This document shows positions 1 to 64,000 of a stretch of 64,000 bases of DNA, one piece after another. Location: assembly GCF_004010195.1 (NCBI RefSeq), contig NC_057751.1, positions 13,855,428 through 13,919,427 on the forward strand, written 5' to 3'. A program made the position numbers and the translations under genes. A model generated the notes under the pieces. The model was given only the letters and a program-made list of their open reading frames with translations. It was not told where the DNA came from and ran no database searches. This stretch comes from Chiloscyllium plagiosum. Its lineage: Eukaryota. Each line of letters starts with the position of its first letter. Position 1 is the stretch's first letter.

Positions 1-179
1 CTGCCCTGTGGATGAAGACATCTCCATACATCTACTAATCCTAATTCTTTATTCAGATCCACCAATTGTCTAGATCTGGGAGATACTCCTGCAGTACTCT
101 TGGGAATCCTATCTATTTCCGGATCCATAATACAATTAAAGTCTCCCCCTATAATTGTATGACAGGCACCAAAAGCCAT
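1..179 (-). pseudogene. L1 ORF2 AP-endonuclease fragment
   Basis: Manual translation gives MAFGACHTIIGGDFNCIMDPEIDR...LGLVDVWRCLHPQG, with the GDFN and D.WR..HP motifs. Confidence 0.9.
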
Positions 180-573
180 CACACACACCAACACCTGGAT
201 ATATTTGGTAATGTTAATACTATGTATAAACATATATAACTATAAAATTACAACCTCAACAAATAATAATTAAATATAATAATACAAAATAACAAGGGAA
301 AACAACCCCGCTCCGAGAGACAGAGTTAAAATAGAATAAGGTAACCACCTCCCCCCACCAACATTAACCAGACCCCCCGGCTTATATATATATATAGAAT
401 AATAAAACAAAAACCAAGGTGGGGGAGAAAATCGTTAAATAGAGAACAAATAAATAAATCCCTCTCCCCACTCCCCAAGATAATATTAAACAGTAAGGTA
501 AAAAAAAGAGAAAAGGGGGGGATATAAACCGGAGTGGGGGGAAGGCAAACCAACATCCATTATGTCTTACAGT

Positions 574-1430
574 TTATCTAAGAGAGTCCAAGAATTCCTT
601 AGCCTTTTCTGGCGATCCGAAGTTATACACGGATCCTTCATGGTTAAAGCGTAGCGTCGCTGGGTAGCGTAAGGAGTACTGAATATTTAAGTCCCTTAAA
701 CGCTTCTTCACCTCGTCGAATGCCTTCCTCTTTCGGACCAGAGCTGGGGAAAAGTTCTGGAATAACATGATCTTGGATCATTTATACAGCATGGCTTGGG
801 AATCTTTTCCAAGATTTCTAGAGGCTTCTAGGAGTATCTGCCTCTCCCTATAGCTTTGCAGCCGGAACACGACCGGGTGTGGGCGCTGGTTCGAGCCGGG
901 CCCGCGTATTGCGACCCGGTAGGCCCATTCTATCCTTATCTGGCCTGATCCAGCCTCCAGATTTAAAAGCTGTGGCAGCCACTGTCCGAGAAATGCTGTA
1001 AGCTGGCCTTCCTCTTCCCGTTCGGGAAGGCCCAGCAAACGAATATATTTTCGACGACCTCGATTATCGTGGTCATCAATATGATTCTCTAAGGTCCGGA
1101 CTCGCTGTTCGAGAGCCCGGACCTGATCCACGGCCGATTGCGCTGTAGTTTCGGAGGTTGCGACCTTTAACTCCACCCCTCTGACTCGGCGCTTGATTTC
1201 TTGGATGTCTCGGTCGTGCTTCTGCAGCGCGGCCGAGAGTGAGTCTCATCGACTTCAGGATTCTTCGATGAAAGCGTAGATCTTTGCATCAGTTTAGAGA
1301 TTATTTCCACAAGGCTTGTCACCGTAGGTAAATCCCCCGGGGCAGCTGCGGATGCCTCTGCTGCAGCTGAAGAGGGTGGGGGAGGGGTTCCTGCTTGCTG
1401 AGAGCTGTGGGCTCCCTTCCCTTTTGCCAT
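574..1430 (-). pseudogene. L1 ORF1p, disrupted
   Basis: Reads MAKGKG..., a coiled coil, NRGRRKYIRLLGLPEREE, PHPVVFRLQSYRERQILLEASR and FQNFSPALVRKRKAFDEVKKRL...YSLRYPATLRF. There is a frameshift near 1290 and an in-frame TGA at 778-780. Confidence 0.92.
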
Positions 1431-1580
1431 TTTTACTGAAGATTAGATTGTTTAAATTTAATACTAAGCAACTAATTAAATTAAACAGCTATTTTAAATG
1501 ATTTGGTGTGTGTTGGGGGTGGGTAACCCACTTTGCCCAAGTCTTGGGAGGAGCACTGTAGACTCAGACTTGCTGGATCA

Positions 1581-1591
1581 CCGCCATCTTG
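1581..1591 (-). promoter_or_regulatory. YY1-type motif (CAAGATGGCGG) at the L1 5' end
   Basis: Matches the YY1 consensus about 10 nt from the element's 5' end. The same motif sits at the 5' end of the second L1. Confidence 0.6.
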
Positions 1592-1693
1592 GATCCCCCC
1601 ATCCATCAAATATTAAATTTAAAATTCTTATCACTGTCTTCAATCTTCATCATTTCATCCTTCCTCTTCTCAAACCTCTTCAGCCAAAGATAC

Positions 1694-1908
1694 TGCAGTG
1701 ATTGTGATGAGGTCAGCCAGCTCGACCTCCCAGAATCTGAGTTCCCTGATTGGGGCTGTTAATCTGGTCCAAACAGGGAGCCCTGGCCGACAGAGAAAAA
1801 GAGAAGTGTCAGAGATTCTGGCACTCTCAGACCTGACTCTGAAGAGGCAGGCTAGGTGCAAGGACCCTTCCCATGTAAATAAAGGGTGACTTGTTGACAG
1901 GATGCTGG
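1694..1908 (+). mobile_element. Degenerate solo LTR, same family as the Gypsy LTR at 19231-19466
   Basis: Shares colinear blocks AGGTCAGCCAG, AGAATCTGAGTTCCC, GGGGCTGTTA, CTGGTCCAA.CAGGGAG and TGTAAATAAAGG.TGACTTG with that LTR. Confidence 0.85.
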
Positions 1909-2125
1909 TTTCTTTCCAAATACTTTCCAAATCTCCATTCCTCAAACTCAAGCATTTTCTGCATCCTTTCCTTCATGCATTCCAAATTTACACACTCTTC
2001 CTAAACCTCCCTTCTTTCATTCTCACTTTAACAGACAGCAGTTTGATCAATTATTTGGTCAATCATCCTAATAGTTCCTATTTGGCATAAATTCTTGCCT
2101 GAATATATCTTAATGACACTTAGGA

Positions 2126-2451
2126 CTTAGAACCCCTACAGTGTGGAAACAGGCCCTTCGGCCCAACAAGTCCACACTGACCCTCTGAAGAATAACCCAT
2201 CCAGATCCAATTCCTTTCTCTATATTTCTCCTGAATAATGCACCTAACGTTATGGGCAATTTAGTATGGCCAATCCACCTAACCTGCACATCTTTGGATT
2301 GTGGGAGGAAACTGGAGCACCCGGAGGAAACCCACGCAGACACGGGGAGAATGTGCAAACTCCACACAGACAGTTGCCTGAGGCTGGAATCGAACCTGGG
2401 TCCTGGATGCTGTGAGGCTGCAGTGCTAACCACTGAGCCATCATGCCGCCC
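2126..2451 (-). mobile_element. HE1-type V-SINE
   Basis: Has a tRNA-like head (TGGCTCAGTGGTTAGC, GGTTCGATTCC), the V-domain core GTCTGTGTGGAGTTTGCACATTCTCCCCG, and a HER1-like 3' tail. Confidence 0.9.
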
Positions 2452-3239
2452 CTTCAGAATATTTATGTACAATACAGTGCTATCTAAATATAAGTTGCAG
2501 TCACTCTTAATGTCCTCTTCAACTTCCAACAGCATACGTTAACACAAGACAGCACAAAAACAACTTAAGGAAAGGATGATTCAACACCTAAGCTATTTTG
2601 TTGGAGGGAATTCTGTGACATCTTGGAATACAAAAGCATCTAAAAGTGGTAGAGGTGATGCTACAGGTCTTTTTCAAGCTCAAACCTAGTAGACATCTCT
2701 GAAGCACTTTTCTCCCTTCTCACTCAGTCTCATATTGTAGACCAGAAATTCTCACAAAAACCAAACTTTAAGGACATGAGTGGGATATCAATGGCTGAAT
2801 ACCCATTTCTTATTGCAAAAATGAGTACAAAACAAAATCTGTTGGGTATCTTGAACAGCTATTTGCCCACAGGGGTAAAATTTCAGACAAGTCTTGAGCT
2901 GGGTACCCCCTCAAAACAGATGAGAAGCTGTTTAAATATGTAAATCAAGGCCATACTTTGGTTACGGTGTGAATGAATTTATGTGTGTATTTGGATTACA
3001 AAGGGGGTGTAAGTTTGAGTGTGCATATTCATTGTCAATAATATTTTTGGTACATTTTAGAGGGTAAGTTTGTTGTAATAAGTAGGTTTTTGTTTCCTTG
3101 TTCATTGATGAATGTTGGTGTGAGTTGCTTTTATCTTAGTCAGTGGTCACCATCAGGCATTAACCATCCTTGAGCTTAAATTTATCAGAATATATTTATT
3201 TGTGACAATATGTGAAATAATGAGCTTTGACTTCCACCA

Positions 3240-3745
3240 GGGCTGTGAGAGGGCTAAGAAGTTCCTTCTGAGTTTCCAGCTTCCTAGCAAGGATTTTCTA
3301 TTATGGTTTCTAGTTGAGCTCGTGCAGATCAGAGGAAACAGTCTCTCTGCATCCAATCTATATAACCTTTCATAACTTTAAAAGTCTCTGTTAGGTCACC
3401 TGCAAGCCCTATTTTTCAACAGAAAGGAGTCCCAGTCTGTCAATCTTTTCCTCATATCTATACCCAGACATTTCTGGTTTCATCCTTCGAAATCTTCTCT
3501 GCGCCCTCTTCACTGTCTCACTAGTCCATTTATAATGTGGCAACCAGAACATCACACAGTTCCCGCGTGGCTTGACCAAGGCTCAGTGATAGCTTTAGTG
3601 TAATTTTCCTGCTCTTCAATTCTATCCCTCGAGAAACAAAACCAAGTGTTTGCTTTTCTTTTTTTTTCTTTGTGGCCTTGGTAATGTTTGAGCAACTTGT
3701 CGTAATTGGTGTAATTGTACTCCAGTGCCCTTTTGTGTCTCTTAC
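3240..3745 (-). mobile_element. CR1/HER1-type LINE ORF2 C-terminal fragment
   Basis: Degenerate LGFVSRGIE.KS and RLFPL motifs of the CR1 ORF2 3' region. Confidence 0.7.
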
Positions 3746-5502
3746 CCACTTGTAAAGACTGCCTCTTTTGATTGCACTTGATGTGGCTAGCCATGTGGCA
3801 ACAGCAGATTGGCCCAATGACAGTACAGGAAGGGAGAGAGAGAGAGCTGGCAGACGATGAGCAGATTGCTTTGGGGACCTCCTGACATTTATGTGCGTTA
3901 TTCTTTTTTCCTTTGTTACCAAGCTTGTCTTTCACTTTTTAAAAATATTTTTCAAACATGAAGAAATTTTCCTTGAAGTGCAAATTTCTTGCCAGATTTG
4001 TGATGGGGGCTGGAGTTCAAAGATTAGTTTGCAGCTTATCGGCTGAGGTTAATATGAAATGTCGGCATTTCCTGTGTTATGTGCAAGTGGCATGACTGCC
4101 AGAAATAATGATCTCCAGTCTTGGGAACCCAGCCAAAGAGAAAAAGGTTACGTGCCCTATCAATCTGTTGCATCTTTTCTGTAGGGAGTTACCTCTTCGA
4201 AGCAGTACCTCCATGTGCATGATACACACCTGCACACAGTCAACTGGCGAACCTGAAATATTACAGGAGTGACTTGGAGGATCTGGTGACAGAAAATGTG
4301 TATGCAGGAACAGCTTTTTATGTTGTTAAGGTGACTGCAAATCACTCTCCAGAGGTTAGCATAGCTTTGTGCCAATTTCCATTTTGCAGCAGATGTTCTG
4401 CAGACATCTTTCCACAAACGTGACTGAGGCAGATCAGGCACATGTGGCAGATAAGATATAATTCCTGCTACCTTTTGAGGGTTTTACTGTATAAAGCACT
4501 TTTTGGTTAAGTTTTGCAATGACAAGCCATCATTCCGCATGACCCAACTTGTGCCTTTACATCGTGTAGCAGCCCCAGGATCTAAACAGAACAACCTTAT
4601 CACCAATGTTCAAACAAAAACCTTAATCTCTGCAAGGCAGTAAAATGGATATTTTATTTGTTTGTAGCTCACACTATCAATTGAATTTATTAATTATTAA
4701 ATAAATAAGTGAATTTTATGATTGAAAGCAAACAACAGTAGATACAAGGTTTATTATACCTCCATGAAAGATGGAAAATAATAGTCACTTCTCTTGTGCA
4801 CGACTTCAATAAAACGCAGACGAGGTTCAAGATCCCTGAATCTAACGTTACATTTCAGGTTTCTACCAAATCTCTAAAGGGTTTGTTTGGGTTTTATTTC
4901 AATCCTTCTGTCTGTCTTTCTATGTACTGTTGATCTTTGATATCTTCTGAAATCTTTTACACTTGGCCCGAGCTTGCAAAGATCCCAAGGGATCATGTGT
5001 CCAATGCGCATATCTTAAATTTCAGGTTTAGAGTTTAGAAATGTTTTGAGGTGGATTTCTATGTGACAATCTATGACCATTTGTTTATCTCTCTGTCATT
5101 CATACCATGTGCTGCCATGGAGAGATCTACTGGCAACCAGCATTGGGAATGGAAGACATCATTGACAATATTGGTGGAAATTAGGGCTGCTACCTCTCTC
5201 TGTCGATTTAATAAGGGAAGGTGAACCCCATGCAAATTCTCTGACAACATCTTTTGCTGTCTCTTTTACCCAGCATAGTAGGATTTGCATGAACTGAACA
5301 GTTGCCAGAACTCTGGTGGATGAATGGCAGAAACGCAAAGGAAATGCTGTAAAGAACCATTCATCAAAAGTTACAATGGGAGATGAGAAGGCTGCAAATG
5401 GAAATTTGAGGGAACAATTGGCGACATCAGTACAAGTCTGTGCACACACAAACACACTCACATAGCAGTGAACACAGGTAGACATGCCTCTACCGTGAGT
5501 TA

Positions 5503-6647
5503 TGTTAAGGGTTGAAATATTTCAAGCTTCAGTTTCAGTGTAAGATGAATTAGACATTTTTATTTTCAATTTGTTTTCGGATGCCTTTCTGTGCTCACAA
5601 TCAAGGTTCGAACTTTTGAACCAGCTGACAGGTTCCTGGAAGCAAGAAAGCACTGAGTTTACAATGGAGATAATTTCTCAATAATGGAGATAATTTCTCA
5701 ATGATGAAGAATGCTCTGTAAAACTTTCTTGGTGTTTTATAAAAATTGAGTAAACAGAGAAAGACTGTCCCAAGAAGATAAGTTTTAATCAAACAATTCA
5801 GTTCAGTATGTTCAGTCTTATAAATGAGCATAAAATAATGTTATTATTTGGATGTGAAGTTTTAAAATATAAGTAGGTGTGTGGGTTCAGTTATGTAAAG
5901 TTGACTGTTTTTATAAGAAACAAGAAGGTCATTTGGAACAGTGAGCTAGACACATAATTTCCAGGAAGGCATGTAATTCAGTCAACTGACTTGCAAGATG
6001 TCTATCATGTGAATTGATGAAAAACTTATACTGCTGAGTTTATAACTAACAGCGGAAACAGATCAGAGGCCATTAGTTGTAGCTTTTAGGTTCAGTTCAG
6101 AAGAACCAGGAGTTGAGTTTGAGAGAATAGTTCCTTCTGAGTAAGTGAATCAAGTTTTCTGTTCAGGAGAACAGAACACTAGCAGGAGGGTATTGGTTTG
6201 TGAGACCTCAAAGCTGAGAGAGCTTGTGCGGAAGTCTTTCAGTTGTTTGAGCTGAAAATCAGAACTAAAAGCAAAACCTTCCCAAAAGATTCAGAAAGAA
6301 GATGGAAAACTATCTCAGATGTCCAAGGGGGAGAACTGAAAAGAATCGGTAAAGTAAGAAATCAAAGAATTGAGATAGGACTGTTACTTTTTTTCTGGGA
6401 TTGATTATCTGTAAAGGGGAATGTAGAGAAATAGCTTGAAACTTTGTTTTGCTGTTTATGTTAAGGTCATTCTAAACTGTCTTGCACAATTAAAAAAAAC
6501 CTTTTGTGTGATAAATTTTGTTAAGACCCTTTGTATTCCTATGTTCAGTGAAAACCACCCCAGTGACCAACTGCAAAAATTAAACTTATGATGTATCACT
6601 CTGATGTCTGACTTTTTCCAGTTTTAGCATCAGCTGATATCATAACA
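5503..6647 (+). mobile_element. Probable Gypsy-type solo LTR
   Basis: Starts TGTTA and ends ATCATAACA, like the LTR ends at 42500 and 63611. No TSD was found, so the left boundary is uncertain. Confidence 0.45.
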
Positions 6648-6699
6648 ATGGAGAGAGAGTCAGAGACAGAGACAGAGAAGGAGAATTCCGAAGAATTTG

Positions 6700-7890
6700 C
6701 GAAGGATAAGTAGTTCTTGGCCTTTGACATTAGTAGATCTTTATTGCAGTTCCATAAATCCCCAAGGCCTGATTAGACGTAACCCAGGCTGCAGTGAAAG
6801 ACAAGGGAGGAGAGTGCTGAGGCCCTGCCGAGATACTTAGTACTTCACTGTCCACAGATGAAGTACCAGATGACAGGAGGATATGATTCCATTGTTCAAG
6901 AAAGGCAGCAGGGACAGGTCAGGTCGTTACCAACCAGTGAATCTGATGTCAGTACAATGGAAATTATTGGAAAACATTTGGAAGGATGGGACTAATCAAT
7001 ATTTTGTATAATTAGTAAGTTTGCAGATGACACAAAAATTGGTGTTGCTGTTGATAATGAGGAGGATGGTCTCAGGCTATAGCCTGATATTGATTGATCA
7101 GATTGTAAATTGGGCAGAGCAAAGGCAGTTGGGATTTAATCCTGGTAAGTGTGAGGTGATGTATTTTGGAAGGTCAAATAAGGGAAGGATATACATAATG
7201 AATGGGAGTACTGAGGAACAAAGAATCTTGGTGGACAAGTCCACAGATCCCTGAAGGTGTCAGCAAAGGTTGACTGGGTGATATAGAAGGTGTACAGGAT
7301 GCCTTCAGTGTCTTCATTCACTGGGATCTGGAATATAGGAATAACATTGGTCAGGAATAGATGGATGGAATACTGTGTGTAGTTCTGGTCACCACACAAT
7401 TGGTAGGACATGGTTGTACTGGAGAGAGTGCAGAGGCAATTTACCAGGATGCTGCCTGGATGGAAAGATGCAGTGATGGGGAGAAACTGGAGAAGCCGGA
7501 TTTGTTTTCCTTGAAGCAGAGGAGGCTGAGGGGAGAATTTGATTAAGATATACAAATTTATGAGAGGCATAAACAAGGTAGATCATAAGACTCTCTTCCA
7601 TAAGGCAGACGTATCTAAGACCAGAGGGTGTAAATTTAAGGTGAGGAGTAAGTGGTTCAGGCAGATCTGAGGGTGGTGGAAATGTGGAATGTGCTGCCTG
7701 AGAGGGTGGTCGAACAAGTACTCCTGCAACATTTAAGAAGCATCTGGATGAGTACTTCCAATTCCCAGGGCATAGTAGGCAATGCAGCAAGTACGGGTAA
7801 ATGGGACAAGTGTGGTTTGGTGTTTGTTGGTCAGCATAGTTCATGGTAGGCTGAAGAGCTTATTTCTAGGCTTCTGACTGTGTGACTCTG
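6700..7890 (+). mobile_element. CR1/HER1 LINE fragment with internal deletions
   Basis: Contains P.FKKGSRD..., SKFADDTK, NWAEQRQLGFNPGKCEVMYFGRSN and LFSLKQRRLRG, followed by a 3' tail. Confidence 0.88.
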
Positions 7891-9495
7891 AAAAGGTCGA
7901 ATTCCAGCTATGGAATAGATGCCAACATTCTGCCGACATGTGTCTGGAGGTTGTAACATGCAACTGTCAGTGATGCCCAAAGTTGGAGCAGGAAGCCACA
8001 CTGGTCTTATTTGTTCGGTGTATGTATGTCCTTATTATTGCATGTGTTTGTTTTGTTCAAATTTGGATCATAAAGATTCGTTTGTGCTTCAATTTAATCC
8101 CAAGGTCCCGTTGCTTTTTTTTAATATATAATTCTTCCACACCATTGCATTCTTCAAATGATTATGATCTATCATGTCAGATCCCAACAAGTTGCTGGCT
8201 TCTCCAATGTTCTCTTAACTGGGATAATATCACAATAAATATACATACAGGGAAGTCCTGCCTTCATGTGCCTGCTTTTTGCAGATTCACTTACCTGAGT
8301 GATATTTAGAATGTACCTATTTACCCTCTGCATCTCCATTGCTTGCTCTTCCACTGTTTTCTGGGAGCTCCTGTATTGCGCATGTGCAGATCGCCACTCT
8401 CACTGTTCACAAAGATTGCCAGCTGCAACACCCCCCCGGTATGCATCCCTCATGAACACTGAGACTCTACAGTGTCCACTCCAATGCACACTCACATTCG
8501 AACACAGACCCGTGCACACACACACAGATGGAAACACACGTATGCATTTACAAAGATACACCTTTTGAAGCAGACCCACGCACATATGCAGCATGATATG
8601 CATGAAGTTTTACAGACTCAAACGGAGACAACCTCACATGAGGCTTTTCACAAACTCACACAGCATTCTTCACACAGGCATGCATGAATATATACATGTG
8701 GATTCCCATATGCTTTCTTGTTTTATTTTCTCTCTTGATAAATTTCAGATTTGTGCTGAATTTCTAGTGCCCGGCAGCACTGTTTCAATACTTACTGGCA
8801 GAGACCCGATGGAGAGAAGCAGAACACAGCAGACATTTCAGTTCTGCTGACATGCACATGTAATCGAGAATAACATTCACTTGGAGTGATAAATGGCTTG
8901 GCTTCTTAAACTGTTGCGTTGGCAATGACCTGTCCTACTGCAGTTACTCATCTGTGTATAGCAGTGTATCAGAAAAATACACCATTTACATGAAGGCTGT
9001 CACCAGTGCCAAGAGTTATTTATCCTCTGATATTGTTTGATGCATCAAAGCCTTCAGCAGCCTATTGGGTTTTACACAGTTGCTTTGATTGTAGTTGCAG
9101 AGCATTAAGTAACCTCCTATCAAAGTAGAGATGAACTTACACCTGCTGAACCACTGACTGCTTTCTGCACTGAGACAAAAGGCAACTCTTGGTCATGCAA
9201 CAAAACATTATCTTGTTCATTTTTTTCTTAAATTCCAAGGTGAATTTAACCATAGCCACACACATTTGACTGCACCATCCAACAATGGATAGGAACATCT
9301 GAGCATACAAAGACGGAAAGACTTGCATTTACATAACACCTTTCACATCTTGCAAAGCCCCTTGCATCAATGAAATATTTTTGAAGTGTAAAAACTGTCG
9401 TACTGAATGAAATGCAGCACCAATTATTCCCACAAACAGCGCCTTGATAATGAACAAATCATCTGATTTATTGATGTTGGGGGTGGCTATAAATA

Positions 9496-10023
9496 CAGGT
9501 CATTCTGCTACAACACAACAGTTGTGTTCCTCTGCAACCTTGCATTATAGAAAATCACACTATGGAAAACTGCTATAGAAAGGGCGGCATGGTGGCTCAG
9601 TGGTTAGCACTGCAGCCTCACAGGACCAGGGTCCCAGGTTCGATACCAGTCTCTGGCGACTCTGCATGGGTTTCCTCTGGGTGCTCCGGTTTCCTCCCAC
9701 AGTCCAAAGATGTGCAGGTTGGTGTGAATTGGCCAGGCTAAATTGCCCATAGTGTTAGGTGCATTAGTCAGAGGGGAAATGGGTCTGGGTGGGTTACTCT
9801 TTGGAGGGTTGGTTTGGGCCGAAGGGCCTGTTTCCACACAGCAGTTAATCTAATCAAAAAAAAAGTCACGCTATGGAAAACCGCAATGGAACGTCATGCT
9901 GTCGAAGATCGCTAATAGAAAATTGCTATACTCATTCAGTAGAAAGTTTGCCTAATCCAAACAATGTCCACAATTTGTAATCATTTCATACTGATGAAAG
10001 ACGCTGAATAGGAGAACAACCTG
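9496..10023. mobile_element. Tc1/mariner (pogo/Tigger-like) non-autonomous MITE
   Basis: Imperfect TIRs CAGGTCATTCTGCTA / TAGGAGAACAACCTG, with TA on both sides (9494-9495 and 10024-10025). Confidence 0.75.
9582..9855 (+). mobile_element. HE1-type V-SINE inserted in the MITE
   Basis: GGGCGGCATGGTGGCTCAGTGGTTAGC head, partly deleted V core, AATCTAATC tail. Confidence 0.9.
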
Positions 10024-10379
10024 TATGGATCTCAACTCCAGTTGTGTTGTTCTTTGAAATAGTGCCATGTGATTTTTTTATACCTACCGAAAGAGGCAGC
10101 TGAATCCTTGATTAAATATTCCAAAAGGCACCATTTCCAACATGGTCACACTCCCTGAGTGAGCCATTGGGAATACCAACTGAGAATTTCTGTTCATATC
10201 TCTGGAATAATATTTGAATTCACAAACCTTTGACTCAGAATTAAAAAGGTGACCCACTAAACCTTAGCTAACAGCACTATTTATGCCATTAGAAATCACA
10301 AATACACAAAGTATCATCTATTAAATTTCCATCAAAGGATAGTCTTTGTAATGCCTTCACCAACAATGCATTGAAATAA

Positions 10380-10618
10380 CCCACGACAGCCGTTGCCTTG
10401 AAGAGCAAGGTCAGCAGGCACACAGATACACCAGCATCTGTAAATTCCACTTCACTCCGACATCTTGCTAACTTGGAAACATATTGCTATTCTTTTCTTT
10501 TTGCTGGACCAAAATCCTAAAACTTCCTTTGGAACAAAAGATTGTGGGTTTACCCACTTTGCATAGTTCAAGAAAGTAGCTCATTGCCATCTCCTCAAGG
10601 GAAATTAGGGATGGGAAA
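10380..10618 (+). mobile_element. 3' end of a CR1/L2-group LINE (second family)
   Basis: Tail TTCAAGAAAGTAGCTCA...CTCAAGGGAAATTAGGGATGGG. Related copies lie on the minus strand at about 10890-11170, 21455-21640 and 45100-45950. Confidence 0.6.
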
Positions 10619-11737
10619 TCAATTTTAAATTTGGCGAATCTGCACTGTCAGGGTACAGAGCAACTCGGTCATGACTATTGGCAAGCAACATTAGTTTAAG
10701 GACAGTTATGCCCTCTGGAAACTTGGTGCGCCAACCAAGGCTCTATCTTATCCTTTAGGGCTGAATGCACTTCCAACAACAGGAAGGGATTCCTTACTAC
10801 CAGCGATAAACTTTAAAAGAAACATGAGACAGCTACAGCTTCAGTGCTGGTTAATATCTTCTGACAACTGCGACAGTTCTACATGTATTTTTGTCCATTC
10901 CTTCTTGGGATGTGGTCATCGTTGACAAGGCCAGCATCCGTTGCCCATCCTTACTGACCTTGAGAATGTGGTGATGAACTAATGCAGTCCACGCTGAGTA
11001 GGTATACCCGTAGTGCTGTTGGGGAGAGTTCTGGGATTTTGACCCAGCAACAATGAAGGAGCTGTGATATAGTTCTAATTCAGGATGGTGAGCGGCTTGG
11101 AGGGGAGCATGCACAGAGTGATGTTCCCATGTACTGATTAGTTTTGGAAACTGCTGTTTGAGAGCCTCAGTGAATTTCTGTTGTTGGGAGAGAAAATGAG
11201 TGTTGAAAGTCTTAAGGTGGTGCCTTCTGTGGTCATTTCAAATTGTATAAGTTGAAGTTGTAACAGGCTACTGACTGAGTCATTGCTTCGAGGCTTCAAA
11301 GCTTTTCCACAAACTATTTCTTCCTGACATGACTGTACATTTGGTGATTTGTAGGGGAAAAAAAGCAGATATCTGATGTTCAGATATCCATCAAGGGCTT
11401 TCAATCTCAACACATAAGAAGCAATGCATAAAATGTTTGTTTTTCTGTAAGAGTGCCCTCACAGTGTGCCTGAACAGTGCCAGTTATTATAGTCATCTTG
11501 GAGCAGTGCAAGAACCAAATTACAAATGAAGATGATGCTAGGATGAATTTTGGTGCATTTACTTTCTCCCAGCCTGGAGCTGGGGACATTTGCAACCCCA
11601 CACAGTTTGCTGTCCACTGTTACATCAGAGATATTCCAGAGGTTCTTTGGCAGGAGTGTTTTCTTTGGATAACACAGCTGACGATGCAGAATGACATCGA
11701 TTCCAGTGGGACAAATAGGACCACAGATCAAATTCGG

Positions 11738-11868
11738 GTGGAGGTGGGTACTGCAGATGCTGGAGATCAGAGTCAAGATTAGAGTGGTGCTGGAAAAGCA
11801 CAGCAGGTCAGGCAGCATCCGAGGAGCAGGAAAATCAACGTTTTGGGCAAAAGCCCTTCATCAGGAAT
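11738..11868 (-). mobile_element. PLE family A terminal-repeat fragment with mutated hammerhead
   Basis: The minus strand reads CTGATGAAGGGCTTTTGCCCAAAACGTTG, so GAAA has become AAAA. It is followed by the family A repeat ending GCATCTGCAGTACCC. Confidence 0.8.
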
Positions 11869-12465
11869 TCAAATCCATCAATCTCTATCTTGACCCCACA
11901 CAGTGATTGAATTTCTATGGTTTCTGGAGGAGTTAATTCCAAAGAATCAGTGCTGTCTGAGTGAAGAAATTCCACCTTTTCTTTTGTATGTAAGTGTGTA
12001 AGGATCTGAAAGGGTTAAATTAATGCAATGGAATGCCTTCAGCACCACCCACATGATAATGCAGGGAGATCTCATTCAAAATAATGATCATCATAGTGGA
12101 TTGCACATTTAACACTCATCTCAATACTAAACAATTGATCTCTTATTCTGATACAGTGGCCCTTGCTCCTAAACCCTTTTAAGTCTGGGAAAACAGCTTT
12201 CTTGTAGAGCCTTGTCAGCATTTTGGTGAGGTCATCTCTCATTCTTCTCAAATGCAGGAAATGCAGAATCGGTTTCCTTGGTCTTTCCACAGTTCTACTG
12301 GTTACCAAGGAGGATCAGTTAATGGAATGCGCAACCAATGCAAATGCTAGAAGTATGGAAGGTTTTTGTGATCTGTACTAATGTCTACCGAAGAACTGCC
12401 CTGGAATATGGAGTGAAGGCATGGGTTGTTTTGCTGGAAAGTAAGGTGTTCACGACTGGGGACAA

Positions 12466-13225
12466 GAATCACAGAATCCCAGTCATGCAGAAAGAGACCA
12501 TTCACTCCATTGTATCTGCACTGACCCTTCTCAGAGCACGCCACCCAAATCTACAACTAACCCCATCACCCTGCATTTCCCATGACTAATCCACCTAGCC
12601 TGCACATCCCTGAACACTACGGGGCAATTTAGCGTGACTAATCTACCTAACCTGCACATAGAGTCATAGAGTCACAGCATCATACAACATGGAAAAAGAC
12701 CTCCTTCCAAACCTTTCCTATTCATCTACCTATACAAATGTCTTTGTAACATTGTAATTGCACACATATCCATCACGCCAACTTCTGTATAAAAGAAATT
12801 GTGTCTCATGTCTTTATTAAAATCATTCTCCGCTCACCTTTCAAAATGTGCTCCGTGGTCTGGAAATCTCCCATCCTAGGGAAAAGACAACTACAATTAA
12901 CTCTATCTAAACCCTTCAGTATTTCATAAACTTCTAACAGGTTGCCTCTCAACCTTCTGTGCTCCGGTGAAAAAAGCCCAAGCCTCTCCAGCTTTTCTTT
13001 ATAATTCAAACATTCCATACCCAGCAACATCTGGTACATCTCTTCTGAACCCTCTACAGCTTGATAATATCCTTCCTATGAAAGGGTGACCAATCTTTAG
13101 ACTGTGGGAGGAAGCTGAAGACCCCCAGGAGAACATGCAAATTCCACACAGACAGTCACCCAAGGCTGGAATCAAACTTGGGCCCCTTGTTGTGTTAGGC
13201 ATCAGTGCAAACCACTGAGCCACAG
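12466..13225 (-). mobile_element. HE1-type SINE split by a HER1/CR1 3' fragment (~12658-13092)
   Basis: The SINE tail is at 12466-12657 and the head at 13093-13225. The insert encodes YKEKLERLGLFSPEHRRLRGNLLEVYEILKG. Confidence 0.8.
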
Positions 13226-14768
13226 CCACATCTTCACTGCTAGTCTCTAAAGTCCCAGGAAGGTGACACGAGTGTCAAGTTACAAAAAAAAAGTTTTAAA
13301 GTGCCAAGATCGAATAAAGTTGGGATCTACAAAAGGTAGCTAATTAGCACTTTGACCTGGAAACAATGCCCATGTGATTCATGCTGCCACGGAGATGGAG
13401 ATAGAGAATGGGAAGGGCTTCGTAGATATCCCTGACAACTCACAGATCAGGAAGAAAGTAAGGATATAATGGTTCACCATGCAGTAACGATGGTGGAAAA
13501 CTGTGTTTGAATTGAGAAGATTAACCAAGGATTTGAAACCAGGTTAGAAGATTTGCCAAGGGGAACCTTCACTGAAAGACAGTTCTTCAACTAAATGAAA
13601 GGAATGGAGATAAACACTCAGGAGTTCAGAATCATTATTAATGATGACTTAAGGGGCAGGATACCTGTGAAATGGGCTTCCAGTTGCGTTAAAAGAAAGA
13701 GTCAAATAATTTTTAAAAATCTTCTTGAGATTTTCATAAGAGCCATTTGTGGATTTCTCAATTTTGATTTTGGTCTCCAAGCCTTTTTTTTAATCATTTT
13801 CACAATCTCCTTATTTAGGTGATACCGTTCTGGAGTAACAATTGCTTTAGTATTGTTGTTGAGGTAAGAGCTATTTGGATTCATGGAGAAGGTGATTAAT
13901 CAGTATCCTCAATAGTCTTTACCACTTCATTAAACTCCATTAAATCACAACAGACACAAGAAACATTAATTTCTTCAAGACCACAGTGCTGAAGTTTCCA
14001 CAAGACAATTGATATTAGTTTGCAACACTTATTTTTAGAATTGACACATTGTTTTCACAGAAAAAGTCTTAACCATAAACACAATTTCTCTGGATTGATG
14101 AGGTCACAGCTGAATGGTTGTGTGTTTGTCACTATGCCTCAATTAACTGACGGTACATGACACACTTTGTGAAAAGTAGCCAACTGGACTTCAAACAAGC
14201 ACGGGAACTGGCTTCACCATTGGAAAATGTGGCAGGTGGAGCATATGGGGTGCAGGGTATTCCGATGCAAGTGGAGACCCCTTGCCAGTCCGACTGAGCT
14301 GGGGGAACACCACTTGAGTGGAGTCAATTGCAGAGCCTCATTCAGGACATATTCTAACCAGATGGACTCTAGGTCAGCCCACACTAAAACTATAAAACAA
14401 AGCCAAGCTTCAGCCAAATGGTTAAAATCTTCTTCAAGATTTGGGCCAGCAAACCATTGTAGTTACTCGAGGCAGCAAGCGAGTCCAACTCGATCTAAAT
14501 TGAGTAAGAGAACTCACAGGCCAGTATCCAGGAGAATGCATACACTGGAAAGTCCATCTACGTCTGGTTTGGAGCAGTTAAATTGCTTAGCAACATCCAA
14601 ATCACAACCAATCAAAATAAACGTCTGGTTAAATGGTCACCTGGTTCGAATAGAGGTTACCGACATTTCTATATTAGTGATCACAGAATGTGTCTTTAGT
14701 AAATTTGCTCTGGACTCCATTCATAAGTTTGCACAAGACTTTGCCAAGACAGAGAACTGAGACAAGGC

Positions 14769-14982
14769 AAAAGTGAGGACTGCAGATGCTGGAGAGAACA
14801 GTCAAGGTTAGTGTGGTGCTGGAAAAGCACAGCAGGTTAGGCAGCATCCGAGGAGCAGGAAAATCAACGTTTCGAGCAGAAGCCCTTCCTGATGAAGGGC
14901 TCATGCCCGAAACATTGATTTTCTTGCTCCTCGGATGCTGCCTAACCTGCTGTGCTTTTCCAGCACCACTCTTATCTTGACT
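14769..14982. mobile_element. PLE family A fold-back element inserted in the Gypsy pol
   Basis: Inverted arms at 14800-14888 and 14894-14982. Hammerhead motif CTGATGAAGGGCTCATGCCCGAAACATT starts at 14889. Confidence 0.88.
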
Positions 14983-15400
14983 GAGAACCTATACTGTCGA
15001 ATCTTTATAGATTAAGGGTACAATTTCAGTTCAGGGGATCTCTTATGAGAAGCAATTGGTTCAATTATTGATTACTGTAGTAAAAGGCTCAAGCCCAAAT
15101 CGATGGAGCAAAATTCATCGACAAAAATTCAACTGGCTTGGTGCAACATTTTTGAATTTAAAAACGGCTGCCTGAGTGATGTTCTAATTAATTACCAGGT
15201 AGTCTTTCAGGAAGATTAAGGGGCTATCAAAGGAGCCAAGGTCACGTCGCATGTTGACCAGGAAGCAATTGCATGCTTTTGCAAGGCTCACCCCTCAGTG
15301 CCATTTGCCTTATGGGCAAATATAGAGTCAGAAACCAGAAGGCTGGAAAGTGAAGGAATCATCAAACCAGTCCAGTTTGCAGAATGGGCAGCACAGGTTA

Positions 15401-15526
15401 TGAAGGGCTTTTGCCCGAAACATCGAATTTCCTGCTTCCCGGACGCTACCTGACCTGCTGTGCTTTTCCAGCACCTCTCTAATCTTGACTCTAATCTCCT
15501 GCATCTGCAGTACCCACTTCCACCTC
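15401..15526 (+). mobile_element. PLE family A terminal-repeat fragment in the Gypsy RT
   Basis: Begins inside the hammerhead (TGAAGGGCTTTTGCCCGAAACATC). Flanked by GCACAGGTTA and GCACAAGTTA, a 10-bp TSD with one mismatch. Confidence 0.85.
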
Positions 15527-16015
15527 GCACAAGTTATTTCGATTGTGAAGTCCAATGGATTGTTTCACTTTTGTGTGTATTTTAAACAAACAACAAATCA
15601 CTTTTTGCTGCTGGATAAATACCCAATCCCTCACGTAGAGGATTTATACACAAATCTGATAGGGGTCAGTACTTCATGAAGTTGGACTTGAGCTACGGAT
15701 ACTTGCAATTGCAGTTGGATGAGGACTCCCAGAAGTTCATAGAATCACTGAATCCCTACAGTGTGGAAACAGGCCATTCAGCCCAATAAGTCCACACCAA
15801 CCCTCTGAATATCAACCCACTCAGACCCATTCCCCTAACCTATTACTCTACATTTACCCCTGGATAATGTACCTAACCCACACATCCCTGAGCACTATGG
15901 GCAATTTCCCATGGCCAATTCACCTAATCTGTATGTCTTTGGATTGTGGGAGGAAACCTGAATACCCGGAGGAAACCCATGCAGACACGGGGAGAATGTG
16001 CAAACTCCACACAGG

Positions 16016-16785
16016 AAAAGTTAACGATCCAGGTTATAGTCCAATAAGTTTATTTGGTAGTACTAGCTTTCGGAGCACTGCTCCTTCATCAGGTGGTTGT
16101 GGAGGATAAGATTGGACGACACAGAATTTATAGCAAAAGTTTACAGTGAGATGCAACTGAAATTATATATTGAAAAAGACCTGGATTGTTTGTTATGTTT
16201 AGAATGACCATGTTGGTTTCAGTTCTTGCATATGTAAATCCCATAACATTTTTTTTGAAAGTTAAATTCTCAAGTAAGCTTGTGTGTATGTGTGTGTGGG
16301 GGGGAGAGAGAGAAAGAGAGTGAGTGTGTGCAATGCAGTGGGGTCACCTGTAGTGTGATATGAACCCAAGGTCCCAGTTGAGGCCAATCCCATGGGTACT
16401 GAACTTGGCTATCAGCCGCTGCTTGCCCACTTTGTGTTGTTGCCTGACCTGAAGTCCACCTTGAAGGACCCGAAGGTCCGAGATTGAATGTCCCAGTTTG
16501 CTGAAGTGTTCTCCGACTGTGAGGGAACTCTCCTGTCTGTTGATTGTTGTGTGGTGTCCATTCATCCTTTGCCATAGTCCCTGCTCAATCTCACCAATCT
16601 ATCAGGCCTCAGGGCATCCTTGCCTGTAGCGTATGAGAGAGACAATGTTGGCCAAGTCACACAAGTACCTATCACGTACATGGTGAGTGGTGTCTCCATG
16701 TGTAATGGTGGTGTCTGTATCAACACTTTGACATGTCTTGCAGCGTTGCAGGGTTGTATAGTATTGTCCTGAAAGCCAGGCAGTT
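16016..16785 (-). mobile_element. Penelope-like element family B: GIY-YIG endonuclease 3' part plus terminal repeat
   Basis: Reads CKTCQ...NIVSLIRYRQGCPEA..IGE..Q.L.QRMNGH...VGEHFSKLGHSISDL...LIAKFSTHGIGLNWDLGFISHY, followed by a repeat with a hammerhead. Confidence 0.9.
16061..16096 (-). ncRNA. Minimal hammerhead ribozyme motif (PLE family B), core intact
   Basis: CAC-CUGAUGA-A-GGAGC-AGU-GCUCC-GAAA-GCUA-GUA: core boxes, 5-bp stem II, palindromic AGCU and a CUA cleavage triplet. Confidence 0.75.
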
Positions 16786-19230
16786 CAGACAGTTGCCCGA
16801 AGCTGGAATCGAACCCAGGTCCCTGGTGCTTTGAGGCTTGCTAACCACCAAGCCATTGCACCCATAAGGATTTGTACCAATATATGAGACTGCCATTTGA
16901 GTATTGTCAACTTGTGCAGACAATGGAAACATTTCACATGGTCTACCCCAGGTAGCCATTTATCTGGAATGACTTGCTGAAAACAGAAAAGATCAATAAG
17001 AAGCACTGCTCAGATGCTTCTCCTCGGCGGACATATGCCTTAGAAGGGAACAATGTGTGTTCCAGGCATCCCAAGTGACCTACGTGAACTACAGATTTGA
17101 CAAGCCTGGGTTACACCCATTGGAAGATAAAGTGAGGGTGATCTAAAGTGCCCTGGCTCCCATGTCAGTACCGGACTGTAGGTCTTTCCTTGAGCTGGTG
17201 AATTATTATGGAAAGTTCAGAAATAGGCTCCATCCTGGCACCTTTGCATGAAGTCTTAAGACAGGGCCAGCCTTGGAAACGGCCGCATAGCCAAGCCATA
17301 GCTTTCAGGGAAATGAAGAAACAGCTGTCATCCTCTAAGGTGTTGGCATGCTATGATCCCAAGTGAGATCTGCTATTGATATGCAATGCCTCCCCGTAAG
17401 GCATCAGGATAGTATTAGCTCATTAGTCACTAAGAGGAGAGGAATGCCCAATAGGGTATAATCCATGACTTTGGCTAATGCACAGTGTAAATATGCCCAG
17501 ATAGAGAAGGAAGGTTTGGTGGGCATGTTTGGAATCGGGAAATTCCACCAATACCTCTACAGACATAAATTTGTCATAAAATAGACCACAAACCCCTACT
17601 AAATTGACTTAAAGAGGACAAAGGACTCCCAACCATAAACACAGGCGGAATTCAGTGGTAGACTGTAATACTAATTATGTACAATTACAAGTTGGAACAC
17701 TGTCTGGGAGGCATAAGTCGCCAATGTGGATGGATTGAGCCACATCCCCACTGACAGATACATCACTGGTGCTACCACCACTGGAAGACTCCGTAATGCT
17801 TTTAAATTTTCTGGACACACTTCCGGTCACAGCTGACGGTGTCAGACTTTGGACACAGAAAGATCCAGTCCTGGGAAAGCTGGTAGTGAAGGGGGAATCC
17901 AAAGGGCCATCACAACCAGAATTGAAACCATTTTTGGATCTGGAGAGACCAGATCACAGTCGAGGACGGCACATTATTATGGGGAGTAAGAATGATTGTC
18001 CCAAGTAAAGGTCGCTGCCAGATACTGGCTGATTTCCAACAGGATCATCCAGGGATTTCTAAGATAAAGATGTTGGCAAGAAGTTGACAAGGCTGGTGGC
18101 CAGAATTGGATGCAGATAGAGCCATGTTGGTGTGGCAGTGCCCCAAATACTAGCAAGGACAAAACCTATCACCAGCAGCTGCCCCACACTCATGGGAATG
18201 GCTGGGTAAACTGTGGACTCAGTTACATATTGACCATGCAGGTCCTTTCATGGGCTCAATGTTCTGAGTCATTGTAAACACCCACTCAAAATAGCTGGAC
18301 GTCCATAGAGTTCATTCATCAAACACGGGGGAGCCAATAGAAAACTGCGCCATCTTTTGCAGTGCACGAACACCCGGAGATGTTGGTCACATTAGGGGCC
18401 ATCACTTACCAGCACGGAATTTTAATATTTCCTAAAGTCAAATGGTATTCAACATTCAAGGACAGTTCCATACCATCCATCATCCAATGGTCTGGCAGAA
18501 AGGGCAGTTCAAACTTTGAAGGCAGGCTTAAAGAAACAGCCTTCAGTCTCATTGGATGTCGGTCCTATTTGATGATAGGACCACTCCTCATACAATATAG
18601 GGATAGCTCCAGCAGAGTTGCTAATGGGGAGAAGAATCCACACCAGGTTATACCTGATCTACCTTGGTGGTGGTGGGGGTTAGGGTGGGGGGGAGGGTGG
18701 GGGTCGTGGTTGACGTGGCACCAGGATTACCAATGCCAGACATAAGACTCCATTAAGGGAGTGAGTTAATTTAAATTTGATGCAGGAATGGCCCTGCATG
18801 GGTAAGAGGCATGTTGACAAGAGTTCAGGTTCAGTGACATATCAACTTTGGGGAGGTGTGACAGTACTGATCAAACAGGTGGACCGTATGAAAGCTGCAA
18901 ACTCTAAAAAGGTATGGGAGAAAAACATCTCTGGATCCATGACAGCCTTTCCGACTGTTCTGGAACCTTTGGGCTCTCCCTCTCTGTCAAGTGTTTTAGA
19001 TACCTTGGAATCTGAAATGAACATGGTGGATATTGCCACCTCAACATCCTTCCTGCCTGAAGAAGAGAATGAGTTTCTTCCAATGGTGCAAGAGGCAAGT
19101 GACTGTGCATGACATGCTGCCCATATCCGAGGCAGAGTTGGAGAAACCTGACCCAGTGCTGAAAAGCCCAAGGAGGAGCTACCAAAGAAAAAGGAATCAG
19201 CCTGTGTTCTCAGATTCAGAGGAGAGGGGA

Positions 19231-19466
19231 TGTAGTGAGTGTAACAAGGTCAGCCAGGGAGCCATCATAGAATCTGAGTTCCCCAACTGGGGCTGTTATA
19301 CTGGTCCAATCAGGGAGTCCTGGCTGACAGATAAGAATAGGAGAGAGAGGCATCATGTCCACTCTGAGAGCTGGCTCTGAGTGAGCTGGATCAGTGTCAA
19401 GGACTCACCATGTGTAAATAAAGGTTGACTTGGTGAGGGGATACTGGCCTCTGTGGAGTTATTTCA
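19231..19466 (+). repeat. 3' LTR of the Gypsy element
   Basis: Runs TGTAGTG...TTATTTCA directly after the polypurine tract AGAGGAGAGGGGA (19218-19230) and contains AATAAA. Confidence 0.85.
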
Positions 19467-19649
19467 GTGTGGTTATAGAATCGAGGAACACATTTGACCT
19501 ACGAAACCTGTATTAGATATTTTCAAGAGCAATTAAATGAGGTGCATTTTGCCCCACCATCCTCATAATCCTCTCCTTTACATCCCTATTTCTATTCTTC
19601 CATGCAATACTGGCAAGGGCTACATTTTATTGCCATCCCAAATATCCAT

Positions 19650-19785
19650 TGGATGGGTATATGAATTGGAAGAGCTTAGAGGGATATTGGCCAAGTGCTG
19701 GCAAATGGGGCTAGATTATGGTTGGCATGGACGAGTTGGGCCGAAGGGTCTGTTTCCGTGCTGCACATCTCTATGACTCTATGAC
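19650..19785 (+). mobile_element. HER1/CR1 3' tail
   Basis: GGCATGGACGAGTTGGGCCGAAGGGTCTGTTTCCGTGCTG followed by (CTCTATGA)n. Confidence 0.8.
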
Positions 19786-20636
19786 GGTATGACCCAAGTG
19801 TTGTGTTCGGCCATTACTGTACGCCTAGAGGAACTGGCCAGACCAGTTAAGGTTAGCAGATCTATATCCTTGAAAGACATTGGATTTTTGCAAGAATGAT
19901 TGAGAGTTTCACTGTCACCATTTCAAAGACTACTTTTCAATTGCAGGTTTTATGAATTGAATTTAAATTCTAGCAGTCATGGTGTCCCCAGAACACAAGT
20001 CTGAGCCTCTGAAATATTTTTGCAGTCACATTAGCCTGATGTCACTGTCTCTGTCATTGTATTCAGTTTCACTCTTGCAACAATTGATGCTGAATATATT
20101 ACTTTTCAGACAATCTGTTTCAGGTTCTAATAATTTGCTGCGTGAAACAATGTTTCCTCATGTTCCCTATGTTTCTTGTGCCAGTCACCTTTTATCGGTA
20201 GCCTTTGTTTGTCAAACCTTCCGTCAATGCACTCTTAACTCATGTTCTGCATAAAATTAAATGAGATCTGGTAAAACAGAGTACAGTATTAATGTGCTCA
20301 GTTAATAGACTTAAGCAGGCAGAATTAATCTGATTGTCCATAAAAGAAAGATAACACCTTTCTCATGTAAGTGGTAATTATTAATCAACCAACATTCTGA
20401 AAATCCTCAGAAATGTACATCCAATTGATGCTCAAACTGAAAATTTCCATTTGGTGTAAAATCACAGAATAATTATAGTTGCTGGCCCTGCTTAAATGAT
20501 GAGGGGTCACTGACATTGAATTTCAGTTTTTCATGAGAAGATATTTTCTAATTTTCACTATTCCAAGGGTGTTGAGGTATTTATTTGTACCTCTTCTTCG
20601 TGATATCTAATGCAAATTTCCATTCCTCTTTACTGG

Positions 20637-20937
20637 GAGAAAGTGAGGACTGCAAGTGCTGGAGAGTCAGAGTTGAAAAGACAGGCCTTTTGTCTTACGT
20701 GTCTATCTTCCTTCCCATCTATCCACTCCACCATCCCCACCGTCCTATCCATCTGCATCCACCTATCGCCTTCCCATTTATCCTCTCCCCAGCTCCACCC
20801 CCGCCCCACCAATTTATCTCTCAGTCCCTTTCCCCCTCCATATTCCTGATGAAGGGCTTATGCCTGAAATGTCGACTCTCCCGCTCCTAGGATGCTGCCT
20901 GACTTGCTGTGCTTTTCCAGCACCACACTTTTCTTCA
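20637..20937 (+). mobile_element. PLE family A fragment with a short inverted end; hammerhead motif at 20846-20873
   Basis: A C-rich 3' region, then ATTC-CTGATGAAGGGCTTATGCCTGAAATGTC-GAC and the family A repeat. Confidence 0.82.
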
Positions 20938-21649
20938 CTGAAGCTAATACTGGACAGGTAGGATCCCTGAGTGAAACCTGGCCAGATGGACCCTAAATGA
21001 TTTTCGCAGTTTGGTTACCATGATACTCAGTCAATGAATGTATTTGTAAGAGGTTGTTGATGTACTCCTAGCAAAAGAGCGTACATTGTTAAACAGGTAA
21101 AGCAGATCTGCAAGCTTGGAATGATGTTATAAAGAGTAAAACAAAAAGTCAACCCTTTTTCCAAGCAATATCCTTCTGAAATACTCAATCCTTATGAGGT
21201 ACTACTTCACTTGTTCATTTTTATTGAGAAGTTCCTCATGGCAGTGCACTCACTAGATGTGATTCTCTCAATTACTGACTCTCCCCAAGACATATAGACA
21301 CATGCTAACTCAATGACCTTTCCTCACTGATTGCTCAAAGAACCTCAGAGCTTTTATTCAGTCCTTTCAACTTGGACTGATAACATAGTTTAACACATAC
21401 TTCCAGTATTAATGTCCTGGAAACATTTTTGAACTTCAATGGATTCACCCAGAGCTATGACAGCAATGGAGTTCCAGGTTTTGCCAGTGACTTTCAGGGC
21501 ATGGTGATATAGCTCCAAGTGAGGATTATATGTCCATTGAGGGAAACTTGTTGGTGGTGGTGTTCCTCTACATCTGCTACCCTGGTCCTTCTCACTGGGA
21601 GAGTCTGAAGATTTGTAAAATGCTGTCAAAGATGGCTTGAACATGATCC

Positions 21650-21831
21650 AGGAGAAAGTGAGGATTGCAGGTGTTGGAGATCAGAGTCGAAGAGTGTGGT
21701 GATGGAAAAGCACAGCCGGTCAGGCAGCATCCAAGGACCAGGCGAGTCGACGTTTCGGGCATCAGCCCTTCATCAGGAATGAGGGTGTTGCCTGACCGGA
21801 GTGTGCTTTTCCAGCACTACGCTCTTCGACT
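21650..21831. mobile_element. PLE family A fold-back element
   Basis: The arm AGAGTCGAAGAGTGTGGTGATGGAAAAGCACAGCCGGTCAGGCA is inverted at 21788-21831. Confidence 0.85.
21745..21780 (-). ncRNA. Minimal hammerhead ribozyme motif (PLE family A), core intact
   Basis: AUUC-CUGAUGA-A-GGGC-UGAU-GCCC-GAAA-CGUC-GAC: 4-bp stem II, palindromic ACGU and a GUC triplet. Confidence 0.78.
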
Positions 21832-21959
21832 TTGAAGATATTCACACTGCTATCACTGTGCACCGCGATGAGGGAGCAAATGTTAAGGTGGAGGATGGAT
21901 GTCGATCAAGTGGGCTGCTTTGCTGCAGAGACATTAACCAGAAAAGTTCACTCTCAGTT

Positions 21960-22556
21960 TCTCTCCACTAAGCTGGTTGGAGAAAAGTATAGAGGGGATG
22001 TCAGAGGCGGGTTCTTTACACAGAGAGTTGTGAGAGCATGGAATGCGTTGCCAGCAGCAGTTGTGGAAGCAAGGTCATTGGGGACATTTAAGAAACTACT
22101 GGACATGCATATGGTGACAGAAATTTGAGGGTGCATACATGAGGATCAGTGGTTGGCACAACATCGTGGGCTGAAGGGCCTGCTCTGTGCTGTACTGTTC
22201 TATGTTCTATGTTCTATTATGTGAAGTTTTGATCACCACACTATAGAAAGGCCTTTGAGAGTGTGCAGAAGAGGTTTACCAAGATGTTGCCTGGATTAGA
22301 ATGTATTAGTTATAAGGTCAAACCTGAATTGTTTTCGCTTCAGTGTCAGATGCTGAAGAGTGACTTGATAGAAATCTGTAAAATTACGAGAGGCAGAGAT
22401 GGTGCAGGTCTTTTTCCCAAGATGGGAATGTCAATAGGTTTAAGGAGAGAGGGGGAAAGTTTGAAGGAGATGTGCAAGGCAAGATTTTTACGTAGAAGGC
22501 TGTAAGTGTGTAGAGTGCGCTGCCAAGGGAGATGGTATAAGCAGATATGATGGCAA
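21960..22556 (+). mobile_element. Two adjacent CR1/HER1 3' fragments
   Basis: The first reads RGDVRGGFFTQRVVRAWNALP with a (TTCTATG)n tail. The second reads QKRFTKMLPGLE. Confidence 0.85.
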
Positions 22557-25500
22557 CGTTTATTCCACATGCAAATTACCCACTGTATGAAAAAGTTGTC
22601 TCTTGGGTCCCTTTTAAATTTTTCACCTCTCATCTTCAAAAGTATGCCCCCCCGGGGGGATCTAAGATGGCGGTGATCTGAGAAGATCACACTGCAGAGC
22701 TTCACATTGCAGCAGGAGCAGGACAGTCCTTTAACCCACCCAACCCAGGTCAACAGGATTTCTTGGGGCGTTAGAAAGATTGTGGAGCCCCAAGAAACAT
22801 TNNNNNNNNNNNNNNNNNNNNNNNNNNNNNNNNNNNNNNNNNNNNNNNNNNNNNNNNNNNNNNNNNNNNNNNNNNNNNNNNNNNNNNNNNNNNNNNNNNN
22901 NNNNNNNNNNNNNNNNNNNNNNNNNNNNNNNNNNNNNNNNNNNNNNNNNNNNNNNNNNNNNNNNNNNNNNNNNNNNNNNNNNNNNNNNNNNNNNNNNNNN
23001 NNNNNNNNNNNNNNNNNNNNNNNNNNNNNNNNNNNNNNNNNNNNNNNNNNNNNNNNNNNNNNNNNNNNNNNNNNNNNNNNNNNNNNNNNNNNNNNNNNNN
23101 NNNNNNNNNNNNNNNNNNNNNNNNNNNNNNNNNNNNNNNNNNNNNNNNNNNNNNNNNNNNNNNNNNNNNNNNNNNNNNNNNNNNNNNNNNNNNNNNNNNN
23201 NNNNNNNNNNNNNNNNNNNNNNNNNNNNNNNNNNNNNNNNNNNNNNNNNNNNNNNNNNNNNNNNNNNNNNNNNNNNNNNNNNNNNNNNNNNNNNNNNNNN
23301 NNNNNNNNNNNNNNNNNNNNNNNNNNNNNNNNNNNNNNNNNNNNNNNNNNNNNNNNNNNNNNNNNNNNNNNNNNNNNNNNNNNNNNNNNNNNNNNNNNNN
23401 NNNNNNNNNNNNNNNNNNNNNNNNNNNNNNNNNNNNNNNNNNNNNNNNNNNNNNNNNNNNNNNNNNNNNNNNNNNNNNNNNNNNNNNNNNNNNNNNNNNN
23501 NNNNNNNNNNNNNNNNNNNNNNNNNNNNNNNNNNNNNNNNNNNNNNNNNNNNNNNNNNNNNNNNNNNNNNNNNNNNNNNNNNNNNNNNNNNNNNNNNNNN
23601 NNNNNNNNNNNNNNNNNNNNNNNNNNNNNNNNNNNNNNNNNNNNNNNNNNNNNNNNNNNNNNNNNNNNNNNNNNNNNNNNNNNNNNNNNNNNNNNNNNNN
23701 NNNNNNNNNNNNNNNNNTGTAATTTGTATGACCAAGTGGATGATCTTGAAAACAGGGGCAGGAGAAAAAACATTCGGATCATCAATCTGCCTGAGGGTAA
23801 GGAGGGTGAGCGGCCTGCGGAATTTGTTGAAGATTGGCTTCCAAAATTCCTTGACTTGGAGACTGGCATGAGAGGATTGAAGATAGTGAGGGCTCACCAG
23901 GTCGAAGCATGGAGGTCGGGTCTGGGTCAATGCCCTTGTCCTTTCCTGGTGCGGTTCCATCATTACCGGGATAAGGAGAGAGTCATGGAGGCTTCCAGAC
24001 TCCAGGGGGAAGGATCCAAAGGCCCTAATTTATGAGGGGTCTAAGATCATGGTTTTTCAGGACTTTTCAGTGGCAGGGATCCAGAAACGAAAATCATATG
24101 ATGGTGTCAAGAGAAGATTGTAGGAGCTTGGGATTCAGTACACCTTGAGATATCCGGCAATGCTTCGGATCACCTTAGATGGATCCATGCATCTCTTTGA
24201 CACACCGTTGTTCCCCTTTTTTTTACCTCTATTGATAATAATTTGGTTCAAACTATGTCTGGCGGTGGTTAAGATGTACATTTTAAATTTCTAAGTTAGG
24301 ACATACCAAAGGATGGGTGGGGTATTTATTCCCCTTTTTTTTTATAAAAGAATGTTTTTTTATTCATATTGATATTCTATGGGGTGTTNNNNNNNNNNNN
24401 NNNNNNNNNNNNNNNNNNNNNNNNNNNNNNNNNNNNNNNNNNNNNNNNNNNNNNNNNNNNNNNNNNNNNNNNNNNNNNNNNNNNNNNNNNNNNNNNNNNN
24501 NNNNNNNNNNNNNNNNNNNNNNNNNNNNNNNNNNNNNNNNNNNNNNNNNNNNNNNNNNNNNNNNNNNNNNNNNNNNNNNNNNNNNNNNNNNNNNNNNNNN
24601 NNNNNNNNNNNNNNNNNNNNNNNNNNNNNNNNNNNNNNNNNNNNNNNNNNNNNNNNNNNNNNNNNNNNNNNNNNNNNNNNNNNNNNNNNNNNNNNNNNNN
24701 NNNNNNNNNNNNNNNNNNNNNNNNNNNNNNNNNNNNNNNNNNNNNNNNNNNNNNNNNNNNNNNNNNNNNNNNNNNNNNNNNNNNNNNNNNNNNNNNNNNN
24801 NNNNNNNNNNNNNNNNNNNNNNNNNNNNNNNNNNNNNNNNNNNNNNNNNNNNNNNNNNNNNNNNNNNNNNNNNNNNNNNNNNNNNNNNNNNNNNNNNNNN
24901 NNNNNNNNNNNNNNNNNNNNNNNNNNNNNNNNNNNNNNNNNNNNNNNNNNNNNNNNNNNNNNNNNNNNNNNNNNNNNNNNNNNNNNNNNNNNNNNNNNNN
25001 NNNNNNNNNNNNNNNNNNNNNNNNNNNNNNNNNNNNNNNNNNNNNNNNNNNNNNNNNNNNNNNNNNNNNNNNNCCAACCTACAGGTAGGGATTTCACGTT
25101 CTTCTCCAATCCGCATAGATGTCACACGAAGATTGATTTTTTTCTGACCCCTGCGGTAACCCTGGATCGGGTGGCATCCTGTACGATTGGTAATATTGCC
25201 ATCTCTGATCATGCTCCAGTGTACCTCATGGTTAAAATTAAGGATGTTACAGTGGATTCAAGGTACTGGCGAATGGACCCCTTTATTCTCATGGACAGCA
25301 AGTTTGTGGAGTATTTCTGTAGGGAATTTCGGGCATTCCTAGACATCAACATAGGCTCGGTTGATAGCTCATCTGTTCTCTGGGAAACTGCCAAAGCTTA
25401 TGCCAGAGGGTTAGTTATTTCATATTCCACAAGTAGGAAGAGGCAGAAATTTTTCAAAATTTTACACCTCTATATATGTTCATACATTCATATAGGAGGG

Positions 25501-26990
25501 TGGGTTGGGGAATTTCTTTTTATCATTTGGGTTTAGTTTTGTACTATTTTTGTACTGTTTTGAATTGCATTGTTTTGTATTTGTTGTAATATTTAGAAAT
25601 CTATTATTTCTTAATAAAAATATATTATAAAAAAAAATGCCCCCTTGTTTTAAATCTCTAATCCTATGGAAAAGACCTTAGCTGTTCATGTTACCTATGC
25701 CCTTCAGGATTCTATAAAACACTCCAAGGTCACCCCTCAATCTCCTGTGCGCCTGTGAAAAAAGTCCCAGCCAATCCAGCCTCTACTTGTGACTCAGATC
25801 CTCCAGTCCCAGCAACAGGCTTGGAAATCTTTTCTGAACCCTCTCCAATTTAATAACATACCTCTTGTAGCAGAGAGATCAGAACTGTGCAAAGTGCACC
25901 AAATGTGGCCTTACCAGTGTCCTGTACAACCTAAACATGACATCCCAACTGCTGTACTCAAAGGTCTGACCATTGATGGCAAGCGTGCTAAATGCGTTCC
26001 GAATCACGCGACCTACCTGTGACACACCTTTCAAAGAGCTATGTAACTGAACCCTGGGGGCTTTCTGATCAACAATACAACCCAGGGCCCTACTACTAAT
26101 TTTATAAGGAGAAAGTAAGGCCAGCAGATGATTTTGCCCGAAACATTGATTCTCCTGCTCCTCGGATGCCGCCTGACCTGCTGTGCTTTTCCAGCTCCAC
26201 ACTCTTGACATTAAGTCCTATCTTTGTTTGTTTTCCCAAAATTTAATACCATGCATTTATCCAAAGTAAACTTCTCAGCTCATTGGCCCAATTGATCAAG
26301 ATCCCTTTGTAACATTAGATAACATTTTTCCCTGTCCTCTGTGCCACCAATCTTGGTGTCCTCCACAAAATTACTAACTATGCCTCCTGTGTTTTCATCC
26401 AGATCATTTACATAAATGAGAAACAATAGCAAAACACAACTGGTCACAGGCCTCCCAGTCTGAAAATGAACCTTCCACCACCACAACCCTCTGTCTCCGA
26501 CCATCAAGCCACTTTTGTATTCAATTGGCAAGCTCTGCCTGAAACCCACATGATCAATCTTTACTCACCACTCTGCCATGAGGAACACTGTCAAAGGCTT
26601 TACTAAAGTCCATGTCGTCAATATCTGCCCTCTTCGATTTTTTTGGTCACATACTCAAAAAAACTCAATCAAATTTGTGAGGCACCATTTCCCATGCACA
26701 AAGCCACACTGACTGCCCCTAATCAGTCCTCACCTCTCCAAATGCATGGAATCCTATCGATCAGAATCCCCTCCAACAACTTCCCACCACCGAAGTCAGA
26801 CACACTGGCTTATTATTCCCAGGATTCTCCTTACTGCCTTTCCGAAACAAAGGCACAACATTAGCTTCCCTCCAGTCCTCCACAATGTCCTGGGATACTC
26901 TTAACCATTCTATCCACCTTTATGTTTTTTAAGACCTCCAGCACCTCCTCTTCTGTCAGGTGGATGCTAAATTTCTCTTGACTATATTCC
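22557..26990 (-). mobile_element. CR1/HER1 LINE (RT and 3' region) interrupted by an L1 and a PLE fragment (~26107-26210)
   Basis: Reads LLFLIYVNDLDE...NFVEDTKIGG, LQRDLDQLG and LYRTLVRPHL. The sequence is continuous across the L1 insertion. Confidence 0.85.
22654..25636 (+). mobile_element. L1 with complete 5' end and poly(A) but no RT domain (two assembly gaps inside)
   Basis: Starts GGGGGGATCTAAGATGGCGG. ORF1 reads LENRGRRKNIRIINLPEG. ORF2 EN end reads FTFFSNPHRCHTKIDFF, ISDHAPV, WRMDP and WETAKAYARG. AATAAA and an A tail follow. TSD ATGCCCCC at 22644-22651 and 25637-25644. Confidence 0.88.
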
Positions 26991-26994
26991 CAAT

Positions 26995-27740
26995 CTTAAA
27001 ATCTCTTTAACATACTGGTGTGGCACATTTGCAGAATTTGTTTTATCCTATCTGGAAAACCCCCTCCATAATTTCATCATGGAGTTTTTTCTTGATTTGG
27101 TTAAATCCAGTGAATGTTGCTTCTAATGGTTCAGCAGGAACAGGTCACAACCCTGTGCCCAACAAAAAAATTTCAAACTTGGACCTTTCTATCTGTAATA
27201 ATTCTCCTATTTTTAATGAAAACTCTTCAATTCCATTTTAGCCAGTTCGTATCCATTGGTCAGTTTCTCTCTAAAGCTCAAAGCACATATTAAAAACAAA
27301 ATCTGAGCTTTGATAGTAACAATAACATCTTTATCACAATCCTGGGAACATGTTGATTCATTTTCCTCGGGTTCCTTGAAATGGTATGTTATTCATTCTT
27401 TGCAAACATGTTATTCCCAAAATCTACATTATTCTTTGAATATTTGTTGCATATAATTTGTACCTTGATCTAATTACATTTCTTTGGGCAACTAAGAGGT
27501 TGCAAATACATCAAACTTTTCATTACCATTTTGGACGTTATTTTTCCAAAGGCACTGCTTCAGGAGATCTGGTTGAAACATGTATGATTGTTAAAAGACA
27601 TTGATTCCTGTTCCTGCTTTCAGGCAGGGCCCTGAATGGTCGATTAAGAACGAGTTAAATAGTTCTTCAAAGGTTGTGTAAAAAATTAAAGGTGCAGGTT
27701 TAATTGAGTGCTGGGTTTTCCTCACTTCCTAACATGTATG
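26995..27740 (-). mobile_element. Highly decayed Gypsy (Gmr1-like) integrase remnant
   Basis: Frameshifted motifs IKPAPL, NQCLLTIIHVSTRSPEAVPLEKITSKMVMKSL, DQGTNYMQQIFKE and PLEATFTG. Confidence 0.75.
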
Positions 27741-28099
27741 TATAAGATCATAGAATCATAGAAACATGACAGTGTGGAGGTAGGCCATTTGGCCCATTGC
27801 ATACACACCGATTCCCCTGAAGAGCATCCCACCCAGACCCAAAACCATCCCCTATCCCCTGTAACCCTGCAAGAATACAAGAATTAGCTTTGTTGTTACA
27901 TGAGAACGGTAAAACATTTACAAGTTGCCATCTTAGATCCTAAAGCCCTGTGTACAGATTTTCCACGAGAAATTCTTAGGAAAAGAATTTTTAAAATAAT
28001 GAAATGAAAAGTCCAGCAATAGATTAGAAAAACAGAGAAATTAGAGGTCAGAATAACAGTCCTTGCAACACAGACCGTGTTGGGCTTCTCCTTCATGGA

Positions 28100-28818
28100 T
28101 CGAGTCGATGCTGAGACCAGGAGTCTGAGTCCATGCTGAGGCCGGGAGTTCGAGTCCACACTGAGGCAGGGAGTGTGAGTCTGCACTGAGGCCAGGAGTC
28201 CGAGTCCACGCTGAGACCGGGAGTTCATGTCCACACTGAGGCCGGGAGTTCGAGTCCGCGCTGGGACTGGGAGTTCGCTTCCACGCTGAGGCTGGGAGTT
28301 TGCATCCATGCTGAGGCCGGGAGTCCGAATCCACGCTGAGGCCGGGAGTTCATGTCCACACTGAGGCCGGGAGTTCGAGTCCGCGCTGGGACTGGGAGTT
28401 CGCTTCCACGCTGAGGCTGGGAGTTTGCATCCATGCTGAGGCCGGGAGTCCGAATCCACGCTGAGGCCGGGAGTTCATGTCCACACTGAGGCCGGGAGTT
28501 CGAGTCCGCGCTGGGACTGGGAGTTCGCTTCCACGCTGAGGCTGGGAGTTTGCATCCATGCTGAGGCCGGGAGTCCGAATCCACGCTGAGGCCGGGAGTT
28601 CATGTCCACACTGAGGCCGGGAGTTCGAGTCCGCGCTGGGACTGGGAGTTCGCTTCCACGCTGAGGCTGGGAGTTTGCATCCATGCTGAGGCCGGGAGTC
28701 CGAATCCACGCTGAGGCCGGGAGTTCATGTCCACACTGAGGCCGGGAGTTCGAGTCCGCGCTGGGACTGGGAGTTCGCTTCCACGCTGAGGCTGGGAGTT
28801 TGCATCCATGCTGAGGCC
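28100..28818. repeat. 25-bp minisatellite organised as a 125-bp (5-monomer) higher-order repeat
   Basis: Monomers follow CTG(A/G)G(G/A)C(C/T)GGGAGT-N11 in a fixed cycle of five. The ORF track repeats at 125-bp offsets (28459, 28584, 28709). Confidence 0.97.
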
Positions 28819-30597
28819 AGGGCCTTTTTGCAGCAGACAAATTCAGAGCTAGCGACAATTTTGTAATCTACATTCAGAACATTGAATCAGCTGACTGTTG
28901 TCATACCTTTTCTTCACTGAATTTGACAGCAGTTCACAAGAAGGCAGAGGTTTCCAATAATTGGGGGTATCCGCATTAAATAAATAAAAAGTCATCAAGT
29001 TGTTTCAATAGGCTTTCGAGTATGAATGCAAAACTAACAAAGCAAATCCTTCCAGTTACGTTCTGATGAGGAGTCACATTCAAACAGGAACCTACTTATC
29101 ATCTCATCTCTTCGACGCTGATCAAGCAACCATCTACATCAATTATATGCTCTTCTTAAAACTTTCAAACACAAGGCTTATTGTGATTGTGATATTCAGA
29201 GGCAAAGTGGTTATTTGTAATAACACCACTCGGTCCATAAAATATCTTTGATGAAATGGCCAAGAAAGAAGAGCAAGTTTTGGCCAAAGTTTCTCTTTTG
29301 GTTCAATTATTCAGGTTTCTTTATACTGCTCTCATGAATATAAAACATCTACAAAAGCTTGCTTTGCTGGAACAGGCATGCAAACATTTATTTCCTGCCT
29401 GGCTTCAGTCTCAGTTTCCAGAGTATTATGTCCTTTATATCCCTTCACTCACAACTAATATCATTCTTCAAAGTTTTTCTTGAATATCAATTTTTCTTTG
29501 GTACATGCTATCAAAGCACAATCTTTTGCTATTGCAGAAATACATTGTGAACAAATTTCATATTTTTGGAACTCAACTTGACACTGCAGTTCATTGACAA
29601 AGAGGCCACATCACAATAACAGCACTAAGTCGTCGAGATGGAAACTGTGTTGACTTTTTTTTAAGCCACTTAAGTCAAATTGGGTCTTTATTCCCATCTC
29701 TCAATTCTGTTTCTGTAATTAGAGAATTGCTCATCCAAAATCAGTTTATGAACTCACATCAATGTTACCTCAAAAGGACATTCCAATCAGCCTTGAAGAA
29801 AAAATATTTAATACATATGCATACCCCAGAAATCTCCTGTGATGAATTTGTTTAAAGCTGATATATAGCCGTTTACTGATTACATAATTTATTTGTGGTT
29901 CAAAATGAAAGAAATATAACTTTGCTGCTTCAAATGTATGTGCAGCAAAAACTGTGGTGGCTGAAGAAGACAGCTCACGTTGCACCACTCGAGCAATTGA
30001 TGATAGAAAATAAAATTTGACCATGCCAGTGAATATAAAAATGACCAGGAACACTTGAATGATTAGCTCTCTCTCCTCCTTCAAGTCTTCCACTTCAGTG
30101 GGCGAGCAGCATTTACTCTAACCATTCAAAGGTCAGGCATTGCTTATTCTTGAACTTAATTAGTCTAAAACTGTTTACTTCTCCAATGATTTAACATTCT
30201 TCGCATCTACCCTCTGGTGGTCCAGCAGTTTATAATCCTACCCTCCAACAATCTAGAGTTTTGTATTTCTTTGCTCAAAAGGTCCAGTAATCTTGACACA
30301 AATCCTCCAGCCAGCCTGATTAGCTGTCAGACATTTCTGTCAGATATTCCAATTGATCTTACTGCCTATTGCTGACAATGTAAAATCCCAGTGTAAATAA
30401 TTAATTTTTTCCTTGTAATCCACCACTCAACCAATTATTTAATGCAACAATCACTGTCAGTTTCGGTAGTTTTCCTTTGAATTTATGCTTAAGGTATGTA
30501 TGATATTGAAAAAGACACACTTGCTTCCCATTCCAGGTTATGTTGAGTAAGTGGAGGCTGGCTTTTATCTAAAATGATTGACGTTTTGTAAATACGA

Positions 30598-31024
30598 CTG
30601 GAAAAATGTGGTGCTGGAAAAACACAGCAGGCCAGGCAGTATCCGAGGAGCAGGAGAATCGACGTTTCGGGCATAACCCCTTCTTCAGGACTGAGGAAAG
30701 TGTGTCCAGCAGGCTAAGATAAAAGGTAGGGAGGAGGGACTTGGGGGAGGGGCGTTGGAAATGNNNNNNNNNNNNNNNNNNNNNNNNNNNNNNNNNNNNN
30801 NNNNNNNNNNNNNNNNNNNNNNNNNNNNNNNNNNNNNNNNNNNACAAGGGATGAATGTAGATTTCTCCAGCTTCCTCATTTCCCCTCCCCCCACCTTATC
30901 TAGTCCCAACCCTCGGACTCAGCACCGCCTTCTTGACCTGCGATCTTCTTCCCGACCTCTCCGCCCCCACCCCCTCTTCAGCCTATCACCCTCATCTCCA
31001 GCATCTGCAGTCCTCACTTTCTCC
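30598..31024. mobile_element. PLE family A inverted fragment pair spanning a gap
   Basis: The left part is a minus-strand terminal repeat with a hammerhead. The right part is the plus-strand ORF end QGMNVDFSSF followed by CCAGCATCTGCAGTCCTCACTTTCTCC. Confidence 0.82.
30657..30692 (-). ncRNA. Minimal hammerhead ribozyme motif, core intact
   Basis: AGUC-CUGAAGA-A-GGG-GUUAUG-CCC-GAAA-CGUC-GAUU. AGUC/GAUU can form a 4-bp stem I. Confidence 0.72.
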
Positions 31025-31147
31025 GTTTTGTAAATATTCCAAGTACAAAATGAATACAATAATTTCAACTCTGCCGATCCAGTGTTAGGATTAATAAATC
31101 ATTTGGGGAGGTGTAAAGTAGTTAAATGCGGAGTGATATTTCATTAG

Positions 31148-31640
31148 GATGGCACCAGGGTCCCAGGTTCGATTCTAGCCTTGAGCGACTCTGTGTGGAG
31201 TTTGCATATTCTCCCCGCGTCTGCGTGGGTTTCCTCTGGGTGCTCTGGTTTCCTCCCACAGTCCAAAGATGTGCAGGTCAGGTGCATTGGCCACGCTAAA
31301 TTGCCCGTAGTGTTAGGTGCATTAGTGAGAGGGAAATGGGTCTGGGTGGGTTACTCTTTGGAAGGTTGGTGTGGACTTGCTGGGCTGTCGGGAATCTAAT
31401 CTAATCGCATACCAGAAAAACCATCCCAAATGCAACCCTGTTATAATTATGACTATCTCCACCGATAGTGTTAGGTGCATTAGTGAGAGGGAAATGGGTC
31501 TGGGTGGGTTACTCTTTGGAAGGTTAGTGTGGACTTGTTGGGCTGAAGGACCTGTTTCCACACTGTCGGAATCTAATCTAATCGCATACCAGAAAAACCA
31601 TCCCAAATGCAACCCTGTTATAATTATGACTATCTCCACC
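31148..31640 (+). mobile_element. HE1-type SINE with a tandem duplication of its 3' part plus flank
   Basis: B box and V core are present. The duplicated units are 31308-31463 and 31466-31640. Confidence 0.88.
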
Positions 31641-31744
31641 ACGTACATGGAGAATCCACTGATGACAAGCTGAGGCTGAGCCTTCGTCTTTCAGCACTGA
31701 CTTTCCACACTTGAGTCAGAGATGGTACAAACACAATTACTTAA

Positions 31745-32220
31745 CTCCCATTGCATTCCTTTCCTTGGCAACAATCTGAGATTAAGCCAGTCTGCTTTCA
31801 GTCTCGGTGTAACACTTGATGTTGAAATGAGGTTCCAATGTCAGATTTGTGCAATCTCCATGCCGTCCATTTTCACCCCACTATGTCATCAACTTCACCC
31901 TGCTGCTGAACCCTGAACCCTGGGCTTTGGTACCTTCAGAATGGACTATTCCAATACAGTTATCTACCTCCATCAACCTGAAATAATCCAAAAATCTGCC
32001 TTTTTACTCACACTAAATCCCATTCCCATCTCATTGCTGTACATGCTGTCTTAAATTGGCCCCTGGTCAAGCGACATTTTGTTATTTTCAAATCCCTCCA
32101 TGTCCTCAACCCTCGCCATCTCTGCAGTAGCCTCCAACTCCACAATTCTGTGACTGCACTTCTCTTATTCTGAACTCTTTACATTTTTAGTAACAATTGC
32201 GTTGATGGCTTCAGCTGTCT
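31745..32220 (+). mobile_element. Old L2-type LINE fragment
   Basis: Degenerate LGVTLD, RMDYSN and LEIIQKSA motifs plus TTTTCAAATCCCTCCATG. Similar decayed pieces lie at about 36700-37130 and 49200-49630 on the minus strand. Confidence 0.6.
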
Positions 32221-34600
32221 CTCTTTCTCTCTCTCTCTCTGTTGTTTATGGGACTGAACGGGTTAATAATGAGGACTGCAGCTTTGATAATGTCGTTGGG
32301 ACTTGTAAGCAGAACAGCTGAGGACCTCAGAGGAGTGAGACCTATTATCTGATCCTTCTCAAAATCTCTGTCACAAGATCTATCACATTAAGGTAACCGA
32401 TGACTAGCTGCAAACATGCAATAAGCTACACCATGTTAACAACAAAGAAGTTTTCTAGTTAGATCAGGAAGCGTTTTTTTTTGCTATAAGAACAAGCAGA
32501 CCCTGGAGTTTCATATCATGAAAGAATTTCTGGTCCAGAGCCAGAAACCATGGGCCCCCAGTACTGCTGCAGGCTCCCCTTCCCAGACCTGAGCAGAACA
32601 GGCTTGCTGGAGCACCTGGTCTCTTCTCCTGGGCCTTGAAGTACGAACCTCACCTGTTTTCTACCAAAACAAACCTATCCACTTAACTAAAACTAAACTA
32701 CAAACATATTGATTAGTACTGGCTTAAATTACATTCAAGTTACTTAAATTAGATAATGTCTTACTACTTTATTCTCTCTCACTCAGCACACCTCCAATGA
32801 TGCACCCATCTCTGGGAGTACCCCTACAGTACCCATATGGACTCAGAATAGTCTTATTTAACGAAGGTTATGGATAAGAATCATTGGACTCAGAACACTG
32901 GCCACTATAATGTAAAATGTAGCATTCGGTTCGAGAAGAGGGAACTGGGTCAGAAACAAATATGCTCACCTTAAACAAAGGTAATTACAAAGCAATGTGT
33001 CGCCCAGGTGTGTCCTGGGAAAGGCATTTTGAAGCAAAGATGTTTGAAGGACAATGGTAGAGGTTTAAGAAAATGCTTCATGGTTCACAGCAAAGGTATA
33101 CGGTGATGAGAACGAAGGAGTCGAGAATTCAAGACAATCATGGTTAATCAGGCAAGTTAAGGCTAACATCAAACTGAAGGAAAAAAACATACAATGTGGC
33201 AAAGATTAGTGGGAAGCCAGATGATCAGGAGAGTTATTTATCAAGTTTAATACTAATAATATCAACAATGTCTTCAAATATACACAAAGGAAGAGAGAGG
33301 CCAATGATAATATTGACCGTTTGGAGAATGAAAATAAAATAAAAATGAGACTGGGGAACCTACTCTGCTTTTCCATCTGGTGGTCCTATGGGAACATTAA
33401 AGCTGTTTCCCTGTCCACAGAAGCTGTCAGACCTGCTGAGTTTCTCCAGCATTTTCTGTTTTTATTTGACACAAGATTGTTCTTAAGAAAAACCTGAGAG
33501 TGCAACAGTGGAACTGCAACATCATGAGGAATCAGCCATCAGGAAGAGGGGAAAACGTTGGCAAACAAAATAAATGCTGGTCTTAACGGCTGTGCGAATC
33601 ATAGATAATGGAGTGTGCTGCAGCGTGGAGTTCTGAAATGGGGAATGATCAGAGTCAGACATTCCGTGAGCTGAAAGATGTTCACAACTCCACATCCACG
33701 GAAACAAAGGACATTTTTATATTGACTGATCATCTATCAAAGACGAAAAAGGCGACTGAGCATCAGTAAATTAGTCTTTGGTGGTGCCATTAAATAAATT
33801 GGCTTGACAAAATTGTTGAGAGGAAGGATCTTCAATTGGATGCTCATGTCTTCTCAACATCTAAGAAGACAAACAAACAGCTGTAATGTGTGCACATTTA
33901 TTTCTGATCGGGATTTACTGCCATTTGTGCAGCAATGTTAGGACTTACATGAAATACTCAGGCCAGGCTTGGCAAATTCATTCATCAACTGAGCAAGCTG
34001 TAAAAATTGAATCAATTGAGTTGAGGGTCCCTGCAAATCATCCTCCCAGACTGCTCTTATCAGCAGACATTACAAACCCATAACATCCTGAAATCAGCTG
34101 ACAGCTGCACTGATCTCTGTTAAAATGTTTTTTTTTCTCTTTTATATACAGGTGTAAGTCCTCTCACATAAATAACAATTTGTCAGGGTATGATTGTAAG
34201 GAACACTTAATCACTGTGGTGATGTTATGACAGACAAATAATGAGGGCTTGACTGGAGAACTTGCTGGCCAGCTATTACCTTGATCATTACTCACTTATC
34301 CATAGAGTCATGAAAAGCCTTGAATATTTCCTCTGACTGCATATGCCAAGGTGACTTTAAAAGGTAAAAATTTTCAGCAAGGTTATTGTCCTTGTTTGAG
34401 ATAGATTTAAATATATGTTTATTTTGAGTTGCAGTCGCCTCACTTTGCAGTCACATGGTCATCACTCACACCTCCCATTGGAACACACCACCATCCAAAC
34501 GTGGTAGCCAGCCGAGAGCAGTGTAATTTGTAAACGCAAGGCTGACGATGCACTGAAGGTGGTTTGAACTCTTGGCCAGCCAAATGACAGGATGCATGAC

Positions 34601-35221
34601 AGTTCCACTGGACCAGGCCAGACGCCCTCAAAACATTTCAAGAAAGTGGCCCGGATCCTAACTTTGCTCGTTGCCTTAATGTATTGCGGATATTCCAGGA
34701 GTGATTCTGCTGGGCAAACCACTTAGCTCTAAACAAAACAGAATTTACTTCCCATCTTACTGAATGGAACAGAAACAACAGAATACAGAATAACTTAACT
34801 TATCTGAACACCTAACAGATGATCCCAACTTAATGATGCTATCCCAAATAGTTGCATCAATCCCCATAAGCACCCCTTGGCACAAAAGGTAAAGTCAAAC
34901 CCAGAGTCTTACAGGGGAGAGATGTCAGAGAGAGAGAGAGGAGAATCAGTCTGGACCTGTTCTTTTGGGTCCAGCAGATTCCCAACTCTGCTGTGCTAAA
35001 ACCAAACCAAGCCAGAGAAAAGCTGAGCTGGGAGAACTGGCCGCTCCCCTTTCATTGTACAAATGTCTTTTTTTTTAATGTAAAAGCCGTTTGCCTTAGC
35101 TTTTATCAAACTGGTCATAAAACCCTTCAACTTAGACTTTTTGGAGTCTGTGTCCTTTACGCTCCCTCTGAAAATAAAACCAAGGACAACATAACCTTGT
35201 CAAAGGAGCAGCATCGTCACA
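34601..35221 (-). mobile_element. Solo LTR, same family as 41842-42500
   Basis: The reverse complement starts TGTGACGATGCTGCTCCTTTGACAAGG and is colinear with the other copy, including the (CT)n tract. Confidence 0.82.
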
Positions 35222-35637
35222 GTGCAAGCAATGGAAGTAAAGCCCCAGCCTCGCTTAATTACAATTGGCAAGCAATGGGTATCCAAAAGGACTTATTGAT
35301 GCAGCTTGTTTGATTGGGGCTCCTATCATGTTGAATGGTGTAATCATATAATTCTTGACAATACATAGAGGCATGCAACAAACGGAACTCTGGGATCTCA
35401 GAATAAAGAACATGTTGTTGCTTCTGAGGGTGACTTTGAAATTACCGTTTTCACATTTTCAAAAATCTTCAGTAGACAAAAGTTGGCTACTCAATTTGCT
35501 CAATTAAAGTTAGCAACTTCTGACTCCTGAGATGTAACTGTTTCTCCTTGTCCTGAGGATGTTTTGAGACAAAAGAAAAGGAAAATTTGTAATTGTGGTG
35601 AAAATGCAGATTATCATTCAGTGGCAAAAATAGGGAT

Positions 35638-35955
35638 GAGATTAGAGTCCCTACAGAATGGAAACAGGCCCTTCAGCCCAGCAAGTCCACACCAACCTTC
35701 TCTGAAGAGTAGCCCACCCAGATCCAATTCCCTGCCCTATATTTACCCCTGACTAATGCACCTATCACTCTGGGCAATTTAGCATGGCTAATTCACCTGA
35801 CCTGCACATCTTTGGATTGTGGGAGGAAATCGGAGCACCCGGAGGAAACCCACGCAGACACGGGGAGAATGTGCAAACTCCACACAGACAGTTATCTGAG
35901 GCTGGAATTGAACCTGGGTCCCTGGCACTGTGCTAACCACGGAGCCACTGTGCTG
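35638..35955 (-). mobile_element. HE1-type V-SINE
   Basis: V core and HER1-like tail. Confidence 0.88.
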
Positions 35956-36034
35956 CTCATAAATCTGAACAACACTTGATAATTCTAGATGTTTTGTATT
36001 CTGTTTCGACATGTTATTACACGTGGTCGGGGCA

Positions 36035-36420
36035 AGTGAGGGGTGACCTTATAGAGGTTTACAAAATAATGAAGAGCATGGGTAGGATAAATAGGCAAAG
36101 TCTTTTCCCCTGGGGTGGGGGAGTCCAGAACTAGAGGGCATAGGGTTAGGGTGAGAGGGGAAAGATATAAAAGAGACCTAAGGGGCAACTTTTTCACACA
36201 GAGCATGGTACGTGCATGGAATGAGCTGCCAGAGGATGTGGTGGAGGCTGGTACAATTGCAACATTTAAAAGGCATTTGGATGGGTAGATGAATAGGAAG
36301 GTTTTGAAGGGATGTGGGCCGGGTGCTGGCAGGTGGGATTAGATTGGGTTGGGATATCTGGTCGGCATGGACGGGTTGGACCGAAGGGTCTGTTTCTGTG
36401 CTGTACATCTCTATGGCTCT
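36035..36420 (+). mobile_element. HER1/CR1 3' fragment
   Basis: RGDLIEVYKIM, WNELPE and the 3' tail GGGTCTGTTTCTGTGCTGTACATCTCTATG. Confidence 0.88.
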
Positions 36421-37689
36421 AAGTGGGACTTCTGGGCCAGATTGGAAAATGACCATTACAGCATCGGAACTCCATTTGATGATTATATGCTGGATGTTGT
36501 GGACTTGCTAAAGTAACTGGTACAAAACTAACTGAATTTAGTCCTGATGGTCCCAGTACCAGCTGTGAGGTTCCCTTTCTAATCCTTACGGTTACTTGAC
36601 TGCGAATGTTATGGTGCAATATTAATTTAAGGAGGACCTAATAAGAAATATTTTATATATTTGATGAACTTCATTATCAGCAGCAGAAGGAACATACAAA
36701 GATGTAGTGCCTTTAACGTTTGACAGATGTCAGAACAAATGACACAGGTGGGTTATAAGAAAAACCTGAAGGAAGGAAAAAAAGGGATGGCGTATTTAAA
36801 GAGCAATTCCAGAGATAAAAGGTCGATGGCTGAATCCGTGGCAGCCAGTTCTCCTGCAAAAGGTAAGGGAACGTCCATGGAGCTGGGGCCAAATGAATGG
36901 GGATTTTGGGAGGTGGTGTAGAGTTTAGAGAGACAGATAAGATTGAGCCAAAGTCAGCATTTATGCTCAAGGAGAACATTTTAAAGGTTAGGTTTTGAGA
37001 GACAGTGAGGACAGCAGCAATCATTATGAGAGACTTGACATGAGCATGGTTTTGAATGAACAGAAATTTGAAATGAATGAAAAATGTCAGAGAAGCAATT
37101 CAGGTCAAAATGTCCATGATTTAGATCAGTGCAGGATTGAGAAGTGATGAGCGTGTAGCAGATCCCAATTATTTGAAAACAATGTTCATTCAACTCTTCC
37201 CTTCCAAATCATGCATACCCTAGAGGCTAGATTCCAATAAACACATGTCAACTCCCTGCTCTATGTCAGCCACAAAGCATGGATTTTTTTGGTAAGATAC
37301 CACTTGAAGAATAATGGAGGGCCAATCTTTCCTCTAATGAAGCCCTCAACATTGTTATGAAGACTAATGCCCATCTGGATTCTACATGTGACAATTTAGA
37401 CTTGAGGGAATTTATCAGTCACTAAAAACTCCTAATCATGTCCAATAGCTGCTAAAAACATTTCATGGGTCCATCCAGCCCCCACTAACCTCTTGTTTAA
37501 GTTCTTTCCTACTGTCTTCGTGGGCTTTATCTTCAGTTTCCTAAATCTTACATATGCTTCCTTTTTCTTTTTGATTAAACTCACAATTTCTCTTCATCGT
37601 CCAAGGTTCCTGAATTTTGCCATCCGATCCTGCATTTTTGCTGGAATATGCTGGGACCCCTGTTATTTGCAATGTCTGTCACTGACATT

Positions 37690-38340
37690 GAGGAGCATGT
37701 AGGTAGTCTGATTAGGAAGTTTGTCGATGGTACAAAGTTAGGCAGAGCTGCATATAGCACAGAAGATTGCTAGAGGATTTAGTAGGGAGATAGGAGGCTA
37801 GATACTCGGGTGGAGAAATGGCAGATGGAGTTTAATCCTGAAAAATGTGAGGTGATGCATTTTGGAAAGTCTAATACAGGAGGGAAATACACACTCAATG
37901 GCAGAGCCCTCGGGAGCATCACCATAGAGAAGGATATGGGCATCCCGGTCCACTGTTCCCTGAAAGTGTGACATAAGTGGATAAGGTGGTTAAGAAGGCA
38001 TATAGCATGCTTACCTTCATCAGGCGGGACATAGACTATAAAAATTGGCAAGTCATGTTGTAGCTGTAGACTAATTTAGTTCTGCAACATGAGGAATATT
38101 GTGCCATCACACTACGAGAATGATGTGGAGGCTTTAGAGAGGTTACAGAAACAGTTTACCAGGACGTTGCCGGGTTTGGAGGATATTAGCTATGAGGAGA
38201 GGTTGGACAAACTCAGTTTGTTTTCACTTGAATGTTAGAGGCTGAGGGGCGACCTGATAGAAGTTGACAAAATCATGAGAGAGACAGATAGAGTGGATAG
38301 TCGAAGTTTTTTTCCCATGGTAAAAATGTCAGTTACTGGA
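37690..38340 (+). mobile_element. CR1/HER1 RT 3' fragment
   Basis: EKWQMEFNPEKCEVMHFGKSN and YEERLDKLSLFSLEC*RLRGDLIEV. Confidence 0.88.
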
Positions 38341-38656
38341 CGATTGAAGTGAGCGACAGGAGGACAGACGTCTGACGCTTGACTGGATCTGACAAAACAG
38401 CTCAGTACCACAGTGTGGGGTCATCTCAGGACAGGCACACACTAAACAGATTGGTGGGTTGTTGGTCAGTCAGGGAAATTGAATGGGCCGAATGGCTTTC
38501 TCCTGGCCTTGTGGAACTTGGGTCAATTTTCAACTTTGTGAAAGGACTCTGGCAGGATGGACAGATGCTGACTGGAGGCTGCCCTCCTTGGAACAGCAGT
38601 GTGTGTGTGTGCACTCTGTCTTAGCTCATGTACACACTGCACGTTGGTGTTTGTGG

Positions 38657-38865
38657 TCAGGTAGGGTCAAAATGAGGAAACTGGTGAAGTCCACATTGAT
38701 GCCCTGGGGTTGAAGTGTTCCGAGGTGGAAGATGAGGCGTTCTTCCTCCAGGCTTTGGGAGGTGAGGGAGCAGCGGTGAAGGAGGCCCATGACCTGCATG
38801 TCCTTGGCAGAGTGGGAGGGAGAGTTGAAATGTTGGGCCACAGGGCAGTCGGGTTGATTGGCCTG
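38657..38865 (-). mobile_element. PLE family A GIY-YIG C-terminal fragment
   Basis: VAQHFNSPSHSAKDMQVMGLL...LEEERLIFHLGTLQPQGINVDFTSF. Confidence 0.85.
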
Positions 38866-40019
38866 TATCTATGCTGTAATGTTCTTTTTTCTTAGTTGTG
38901 TCTTTGTCATGAGAAATGTAGTGCTGGGTTTGCTCTTGGAAACACACTAATTACAGATACATCTGTGGACTTCTTGCTGGAGTAGCTGCTACCTGGAGTG
39001 GCAAGGAAGCACATTAAGACATGAAGATTTCATGGTATGGCAACAATCATTGCACTGAGAAGAGGCGGCTTGATCCCAACGTTGTGTCCAAATAATTGTA
39101 CAGAAATTGCAGAACTCGGGGGTGATCACAGCTCTAAGGAAGGGCGAGTGATGAAGAAAGATCTCAACAGGCAAGTCTGTGTCCAGGCATGATCCACAGA
39201 TGGTGACAGGTTCCTCACTCAATTGTGCAGCAGATCTGTAACCCTCAAAAACTATCAAAATCAGCAGACACCAAAAACAAGGAAGAAAATTGTTGGTCAT
39301 TTACTATAACAATGAAGCTTTCTTCAGCAAAGGCAGTTCCTATTTGGAGAAAAGGTAGCCTCAGGCAAGTGAAAATGCAGAATGCTTTTTTATTTTTCAC
39401 TTTGAAAGTGACCAACTGTTTCATCCTCACTGATTTCAAAGCCTTCCACCAATGTTGTTAAGGAAGACTTGAACTCTGATCATCGTCTGAAGGTGATAAT
39501 TCAGCAAAAGGCTTACAGTGTCCTACTGTCATGTTGAAAAGAGGCCCCAAGGCCAGCAGAATGGCCTCAACTTCTTTTGGCTGGTACTACCCATCTAGAA
39601 AACCCATCACATTACTTTCCAGCCCAAACTAGTCACACGCGTGGCCACTGCAAAGAGGAGGGTCATTAGTGGACCACCACACAGAACGTTAGCATGCAAA
39701 AAGAAGACTGCCACCAGCTAATCAAAACTTATGAACAAAGAAAAGTTCAAATGTAGTGTACTCAGCTCCACAGTAGTAAATGTTCGATAAAGGGAATAGA
39801 GGTTCTTTCAGATGACAGATGACAGTTGTGATTTCAATTTGAAGACTGTTCAAAATATTCACTGCCTCTCTGCTGTTCAACGTCACTATCCGTTGTTCTT
39901 CAGTACACCTTGCAGGCTGCAGAAGGATGATATCCACAACACAGTCGCTTTACATAAATACAAAATTCAACTGGGATCACGCAGTACAGTGGTAGTTTTA
40001 GCGATATTATGATTTAAGA

Positions 40020-40740
40020 GTAGGGGTAGGCCATTTGAACCCCGATCCTGCTCTGTGCTTTAAAAAGGTAACGATTGACCTGGAGTCAACAAACCTGTCT
40101 AGCCCTGCCAAGCTTTCACTCTCTTACTTTCAAAAAATCCATCCCCCTCTGTCTTAAAATAATCAAAGACTCTGCTTCCATTTCTGAGGAAAACGTAGGA
40201 CCCTATGTGAGAACAAAAGGCCTCATCTCTGTTTCAGACGGACAACGCTTTTTTTTGGAAATGATGTCTCCCAGCTCTGGATTCTCCCACCCACCCTGCC
40301 AACCTCCCTGAGGATCTGATCTGTTTCAATTTTCCGAGGGTAAAAATGTCAATGACTGGTGGTTGAAGGTAAAAGAGGGAAAATTTAAAGGAGATGTGAG
40401 AGATAAGTTTTTTTTACAGAGGAGCTGGTAAGTGCCTGGAATGTGCAAAGCTCAAGCAGATACAAGCCCAGTCTGTCCAATCTTTTCAGACAAGACAGCC
40501 CTTTCATTCTAGTATTAATCTAATAAACCTTCCTTGAATTACTTTCAACACATTAACATATTTTTTAACTAAGGTGACCAATACTATATACAATACTCCA
40601 GATATAGTCTCACCAGGGTGCTGTATAGCTGAAGTATAACTTCTCTACATTGTATTCAATTCAACTTACAGTTAAAATTATATCCCACTAACTTTCCTAA
40701 TGACGTGCATCCAAGCATTTTGTGATTCATGTGTGAGGAT
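40020..40740 (-). mobile_element. Decayed CR1-type LINE 3' region containing a short plus-strand HER1 piece (~40331-40447)
   Basis: The minus strand reads LYSTLVRLYLEYCI..W. The plus-strand insert reads GKFKGDVR. Confidence 0.6.
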
Positions 40741-41841
40741 ATTTGTAGCATGTTTTAAATTGGCTCTTCTTGAGTGTGGATGCATGAATATATATAAGGT
40801 AAAGCCTCCATCCAAAATGAGACACCCAATAACTGCAGCATAGTCAGCACAACAGCATTGAGAATTCCTCAGAGTCTTCAAGTTGAAATGACTGTGAATG
40901 TGATCTGGCAAATTACGCAATAAAATCAGTCTGAAAATTAAACCTTCCATAGCCCAAATGACTTTTCCTTCAGATTCCCCCAAGCACAGCCTGTGTTAAA
41001 ATAAGGAGCTATATGCAGAACATGGCAGCAGCAGCCTTATATATATACCTAGTTCTTGTTAAATTATTTGTATTAGGTTGCCATTTTGCAATACTAACAA
41101 CGAGAGTCATTGGACAATAACAAGAAATTTCTTTGTACAAATTTCTTGTTTTTGAAACCAGCAGGAGTTTCAAGCTCAGCAAATTTCTGGAGTGCCTTTC
41201 AATTAAAATGCCCTATACTATCATTATTTCGCAGCAATCATTTATACATTTCGCAAAATCAAACCATTTTGGCACAGCAGTAATCATTATAATTAGTGAA
41301 AGGCAGGACCTGTGAAACACTTCCTTTGACACTGATACAGGACGAGATCAGACTCAAATTCACAGCTAATATCACAGTTGAATTGCCAACTTACTGTCTT
41401 CTTTATTGCTGCTGACCTCCTTACAGGGAAATATATTCACGTACAGAGCTTCGAACTGGCCTGGTCTTGTGCTGGCTACTATTTGTTAGACAGTTGCCAG
41501 CTCTTGCATCTCTCGTGGGATGAGAGGTGTGCAGAGTGCGTTTACTGAGCAGACAAGGCTCGAATTCTGAATCTCTTGCAAACTTACAGCAGATTTTCTT
41601 ATCCAGAATCCCCAACAATTATCGTACAACAAAACAATGCCAACTTTTAAGAGAGATGGTCACTGTTTCATCTGTAGCCATTAAGTAGTTTCTCTTCGCA
41701 GCCTAAAGATAAAGTAACTTTCTTTATCTGCTAATTTCAGGTCAAGTTTCATCTTAGGACTGGGTCACTAAGCTGGCATGTGGCTGAAAATTATGTCATT
41801 GAAATGCATATATTATACCCAGAATAAGTATGCAACAATAT

Positions 41842-42500
41842 TGTGATGATGCTGCTCCTTTAACAAGGTTTTGCTGTCCTTGGCTTATTTTTAACAGAGA
41901 GGTCATAAAAGTCGTGACTCCGAAAGGTCAAGCTTTGAAGGGTTTTAGGGCTAATTTGATTAAAGCTGACAGACACTGCTTCAGGAAAAAGGCTTTCAAG
42001 TTTTTAAAAAAACACTTGCACAATGAAAGGGGAGTGGCCAGTTCTCCCAGTTCAGCTTTCTCTAGTTTGGTTTGGTTCAGTTCGAGCAAGCAGTCAGTCA
42101 GTTGTAAAAGCAGCTGAACCCAAAGAAGCAGGTCCATGCTGATCCTCTCTCTCTCTCTCTCTCTCTCTGACATCTTTCCTGTAAGAACCTATATTGCATT
42201 GTTCCACTTTTGCCAAAAGGTGTTTATGGGGATTGTTGCAACTGTTTGGATCAGCATCATTAAGTTGGGATGATCTGTTGGGTTTTCAGATAGCTTAAGT
42301 TATTCAGCATTCTGTTCCCTCTTGTTTGTGTTCCATTTGGTAGTCTTGCAAATAAATTCTGGTTTGTTTAAAACTAAGTAGTTTGACCAGCTTCAACTCT
42401 CCTGGAATATCTGCTTTGTACCTGCTTAAAACAATGAGCAACGTTAGGATCTGGGCTACTTTCTTGAAATTATTGAGGGGGTCTGGCTTGGTCCGTAACA
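41842..42500 (+). mobile_element. Gypsy-type solo LTR
   Basis: Runs TGTGATG...CGTAACA and contains AATAAA. The 4-bp flanks are ATAT and ACAT. Confidence 0.85.
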
Positions 42501-42864
42501 ACATACATAAGCAAGTATTATCCAAGGACTGGATTAATGCCATTTACAAATTGACAATTGTAAAAAGGTGATGTGGCGACATTAATTGTTGGATCAGGCA
42601 GTTTGTACTTGAAGAGATTGGTTGACACCATGAGTAAAGCTCTGCCCATCAGGATGTAAAGGATTGTTCCTTGGAGGAGCTCACTGTTGACCACACTTGT
42701 TGTGTCCACCGGAATGGTTCAACAGCTGTCTTACGAGTATAGTCTGGCATTTCATAGGAAACCACCATGAAGCTCAGTTGTAATACGACCAAATGTTAGG
42801 TAATAAGGAATAACCTATTGTGTCAATCAAGACTGAGTGTAAGCATCTGTTGTCGACTTTTTTT

Positions 42865-43172
42865 TAGATTAGATTCACTACAATGTGGAAACAGGCCTTT
42901 CTGCCCAACCAGTCCACACCGACCCTCCGAAGAGTAACCCACCCAGACCCATTTCCCTCTGACTAATGCACCTGGCACTGTGGGCAATCTAGCATGGCCA
43001 ATTCACCTGACGTGCACATCTTTAGATTGTGGGAGGAAACCGGAGCACCCGGAGGAAACCCACGCAGACACGGGGAGAATGGGCAAACTCCACAGACAGT
43101 CTCCTGAGGCTGGAATCAAACCCGGAACCCTGGTGCTGTGAGTTAGCAGTGCTAACCCCCGAGCCACCTTGT
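42865..43172 (-). mobile_element. HE1-type V-SINE
   Basis: V core, tRNA-like head and AATCTAATCT tail. Confidence 0.88.
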
Positions 43173-44034
43173 CAACCGTGTGTTGACATCCTTCACTATT
43201 TGGTATCAGTCACTTCGACTAAACCCAAGAAGAAGGATTAGAGGCAGTGAATCTCCCCATGCCACCTTAGATGGTTCCACTGGATAACCATGACATTTAT
43301 AAGACTCGTCAACGGCTAGCCCATTCTCCCAAGCAACATCAACTAGTCGCACAGATTAATTTGAGAACTTGCTGTGTCGGAAATTGTGGGCTTGAATTAT
43401 TCATTGTGCTTGCTGTATTGTTTGTTCCTCTGCTATTGAATGCTCACTGTGCTGCGTGTTTGACTGTGCAGAATGTCCATGACACTGCATGACTGATCCC
43501 AGAGAACGACAGAAGAGTATCTAATAACCTGTTCGTTGACTGTCACAACAGTCTGAAGTGCGCAACCAAAAATACTGCTCAGCAAAAACTGGAAAGGACT
43601 GTTCCTTTTTGGCAGCTCTTTTTTTGGCAAAAGTGTCAGTGCGTAATAAGTGGTAGAAAATAGGGCATGAAATTAAAGCAAACAGGCTCCCTTGTTTTGT
43701 GATAGCTGGAGATCAGCCTGATGTGCAACATTCAGTTCTGACCTCTGAGGTCTTTCATTAGCATTCCTGCACTGCTTCGCCAGATAGAGACTGAGAGAGA
43801 GAGTATTCCTTGGAGGCTTTCAGGAATCACAAGGAGAGCTGAATGTCAGCATGATCCAAGTGACCTTTTCTCCTTCTGAAATTGCCTGTATCTATAACAC
43901 ACAGCCAGTAATTAAATAGTCAGAGTTTCAGACATCCACTTCTTGATTGATTATTGTCTGCCTTGAACACAGGATCATTTTTGCTGGCCATTGTACAAGC
44001 TATTCCACTTCACCTCGTTCAGTTCGCTTTTCAG

Positions 44035-44071
44035 GTTCACTGATTCTGCAACATTCTTCAATGTAACAGAG
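44035..44071 (+). CDS. Candidate 37-nt coding exon of an unidentified host gene (FTDSATFFNVTE)
   Basis: Pyrimidine-rich acceptor ...TTCGCTTTTCAG and donor GAG/GTAAAT. Only one frame is open, and the surrounding sequence is non-repetitive. Confidence 0.25.
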
Positions 44072-44493
44072 GTAAATATATTGGGATTAAGGTTGGATTT
44101 GGCAAGTTGTTTTTTCATCGCAGTTTAGTAGTGGGAGGATTTCAGCACCAATCAGCCAGTTATCAAATCAGTGATCCAAGCGGTTTGCGATACGATTCAG
44201 CCCGATGGTCACCAGTTTTCTAAATGAAACCTGCCCTGTGTTTTCATCTTACATTTCATGTCAGAGCTGAGTGGGAGGTTCACTGCAGGGCTTGACCAGA
44301 TCTGACCAAATACTTCCATCGGATAGACATTCAGGAACCAGAAAGCTGCTGATTTAAGACATTTACATGGCTTTACGGCGGTAAGAGCTCAATATGCATG
44401 AGAGTCTCAGTTGGAAATGGGCCTGAAAGGGTTTATACTTGATTGTGTACAGTCAGTACTGCCCACTGTGAAGATATCAGGGGGATTTGAACA

Positions 44494-44580
44494 GAAGGGC
44501 TCATGCCCGAAACGTCGATTCTCCTGCTCCTTGGATGCTGCCTGACCTGCTGCGCTTTTCCAGCAACACATTTTCAGCTC
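44494..44580 (+). mobile_element. PLE family A terminal-repeat fragment starting inside the hammerhead
   Basis: GAAGGGCTCATGCCCGAAACGTCGATTCTCCTGCTCC... Confidence 0.82.
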
Positions 44581-46499
44581 GTTTCGGATTTGGACAGAGT
44601 AAAGAAAAGAGCTTAGAGGAGACAGATCTGATTATTCTTGGTTCTATTGGTATCAATAGTAATGTAGGTCACAGTCATGTAATCTGCAAATAGATCCAGA
44701 AACGCAGTGAACTTTCACCTTTTTTGACCAACAAGACCCTTTGAGGTAGACTATAAGCTCGAAATCCGAAACTTTACTTTGACTTTGGGTTTGAAGGAAC
44801 CAACAACCAATATGATGGAAACAGAGGACACTTGCCACAGTGTGGTCAGTAATGATGTCCAGCACTATTTCTAAATGGTGCCAATGAAGAGGAATTAGAA
44901 CTTCGACTTTCAAGAGGAAAACAGGGAAAATAATGTGAGTGACCTAGAAAAGTTCAAGTAAAATTGGTTCCTTCAAGACTTCAAGAAAAAAAATCTCCTG
45001 CTTCCAAAGAATAATCCCTCAAAACAGTTAAGAATACAGATGAAGCAAAAATGAACCTCCGCATAACATTCTAGATTGAGTAAGTAAGTTGAGTTCAATC
45101 ATGGGATGCAGGCCTTACTGGTTAAGTCAACAGTTTGTCTGGAGAAGATGGTGGTGAGCAGCGGGAGTTCCAGAAGTTTGGCCAAAAGACAGTGAAGGGA
45201 TAGTGATATGGCAGCAAGTCAGGATGATGTGTTGCTTGGCAGGGAACTTGCAGGTGGTGCTGTTACTATCCGAGGATGCCCTTCAAGGGGTGGGGGGGAG
45301 AGGTTATGTGTTACAGTGTGATGTCACAGTCGACTTGGTGAGTTACTGCAGTGCATCTTGTTGATGGTAAACACTACTGCTGAGTATCAGTGGTGGAGGC
45401 AGTGAATGTGTTGAAGATGGCAGATGGAGTGCCAATCAAACAGGCCTCCTTGTCCTGGATGGTATAACACTTTATGAGTGTTGTTGGAATGCACTGATCT
45501 AGGCAAGTGCGGAGTATTCCATCGTACTCCTGACTTGTACCTTGTAGATGGTGGACAGGCTTTGGGGAGTCAGCAGGTGAATAATTTAGTCCAGAATTCC
45601 CAGTCTCTAAATTTCTGTCTTTGAAGCCACAGTATTTAAATGCCTGATACAGTTCAGTTTCTGGGGAATGGTAACTCCAGGATATTGGGAATGGGGGAAT
45701 TCAGCAATGATCATGCCTTGAACATTTCAAGACAATGGCTAGCTTCTCCCTCCTTGGAGGCGATCATGAGTATGATTATTGTCTGTAGCTTGTTAGCCCC
45801 AGCCTGGATATTGTTAAGGTATTGTTGAAAATGAACCCCAGAGGACGTCTTCACTACCTGAGGAGTTGTGAATGGTATTGAACATTGTTCAGTCATCACG
45901 GAACATCCCCACTTAAGACTTTATCATCCATGGAAAGTAGCAGCTGAGGATAGTCTTAGACAGATTCAGTGGCCCACAGGGGGAGGAGAATACCCAAAAT
46001 ATTTAAGAAGTTGAAGTAATGCATTTGTCTACTCCAATATAAAGGTCGATGCAGATTGAGAAAAAAAAATTCCATTCAAACAAATTGGAGATTGTTGCAT
46101 ACAACCCCATCAAAGGCTTTGTTGAGCAGAGGTGAACAATGTGTGGAGAGCCTGAAAAGAAAACAAATCATCTGCTCTGGCAGGAACCAAACTGACAGCT
46201 ATAAAGAATAATGTCACAAAACTCCTCTATGAAAGATACACAAGAGTTTAAAGATCTTGCCATTTTAGAGCGAATACAGACCATCAGGAAGACAATCCAA
46301 GTACCTATCAAACTTCTATTCTTCCAAGCCCTAAGAGATTACATTTGGAGATTATTGAAATCTCCAGATTGTCTGAATTTGTGAAGCCAGAGATTGGGGA
46401 GCAGGAGCGTTGGGAGTGATGGGAGATGAGGTTGTGGTCAATAGGAAATATATAAATTTTATGCAACTAATTATGAGGCAAAATGAAGACCAGGTTGGA

Positions 46500-46930
46500 G
46501 GAATAGATTTAAGCTACAGTGAGAGGCTGAATAGGTTGGGGCTGTTTTCCCTGGCGCATTGGAGGCTGAGGGGTGACCGGATAGAGGTTTATAAAATCAT
46601 GAGGTGCATGGATCAGGTAAATAGACAAGGTCTTTTCCCTGGGATGGAGGAGTCCAGAACTGGAGGGCATAAATTTAGAGTAAAGATTTAAAAGGGACCA
46701 AAAAGGTAAATTTTTCACGCAGAAGGTGGTGCGTGTTTAGAATGAGCTGCCAGAGGAAGTGGTGGAGGCTGGCACAATTACAGTATTTAAAAGGCATCTG
46801 GATAGGTATACAAATAGAAAGGGTTGAGAGGGATATGGACCAAGTGCTGGCAGATGGAACTAAATTGGTTTCGGATGTCTGGTCGGCATGGACGAGTTGG
46901 ACTAAAGGGTCTGTTTCCATGCTCTATGAC
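46500..46930 (+). mobile_element. HER1/CR1 3' fragment
   Basis: LSYSERLNRLGLFSLAHWRLRGDRIEVYKIMR, followed by a tail. Confidence 0.88.
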
Positions 46931-48359
46931 TTTAAATTGTGTCTGGGTCTGAAAGGGTCTGAAAGGGTTTGCAAGGGTTAAAATTTGTTTGAGTGCAGTA
47001 AGAACCACGACTTTGATGATGTAACAGGAACCTGGGGGATAGTAAAGAAGGAGCCTATAGGACATGGAGGTGGGACTCGACTGCTCAATACAGTCTCTGT
47101 AGTAATGCAGGAAATATTCATGGAACCTGGAAATAGTTGCAGTAATGCAGTAAATCTCATATTTTTTACTGAACAAGGCTCTTCTGGTTAGAACAGGAAG
47201 ATTGATGTCTTAACCTGCACGAAGACATTTTGGACTTTAAGACACACAATAGCCACAACCTTACCTAATGACCAGACTTCCTCATGAGAATGGAATGATG
47301 GTCAGGAAGATTTATTTTAGTAATGAAATGACTTCCTGGCTTCATCCCTAAGAGTATAGTTGTCCTAAAAAGAAATAAAGGAACAAAGGAAAAGGAATAT
47401 TACTCAGTCACTTTGTTAGCAATAAAATAAAAGCCTGACATGCTCATCACCTCATGCCACAGAGTTGAAAATGCGATATTATGGCACAATCCATCATTTC
47501 AGCCCAATTGCAAAGTTTTCCCTTGAAATATGCTGCCATCTCACATATTTTTCAGTGGCCTGTAAATTCACCAACCTGCATTTGTCATTTCCCTCTACAA
47601 GGGGAGTCCATGGTTACCCTGGGGACCCAAAATGCCTGAGGTCTTCGAAGGGTCACCATTTGCTTCAAATTAAGAAGAATTGCCCATTACTAATCTGTCC
47701 AGACTTGTACTAATTTAACCAGAGAAAAGTATCAAATGCCTTGTTTTTTTCTGTTTGTGTTTCTACGTCCACAACGTTTATTTTATTTCTGTCCTTTTTT
47801 TAAACTTTTGTTCCTTTCCCTGATGTTCATTCCCAAATGGGGAAAAATTAAGAGATCCGTCCTATCCCTAAGTCTGTGGCAGTAGAACTCTATGACTAGT
47901 GTCAGTGAGTAGATGAGAGTCATTGAAGAATTCACCCACTTTATCCTTTTGACAGGGACTATTTGAACCCTTCATAGATCCCTGGAAAATAATTCCAACT
48001 TTTGCATACACTTAAACCATGCTGCTTGAGATTGCATTTTCGAATATTTGCAAACGTCACCACAGCTCTGTTCCAGGAGTATCCTGCTTGCATTGGTTCT
48101 CTTGATAGCCCCTGTGATAAATAAATAACCCGAAGGATGAGTGGATGGCCTGAGAATGGGTAACAAAAAATTCCCAGATGCCCAGCTTCAAACAGTGAAG
48201 CAAGTGGGAGAAGGAGAAATAGACCACCAGGGAAGTGGCTTCAGGTGATAGGCGAGTGATGTTGGTCCCCATTCACAACAACGACTTGGATCCCTGCAGA
48301 ATTTTATATATCATTTTGAAGTCTTTTGAAGCAAAATTTTCAGCGAAGTCTTCTGAAGC

Positions 48360-49190
48360 AAAATTGATTTCGACAGTTTAGGAGAGTGGTCCAGGAAGTG
48401 GCTGATGAAATTCAATGAGAGCAAATGCACGATCTTGCACTTTGGAAAAAAGAATACAGGCATGGACTATTTTCTAAATGGCAAGAAAATTCATAAAGCT
48501 GAAGTACAAAGGGATCTGGGAGTGCTAGTCCAGGCTTCTCTAAGGGTCGACTTGCAGGTTGAGTCTGTGGTTAAGAAAGTGTATGTAATGTCATTTATCT
48601 CAAGAGGTCTGGAATTTCAAAGCAGCGATATGTTTCTGAGACTTCATAAAGTTCTAGTTAGGCTCCACTTAGAATACTGTGTCCAATTTTGGGCCCCACA
48701 CCTCAGGAGGGACATGCTAGCACTGGAACGTGTCCAGCGGAGATTCACACAGATGATCCCTGGAATGGTCGGCCTAACGTACAATGAATGGCTAAGGATC
48801 CTGGGATTGTATTCATTAGAGTTAGAAGGTTGAGGGGATATCTACTAGAAGCTTACAAGATAATGCATGGATTAGAAAGGATGGACGCTGGGAAGTTGTT
48901 TCCGTCAGGCGAGGAGACTAGGACCCGTGGGCACAACCTGAGAATTAGAGTGGGTCAATTTAGAACAGAAATGGTGGGCCTGTGGAATTCATTGCCACGG
49001 AATGCAGTGGAGGCCAGGACGTTAAATGCCTTCAAGGAAGAGATTGATAAATTCTTGATCTTGCAAGGAATGAAGGACTACGGGGAGAGTGTGGGTAAGT
49101 GGAGTTGAAATGCCCATCAGCCATGGTTAAATGGCGGAGTTGGCTCGATGGGCTGAATGGCCTTACTTCCACTCCTATGTCTTATGGTCT
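48360..49190 (+). mobile_element. CR1 LINE 3' fragment
   Basis: KWLMKFNESKCTILHFG, RDLGVLV, LVRLHLEYCVQFWAPH, LERVQRRFT and WNSLP, with a TCTTATGGTCTT tail. Confidence 0.92.
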
Positions 49191-51229
49191 TAAAATTGGA
49201 TTCTGGCTACAGTGGCATTTTTAGTCTGAATGTCCAAAATATCGAAAAAGAGGGAGGTTTAAAGGGCTATCTTAAGGGACGAAAGAACAAATTGAAAGAT
49301 GGAGAGGTCTGGGGAGAGAATTCCAGAGCTTGGGAATAAGGCAGGTGAAAGCTAAGCCCCCAGTGATGGGAGTGATTAAAATCAGAGCTGCTGAAAATGC
49401 TATAGTTAGATGACAGCATACATCTCAGATGCTTATGGGGCTGAAGGGAATAACAGAGGTAGGGGAGGGTGAGGGGCTCGAAGCAGTTGATGTCAGGGAT
49501 GAGAATTTTAAATTGAAGGGGTTGCTTAACTGTGAGCCAAATGAAAACGGGGCTGGGGGTGGGGTGGAGGTGAAGTGGACAGGTGAACAGGACTTGTTGT
49601 GAGTAAGGACACCGTCACTTGAGTAAAGCAAGTAACTTCACGTGACAGGTAGACACTGGATCATATTGGCCTCATGGAGTCATAAACTTTATGTGATTAG
49701 AATTTCCTGCAGGAAGACAGTCATGACTTTTCCAAGGCCAGATTTAAACACTTAACCATTTGAACTACCACTTTTTCTCCCCTTCCCCCCACTCCCCCAA
49801 GCACCTTCCCATGACTGGAATTTGAACTCAGCCTCTGCAAGATGCCGACCCTGAACATCAAGTTCATGTGAAGCATTGTTGCCTCTGATCCATTGGTCTG
49901 TCCAGCTCAGTTATTGTTTCCAGCAGGAAAGATTTGTCAGCGTTTTAGAATCAGGTGAATTCTGCTCCATTGATTTCCATCCTGTCTCCTTCCACTGCTG
50001 TGACTAATCTTACCATTAGCTGTTCTTGAGCTGATGCAGTATAAAGCCGAGCAGACAGGACGATGATTCATGCTATTGATTTATAGATTTCCAAGTAGTC
50101 TTTTACTGACAGTCATAGACACAATTCAAACAATAACAATTACCACTTTTATCCTTGCTTCAACACATCTCACAGCCATTGTATAGCTTAAACACAGGAT
50201 TGAGAGTACAGGGGTATCCCAGTAATGCCACAACAAAGAGCACAGCCTAAGATGTATCAGGTCACACATACTAGTTCAAGGGTCACTGTCATCTTGCAGT
50301 GATATTGTGTAGAGGAATCTGTGTAAGGTTGAAACAAAGGTCCTCTGACATGGCAGAAAGGTAGAAGCTTGTTCTAGTTTCCACAGCTGCGATTCCATGC
50401 AGTCCTCAGATACCAGCTTGTGACGGCACTTTAGCAGTGGCTGTTAACGTCAAGAAACATGGACATCACTTGTCACTTTTAACTGGTCTATTCCACATGC
50501 ACAGAGATTTTGTGTGGAGATCACAAAGGTAAGGCAGTGTGTAGCAGTCTCGTACTGCGTTTGAAAGTGACAGGAAGTTTCATGACGATGTGCATCTCCA
50601 CAGCTCGTGGACATCATATGGTTCGGTTACCGCCCTGTCGGGAGGTGTGCAGTGCAAAATCAAACCCACTGTTCCACAAGTCATCGCAAGTGTGAAATAT
50701 GACTAATGTGATGACCAGGGTGGTCAATACCTGTCTGAAATAAAATAAACCTCACATCAGGTTTCATCAATTGACAAGAAACACAACCTGAAATGTGACA
50801 AAGATTATTAATGACAAATAAAAACTGTAACTGCACTCCCTTTAAATCCAAGCATGCACACAATCATTCACATGTAAGGCGGACGAGATAGACGGTTTCA
50901 CAGGGATATTGTGGGTGGCAAATATTGGCAAAACATTTGTGAATCAAGAGTCCAACCCACAAGGTGAAACGAGGTGCCTTTCTCACAGGTCTTTTAGTTT
51001 TTGGTAATTTATCGTATTGTTGTTGAACACTTGGTGTAGACAGTGGCATACATTAGAAATGTATCTTTTGAGACGTTTTGATTTCCAGTCACAGAAGTGT
51101 GTGTCTCTGTGTGTGTGTGTGTAAGTGTATAAAGTTACTTGCTCCTGTGTCTACCTTTTCTCCCTACTATCACAGGGATACTACTCACTGTAACTGCGCA
51201 CACCTCTCACCTAAGCTCATGGACACCAA

Positions 51230-52960
51230 CTGTCACTGTTTTATGTCTCATGTCCACTCAACTATTCTCACCAACTGCGTTCTCCCAAACCATCCCCTTG
51301 TTTGTTTCATTGCTAATAACCAGGACCAAGAAGTCCGAGACTGGTCTTGATGTCAAAGGCTGTCACTCTCACCTCACCAATGGAATTCAGCTCTTTTATC
51401 CATGTTTGAACCAAGGCTGGAATGAAGTCAGGAACTGAGTGGATCAAATCAGATGTCAGTGAGCAGGTTATTGCTGAAAATGACAGCACTATTGATGACA
51501 CCTTCCAGCACTTTACTGATGATCAACAGTAGACTGGATAGGGTGGAGTTGGGTGGGTTGGATTTGTCCTGCTTTTTGTATGGAGGACGTATCTGGGCAA
51601 CTTTTGACATTGTCGAGTAGACGCCAGTGTTGTAACTGTACTGGAGCAGCTTGGTTAGGGGTACGGTGAGGTTTAGAGCACAAGTCTTCAGTACTGTTGC
51701 CAGAATGTTGTCAGGGCCGAAAGTAGTACCTTCAACCATTTCTTGCTATCATGCGGAGTGAATCTAATTTTATGAAGACCGGTCTCTGTATTGGCAGGCA
51801 CCACTAGATGAGGCTGAGATAGATCATCCACTTAGCATTTCTGACTGAATATTGTTGCAAAAGTTGCAAGCATTATCTTTTGCACTCATGCTGTGCTCCT
51901 CCACTATTGAGCATGGGGATATTTGTTGAGTCTCCTCCTCCAGTGAGTTTTTTTTTAATTGTCCATCACCATTCATAACTGGATGTGGCAGGAATGCAAA
52001 GCTTAGATCTGATTCATTAGCTGTGGATTTGCTGACCCCACTTGCTGTTTGTGGTATTGGATGTGTAAGTGCTCTTGAGTTATTGCTATACCAGGTTGAC
52101 ATCCAATTTTTTAGGTTCCTGGCTTCTACATTCTTCATTGAACAGACTGATCTCTTGGCTTGATGGGAGAGGAGGAGATATACTGGGCCAAGAGATTGCA
52201 GATTGTGTATGAGTATGATTCTACTTCTAATGATGACCACAGCACCTCAGCCTGGTCTTGAGTAGCTACATCTGTTCAACACCTGCCCCATTTTGCACAG
52301 TGATGATGCCACACACCACAATGGAGGGTATGCTCAATGTGAAAATAGGACTGCATTTCCACAAGGATAGTTACCGATCTGTAGCAGGCTATTGGTACGG
52401 ATGAGGTCAAGTGTGTTTCTTCTTGGTTCCCTCACTACATGCCACTGACCAAGTCCAACAGCTGTGTCCTTTAGTCGAGTTAGTAATGGTGGTGTGAAGC
52501 CATTCTTTATATGGAAGTCCCTATTCAGAGCATATTCTGTGCCCTTGCCATGGTCAGTAGTTCCTCTGAGTGGTGTGCAACATGAAGGAGTAGTGGTTCA
52601 TCAGCCGAGAGGAGGTAGGACATGGTAACCAGCAATAGGTTTTCTTGCCCATGTTTAACCTGAAGCCATGAGACTTCATGAGGGTCTGGAGTCAGTGTTG
52701 AGGACTCTCAAGGTACTCCCTTCCAACTGTATATCATAGTGCCGCCCTCTCAGCTGGGTCTGTCCTGCCAGTGGAACAAGATATATCCAGGGATGGTGGT
52801 AGTGATGTCTAGGACATTGTCTGAAGGGTATAATTCCATGAGTTGGGCTATTGCTAGACTTGTTTGTGAGACAGCTGTCCCAATTTTGACGCTAGTCCCC
52901 AGATATTGGGAGAAAATATTTGGAGAGTCAACATGGCATTGTTTGTTGGCATCATTGCCA
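51230..52960 (-). mobile_element. CR1/L2-group LINE ORF2 (endonuclease to RT start), decayed
   Basis: TIPGYILFHWQDRPS; GPDNILATVLKTCA...PLTKLLQYSYNTG; KKQDKSNP; IISKVLEGVIN. Confidence 0.85.
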
Positions 52961-53047
52961 TTTCTTTTCATCGGTGTCAGGGGTTACTTCACTATCATTC
53001 CACTTTTCCTTTCTCGGTGATGTAACTGAGTGACTAACTGGGTCGCA

Positions 53048-53249
53048 AGAAGTACTGCAGATGCTGGAAGTCAGAGTCAATAAATGTGAAGCTGGAAAAA
53101 CACAGCAGGTCAGACAGCATCCGAGGAGCAGGCAAGTCAACATTTCAGAGTCCTATTGAAGGGTTTCACCTGAAACGTTGACTTGCCTGCTCCTCGAATA
53201 CTGTCTATCTACTAGGTTTTTCCAGCTTCACATCTATTGACTCTGACTT
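53048..53249. mobile_element. PLE family A-related fold-back element with a degenerate hammerhead
   Basis: Inverted arms from 53068 (AAGTCAGAGTCAATA) to 53249 (TATTGACTCTGACTT). The centre reads TGAAGGGTTTCACCTGAAACGTT. Confidence 0.82.
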
Positions 53250-53934
53250 TGTGGCCCATTTCAGAGGGCAAGTAAGGAGAATCAAGCACATTGTTGTGAG
53301 TTTGGAATCAAATAGACCTCAGGTAAAGACAGCTGACCTCTTCCATAAAGGGCATTACAAAAACACCAAAGTGAACCATGAATTGAACAAAGGTGGACTT
53401 TGTCTCCATGCTTTTTTGCACATGATTTATAGGTGCTGGAGTATGGCAATTTGAACACTTTTCACTGTATTTTTTGTAAAAATATAAATGACAATAAATT
53501 ATGATTCTGCTCTTTTCTAGCTAGGTTTTCCGATAATTGACAATGATTTCCTGGTCATGATTAGAGTTTTAATTCTCGATTTTTATTGGATTCGAAGTCC
53601 ACTATATGACACGGATTCTGAAAGCACTATCTGGTTCTGTGGATAACCAATTTAGCAACAATTCCACAAGGTCATGACCCGACCCAGTGTCCCCACTTTA
53701 CTCCCAAACCCCAATTGACTTTGGAAATTCCTCTGCCATTGTTGGCCCTAGCCCTCCATGTTAAGATGAGAGCTCTTGTAGCCTGTTTTAATCCCACCTT
53801 TTTGGAACTCCCTGTCCACTGCTATTGTCTGTGAAGCCGCACCCTCTTCATTGTCTTCAGAATTGATTTGTCTGTTTCCCCAAGGATTCCATGGACTCCT
53901 TATGATGTGCCCAGGACTGTTCTTCCCCAAACCC

Positions 53935-54448
53935 CAGGACTGCAGGAAGGATTTTGTGAAACTTGAAAGGGTTCAGAAAACATTTACAGGGATGTTGCCA
54001 GGGTTGGAAGGTTTGAGCTGCAGGGAGAGGCTAAATATGCCAGGGCCGTTTTCGCTGGAGTGTTAGAGGACGTGGGGGGAACCTGTTAGAGGTTTGTAAA
54101 ATCATGAGGGGCATGGATTGGGTGAATAGTCAAGATCTTTTCCCAGGGGTAGGGGATCCCAAAACGAGAGGGCATAGGTTTAAAGTGTGAGAGGAAAGAT
54201 TGAAAAGGGACCTCAGGGGCAAAAGGTAGTTTGTGTATGGAATGAGCTGCCAGAGGAAGTGGTGGAGGGTGGTACAATTACAACATTTAAAAGGCATCTG
54301 ACTGGGTGTATAAATAGGAAAGGGTTTAGAGGGATATGGGTCAAGTGCTGGCAAATGAGACTAGATTAATGTAGGATATCTGGTCGGAATGGACGTGTTG
54401 GACCAAAGGGTCTGTTTCCATGCTGTACATCTCTATGACTCTATGACT
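53935..54448 (+). mobile_element. HER1/CR1 3' fragment
   Basis: KLERVQKTFTGMLPGLEGLS, WNELPEEVV and a (CTCTATGA)n tail. Confidence 0.88.
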
Positions 54449-55506
54449 GAGCGTGGCCCATCCCCAGCACTGACCTAGCAGGAAAGACCCTCCTAAGTAT
54501 GGCCAAGCCCCTGTGTTGGTGTCTCCGCAGCACCATGACCTTCATACCTCTAATGGCCAGATTGGTCACACTTGACCTGGTGAATTGACTGTGGCCCAAC
54601 CCCTGGACTCTTCTTCCTCTGTTCTTCTTGGAGGGTGAAGCATCTGATTGACTGTGGCCAGCTCCATGGACTGGAATCAGACAGAGTTGTTGACAATGAT
54701 GGTACTGCTTGAAGAGCCTTGTCCATCTGACCCCACTAAAGACCGCTCGCTCCCTGTTGACTTTTAAATATTGCCATTGGCTTGTAGCCCATGCAGAATG
54801 TTTACGATGTAAACTGATGACAGATGTTACTGGTGTCACAGTGAAGTAGCATACAGCCACACAGTCCATCCCCTCGATTATTCAGTGCTCCCTGCTATGG
54901 CAAGCTGCCTGTGCTCCCTCTGATCAATTGGCAGCCCGTCGCTGAGCACTGAAATGCAGTGTGATCTTTACAGAGCCTGCAAAGTCCCATAAGTCAACAA
55001 GTGTACACTAAAAAAGGGGACAGTCCCCAAGTCAGTGGCAAAGTGAAAGACCACAAAGGAGGCAAGCCAAGAGCCATGTGATACCTTCTGCACAGATGCA
55101 CAAAATGCATATGAGAAAGATACTGAGCAAAAGCATGATGCTGTCCCTGCACTCTGCAGTGTGGAGACTGTAAACTCGAGTAAAGAGAACAAGAATGGTT
55201 CTTACCATTGATGAAATGTTGAGGTGGAATAGGAGACATGTCGCATATATAGAGACATTGCTGGAAAGAAACACTCAGATAATGGCAAGGATGAGCAAGC
55301 TGCAGTTGCCAAGTCCCCAGTGTGATGCCAGGAATGTGCAGTGTCTAGTTTCAAGGGAATGAAAAGAGAATTGGAAGTGGCGAAGAAATAAGGTGAGTTA
55401 ACGTAATAATAAGGTGCAAATGCGTGAAACAAGGTAGCTGCTACTTCTTGGTGAGATTCTGAAGTTGCTATTTCAGGCTTAAGGGAAAAATCACAAATGT
55501 TATTTC

Positions 55507-55757
55507 TTAAAAATCACACAACACCAGATTATAGTCCAACAGGTTGATTTGGAAGCACTTGCATCCGAAGCGCTGCTCCTTCATCAGGTGGCTGTGGAGT
55601 GTAAGATCAAAAGACTTCACAACTTCACAACCACCTGATGAAGGAGTAGCGCTCTGAAAGCTAGTGTGCTTCCAAATAAACCTGTTGGCCTATAACCTGG
55701 TGTTGTTTGATTTTTAACTTTGTATACCCGAGTCCAACACCGGCGCCTCCAAATCAT
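55507..55757. mobile_element. PLE family B fold-back element with a hammerhead motif on each arm
   Basis: Arms at 55507-55597 and ~55626-55717. The plus arm reads CAC-CTGATGA-AGGAGTAGCGCTCT-GAAA-GCTA-GTG (55632-55667). The minus-arm copy has lost GAAA. Confidence 0.88.
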
Positions 55758-56159
55758 GTTTTTTCTTGTCATCAAGGGTTTCTTTTAATATGGTGTTTTC
55801 CCAACTTGCTTACCATCGCTTACCAGCGAGAGTGGAATTGTGCCAGTTGTGTTAGAATATGGTGATAAGGTGTACTGTAGAATAAAATGTTCTTGTAATT
55901 CGCAATCCTAAATATATTTATAGACAAGCAAAGTTCCATTTTCATTGGTTATGGTAATTCTTTTTCTTTATTCAGGGGATGTAAGCATTGCTGAGAGCTT
56001 TGGAAAGGTATTTATGAACTCTATTTCTTGAACCGTTGTAGTACATGCAAACTCAGGGGTGAGGTTTCTGAGTTGTGGGAGCGAGTCTTAGTAGGCTCAA
56101 ATTTGCTACTGGGTACAGCCCAGAAGGGGCAAAATTATTTCCCCAGGGCTGACAAAATT

Positions 56160-57900
56160 CAGGGAATCACAGGAAGTATAACATCACAAATGAGGCTATT
56201 CAGTGAATTGTGTCTGCACCAACTCTCCAAATGAACATCTTAACTGAGTGGTATCCTCCTGTTTTTTCACTTCAACCTTGATTTCTATTTGAATAGTTAT
56301 CCAATACCCTCTTGAATATCCTGAACCATCTCGAAGACAATTTCCCCTGCATTCTGGACCCAAACCATTTGTGTGAAAATATCATTTTTTGCATGATTTG
56401 CTTCTTTTGCAAATCAGTTTAAATCTGTCCCCTCCTGTTCTTTAACAAATGGCAACAGATTCTCCTCATATGTTCTAACCACTCCCCTCATAATTTTGAA
56501 ACCTTCTGGCAGACCTCCTCTCAGTCTCCTTCCCCAAGGAGAACAGTCCCAACCTCTCCAATCCAACTCGTAACTGAAGTCTCTCATCCCACGAACCATA
56601 TTTGTAAATCACTTCTGAAGCCTCTCCAATGCTTCCACATCCTTCCTATAGTGCATTACCAGGAAGTGTACATAATACTCCCAACTGAGGTCTGTACAAC
56701 CATCTTCTACAAGTTCAACATCATCACCTTGCTCTTATATCTTATGCCCCTGTTAATAAAGCCCAGGAGAATACATACTTTATTAACTGCCCTCCACTTG
56801 CTCTGCCACCTTCAGTGATTTATGCACAGAACACCCAGACTCCTCCGCACCCCTTTCGAATTGTACTCCTTATTTAAATTGTCTGTCCAAGTCCTTGCTT
56901 CTAAAATGCATCATCTCACACTCGTCTCATTGAACTTCATCTGCCATGTCTCTGCCCACTCCATCAACCTGCCAATGTCCTTTTCAAATCCTAATCTATC
57001 CTCCTCAATTTATAATGCTTCAAAGTTTCACATCAGCCACAAATAAATAAGTCAATTAAACAGGGTTTCCTCTTTAGAGATACATGTGGCTTTAGGTCAT
57101 CAACCCATCTTTTACATGTGACTAGTATTTCTATCCCTAATAATTGTTTCTAGAAGTTTCCCCATCACTGAAATTGAATTGATTCATCTGTAGTTACTGG
57201 GCTTATCCTTACAACCATTTTAGACAAGAACATAATGTCCTTAATTCTCAGCACGGTGGCTCAGTGGTTAGCACTGCTGCCTCACAGCACCAGGGACCTG
57301 GGTTCGATTCCAGTCTGTGTGGAGTTTGCACATTCTCCCTGTGTCTGCGTGGATTTCCTCCCACAATCCAAAGATGTGCAGGCCAGGTGAATTGGCCATA
57401 CTGAATGACCTAGTCAGGGGTAAATGTAGGCTAGGTGAATGGGTCTGGGTGGATTACACTTCAGAGGGTTGATGTGGACTAGTTGGGCATACTGGAGGAA
57501 ATCTAATCTAATCGAATTCTCCAATCTTCTGGAAACTTCCCTGAGTCTGAGGAAGACTGGGATATTGCCAGTGCTCTTTGTATTTCCACTCTGACTTCCT
57601 TCAATATTCTTGGATGCATCTCATTTAGTCTCAAAATAAAGTGCCAACAGTCTATCCACCATTTCCCCCTTGTTAATTTTCAGCCTTTCTCCTCCTCAGT
57701 CACAATGGCCTGAGTACCATTATCTCTCTCGTAATAATAAATGCAAAGTATTCATTTAATACCTCAGCCATGCCTCTTACCTGCATGTCTAAACCCTCTT
57801 TTTGGTCCCTGCTTGGTTCTGTTTCTCCTTTTACCACTCCACTATTTGTAAGCCTCCAAAATTCTTTGGAATTCCCCCTTCATGTTTGCTTGCAGTCTTT
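56160..57900 (-). mobile_element. Decayed CR1 LINE split by an HE1-type SINE (57251-57512, +)
   Basis: The minus strand reads WAETWQMKFNETSVR and RRLRGGLPEGFKIMRG. The SINE head is CACGGTGGCTCAGTGGTTAGC. Confidence 0.75.
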
Positions 57901-59940
57901 TCACAGGATTCCTCTTTCCGTGCAGTTCCAATGCCTCTGTGACCCCTGCGTCAGGCGTGCAGGCCGCTGGACTCACCAGGTTTTAGAAGCGTCCCTTCCA
58001 CGCAGCTGAATTGTGCCTCTGTGACTCCTGGGTAAGTGGTGCCATCTCACGACTTGCCACTATTTCAAGCCTCCTGATCCAAGCTGCTCCCTTGCAGGTA
58101 TGATGCTCCTCTGACTCCTGCTTTGAGTGCTACCAAGCTTTCTCGCTCCTTCTTTTCATATATTTTTGTCCTATTCAATATCTTTTTATATTTACCCCAT
58201 GACTGTGATACTTGCAGTACCCTCTTCCTGATGGAATTTTAATGCAAGCAACTCCAAAGCACCTCAGCCGAGCTCCTCAGAAGATGATTTTTTTTTTTTG
58301 GTCACTATTCAGCCCCATCTCTTGATTACCATTTCAGCATTTATATGTTTCTTAAAATAAGTATGGGTTCCCTTTTTGGTTACCCACCACTCTGTCCATG
58401 CTTTCTTTGCTCTTAATTTCTTTTGGAGTATTTTCCTCCCTGTACTTTTATGTTCAACTTGATTTTTCACTGAATTATAAGCCCAACACGATATCGTATG
58501 CTTTCTGCGCTGTTTCATTTTCATGTCTCTGTCTGAAAAATTGGACTGTGCAATCTCTATTTTTCAATGCACCGTATCCTATGAATACTCAAAAATGATG
58601 CCTGAGATATGTTCCTGTACTTTCATAAGATGCCACCTTGGTAAAGGAGTTTGTGTACACAGACTTAATGACTGCAACATTTTAACACCAAAGTATGGCG
58701 CAGATTTGATGCCAGCACTGCATTTTTAAAAATTCTATATTTCCACCTAAACCCTTAACGTTGTGCCGCTGAATAATTAAATGATTTGGAAAGGCCCTTC
58801 CTCCTACCAACACAACTGTAAGAGATCATGAACTACTTACAGGTTAGTTGTTGTATTATTTCTTATGGGTGCTGGTGTAACTGTATGCACTGGCATTATA
58901 AAGCAATGGCCAGTGTGTGACTTTGCACTCCAGTGAGCTGGTACTTGTGCTTATCCTTTCCTCTCCCCTTTGCTTGCTCGTGTCCATTGTCTGGGAAGTG
59001 TGTCAATGAGTGTTTTTTCTAATATGTTTGAGTGATGTGGCTGTCATGATTGAGTAGCTGCCATTTGATGAGAACTGAGAGTATGTGGCGTTACATGCGA
59101 GGTAAACATGTGAGACGAGGGATTGGTTGAGGGAGTACCAACAGAGAGAAGGTTTCAGTTGAAGGGTGCTGAGATTACATAAGGTACTTAGCCAATGAGA
59201 TCACTCAGCTTTGTTCTGTATGCATCCATGTTCTCAAAGCAATTCCTGGCTTTTGCTATGACGACTTCCCTCTGCTTCTCAATGATGTGCCTGGAAAATC
59301 ATTTGTCTCTACCCTCTGAATATATTACATCTCTCCTACTTTCCATTTCTTAGACCAAGGCCTTCTGCACAGTATCTGAGGATACTGTCTCTCTCTATTT
59401 CTCATGTGTTCAGTCATTGCCCAAACTTCCATGATTCTGACCATACCTTGCAGCCATAGAGCAACTTTTGCTATCCAATGTCTGGTTTGCACATTGACAT
59501 TTCCGACTGTGTGTGCAGCCAGCCTTATAAGTTGGTTCTTATATTTCTTCTGACAGTTATTTACTTTCAATGAAGGAACCTTAATAGCAAAATAATTCAA
59601 AGAAAATATTATTGTCAGGGTATTATTGAAAAATGGATCTGCAACTTCATGATCTTTATCATGAAATGTGAATGGTTTGTACTAGAAGAATAACCTTATG
59701 TTCAGGGATTAAATGGTTTTGATCTGAATGAATGAATGAGATTTGATTCTCGAGTTTTGAGAACTGCTGATAACTATTACTGATAATCGCATTCAGTGGA
59801 GAGAGGAAAAGTTTCTATATTCTGAAAGAGCTACTGGTTGGCCACTGTGTGAATAAATTCATTCTTTAAAAAAATGACAGGAATTGCATCATGGTCCAAA
59901 GTGTTTCTTTGGTCAAATGTGTGTAACTGTGTCAAGTTTT

Positions 59941-60271
59941 GGGCGGCACGGTGGCACAGTGGTTAGCACTGCTGCCTCACAGTGCCTGAGACCCGGGTTC
60001 AATTCCCGCCTCAGGCGACTGACTGTGTGGAGTTTGCACGTTCTCCCCGTGTCTGCGTGGGTTTCCTCCGGGTGCTCCGGTTTCCTCCCACAGTCCAAAA
60101 AAGATGTGCAGGGTCAGGTGAATTGGCCATGCTAAATTGCCCGTAGTGTTAGGTAAGGGCTAAATGTAGGGGTATGGGTGGGTTTCGCTTCGGCGGGTCG
60201 GTGTGGACTTGTTGGGCCGAAGGGCCTGTTTCCACACTGTAATGTAATCTAATCTAATCTAATCTAATCTA
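59941..60271 (+). mobile_element. Near-intact HE1-type V-SINE
   Basis: A box TGGCACAGTGG, B box GGTTCAATTCC, a full CpG-rich V core, HER1 tail and (AATCT)5. Confidence 0.93.
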
Positions 60272-60460
60272 AAAGTTCAACACTTGTATGTGGACATTTA
60301 GCTGTATATTTGTTCTTAACTGTAAGTTTTGTCAAGTTTTATTTGAACTTTGGCTTAGAAAATAATTGCAGATGAGCGAATTCAACTTGCTCAACTTTCC
60401 TTCCAGTGACATCAGTTCTGGTACCTGACTGACCAGTGAACAAAACTCTTTTGTTTCTAC

Positions 60461-60560
60461 TGTTCTGACAAAGGGTCACTGGACTTGAAAGATTAACTTT
60501 GTTCTTCTCTCCATAGATGCTGCCAGACCTGCTGAGTTTCTGCAGTATTTTCAGTCTTTG
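60461..60560 (+). mobile_element. Third PLE-type terminal repeat with a degenerate hammerhead
   Basis: TTCTGACAAAGGGTCACTGGACTTGAAA...AGATGCTGCCAGACCTGCTGAGTTTC. A related piece lies at about 33390-33467. Confidence 0.55.
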
Positions 60561-60689
60561 TGTTGCTTCCACATTCCTGGTATTAGTGACAGTTATTTGC
60601 TGATGTCATTCCTGGAGTTCTATCTTGCACGACGTAGACGTGTTTTCCTGTGCAGCAGTTTAACGTACCAATATTACAGGCTCATCGTT

Positions 60690-61345
60690 CCCAAGATCAT
60701 AAACACATAAAATTTAGAAGCAATTTGGCCCATTAAATCTGTTCCACAATTCAATGAGGTCATGGCTGACGTGATATTCTTCAACTCCATTTTCCTGACC
60801 TTAGCCCCATCAACCTTGATTCCCTTACTGGATCTCAGCCCTGATCCAGTCTCAGCAACGTCCCACTTCAACTAATTCCACAGATTCGCTACTTTCTAAA
60901 AGACAACATTCCTCCTCATTTCTGTTTTAAATGGGTGATCCCCATACTCTGAGATGATGCCCTCTGGTCCTAGAATCTCCCCATAATGGGAAACAAACTT
61001 TCTACAACTACTCTATCAAGCCCCCAAAGAATTTTATATGTTTAAATAAGGTCATTTCTCAGTCTTCTGAACTCCAATCAGTTCAGGTCCAATCTACTCA
61101 AAACCACCAGCCAGAAAAATCCCTTAATACCTGGAATCAACCTTGTAAACCTTCTGTGAACTGCCTCCAGTGTCAGAATATTTTTCCTTCATTCAGGGGG
61201 CCAAAACTGTTCACAGTACCCCAATCTGATGAGAACCATATCTCACTTTATTTTTAAGCTATATTTTCTTCAAAATAAAGGCCAACAATCCATTTGCCTC
61301 CCCAATTAACTGCTGAACAGTGATGCTAGCTTTTTGTGATTCAGA
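60690..61345 (-). mobile_element. CR1 LINE 3' fragment
   Basis: The minus strand reads LEAVHRRFTRLIPGI, followed by a CR1-type tail. Confidence 0.75.
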
Positions 61346-61914
61346 AAGCAAAGCTGCGATCTTGTGATTCCGATTTTGGTTCCTCTAGGCCAGTCACCTT
61401 TTCAGGCTCCAGTATCTGTGTCGTCTCAATAATCAGTCTCCTGAAAGTCTCATAGCACATTTCAGCACTATACTCAAGGAATAAATGCACAATTAAGGTG
61501 CATTTTAACCTGAGCACTGTAGCTTCAGCTCTTCAACCTTGAACTTGTCTTCTGTTAATTCATCAATATAACTCAGCAGTGTTTTAGTTTTATTGATTGC
61601 TACTTTGAGACAACTCGATGCACTAAAATGTGTTTTCATCTTTCCTTCAAACTGGAATTCTCCAGTCCAGGCAACATGCTCTTCTAGTTATTTTACTGTA
61701 ATTGATCTGAGTATAGGGAAAACTGGAGCCAGTGCTTGAGTTCTTGATACAAATTCCACCACCGCTCTCCCTGGGTGGTGTAATTTCTTCTTCCTTCATA
61801 AACTTAACCTCATCCAAAACTTGCCTTTATTGGTCAGTGCATTGACTATAGGAGTTGGCAGGTCATGTTGCAGTTGTAAAGGACATTGGTTAGGCCACTT
61901 TTGGAATATTGATG

Positions 61915-62844
61915 GACAACTGCACCTCGTCCACAATGACGGTGAACACTGGAGCCTCCCTAGGGTTCCTTCTCAGCCCCTTCTGTCCTCCCTGGACACC
62001 CACAACTGTGTTGCTAAGTTCTGAACAAATGCCATCTACAAACACGCTGATGACACCACCACGGTAGGATGGATATCTAACAATGACTAGTCAAATTACA
62101 GAAGACAGACAGAGGGCTCGGTGACATGGTGCAATGAGAACAACTTCTCTCTCAATATCGGTAAAACAGAAGAACAGATCATTGGCTTCAGAAAGAAAGG
62201 AGGAGAACACATCCCCCATGTACACCAACGGAACGGAGGTTAAGTGGGAAAGCATCAAGGTGTGACGAGAATCAACAACCTGTCCCAGACTTTTCACGTA
62301 GATGCAACGCTCAAGAAAGCACAACAACGCTTCTTCTTCCTCAGCTTAGGAAATTTGCCATATCCATAAGGACCCTCACCAACTTTTACAGATGCACCAT
62401 ACAAAACAGAATATCAAGGTCCAGTATGGTCGAATCAGCCCAGAACTGTACAAAAATGCAAAGGATTGTGTGCACAGCCAGATCATCATGTAAGCCAACC
62501 TCTCATCTATGGACTCCATGTACACCTCTTGTTGCTGCAGAAGGCTGCCAACATCATCAAAGATGCACCCTAATCTGGGTAATGCTCTCCTACAACCTTA
62601 CAACCTCTTCCATCCGGCAGAAGATACAGAAGCTTGAACACGTGCACCAGTAGTTTCAAGAACAGCTTCTTCCCTGCTGTTATTAGACTGATGAATGGAC
62701 TCTCTAACTTCAAATAACGTTGATCTTTTTACTTTGATCTTGCTTCATGCACCTCCTTTGCAGTGTAAACTGCATGCCTCACTCTGACCAAGTTATCTTC
62801 ACCCTGTGATCTCTATGTCCTTGTTATGGTTATGTCCTTACTAT
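61915..62844 (+). mobile_element. Rex1/Babar-type LINE RT 3' region; its 3'UTR resumes at 63612-63690
   Basis: THNCVAKF*TNAIYKHADDTTTVGWISNND, LVTWCNENNFSLNIGKTEEQIIGFRK and FKNSFFPAVIRLMN. Confidence 0.85.
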
Positions 62845-63611
62845 TGTTATGAAGTTGAAGATGTATACTGTACCTTTAAGAGAGAGTGAACGCTGTTCTG
62901 AACTGAGAGCTTACAAGCATCTGTGTGATATGACTAGATAGCAATCTCAGAATGGACGAGAAAATTGAAAAATGTAACATTTGGCTGTGAAATGGATGCC
63001 TGAGCTTTGGTTGCTATCTTAACAATTTGAATTTAACCAGTTTAAATTATGCCCCATGACACTAAAACCCAATTGACTTTGAATTTATTGTTTTGGCAAC
63101 ATCAAACCAATGAGAACGATCCAATGTTGGGAATGTGAAAATGTGGATATTTTGAAAATTGGAGACAGAGCAACTACCAGAAAGATAGAAACAAGAAATT
63201 AGGAAACACTGTCTATCAAGGCTACCCTTTCATATGAAACATGTTTGCAGTAAAAAGAAAGAAGATGACCCAGGGAGATCCTCAGTCGGAAGAGGGAAGT
63301 CACAGAAGGGGACAGCAGCTGTGTGGTTTTGTAATTAAGTTGATGTAATTTTAATGTGCCATATTGGAACAGCATATTGTTATATAGTTATAGCAGTTAA
63401 TAAACAGTTAAGAGAAAGGGGGGCTTTGAGTTGTGAATAATTGGTGTCTAATGTTCACTTTTAGAGTTAAAAAATAAATTGATGTTATTTTCATTACAGA
63501 GTGGAACTTGGGAGTTCTCTGTCACTCATGCTTTAACAGATTACAAGGCGGGGTGAGCTTTTCTGGGTGTTTGGTTTAATTAACAGAAAGGTTCATCACC
63601 ATGTCGTAACA
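62845..63611 (+). mobile_element. Solo LTR with a perfect 4-bp TSD
   Basis: Runs TGTTATGA...TCGTAACA with CTAT on both sides (62841-62844 and 63612-63615). Confidence 0.88.
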
Positions 63612-63699
63612 CTATGATCTGCCTATACTGCTCACAAACAAAGCTTTTCACTGTGTGTAGGTATACATGACAATAAATCAAATAAAAACGTATTGTATT

Positions 63700-64000
63700 C
63701 AGTTCTGATCTCCTTGCTATAGGGAGGATGTTGTGAAACTTGAAATGGTTCAGAAAATATTTCCAAGGATGTTGCCAGTGTTGGAGGGTTTGAGCTGGAG
63801 GGGGAAGATGAGTAGGCAGGGGCTGTTTTCCCTGGAGCATTGGAGGCTGAGGGGTGACTGTATGAAAGTTTATAAAATTATGAGGGGCATAGATGGGTGA
63901 ATAGCTAAGGTCTTTTCCCCAGGGTAGCAGAATCCAAGGGCATAGGATGAAGGTGAGAGGGGAAAGATTTAAAAGGGACCCAAGGGGCAACATTTTCACA
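63700..64000 (+). mobile_element. HER1/CR1 3' fragment running off the window end
   Basis: KLEMVQKIFPRMLPVLEGLS and LFSLEHWRLRGD. Confidence 0.85.

Follow-up and report, generated by a model that had tools for sequence, protein, structure and literature searches.

A well-preserved, probably inert minimal hammerhead motif in a high-copy Penelope-like repeat of Chiloscyllium plagiosum

On the minus strand of the 64,000-nt stretch of Chiloscyllium plagiosum DNA that we analysed (hereafter the window), positions 21780-21745 form a minimal type I hammerhead motif in which every core base is present. It is very likely that this copy (the 21765 copy) is a well-preserved, probably inert minimal hammerhead within a 5'-truncated, head-to-head insertion of a high-copy Penelope-like element (PLE), most likely of the Neptune clade. 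Hammerheads in Penelope-like repeats were already described as a class in 2014, and this copy is one more case.

The motif and its place in a Penelope-like repeat

The motif at 21745..21780 was identified by reading the sequence and by a descriptor search. Stem I (21780-21777/21748-21745) encloses the core bases C3-A9 (21776-21770), a bulged A at 21769 (the unpaired base between 9 and 10.1), and a stem II of 4 bp with a 4-nt loop (21768-21765/21760-21757), which includes the G10.1-C11.1 pair (G 21768 with C 21757). These are followed by G12-A15.1 (21756-21753) and C15.2-G16.2-U16.1-C17 (21752-21749), and the core pattern CUGANGA...GAAA...UH is matched at 21776-21770, 21756-21753 and 21750-21749. 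The motif has no helix III; positions 15.1-16.1 instead form the self-complementary palindrome ACGU (21753-21750). On re-reading, the minus-strand letters, the core, stem II, ACGU and a cut position at 21749/21748 were all as given in the first-pass annotation. Stem I is imperfect, with three of four pairs and one U.C mismatch, and this mismatch is U.U in 87% of the family depth (run X1, same species). Three of four pairs is also the state of the family majority, and stem I is fully paired (4/4) in the copies at 30657 and 53153.

We searched the window with a minimal-hammerhead descriptor that combined the core, a stem II of at least 4 bp, pairing ability at 15.2-16.2 and no more than one mismatch in stem I. 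This resulted in three motifs, at 21745-21780 (-), 20842-20877 (+) and, in a second repeat family (family B), 55631-55667 (+); none of 300 dinucleotide shuffles contained any. With just the loose core pattern, the window had five matches against a shuffle mean of 1.28. The hammerhead model search that had been proposed for this DNA thus gave a divided answer in the window: the descriptor was positive, whereas an Rfam scan contained no hammerhead model among 12 matches up to E = 10. Rfam also returned microRNA-like matches at 53114-53204 and 55536-55688; these are hairpins of the elements, score far below the gathering scores and were rejected. The missing Rfam hammerhead match and the imperfect stem I are what a chance resemblance to a hammerhead would predict. 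Yet no shuffle yielded any motif, two unrelated repeat families of the window have the same architecture, and a PLE terminal repeat is the expected location, so chance is almost certainly not the explanation.

The motif lies in the long arm of its insertion (21651..21784, -), which is 5'-truncated, starts about 4 nt before stem I and ends in a 30-nt tail (21651..21680, -) found on this arm only. Many contigs and reads end at the edge of this arm (21650/21651). Head to head with it lies a short inverted arm without a tail (21785..21835, +), a copy of about 21682-21731. At 21839, the right edge of the insertion, contigs of three species carry an extra A, and the window has either a one-base deletion variant or an error.

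By BLAST, local self-alignment and alignment, the family to which this insertion belongs (family A) comprises nine insertions with 15 arms in the 62,319 called bases of the window. Six of the nine are two-armed and head to head, and in all six the tail is on one arm only and the other arm stops about 30 nt earlier. Target duplications matched at 13/13, 12/13, 10/11 and 8/9 positions in four insertions; a fifth has a 6-bp duplication, and none was established for the other four, including the 21765 insertion. This two-armed anatomy and the match to published features bear out the earlier placement, in the terminal repeat of a PLE, of a minimal type I hammerhead that has a palindrome and no helix III.

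From its sequence, family A reads as the terminal-repeat end of a Penelope-like element, with an indirect link to the reading frame through a short segment. This segment (30845-30881), inside the 13-bp duplication of one insertion, is 37 nt long and 81% identical to 38670-38706 (blastn E-value of 2e-4; tblastn E-value of 2e-4 for a 600-nt search space and 0.13 against the whole window). A separate GIY-YIG C-terminal remnant at 38669..38868 (-) bridges it to the PLE frame. The remnant is 75% identical (E-value of 3e-22) to P0157, a predicted bamboo-shark protein with a reverse transcriptase and GIY-YIG, whose RVT_1 and GIY-YIG matches are under the Pfam cut-offs. P0157 carries a C-x4-CxxC linker, which was read in this relative, the corresponding part of family A lying outside the window. 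A CX2-5CxxC linker before the endonuclease marks the Neptune clade, according to the excerpted text of PMC8557442, and the family A element is probably a member of that clade.

Other searches for the parent element were negative within their scope. The 62-aa frame at 30845, used as a protein query, had no match among 218 candidates, Pfam detected nothing in the endonuclease remnants of the window itself, no full-length pLTR-ORF-pLTR copy of family A lies within the window, and exact-pattern scans of viral and metagenome contigs identified zero loci. PLE endonuclease pieces also occur inside two database proteins, one named as a shark PPP1R12A-like isoform (P0003) and one as a skate neuromedin-U receptor (P0159), which represents exonisation or a gene-model error.

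Copies, decay and age of the family

Eleven of the 15 family A arms hold at least part of the hammerhead motif. The core and a pairable palindrome are kept in only three of these (the 21765, 30657 and 20846 copies), so of the nine sites at which the motif had been listed as recurring, all belong to the repeat family but an intact motif is the exception. The 30657 copy (30657-30692, -) has an intact core, a fully paired stem I and a stem II of 3 bp, which is below the 4 bp of the descriptor and was therefore missed. It is the hammerhead arm of a two-arm insertion within a perfect 13-bp target duplication (30595..31023), in which an N gap is followed by a plus-strand arm with the last GIY-YIG codons (30845-30881) and the tail. 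In this tailed arm, the tail directly adjoins sequence from behind the frame end, and the part copied into the other arm is missing; it looks as if both primers had used one RNA, the join being hidden by the 80-base N gap. The 20846 copy belongs to a two-arm insertion (20636..20931) with a 45-nt tail arm (-) and a long arm (+), flanked by a 9-bp duplication with one mismatch. The long arm contains about 160 nt of upstream repeat and the motif at 20842-20877, with an intact core and two G.U pairs, and is antisense to the 21765 copy.

The motif is damaged in the remaining arms. In five it is 5'-truncated internally (15401, 26130, 44494 and the reverse arms 14870 and 53140). The single-arm copies at 15402..15526 (+) and 44496..44585 (+) start at G8 and at G8/A9, with target duplications of 11 and 13 bp, respectively, each with one mismatch, and the two-arm insertion at 26108..26211 consists of a 23-nt tail arm and an arm starting in loop II. 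Two further insertions are two-armed. That at 14770..14983 is head to head and joined at the 5' half of the hammerhead, and the palindrome of its forward motif (14886-14920; the 14889 copy) is broken; that at 53056..53249 is a hairpin in which the forward motif (the 53153 copy) has changes at G5 and A6 and one compensated stem II pair. A single-arm copy at 11736..11868 (-), with a 6-bp flanking repeat, starts exactly at stem I and carries G12A (the 11850 copy) and U17. It had been put forward as a natural catalytic control, for which it is poorly suited: its G12A is a CpG change, and position 17, loop II and stem I differ as well. Two of the nine insertions lie in a region (14173-15700) whose frames resemble a decayed gag-pol remnant, presumably of the Gypsy type.

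Most of the changes in the motif are CpG decay. The family A motif holds three CpGs, and 15 of the 33 motif CpG cells are now TG or CA. The rate of CpG change inside the motif (15/33) compared with that downstream (3/11; p = 0.48, with low power and with arms of one insertion treated as independent although they are not) gives no sign that the motif is protected. Non-CpG core cells were changed in 2 of 87 cases against 38 of 472 downstream (p = 0.07, after hand correction of the 53153 register), a lower rate that fits selection in the parents and is compatible with selection in the copies. The reported loop variants of stem II are real, and pairing is kept in 35 of 36 cells in the nine arms with a whole stem (counted by hand, 53153 register corrected). 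This mostly reflects unchanged cells, together with three C-to-T changes that gave G.U pairs, one broken pair and one double change that compensates. Some U17 copies may be a subfamily rather than decay, judging from the loose-end consensus. After insertion, copies would decay without selection, chiefly at the three CpGs, and the 21765 copy would have escaped those changes.

Better evidence for past selection comes from family B, with motifs at 16056-16096 (-) and 55631-55667 (+). Family B shares the core of family A but has other sequences in both stems and in the palindrome, which reads AGCU where family A has ACGU. Because the core is kept with different, compensated helices and a different palindrome, the parents were probably selected for the fold. 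In the family B copy at 16056-16748 (-), a broken GIY-YIG end that retains a CxxC remnant matches a shark protein at 73% identity, and a minimal hammerhead with a 5-bp stem II and the AGCU palindrome lies about 250 nt beyond this end. A second family B insertion (55507-55767) consists of two arms placed head to head, each bearing a hammerhead; one side has a tail of about 40 nt, and the 12-bp target duplication contains one mismatch.

We aligned contigs and reads from three DNA runs (the same species and organisms B and C) to 21000-21900 at 84% likeness to determine the age and abundance of the insertion. Contigs of B and C span the unique left flank and continue into the element, with 25 differences in 691 letters and 38 in 702, respectively, and other contigs of both cover the short arm and the right flank. 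The 21765 insertion is therefore common to the three species and older than their divergence. The same-species run had 44,169 aligned contigs, nearly all of them on the element, and the summed depth at the motif positions was 2.3-3.5 x 10^5 times the single-copy depth, a ratio that is not a copy number. The density in the window, 144 family A insertions per Mb, extrapolates over 2,800 Mb to about 4 x 10^5 if the window is typical. Family A thus probably has on the order of 10^5 arms genome-wide, by extrapolation. The very large family anticipated by the first-pass annotation agrees with both depth and density, with the qualification that only a minority of arms carry an intact motif.

The window is rich in other repeats. 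A tandem array at 27979-28903 has 25-bp units with a higher-order similarity of 125 bp. Frames at 778-1245 and 23718-25533, the latter around two N gaps, resemble ORF1 and endonuclease remnants of what we assume to be LINE-1; neither had a Pfam match. Decayed LINE reverse-transcriptase pieces, which we take to be CR1-like, were detected by tblastn with P0145 at 6898-7466, 25789-26844, 37795-38105, 48366-48767, 56929-57216, 61123-61227 and 63691-63870. Finally, two SINE-like repeat pieces of 80 bp at 31308-31545, 98% identical and 158 bp apart, are a recent local duplication or an assembly slip.

Possible cleavage and the proposed making of the copies

Folding predictions suggest that the 21765 copy is inactive as a monomer, as the 5' core strand pairs with the palindrome and the cut site in its best fold; folding programs do not model the hammerhead core. 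The pair probability of stem I was at most 0.025 in all six contexts folded. That of stem II was 0.93-1.0 in local folds and fell to 0 once the 20846 antisense copy was included; this copy (20842-20941) is 86% complementary and lies 739 nt from the 21765 copy. The palindrome duplex contributes only -3.1 kcal/mol. We also analysed RNA reads amounting to about 2% of one poly(A) single-cell run, in which fragmentation hides the ends. Within this sample, 2,738 reads fell on the family A repeat, on both strands. None of these had at least 99% identity to the window copy, no reads fell on 23 bins of unique flank outside the repeat, and RNA ends did not pile up at the cut or elsewhere. RNA depth 5' and 3' of the cut was 703/829 (0.848) on one strand and 427/498 (0.857) on the other (p = 0.90, a value that treats reads as independent, which they are not).

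These results bear on the proposal, made in the first-pass annotation, that intact copies cleave host pre-mRNAs, alone or as same-strand dimers, and so burden or regulate host genes. The three arms that keep core and palindrome would be consistent with it, as would the position of the 21765 and 30657 copies, both on the minus strand, 8.9 kb apart and with their palindromes kept, and the family RNA on both strands. Retrozymes are, moreover, under-represented in Xenopus introns, going by the excerpts of bioRxiv 10.64898/2026.07.22.740005. Against this, a search of 247 stop-free frames of at least 65 aa, in which short exons are missed, detected no host exon, with five weak matches that were all under the Pfam cut-offs. 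In our sample no RNA reads fell on the flanks and none reached 99% identity to the copy, depth showed no strand-specific loss across the cut, and the predicted monomer fold, the antisense masking and the weak palindrome duplex all argue for an inert motif. Work on other species points the same way as far as the excerpted accounts go: published metazoan minimal hammerheads were inactive as monomers and weak as dimers (PMC4209133), the motif of an anole element cuts only with its protein (PMC11167929), and eight of nine Xenopus dimers did not cut (bioRxiv 10.64898/2026.07.22.740005). The RNA results leave slow or tissue-specific cleavage possible and lend no support to cleavage of host RNA, which we regard as very unlikely.

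Cleavage within the life cycle of the element is a separate matter, and one that is compatible with our preferred account of the 21765 copy itself. The pseudo-LTR motif of the parent element would, like its published relatives, cut slowly, and only as a dimer or bound to the protein of the element. With the help of the protein, it could cut a share of the element transcripts, and some arms could have been copied from cut RNA. Selection of the parents for the fold, as suggested by the compensated helices and palindrome of family B, and the protein-assisted cleavage of the anole element (PMC11167929, in excerpt) are consistent with this. In all three species, some contigs (10, 11 and 8 in the three DNA runs) contain inverted joints in which one of the arms stops at 21742, 6 nt beyond the cut, and because the 21765 copy differs from the family at 21743 and 21746, these arms might really end at the cut. 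Conversely, none of the 15 arms in the window starts at the cut, and in the excerpts of PMC11167929 the anole motif was dispensable for insertion in vitro, catalytic mutants having shown normal insertion, and RNA-seq reads had no ends at its cut. Cutting of element transcripts is thus possible, although we consider it somewhat unlikely. Most copies were made from uncut or re-joined RNA, since summed DNA depth on the 5' side of the cut (3.47e6 at 21763) is not below that on the 3' side (2.30e6 at 21746) and no arm in the window starts there.

The starts of nine of the 11 motif-bearing arms, and of the longest arm in seven of the nine insertions, fall in a zone that extends from about 4 nt before stem I to G12. 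Under a best-case exponential truncation model, this clustering (9 of 14 arms of at least 30 nt) has p = 6.5e-5, with a zone chosen after looking, a 23-nt arm left out and arms that are not independent. Eight of the nine opposite-strand joints among the 15 joints listed (of 71) have one end at 21776-21788, where it should be noted that the family sequence of this stretch ends near 21786, so longer arms cannot show as joints. In addition, 225 RNA reads diverge from the stretch at 21780 and continue into a variety of flanking sequences. Two subfamilies have a pyrimidine run and then AG just upstream of stem I, a possible splice acceptor, and an intron in D. virilis extends from 46 bp past the start to helix I, according to the excerpted PMC4209133. 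We infer that the clustering would be explained if transcripts began or were spliced at stem I, or if synthesis halted at the folded motif. The common starts, the RNA reads leaving at 21780 and the inverted joints could also mean that the short copies derive from their own SINE- or retrozyme-like master of about 130 nt, starting at the hammerhead and mobilised in trans. This is improbable, as start points vary over about 30 nt among copies, two of the nine insertions reach well upstream, one of them into the reading-frame end, and the window contains no tandem monomers. Also rather unlikely, if less so, is a role in transposition in which the hammerhead serves as a landmark and not for cutting; the palindrome may then hold two RNAs together in a dimeric enzyme complex, each nick priming on its own RNA and the arms becoming joined head to head at the motif. 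A literature search outside subscription journals and Repbase found no paper on such a role.

Our preferred account of the 21765 copy remains a probably inert motif in a truncated PLE insertion. In the proposed sequence of events, the arm anatomy is observed and the steps are modelled on the anole element. The enzyme of the element would nick both target strands, and reverse transcription would start at two internal sites of the RNA, separated by about 30 nt and lying about 65 and about 97 nt past the cut, one start giving the tailed arm and the other the tail-less arm. Synthesis would have run through the cut position on uncut or re-joined templates and usually stopped in the 5' half of the motif. 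The family offers perhaps 10^5 dated stubs, of which a histogram of 5' ends could show whether cut RNA is copied. The same stubs bear on why synthesis stops at the ribozyme and on what PLE hammerheads are for, and the size of the family allows a well-powered test of intron strand bias for the host cost of intact motifs.

Comparison with known hammerhead-bearing elements

The closest match is the minimal hammerhead of PLE pseudo-LTRs, as described in the available part of PMC4209133. Both have the type I core without helix III, the bulged base between 9 and 10.1, the G10.1-C11.1 pair, palindromic positions 15.2-16.2 and a short helix I (4-5 bp in the published motifs), and both occur mostly as dispersed single motifs of truncated elements with some close opposite-strand pairs. 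They differ in helix II, which has 4 bp here and 7-8 bp in S. mansoni, and in helix I, which is mismatched here, unlike the published motif. The extrapolated load here probably exceeds the roughly 4,000 motifs of coelacanth and the 9,000 of X. tropicalis given there. The main account, whose supplementary alignment may include a shark, names no cartilaginous fish among the hosts.

Animal non-LTR retrozymes (bioRxiv 10.64898/2026.07.22.740005, in excerpt), which were found in one chondrichthyan, likewise have type I hammerheads from PLE terminal repeats. Retrozymes form tandem arrays, whereas family A copies are dispersed, single or head to head, and have their own target duplications. In the window, tandem hammerhead units are absent, the nearest same-strand family A copies being 508 nt apart with unrelated DNA between them.

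In the Poseidon element PAc of Anolis carolinensis, as excerpted from PMC11167929, the hammerhead lies about 100 nt upstream of two internal, tail-defining starts, as it does in family A. The two arm ends of family A fit the two internal reverse-transcription starts of that element. The two are also alike in nicking of both strands, AT-rich targets, uncut RNA as template and the absence of RNA-seq ends at the cleavage site. Unlike PAc, family A probably belongs to Neptune, any activity of its motif is putative, and the clustering of 5' ends at the motif, seen in family A, is not reported for PAc in that text.

Finally, family A resembles the EN+ PLEs, as described in the available parts of PMC8557442 and PMC3846280, in its frequent 5' truncation, the inverted truncated copy at the 5' end, the 30-40-bp tail at one end and target duplications of about 8-13 bp. 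Unlike in those elements, nearly every copy here is a stub of 90-300 bp.
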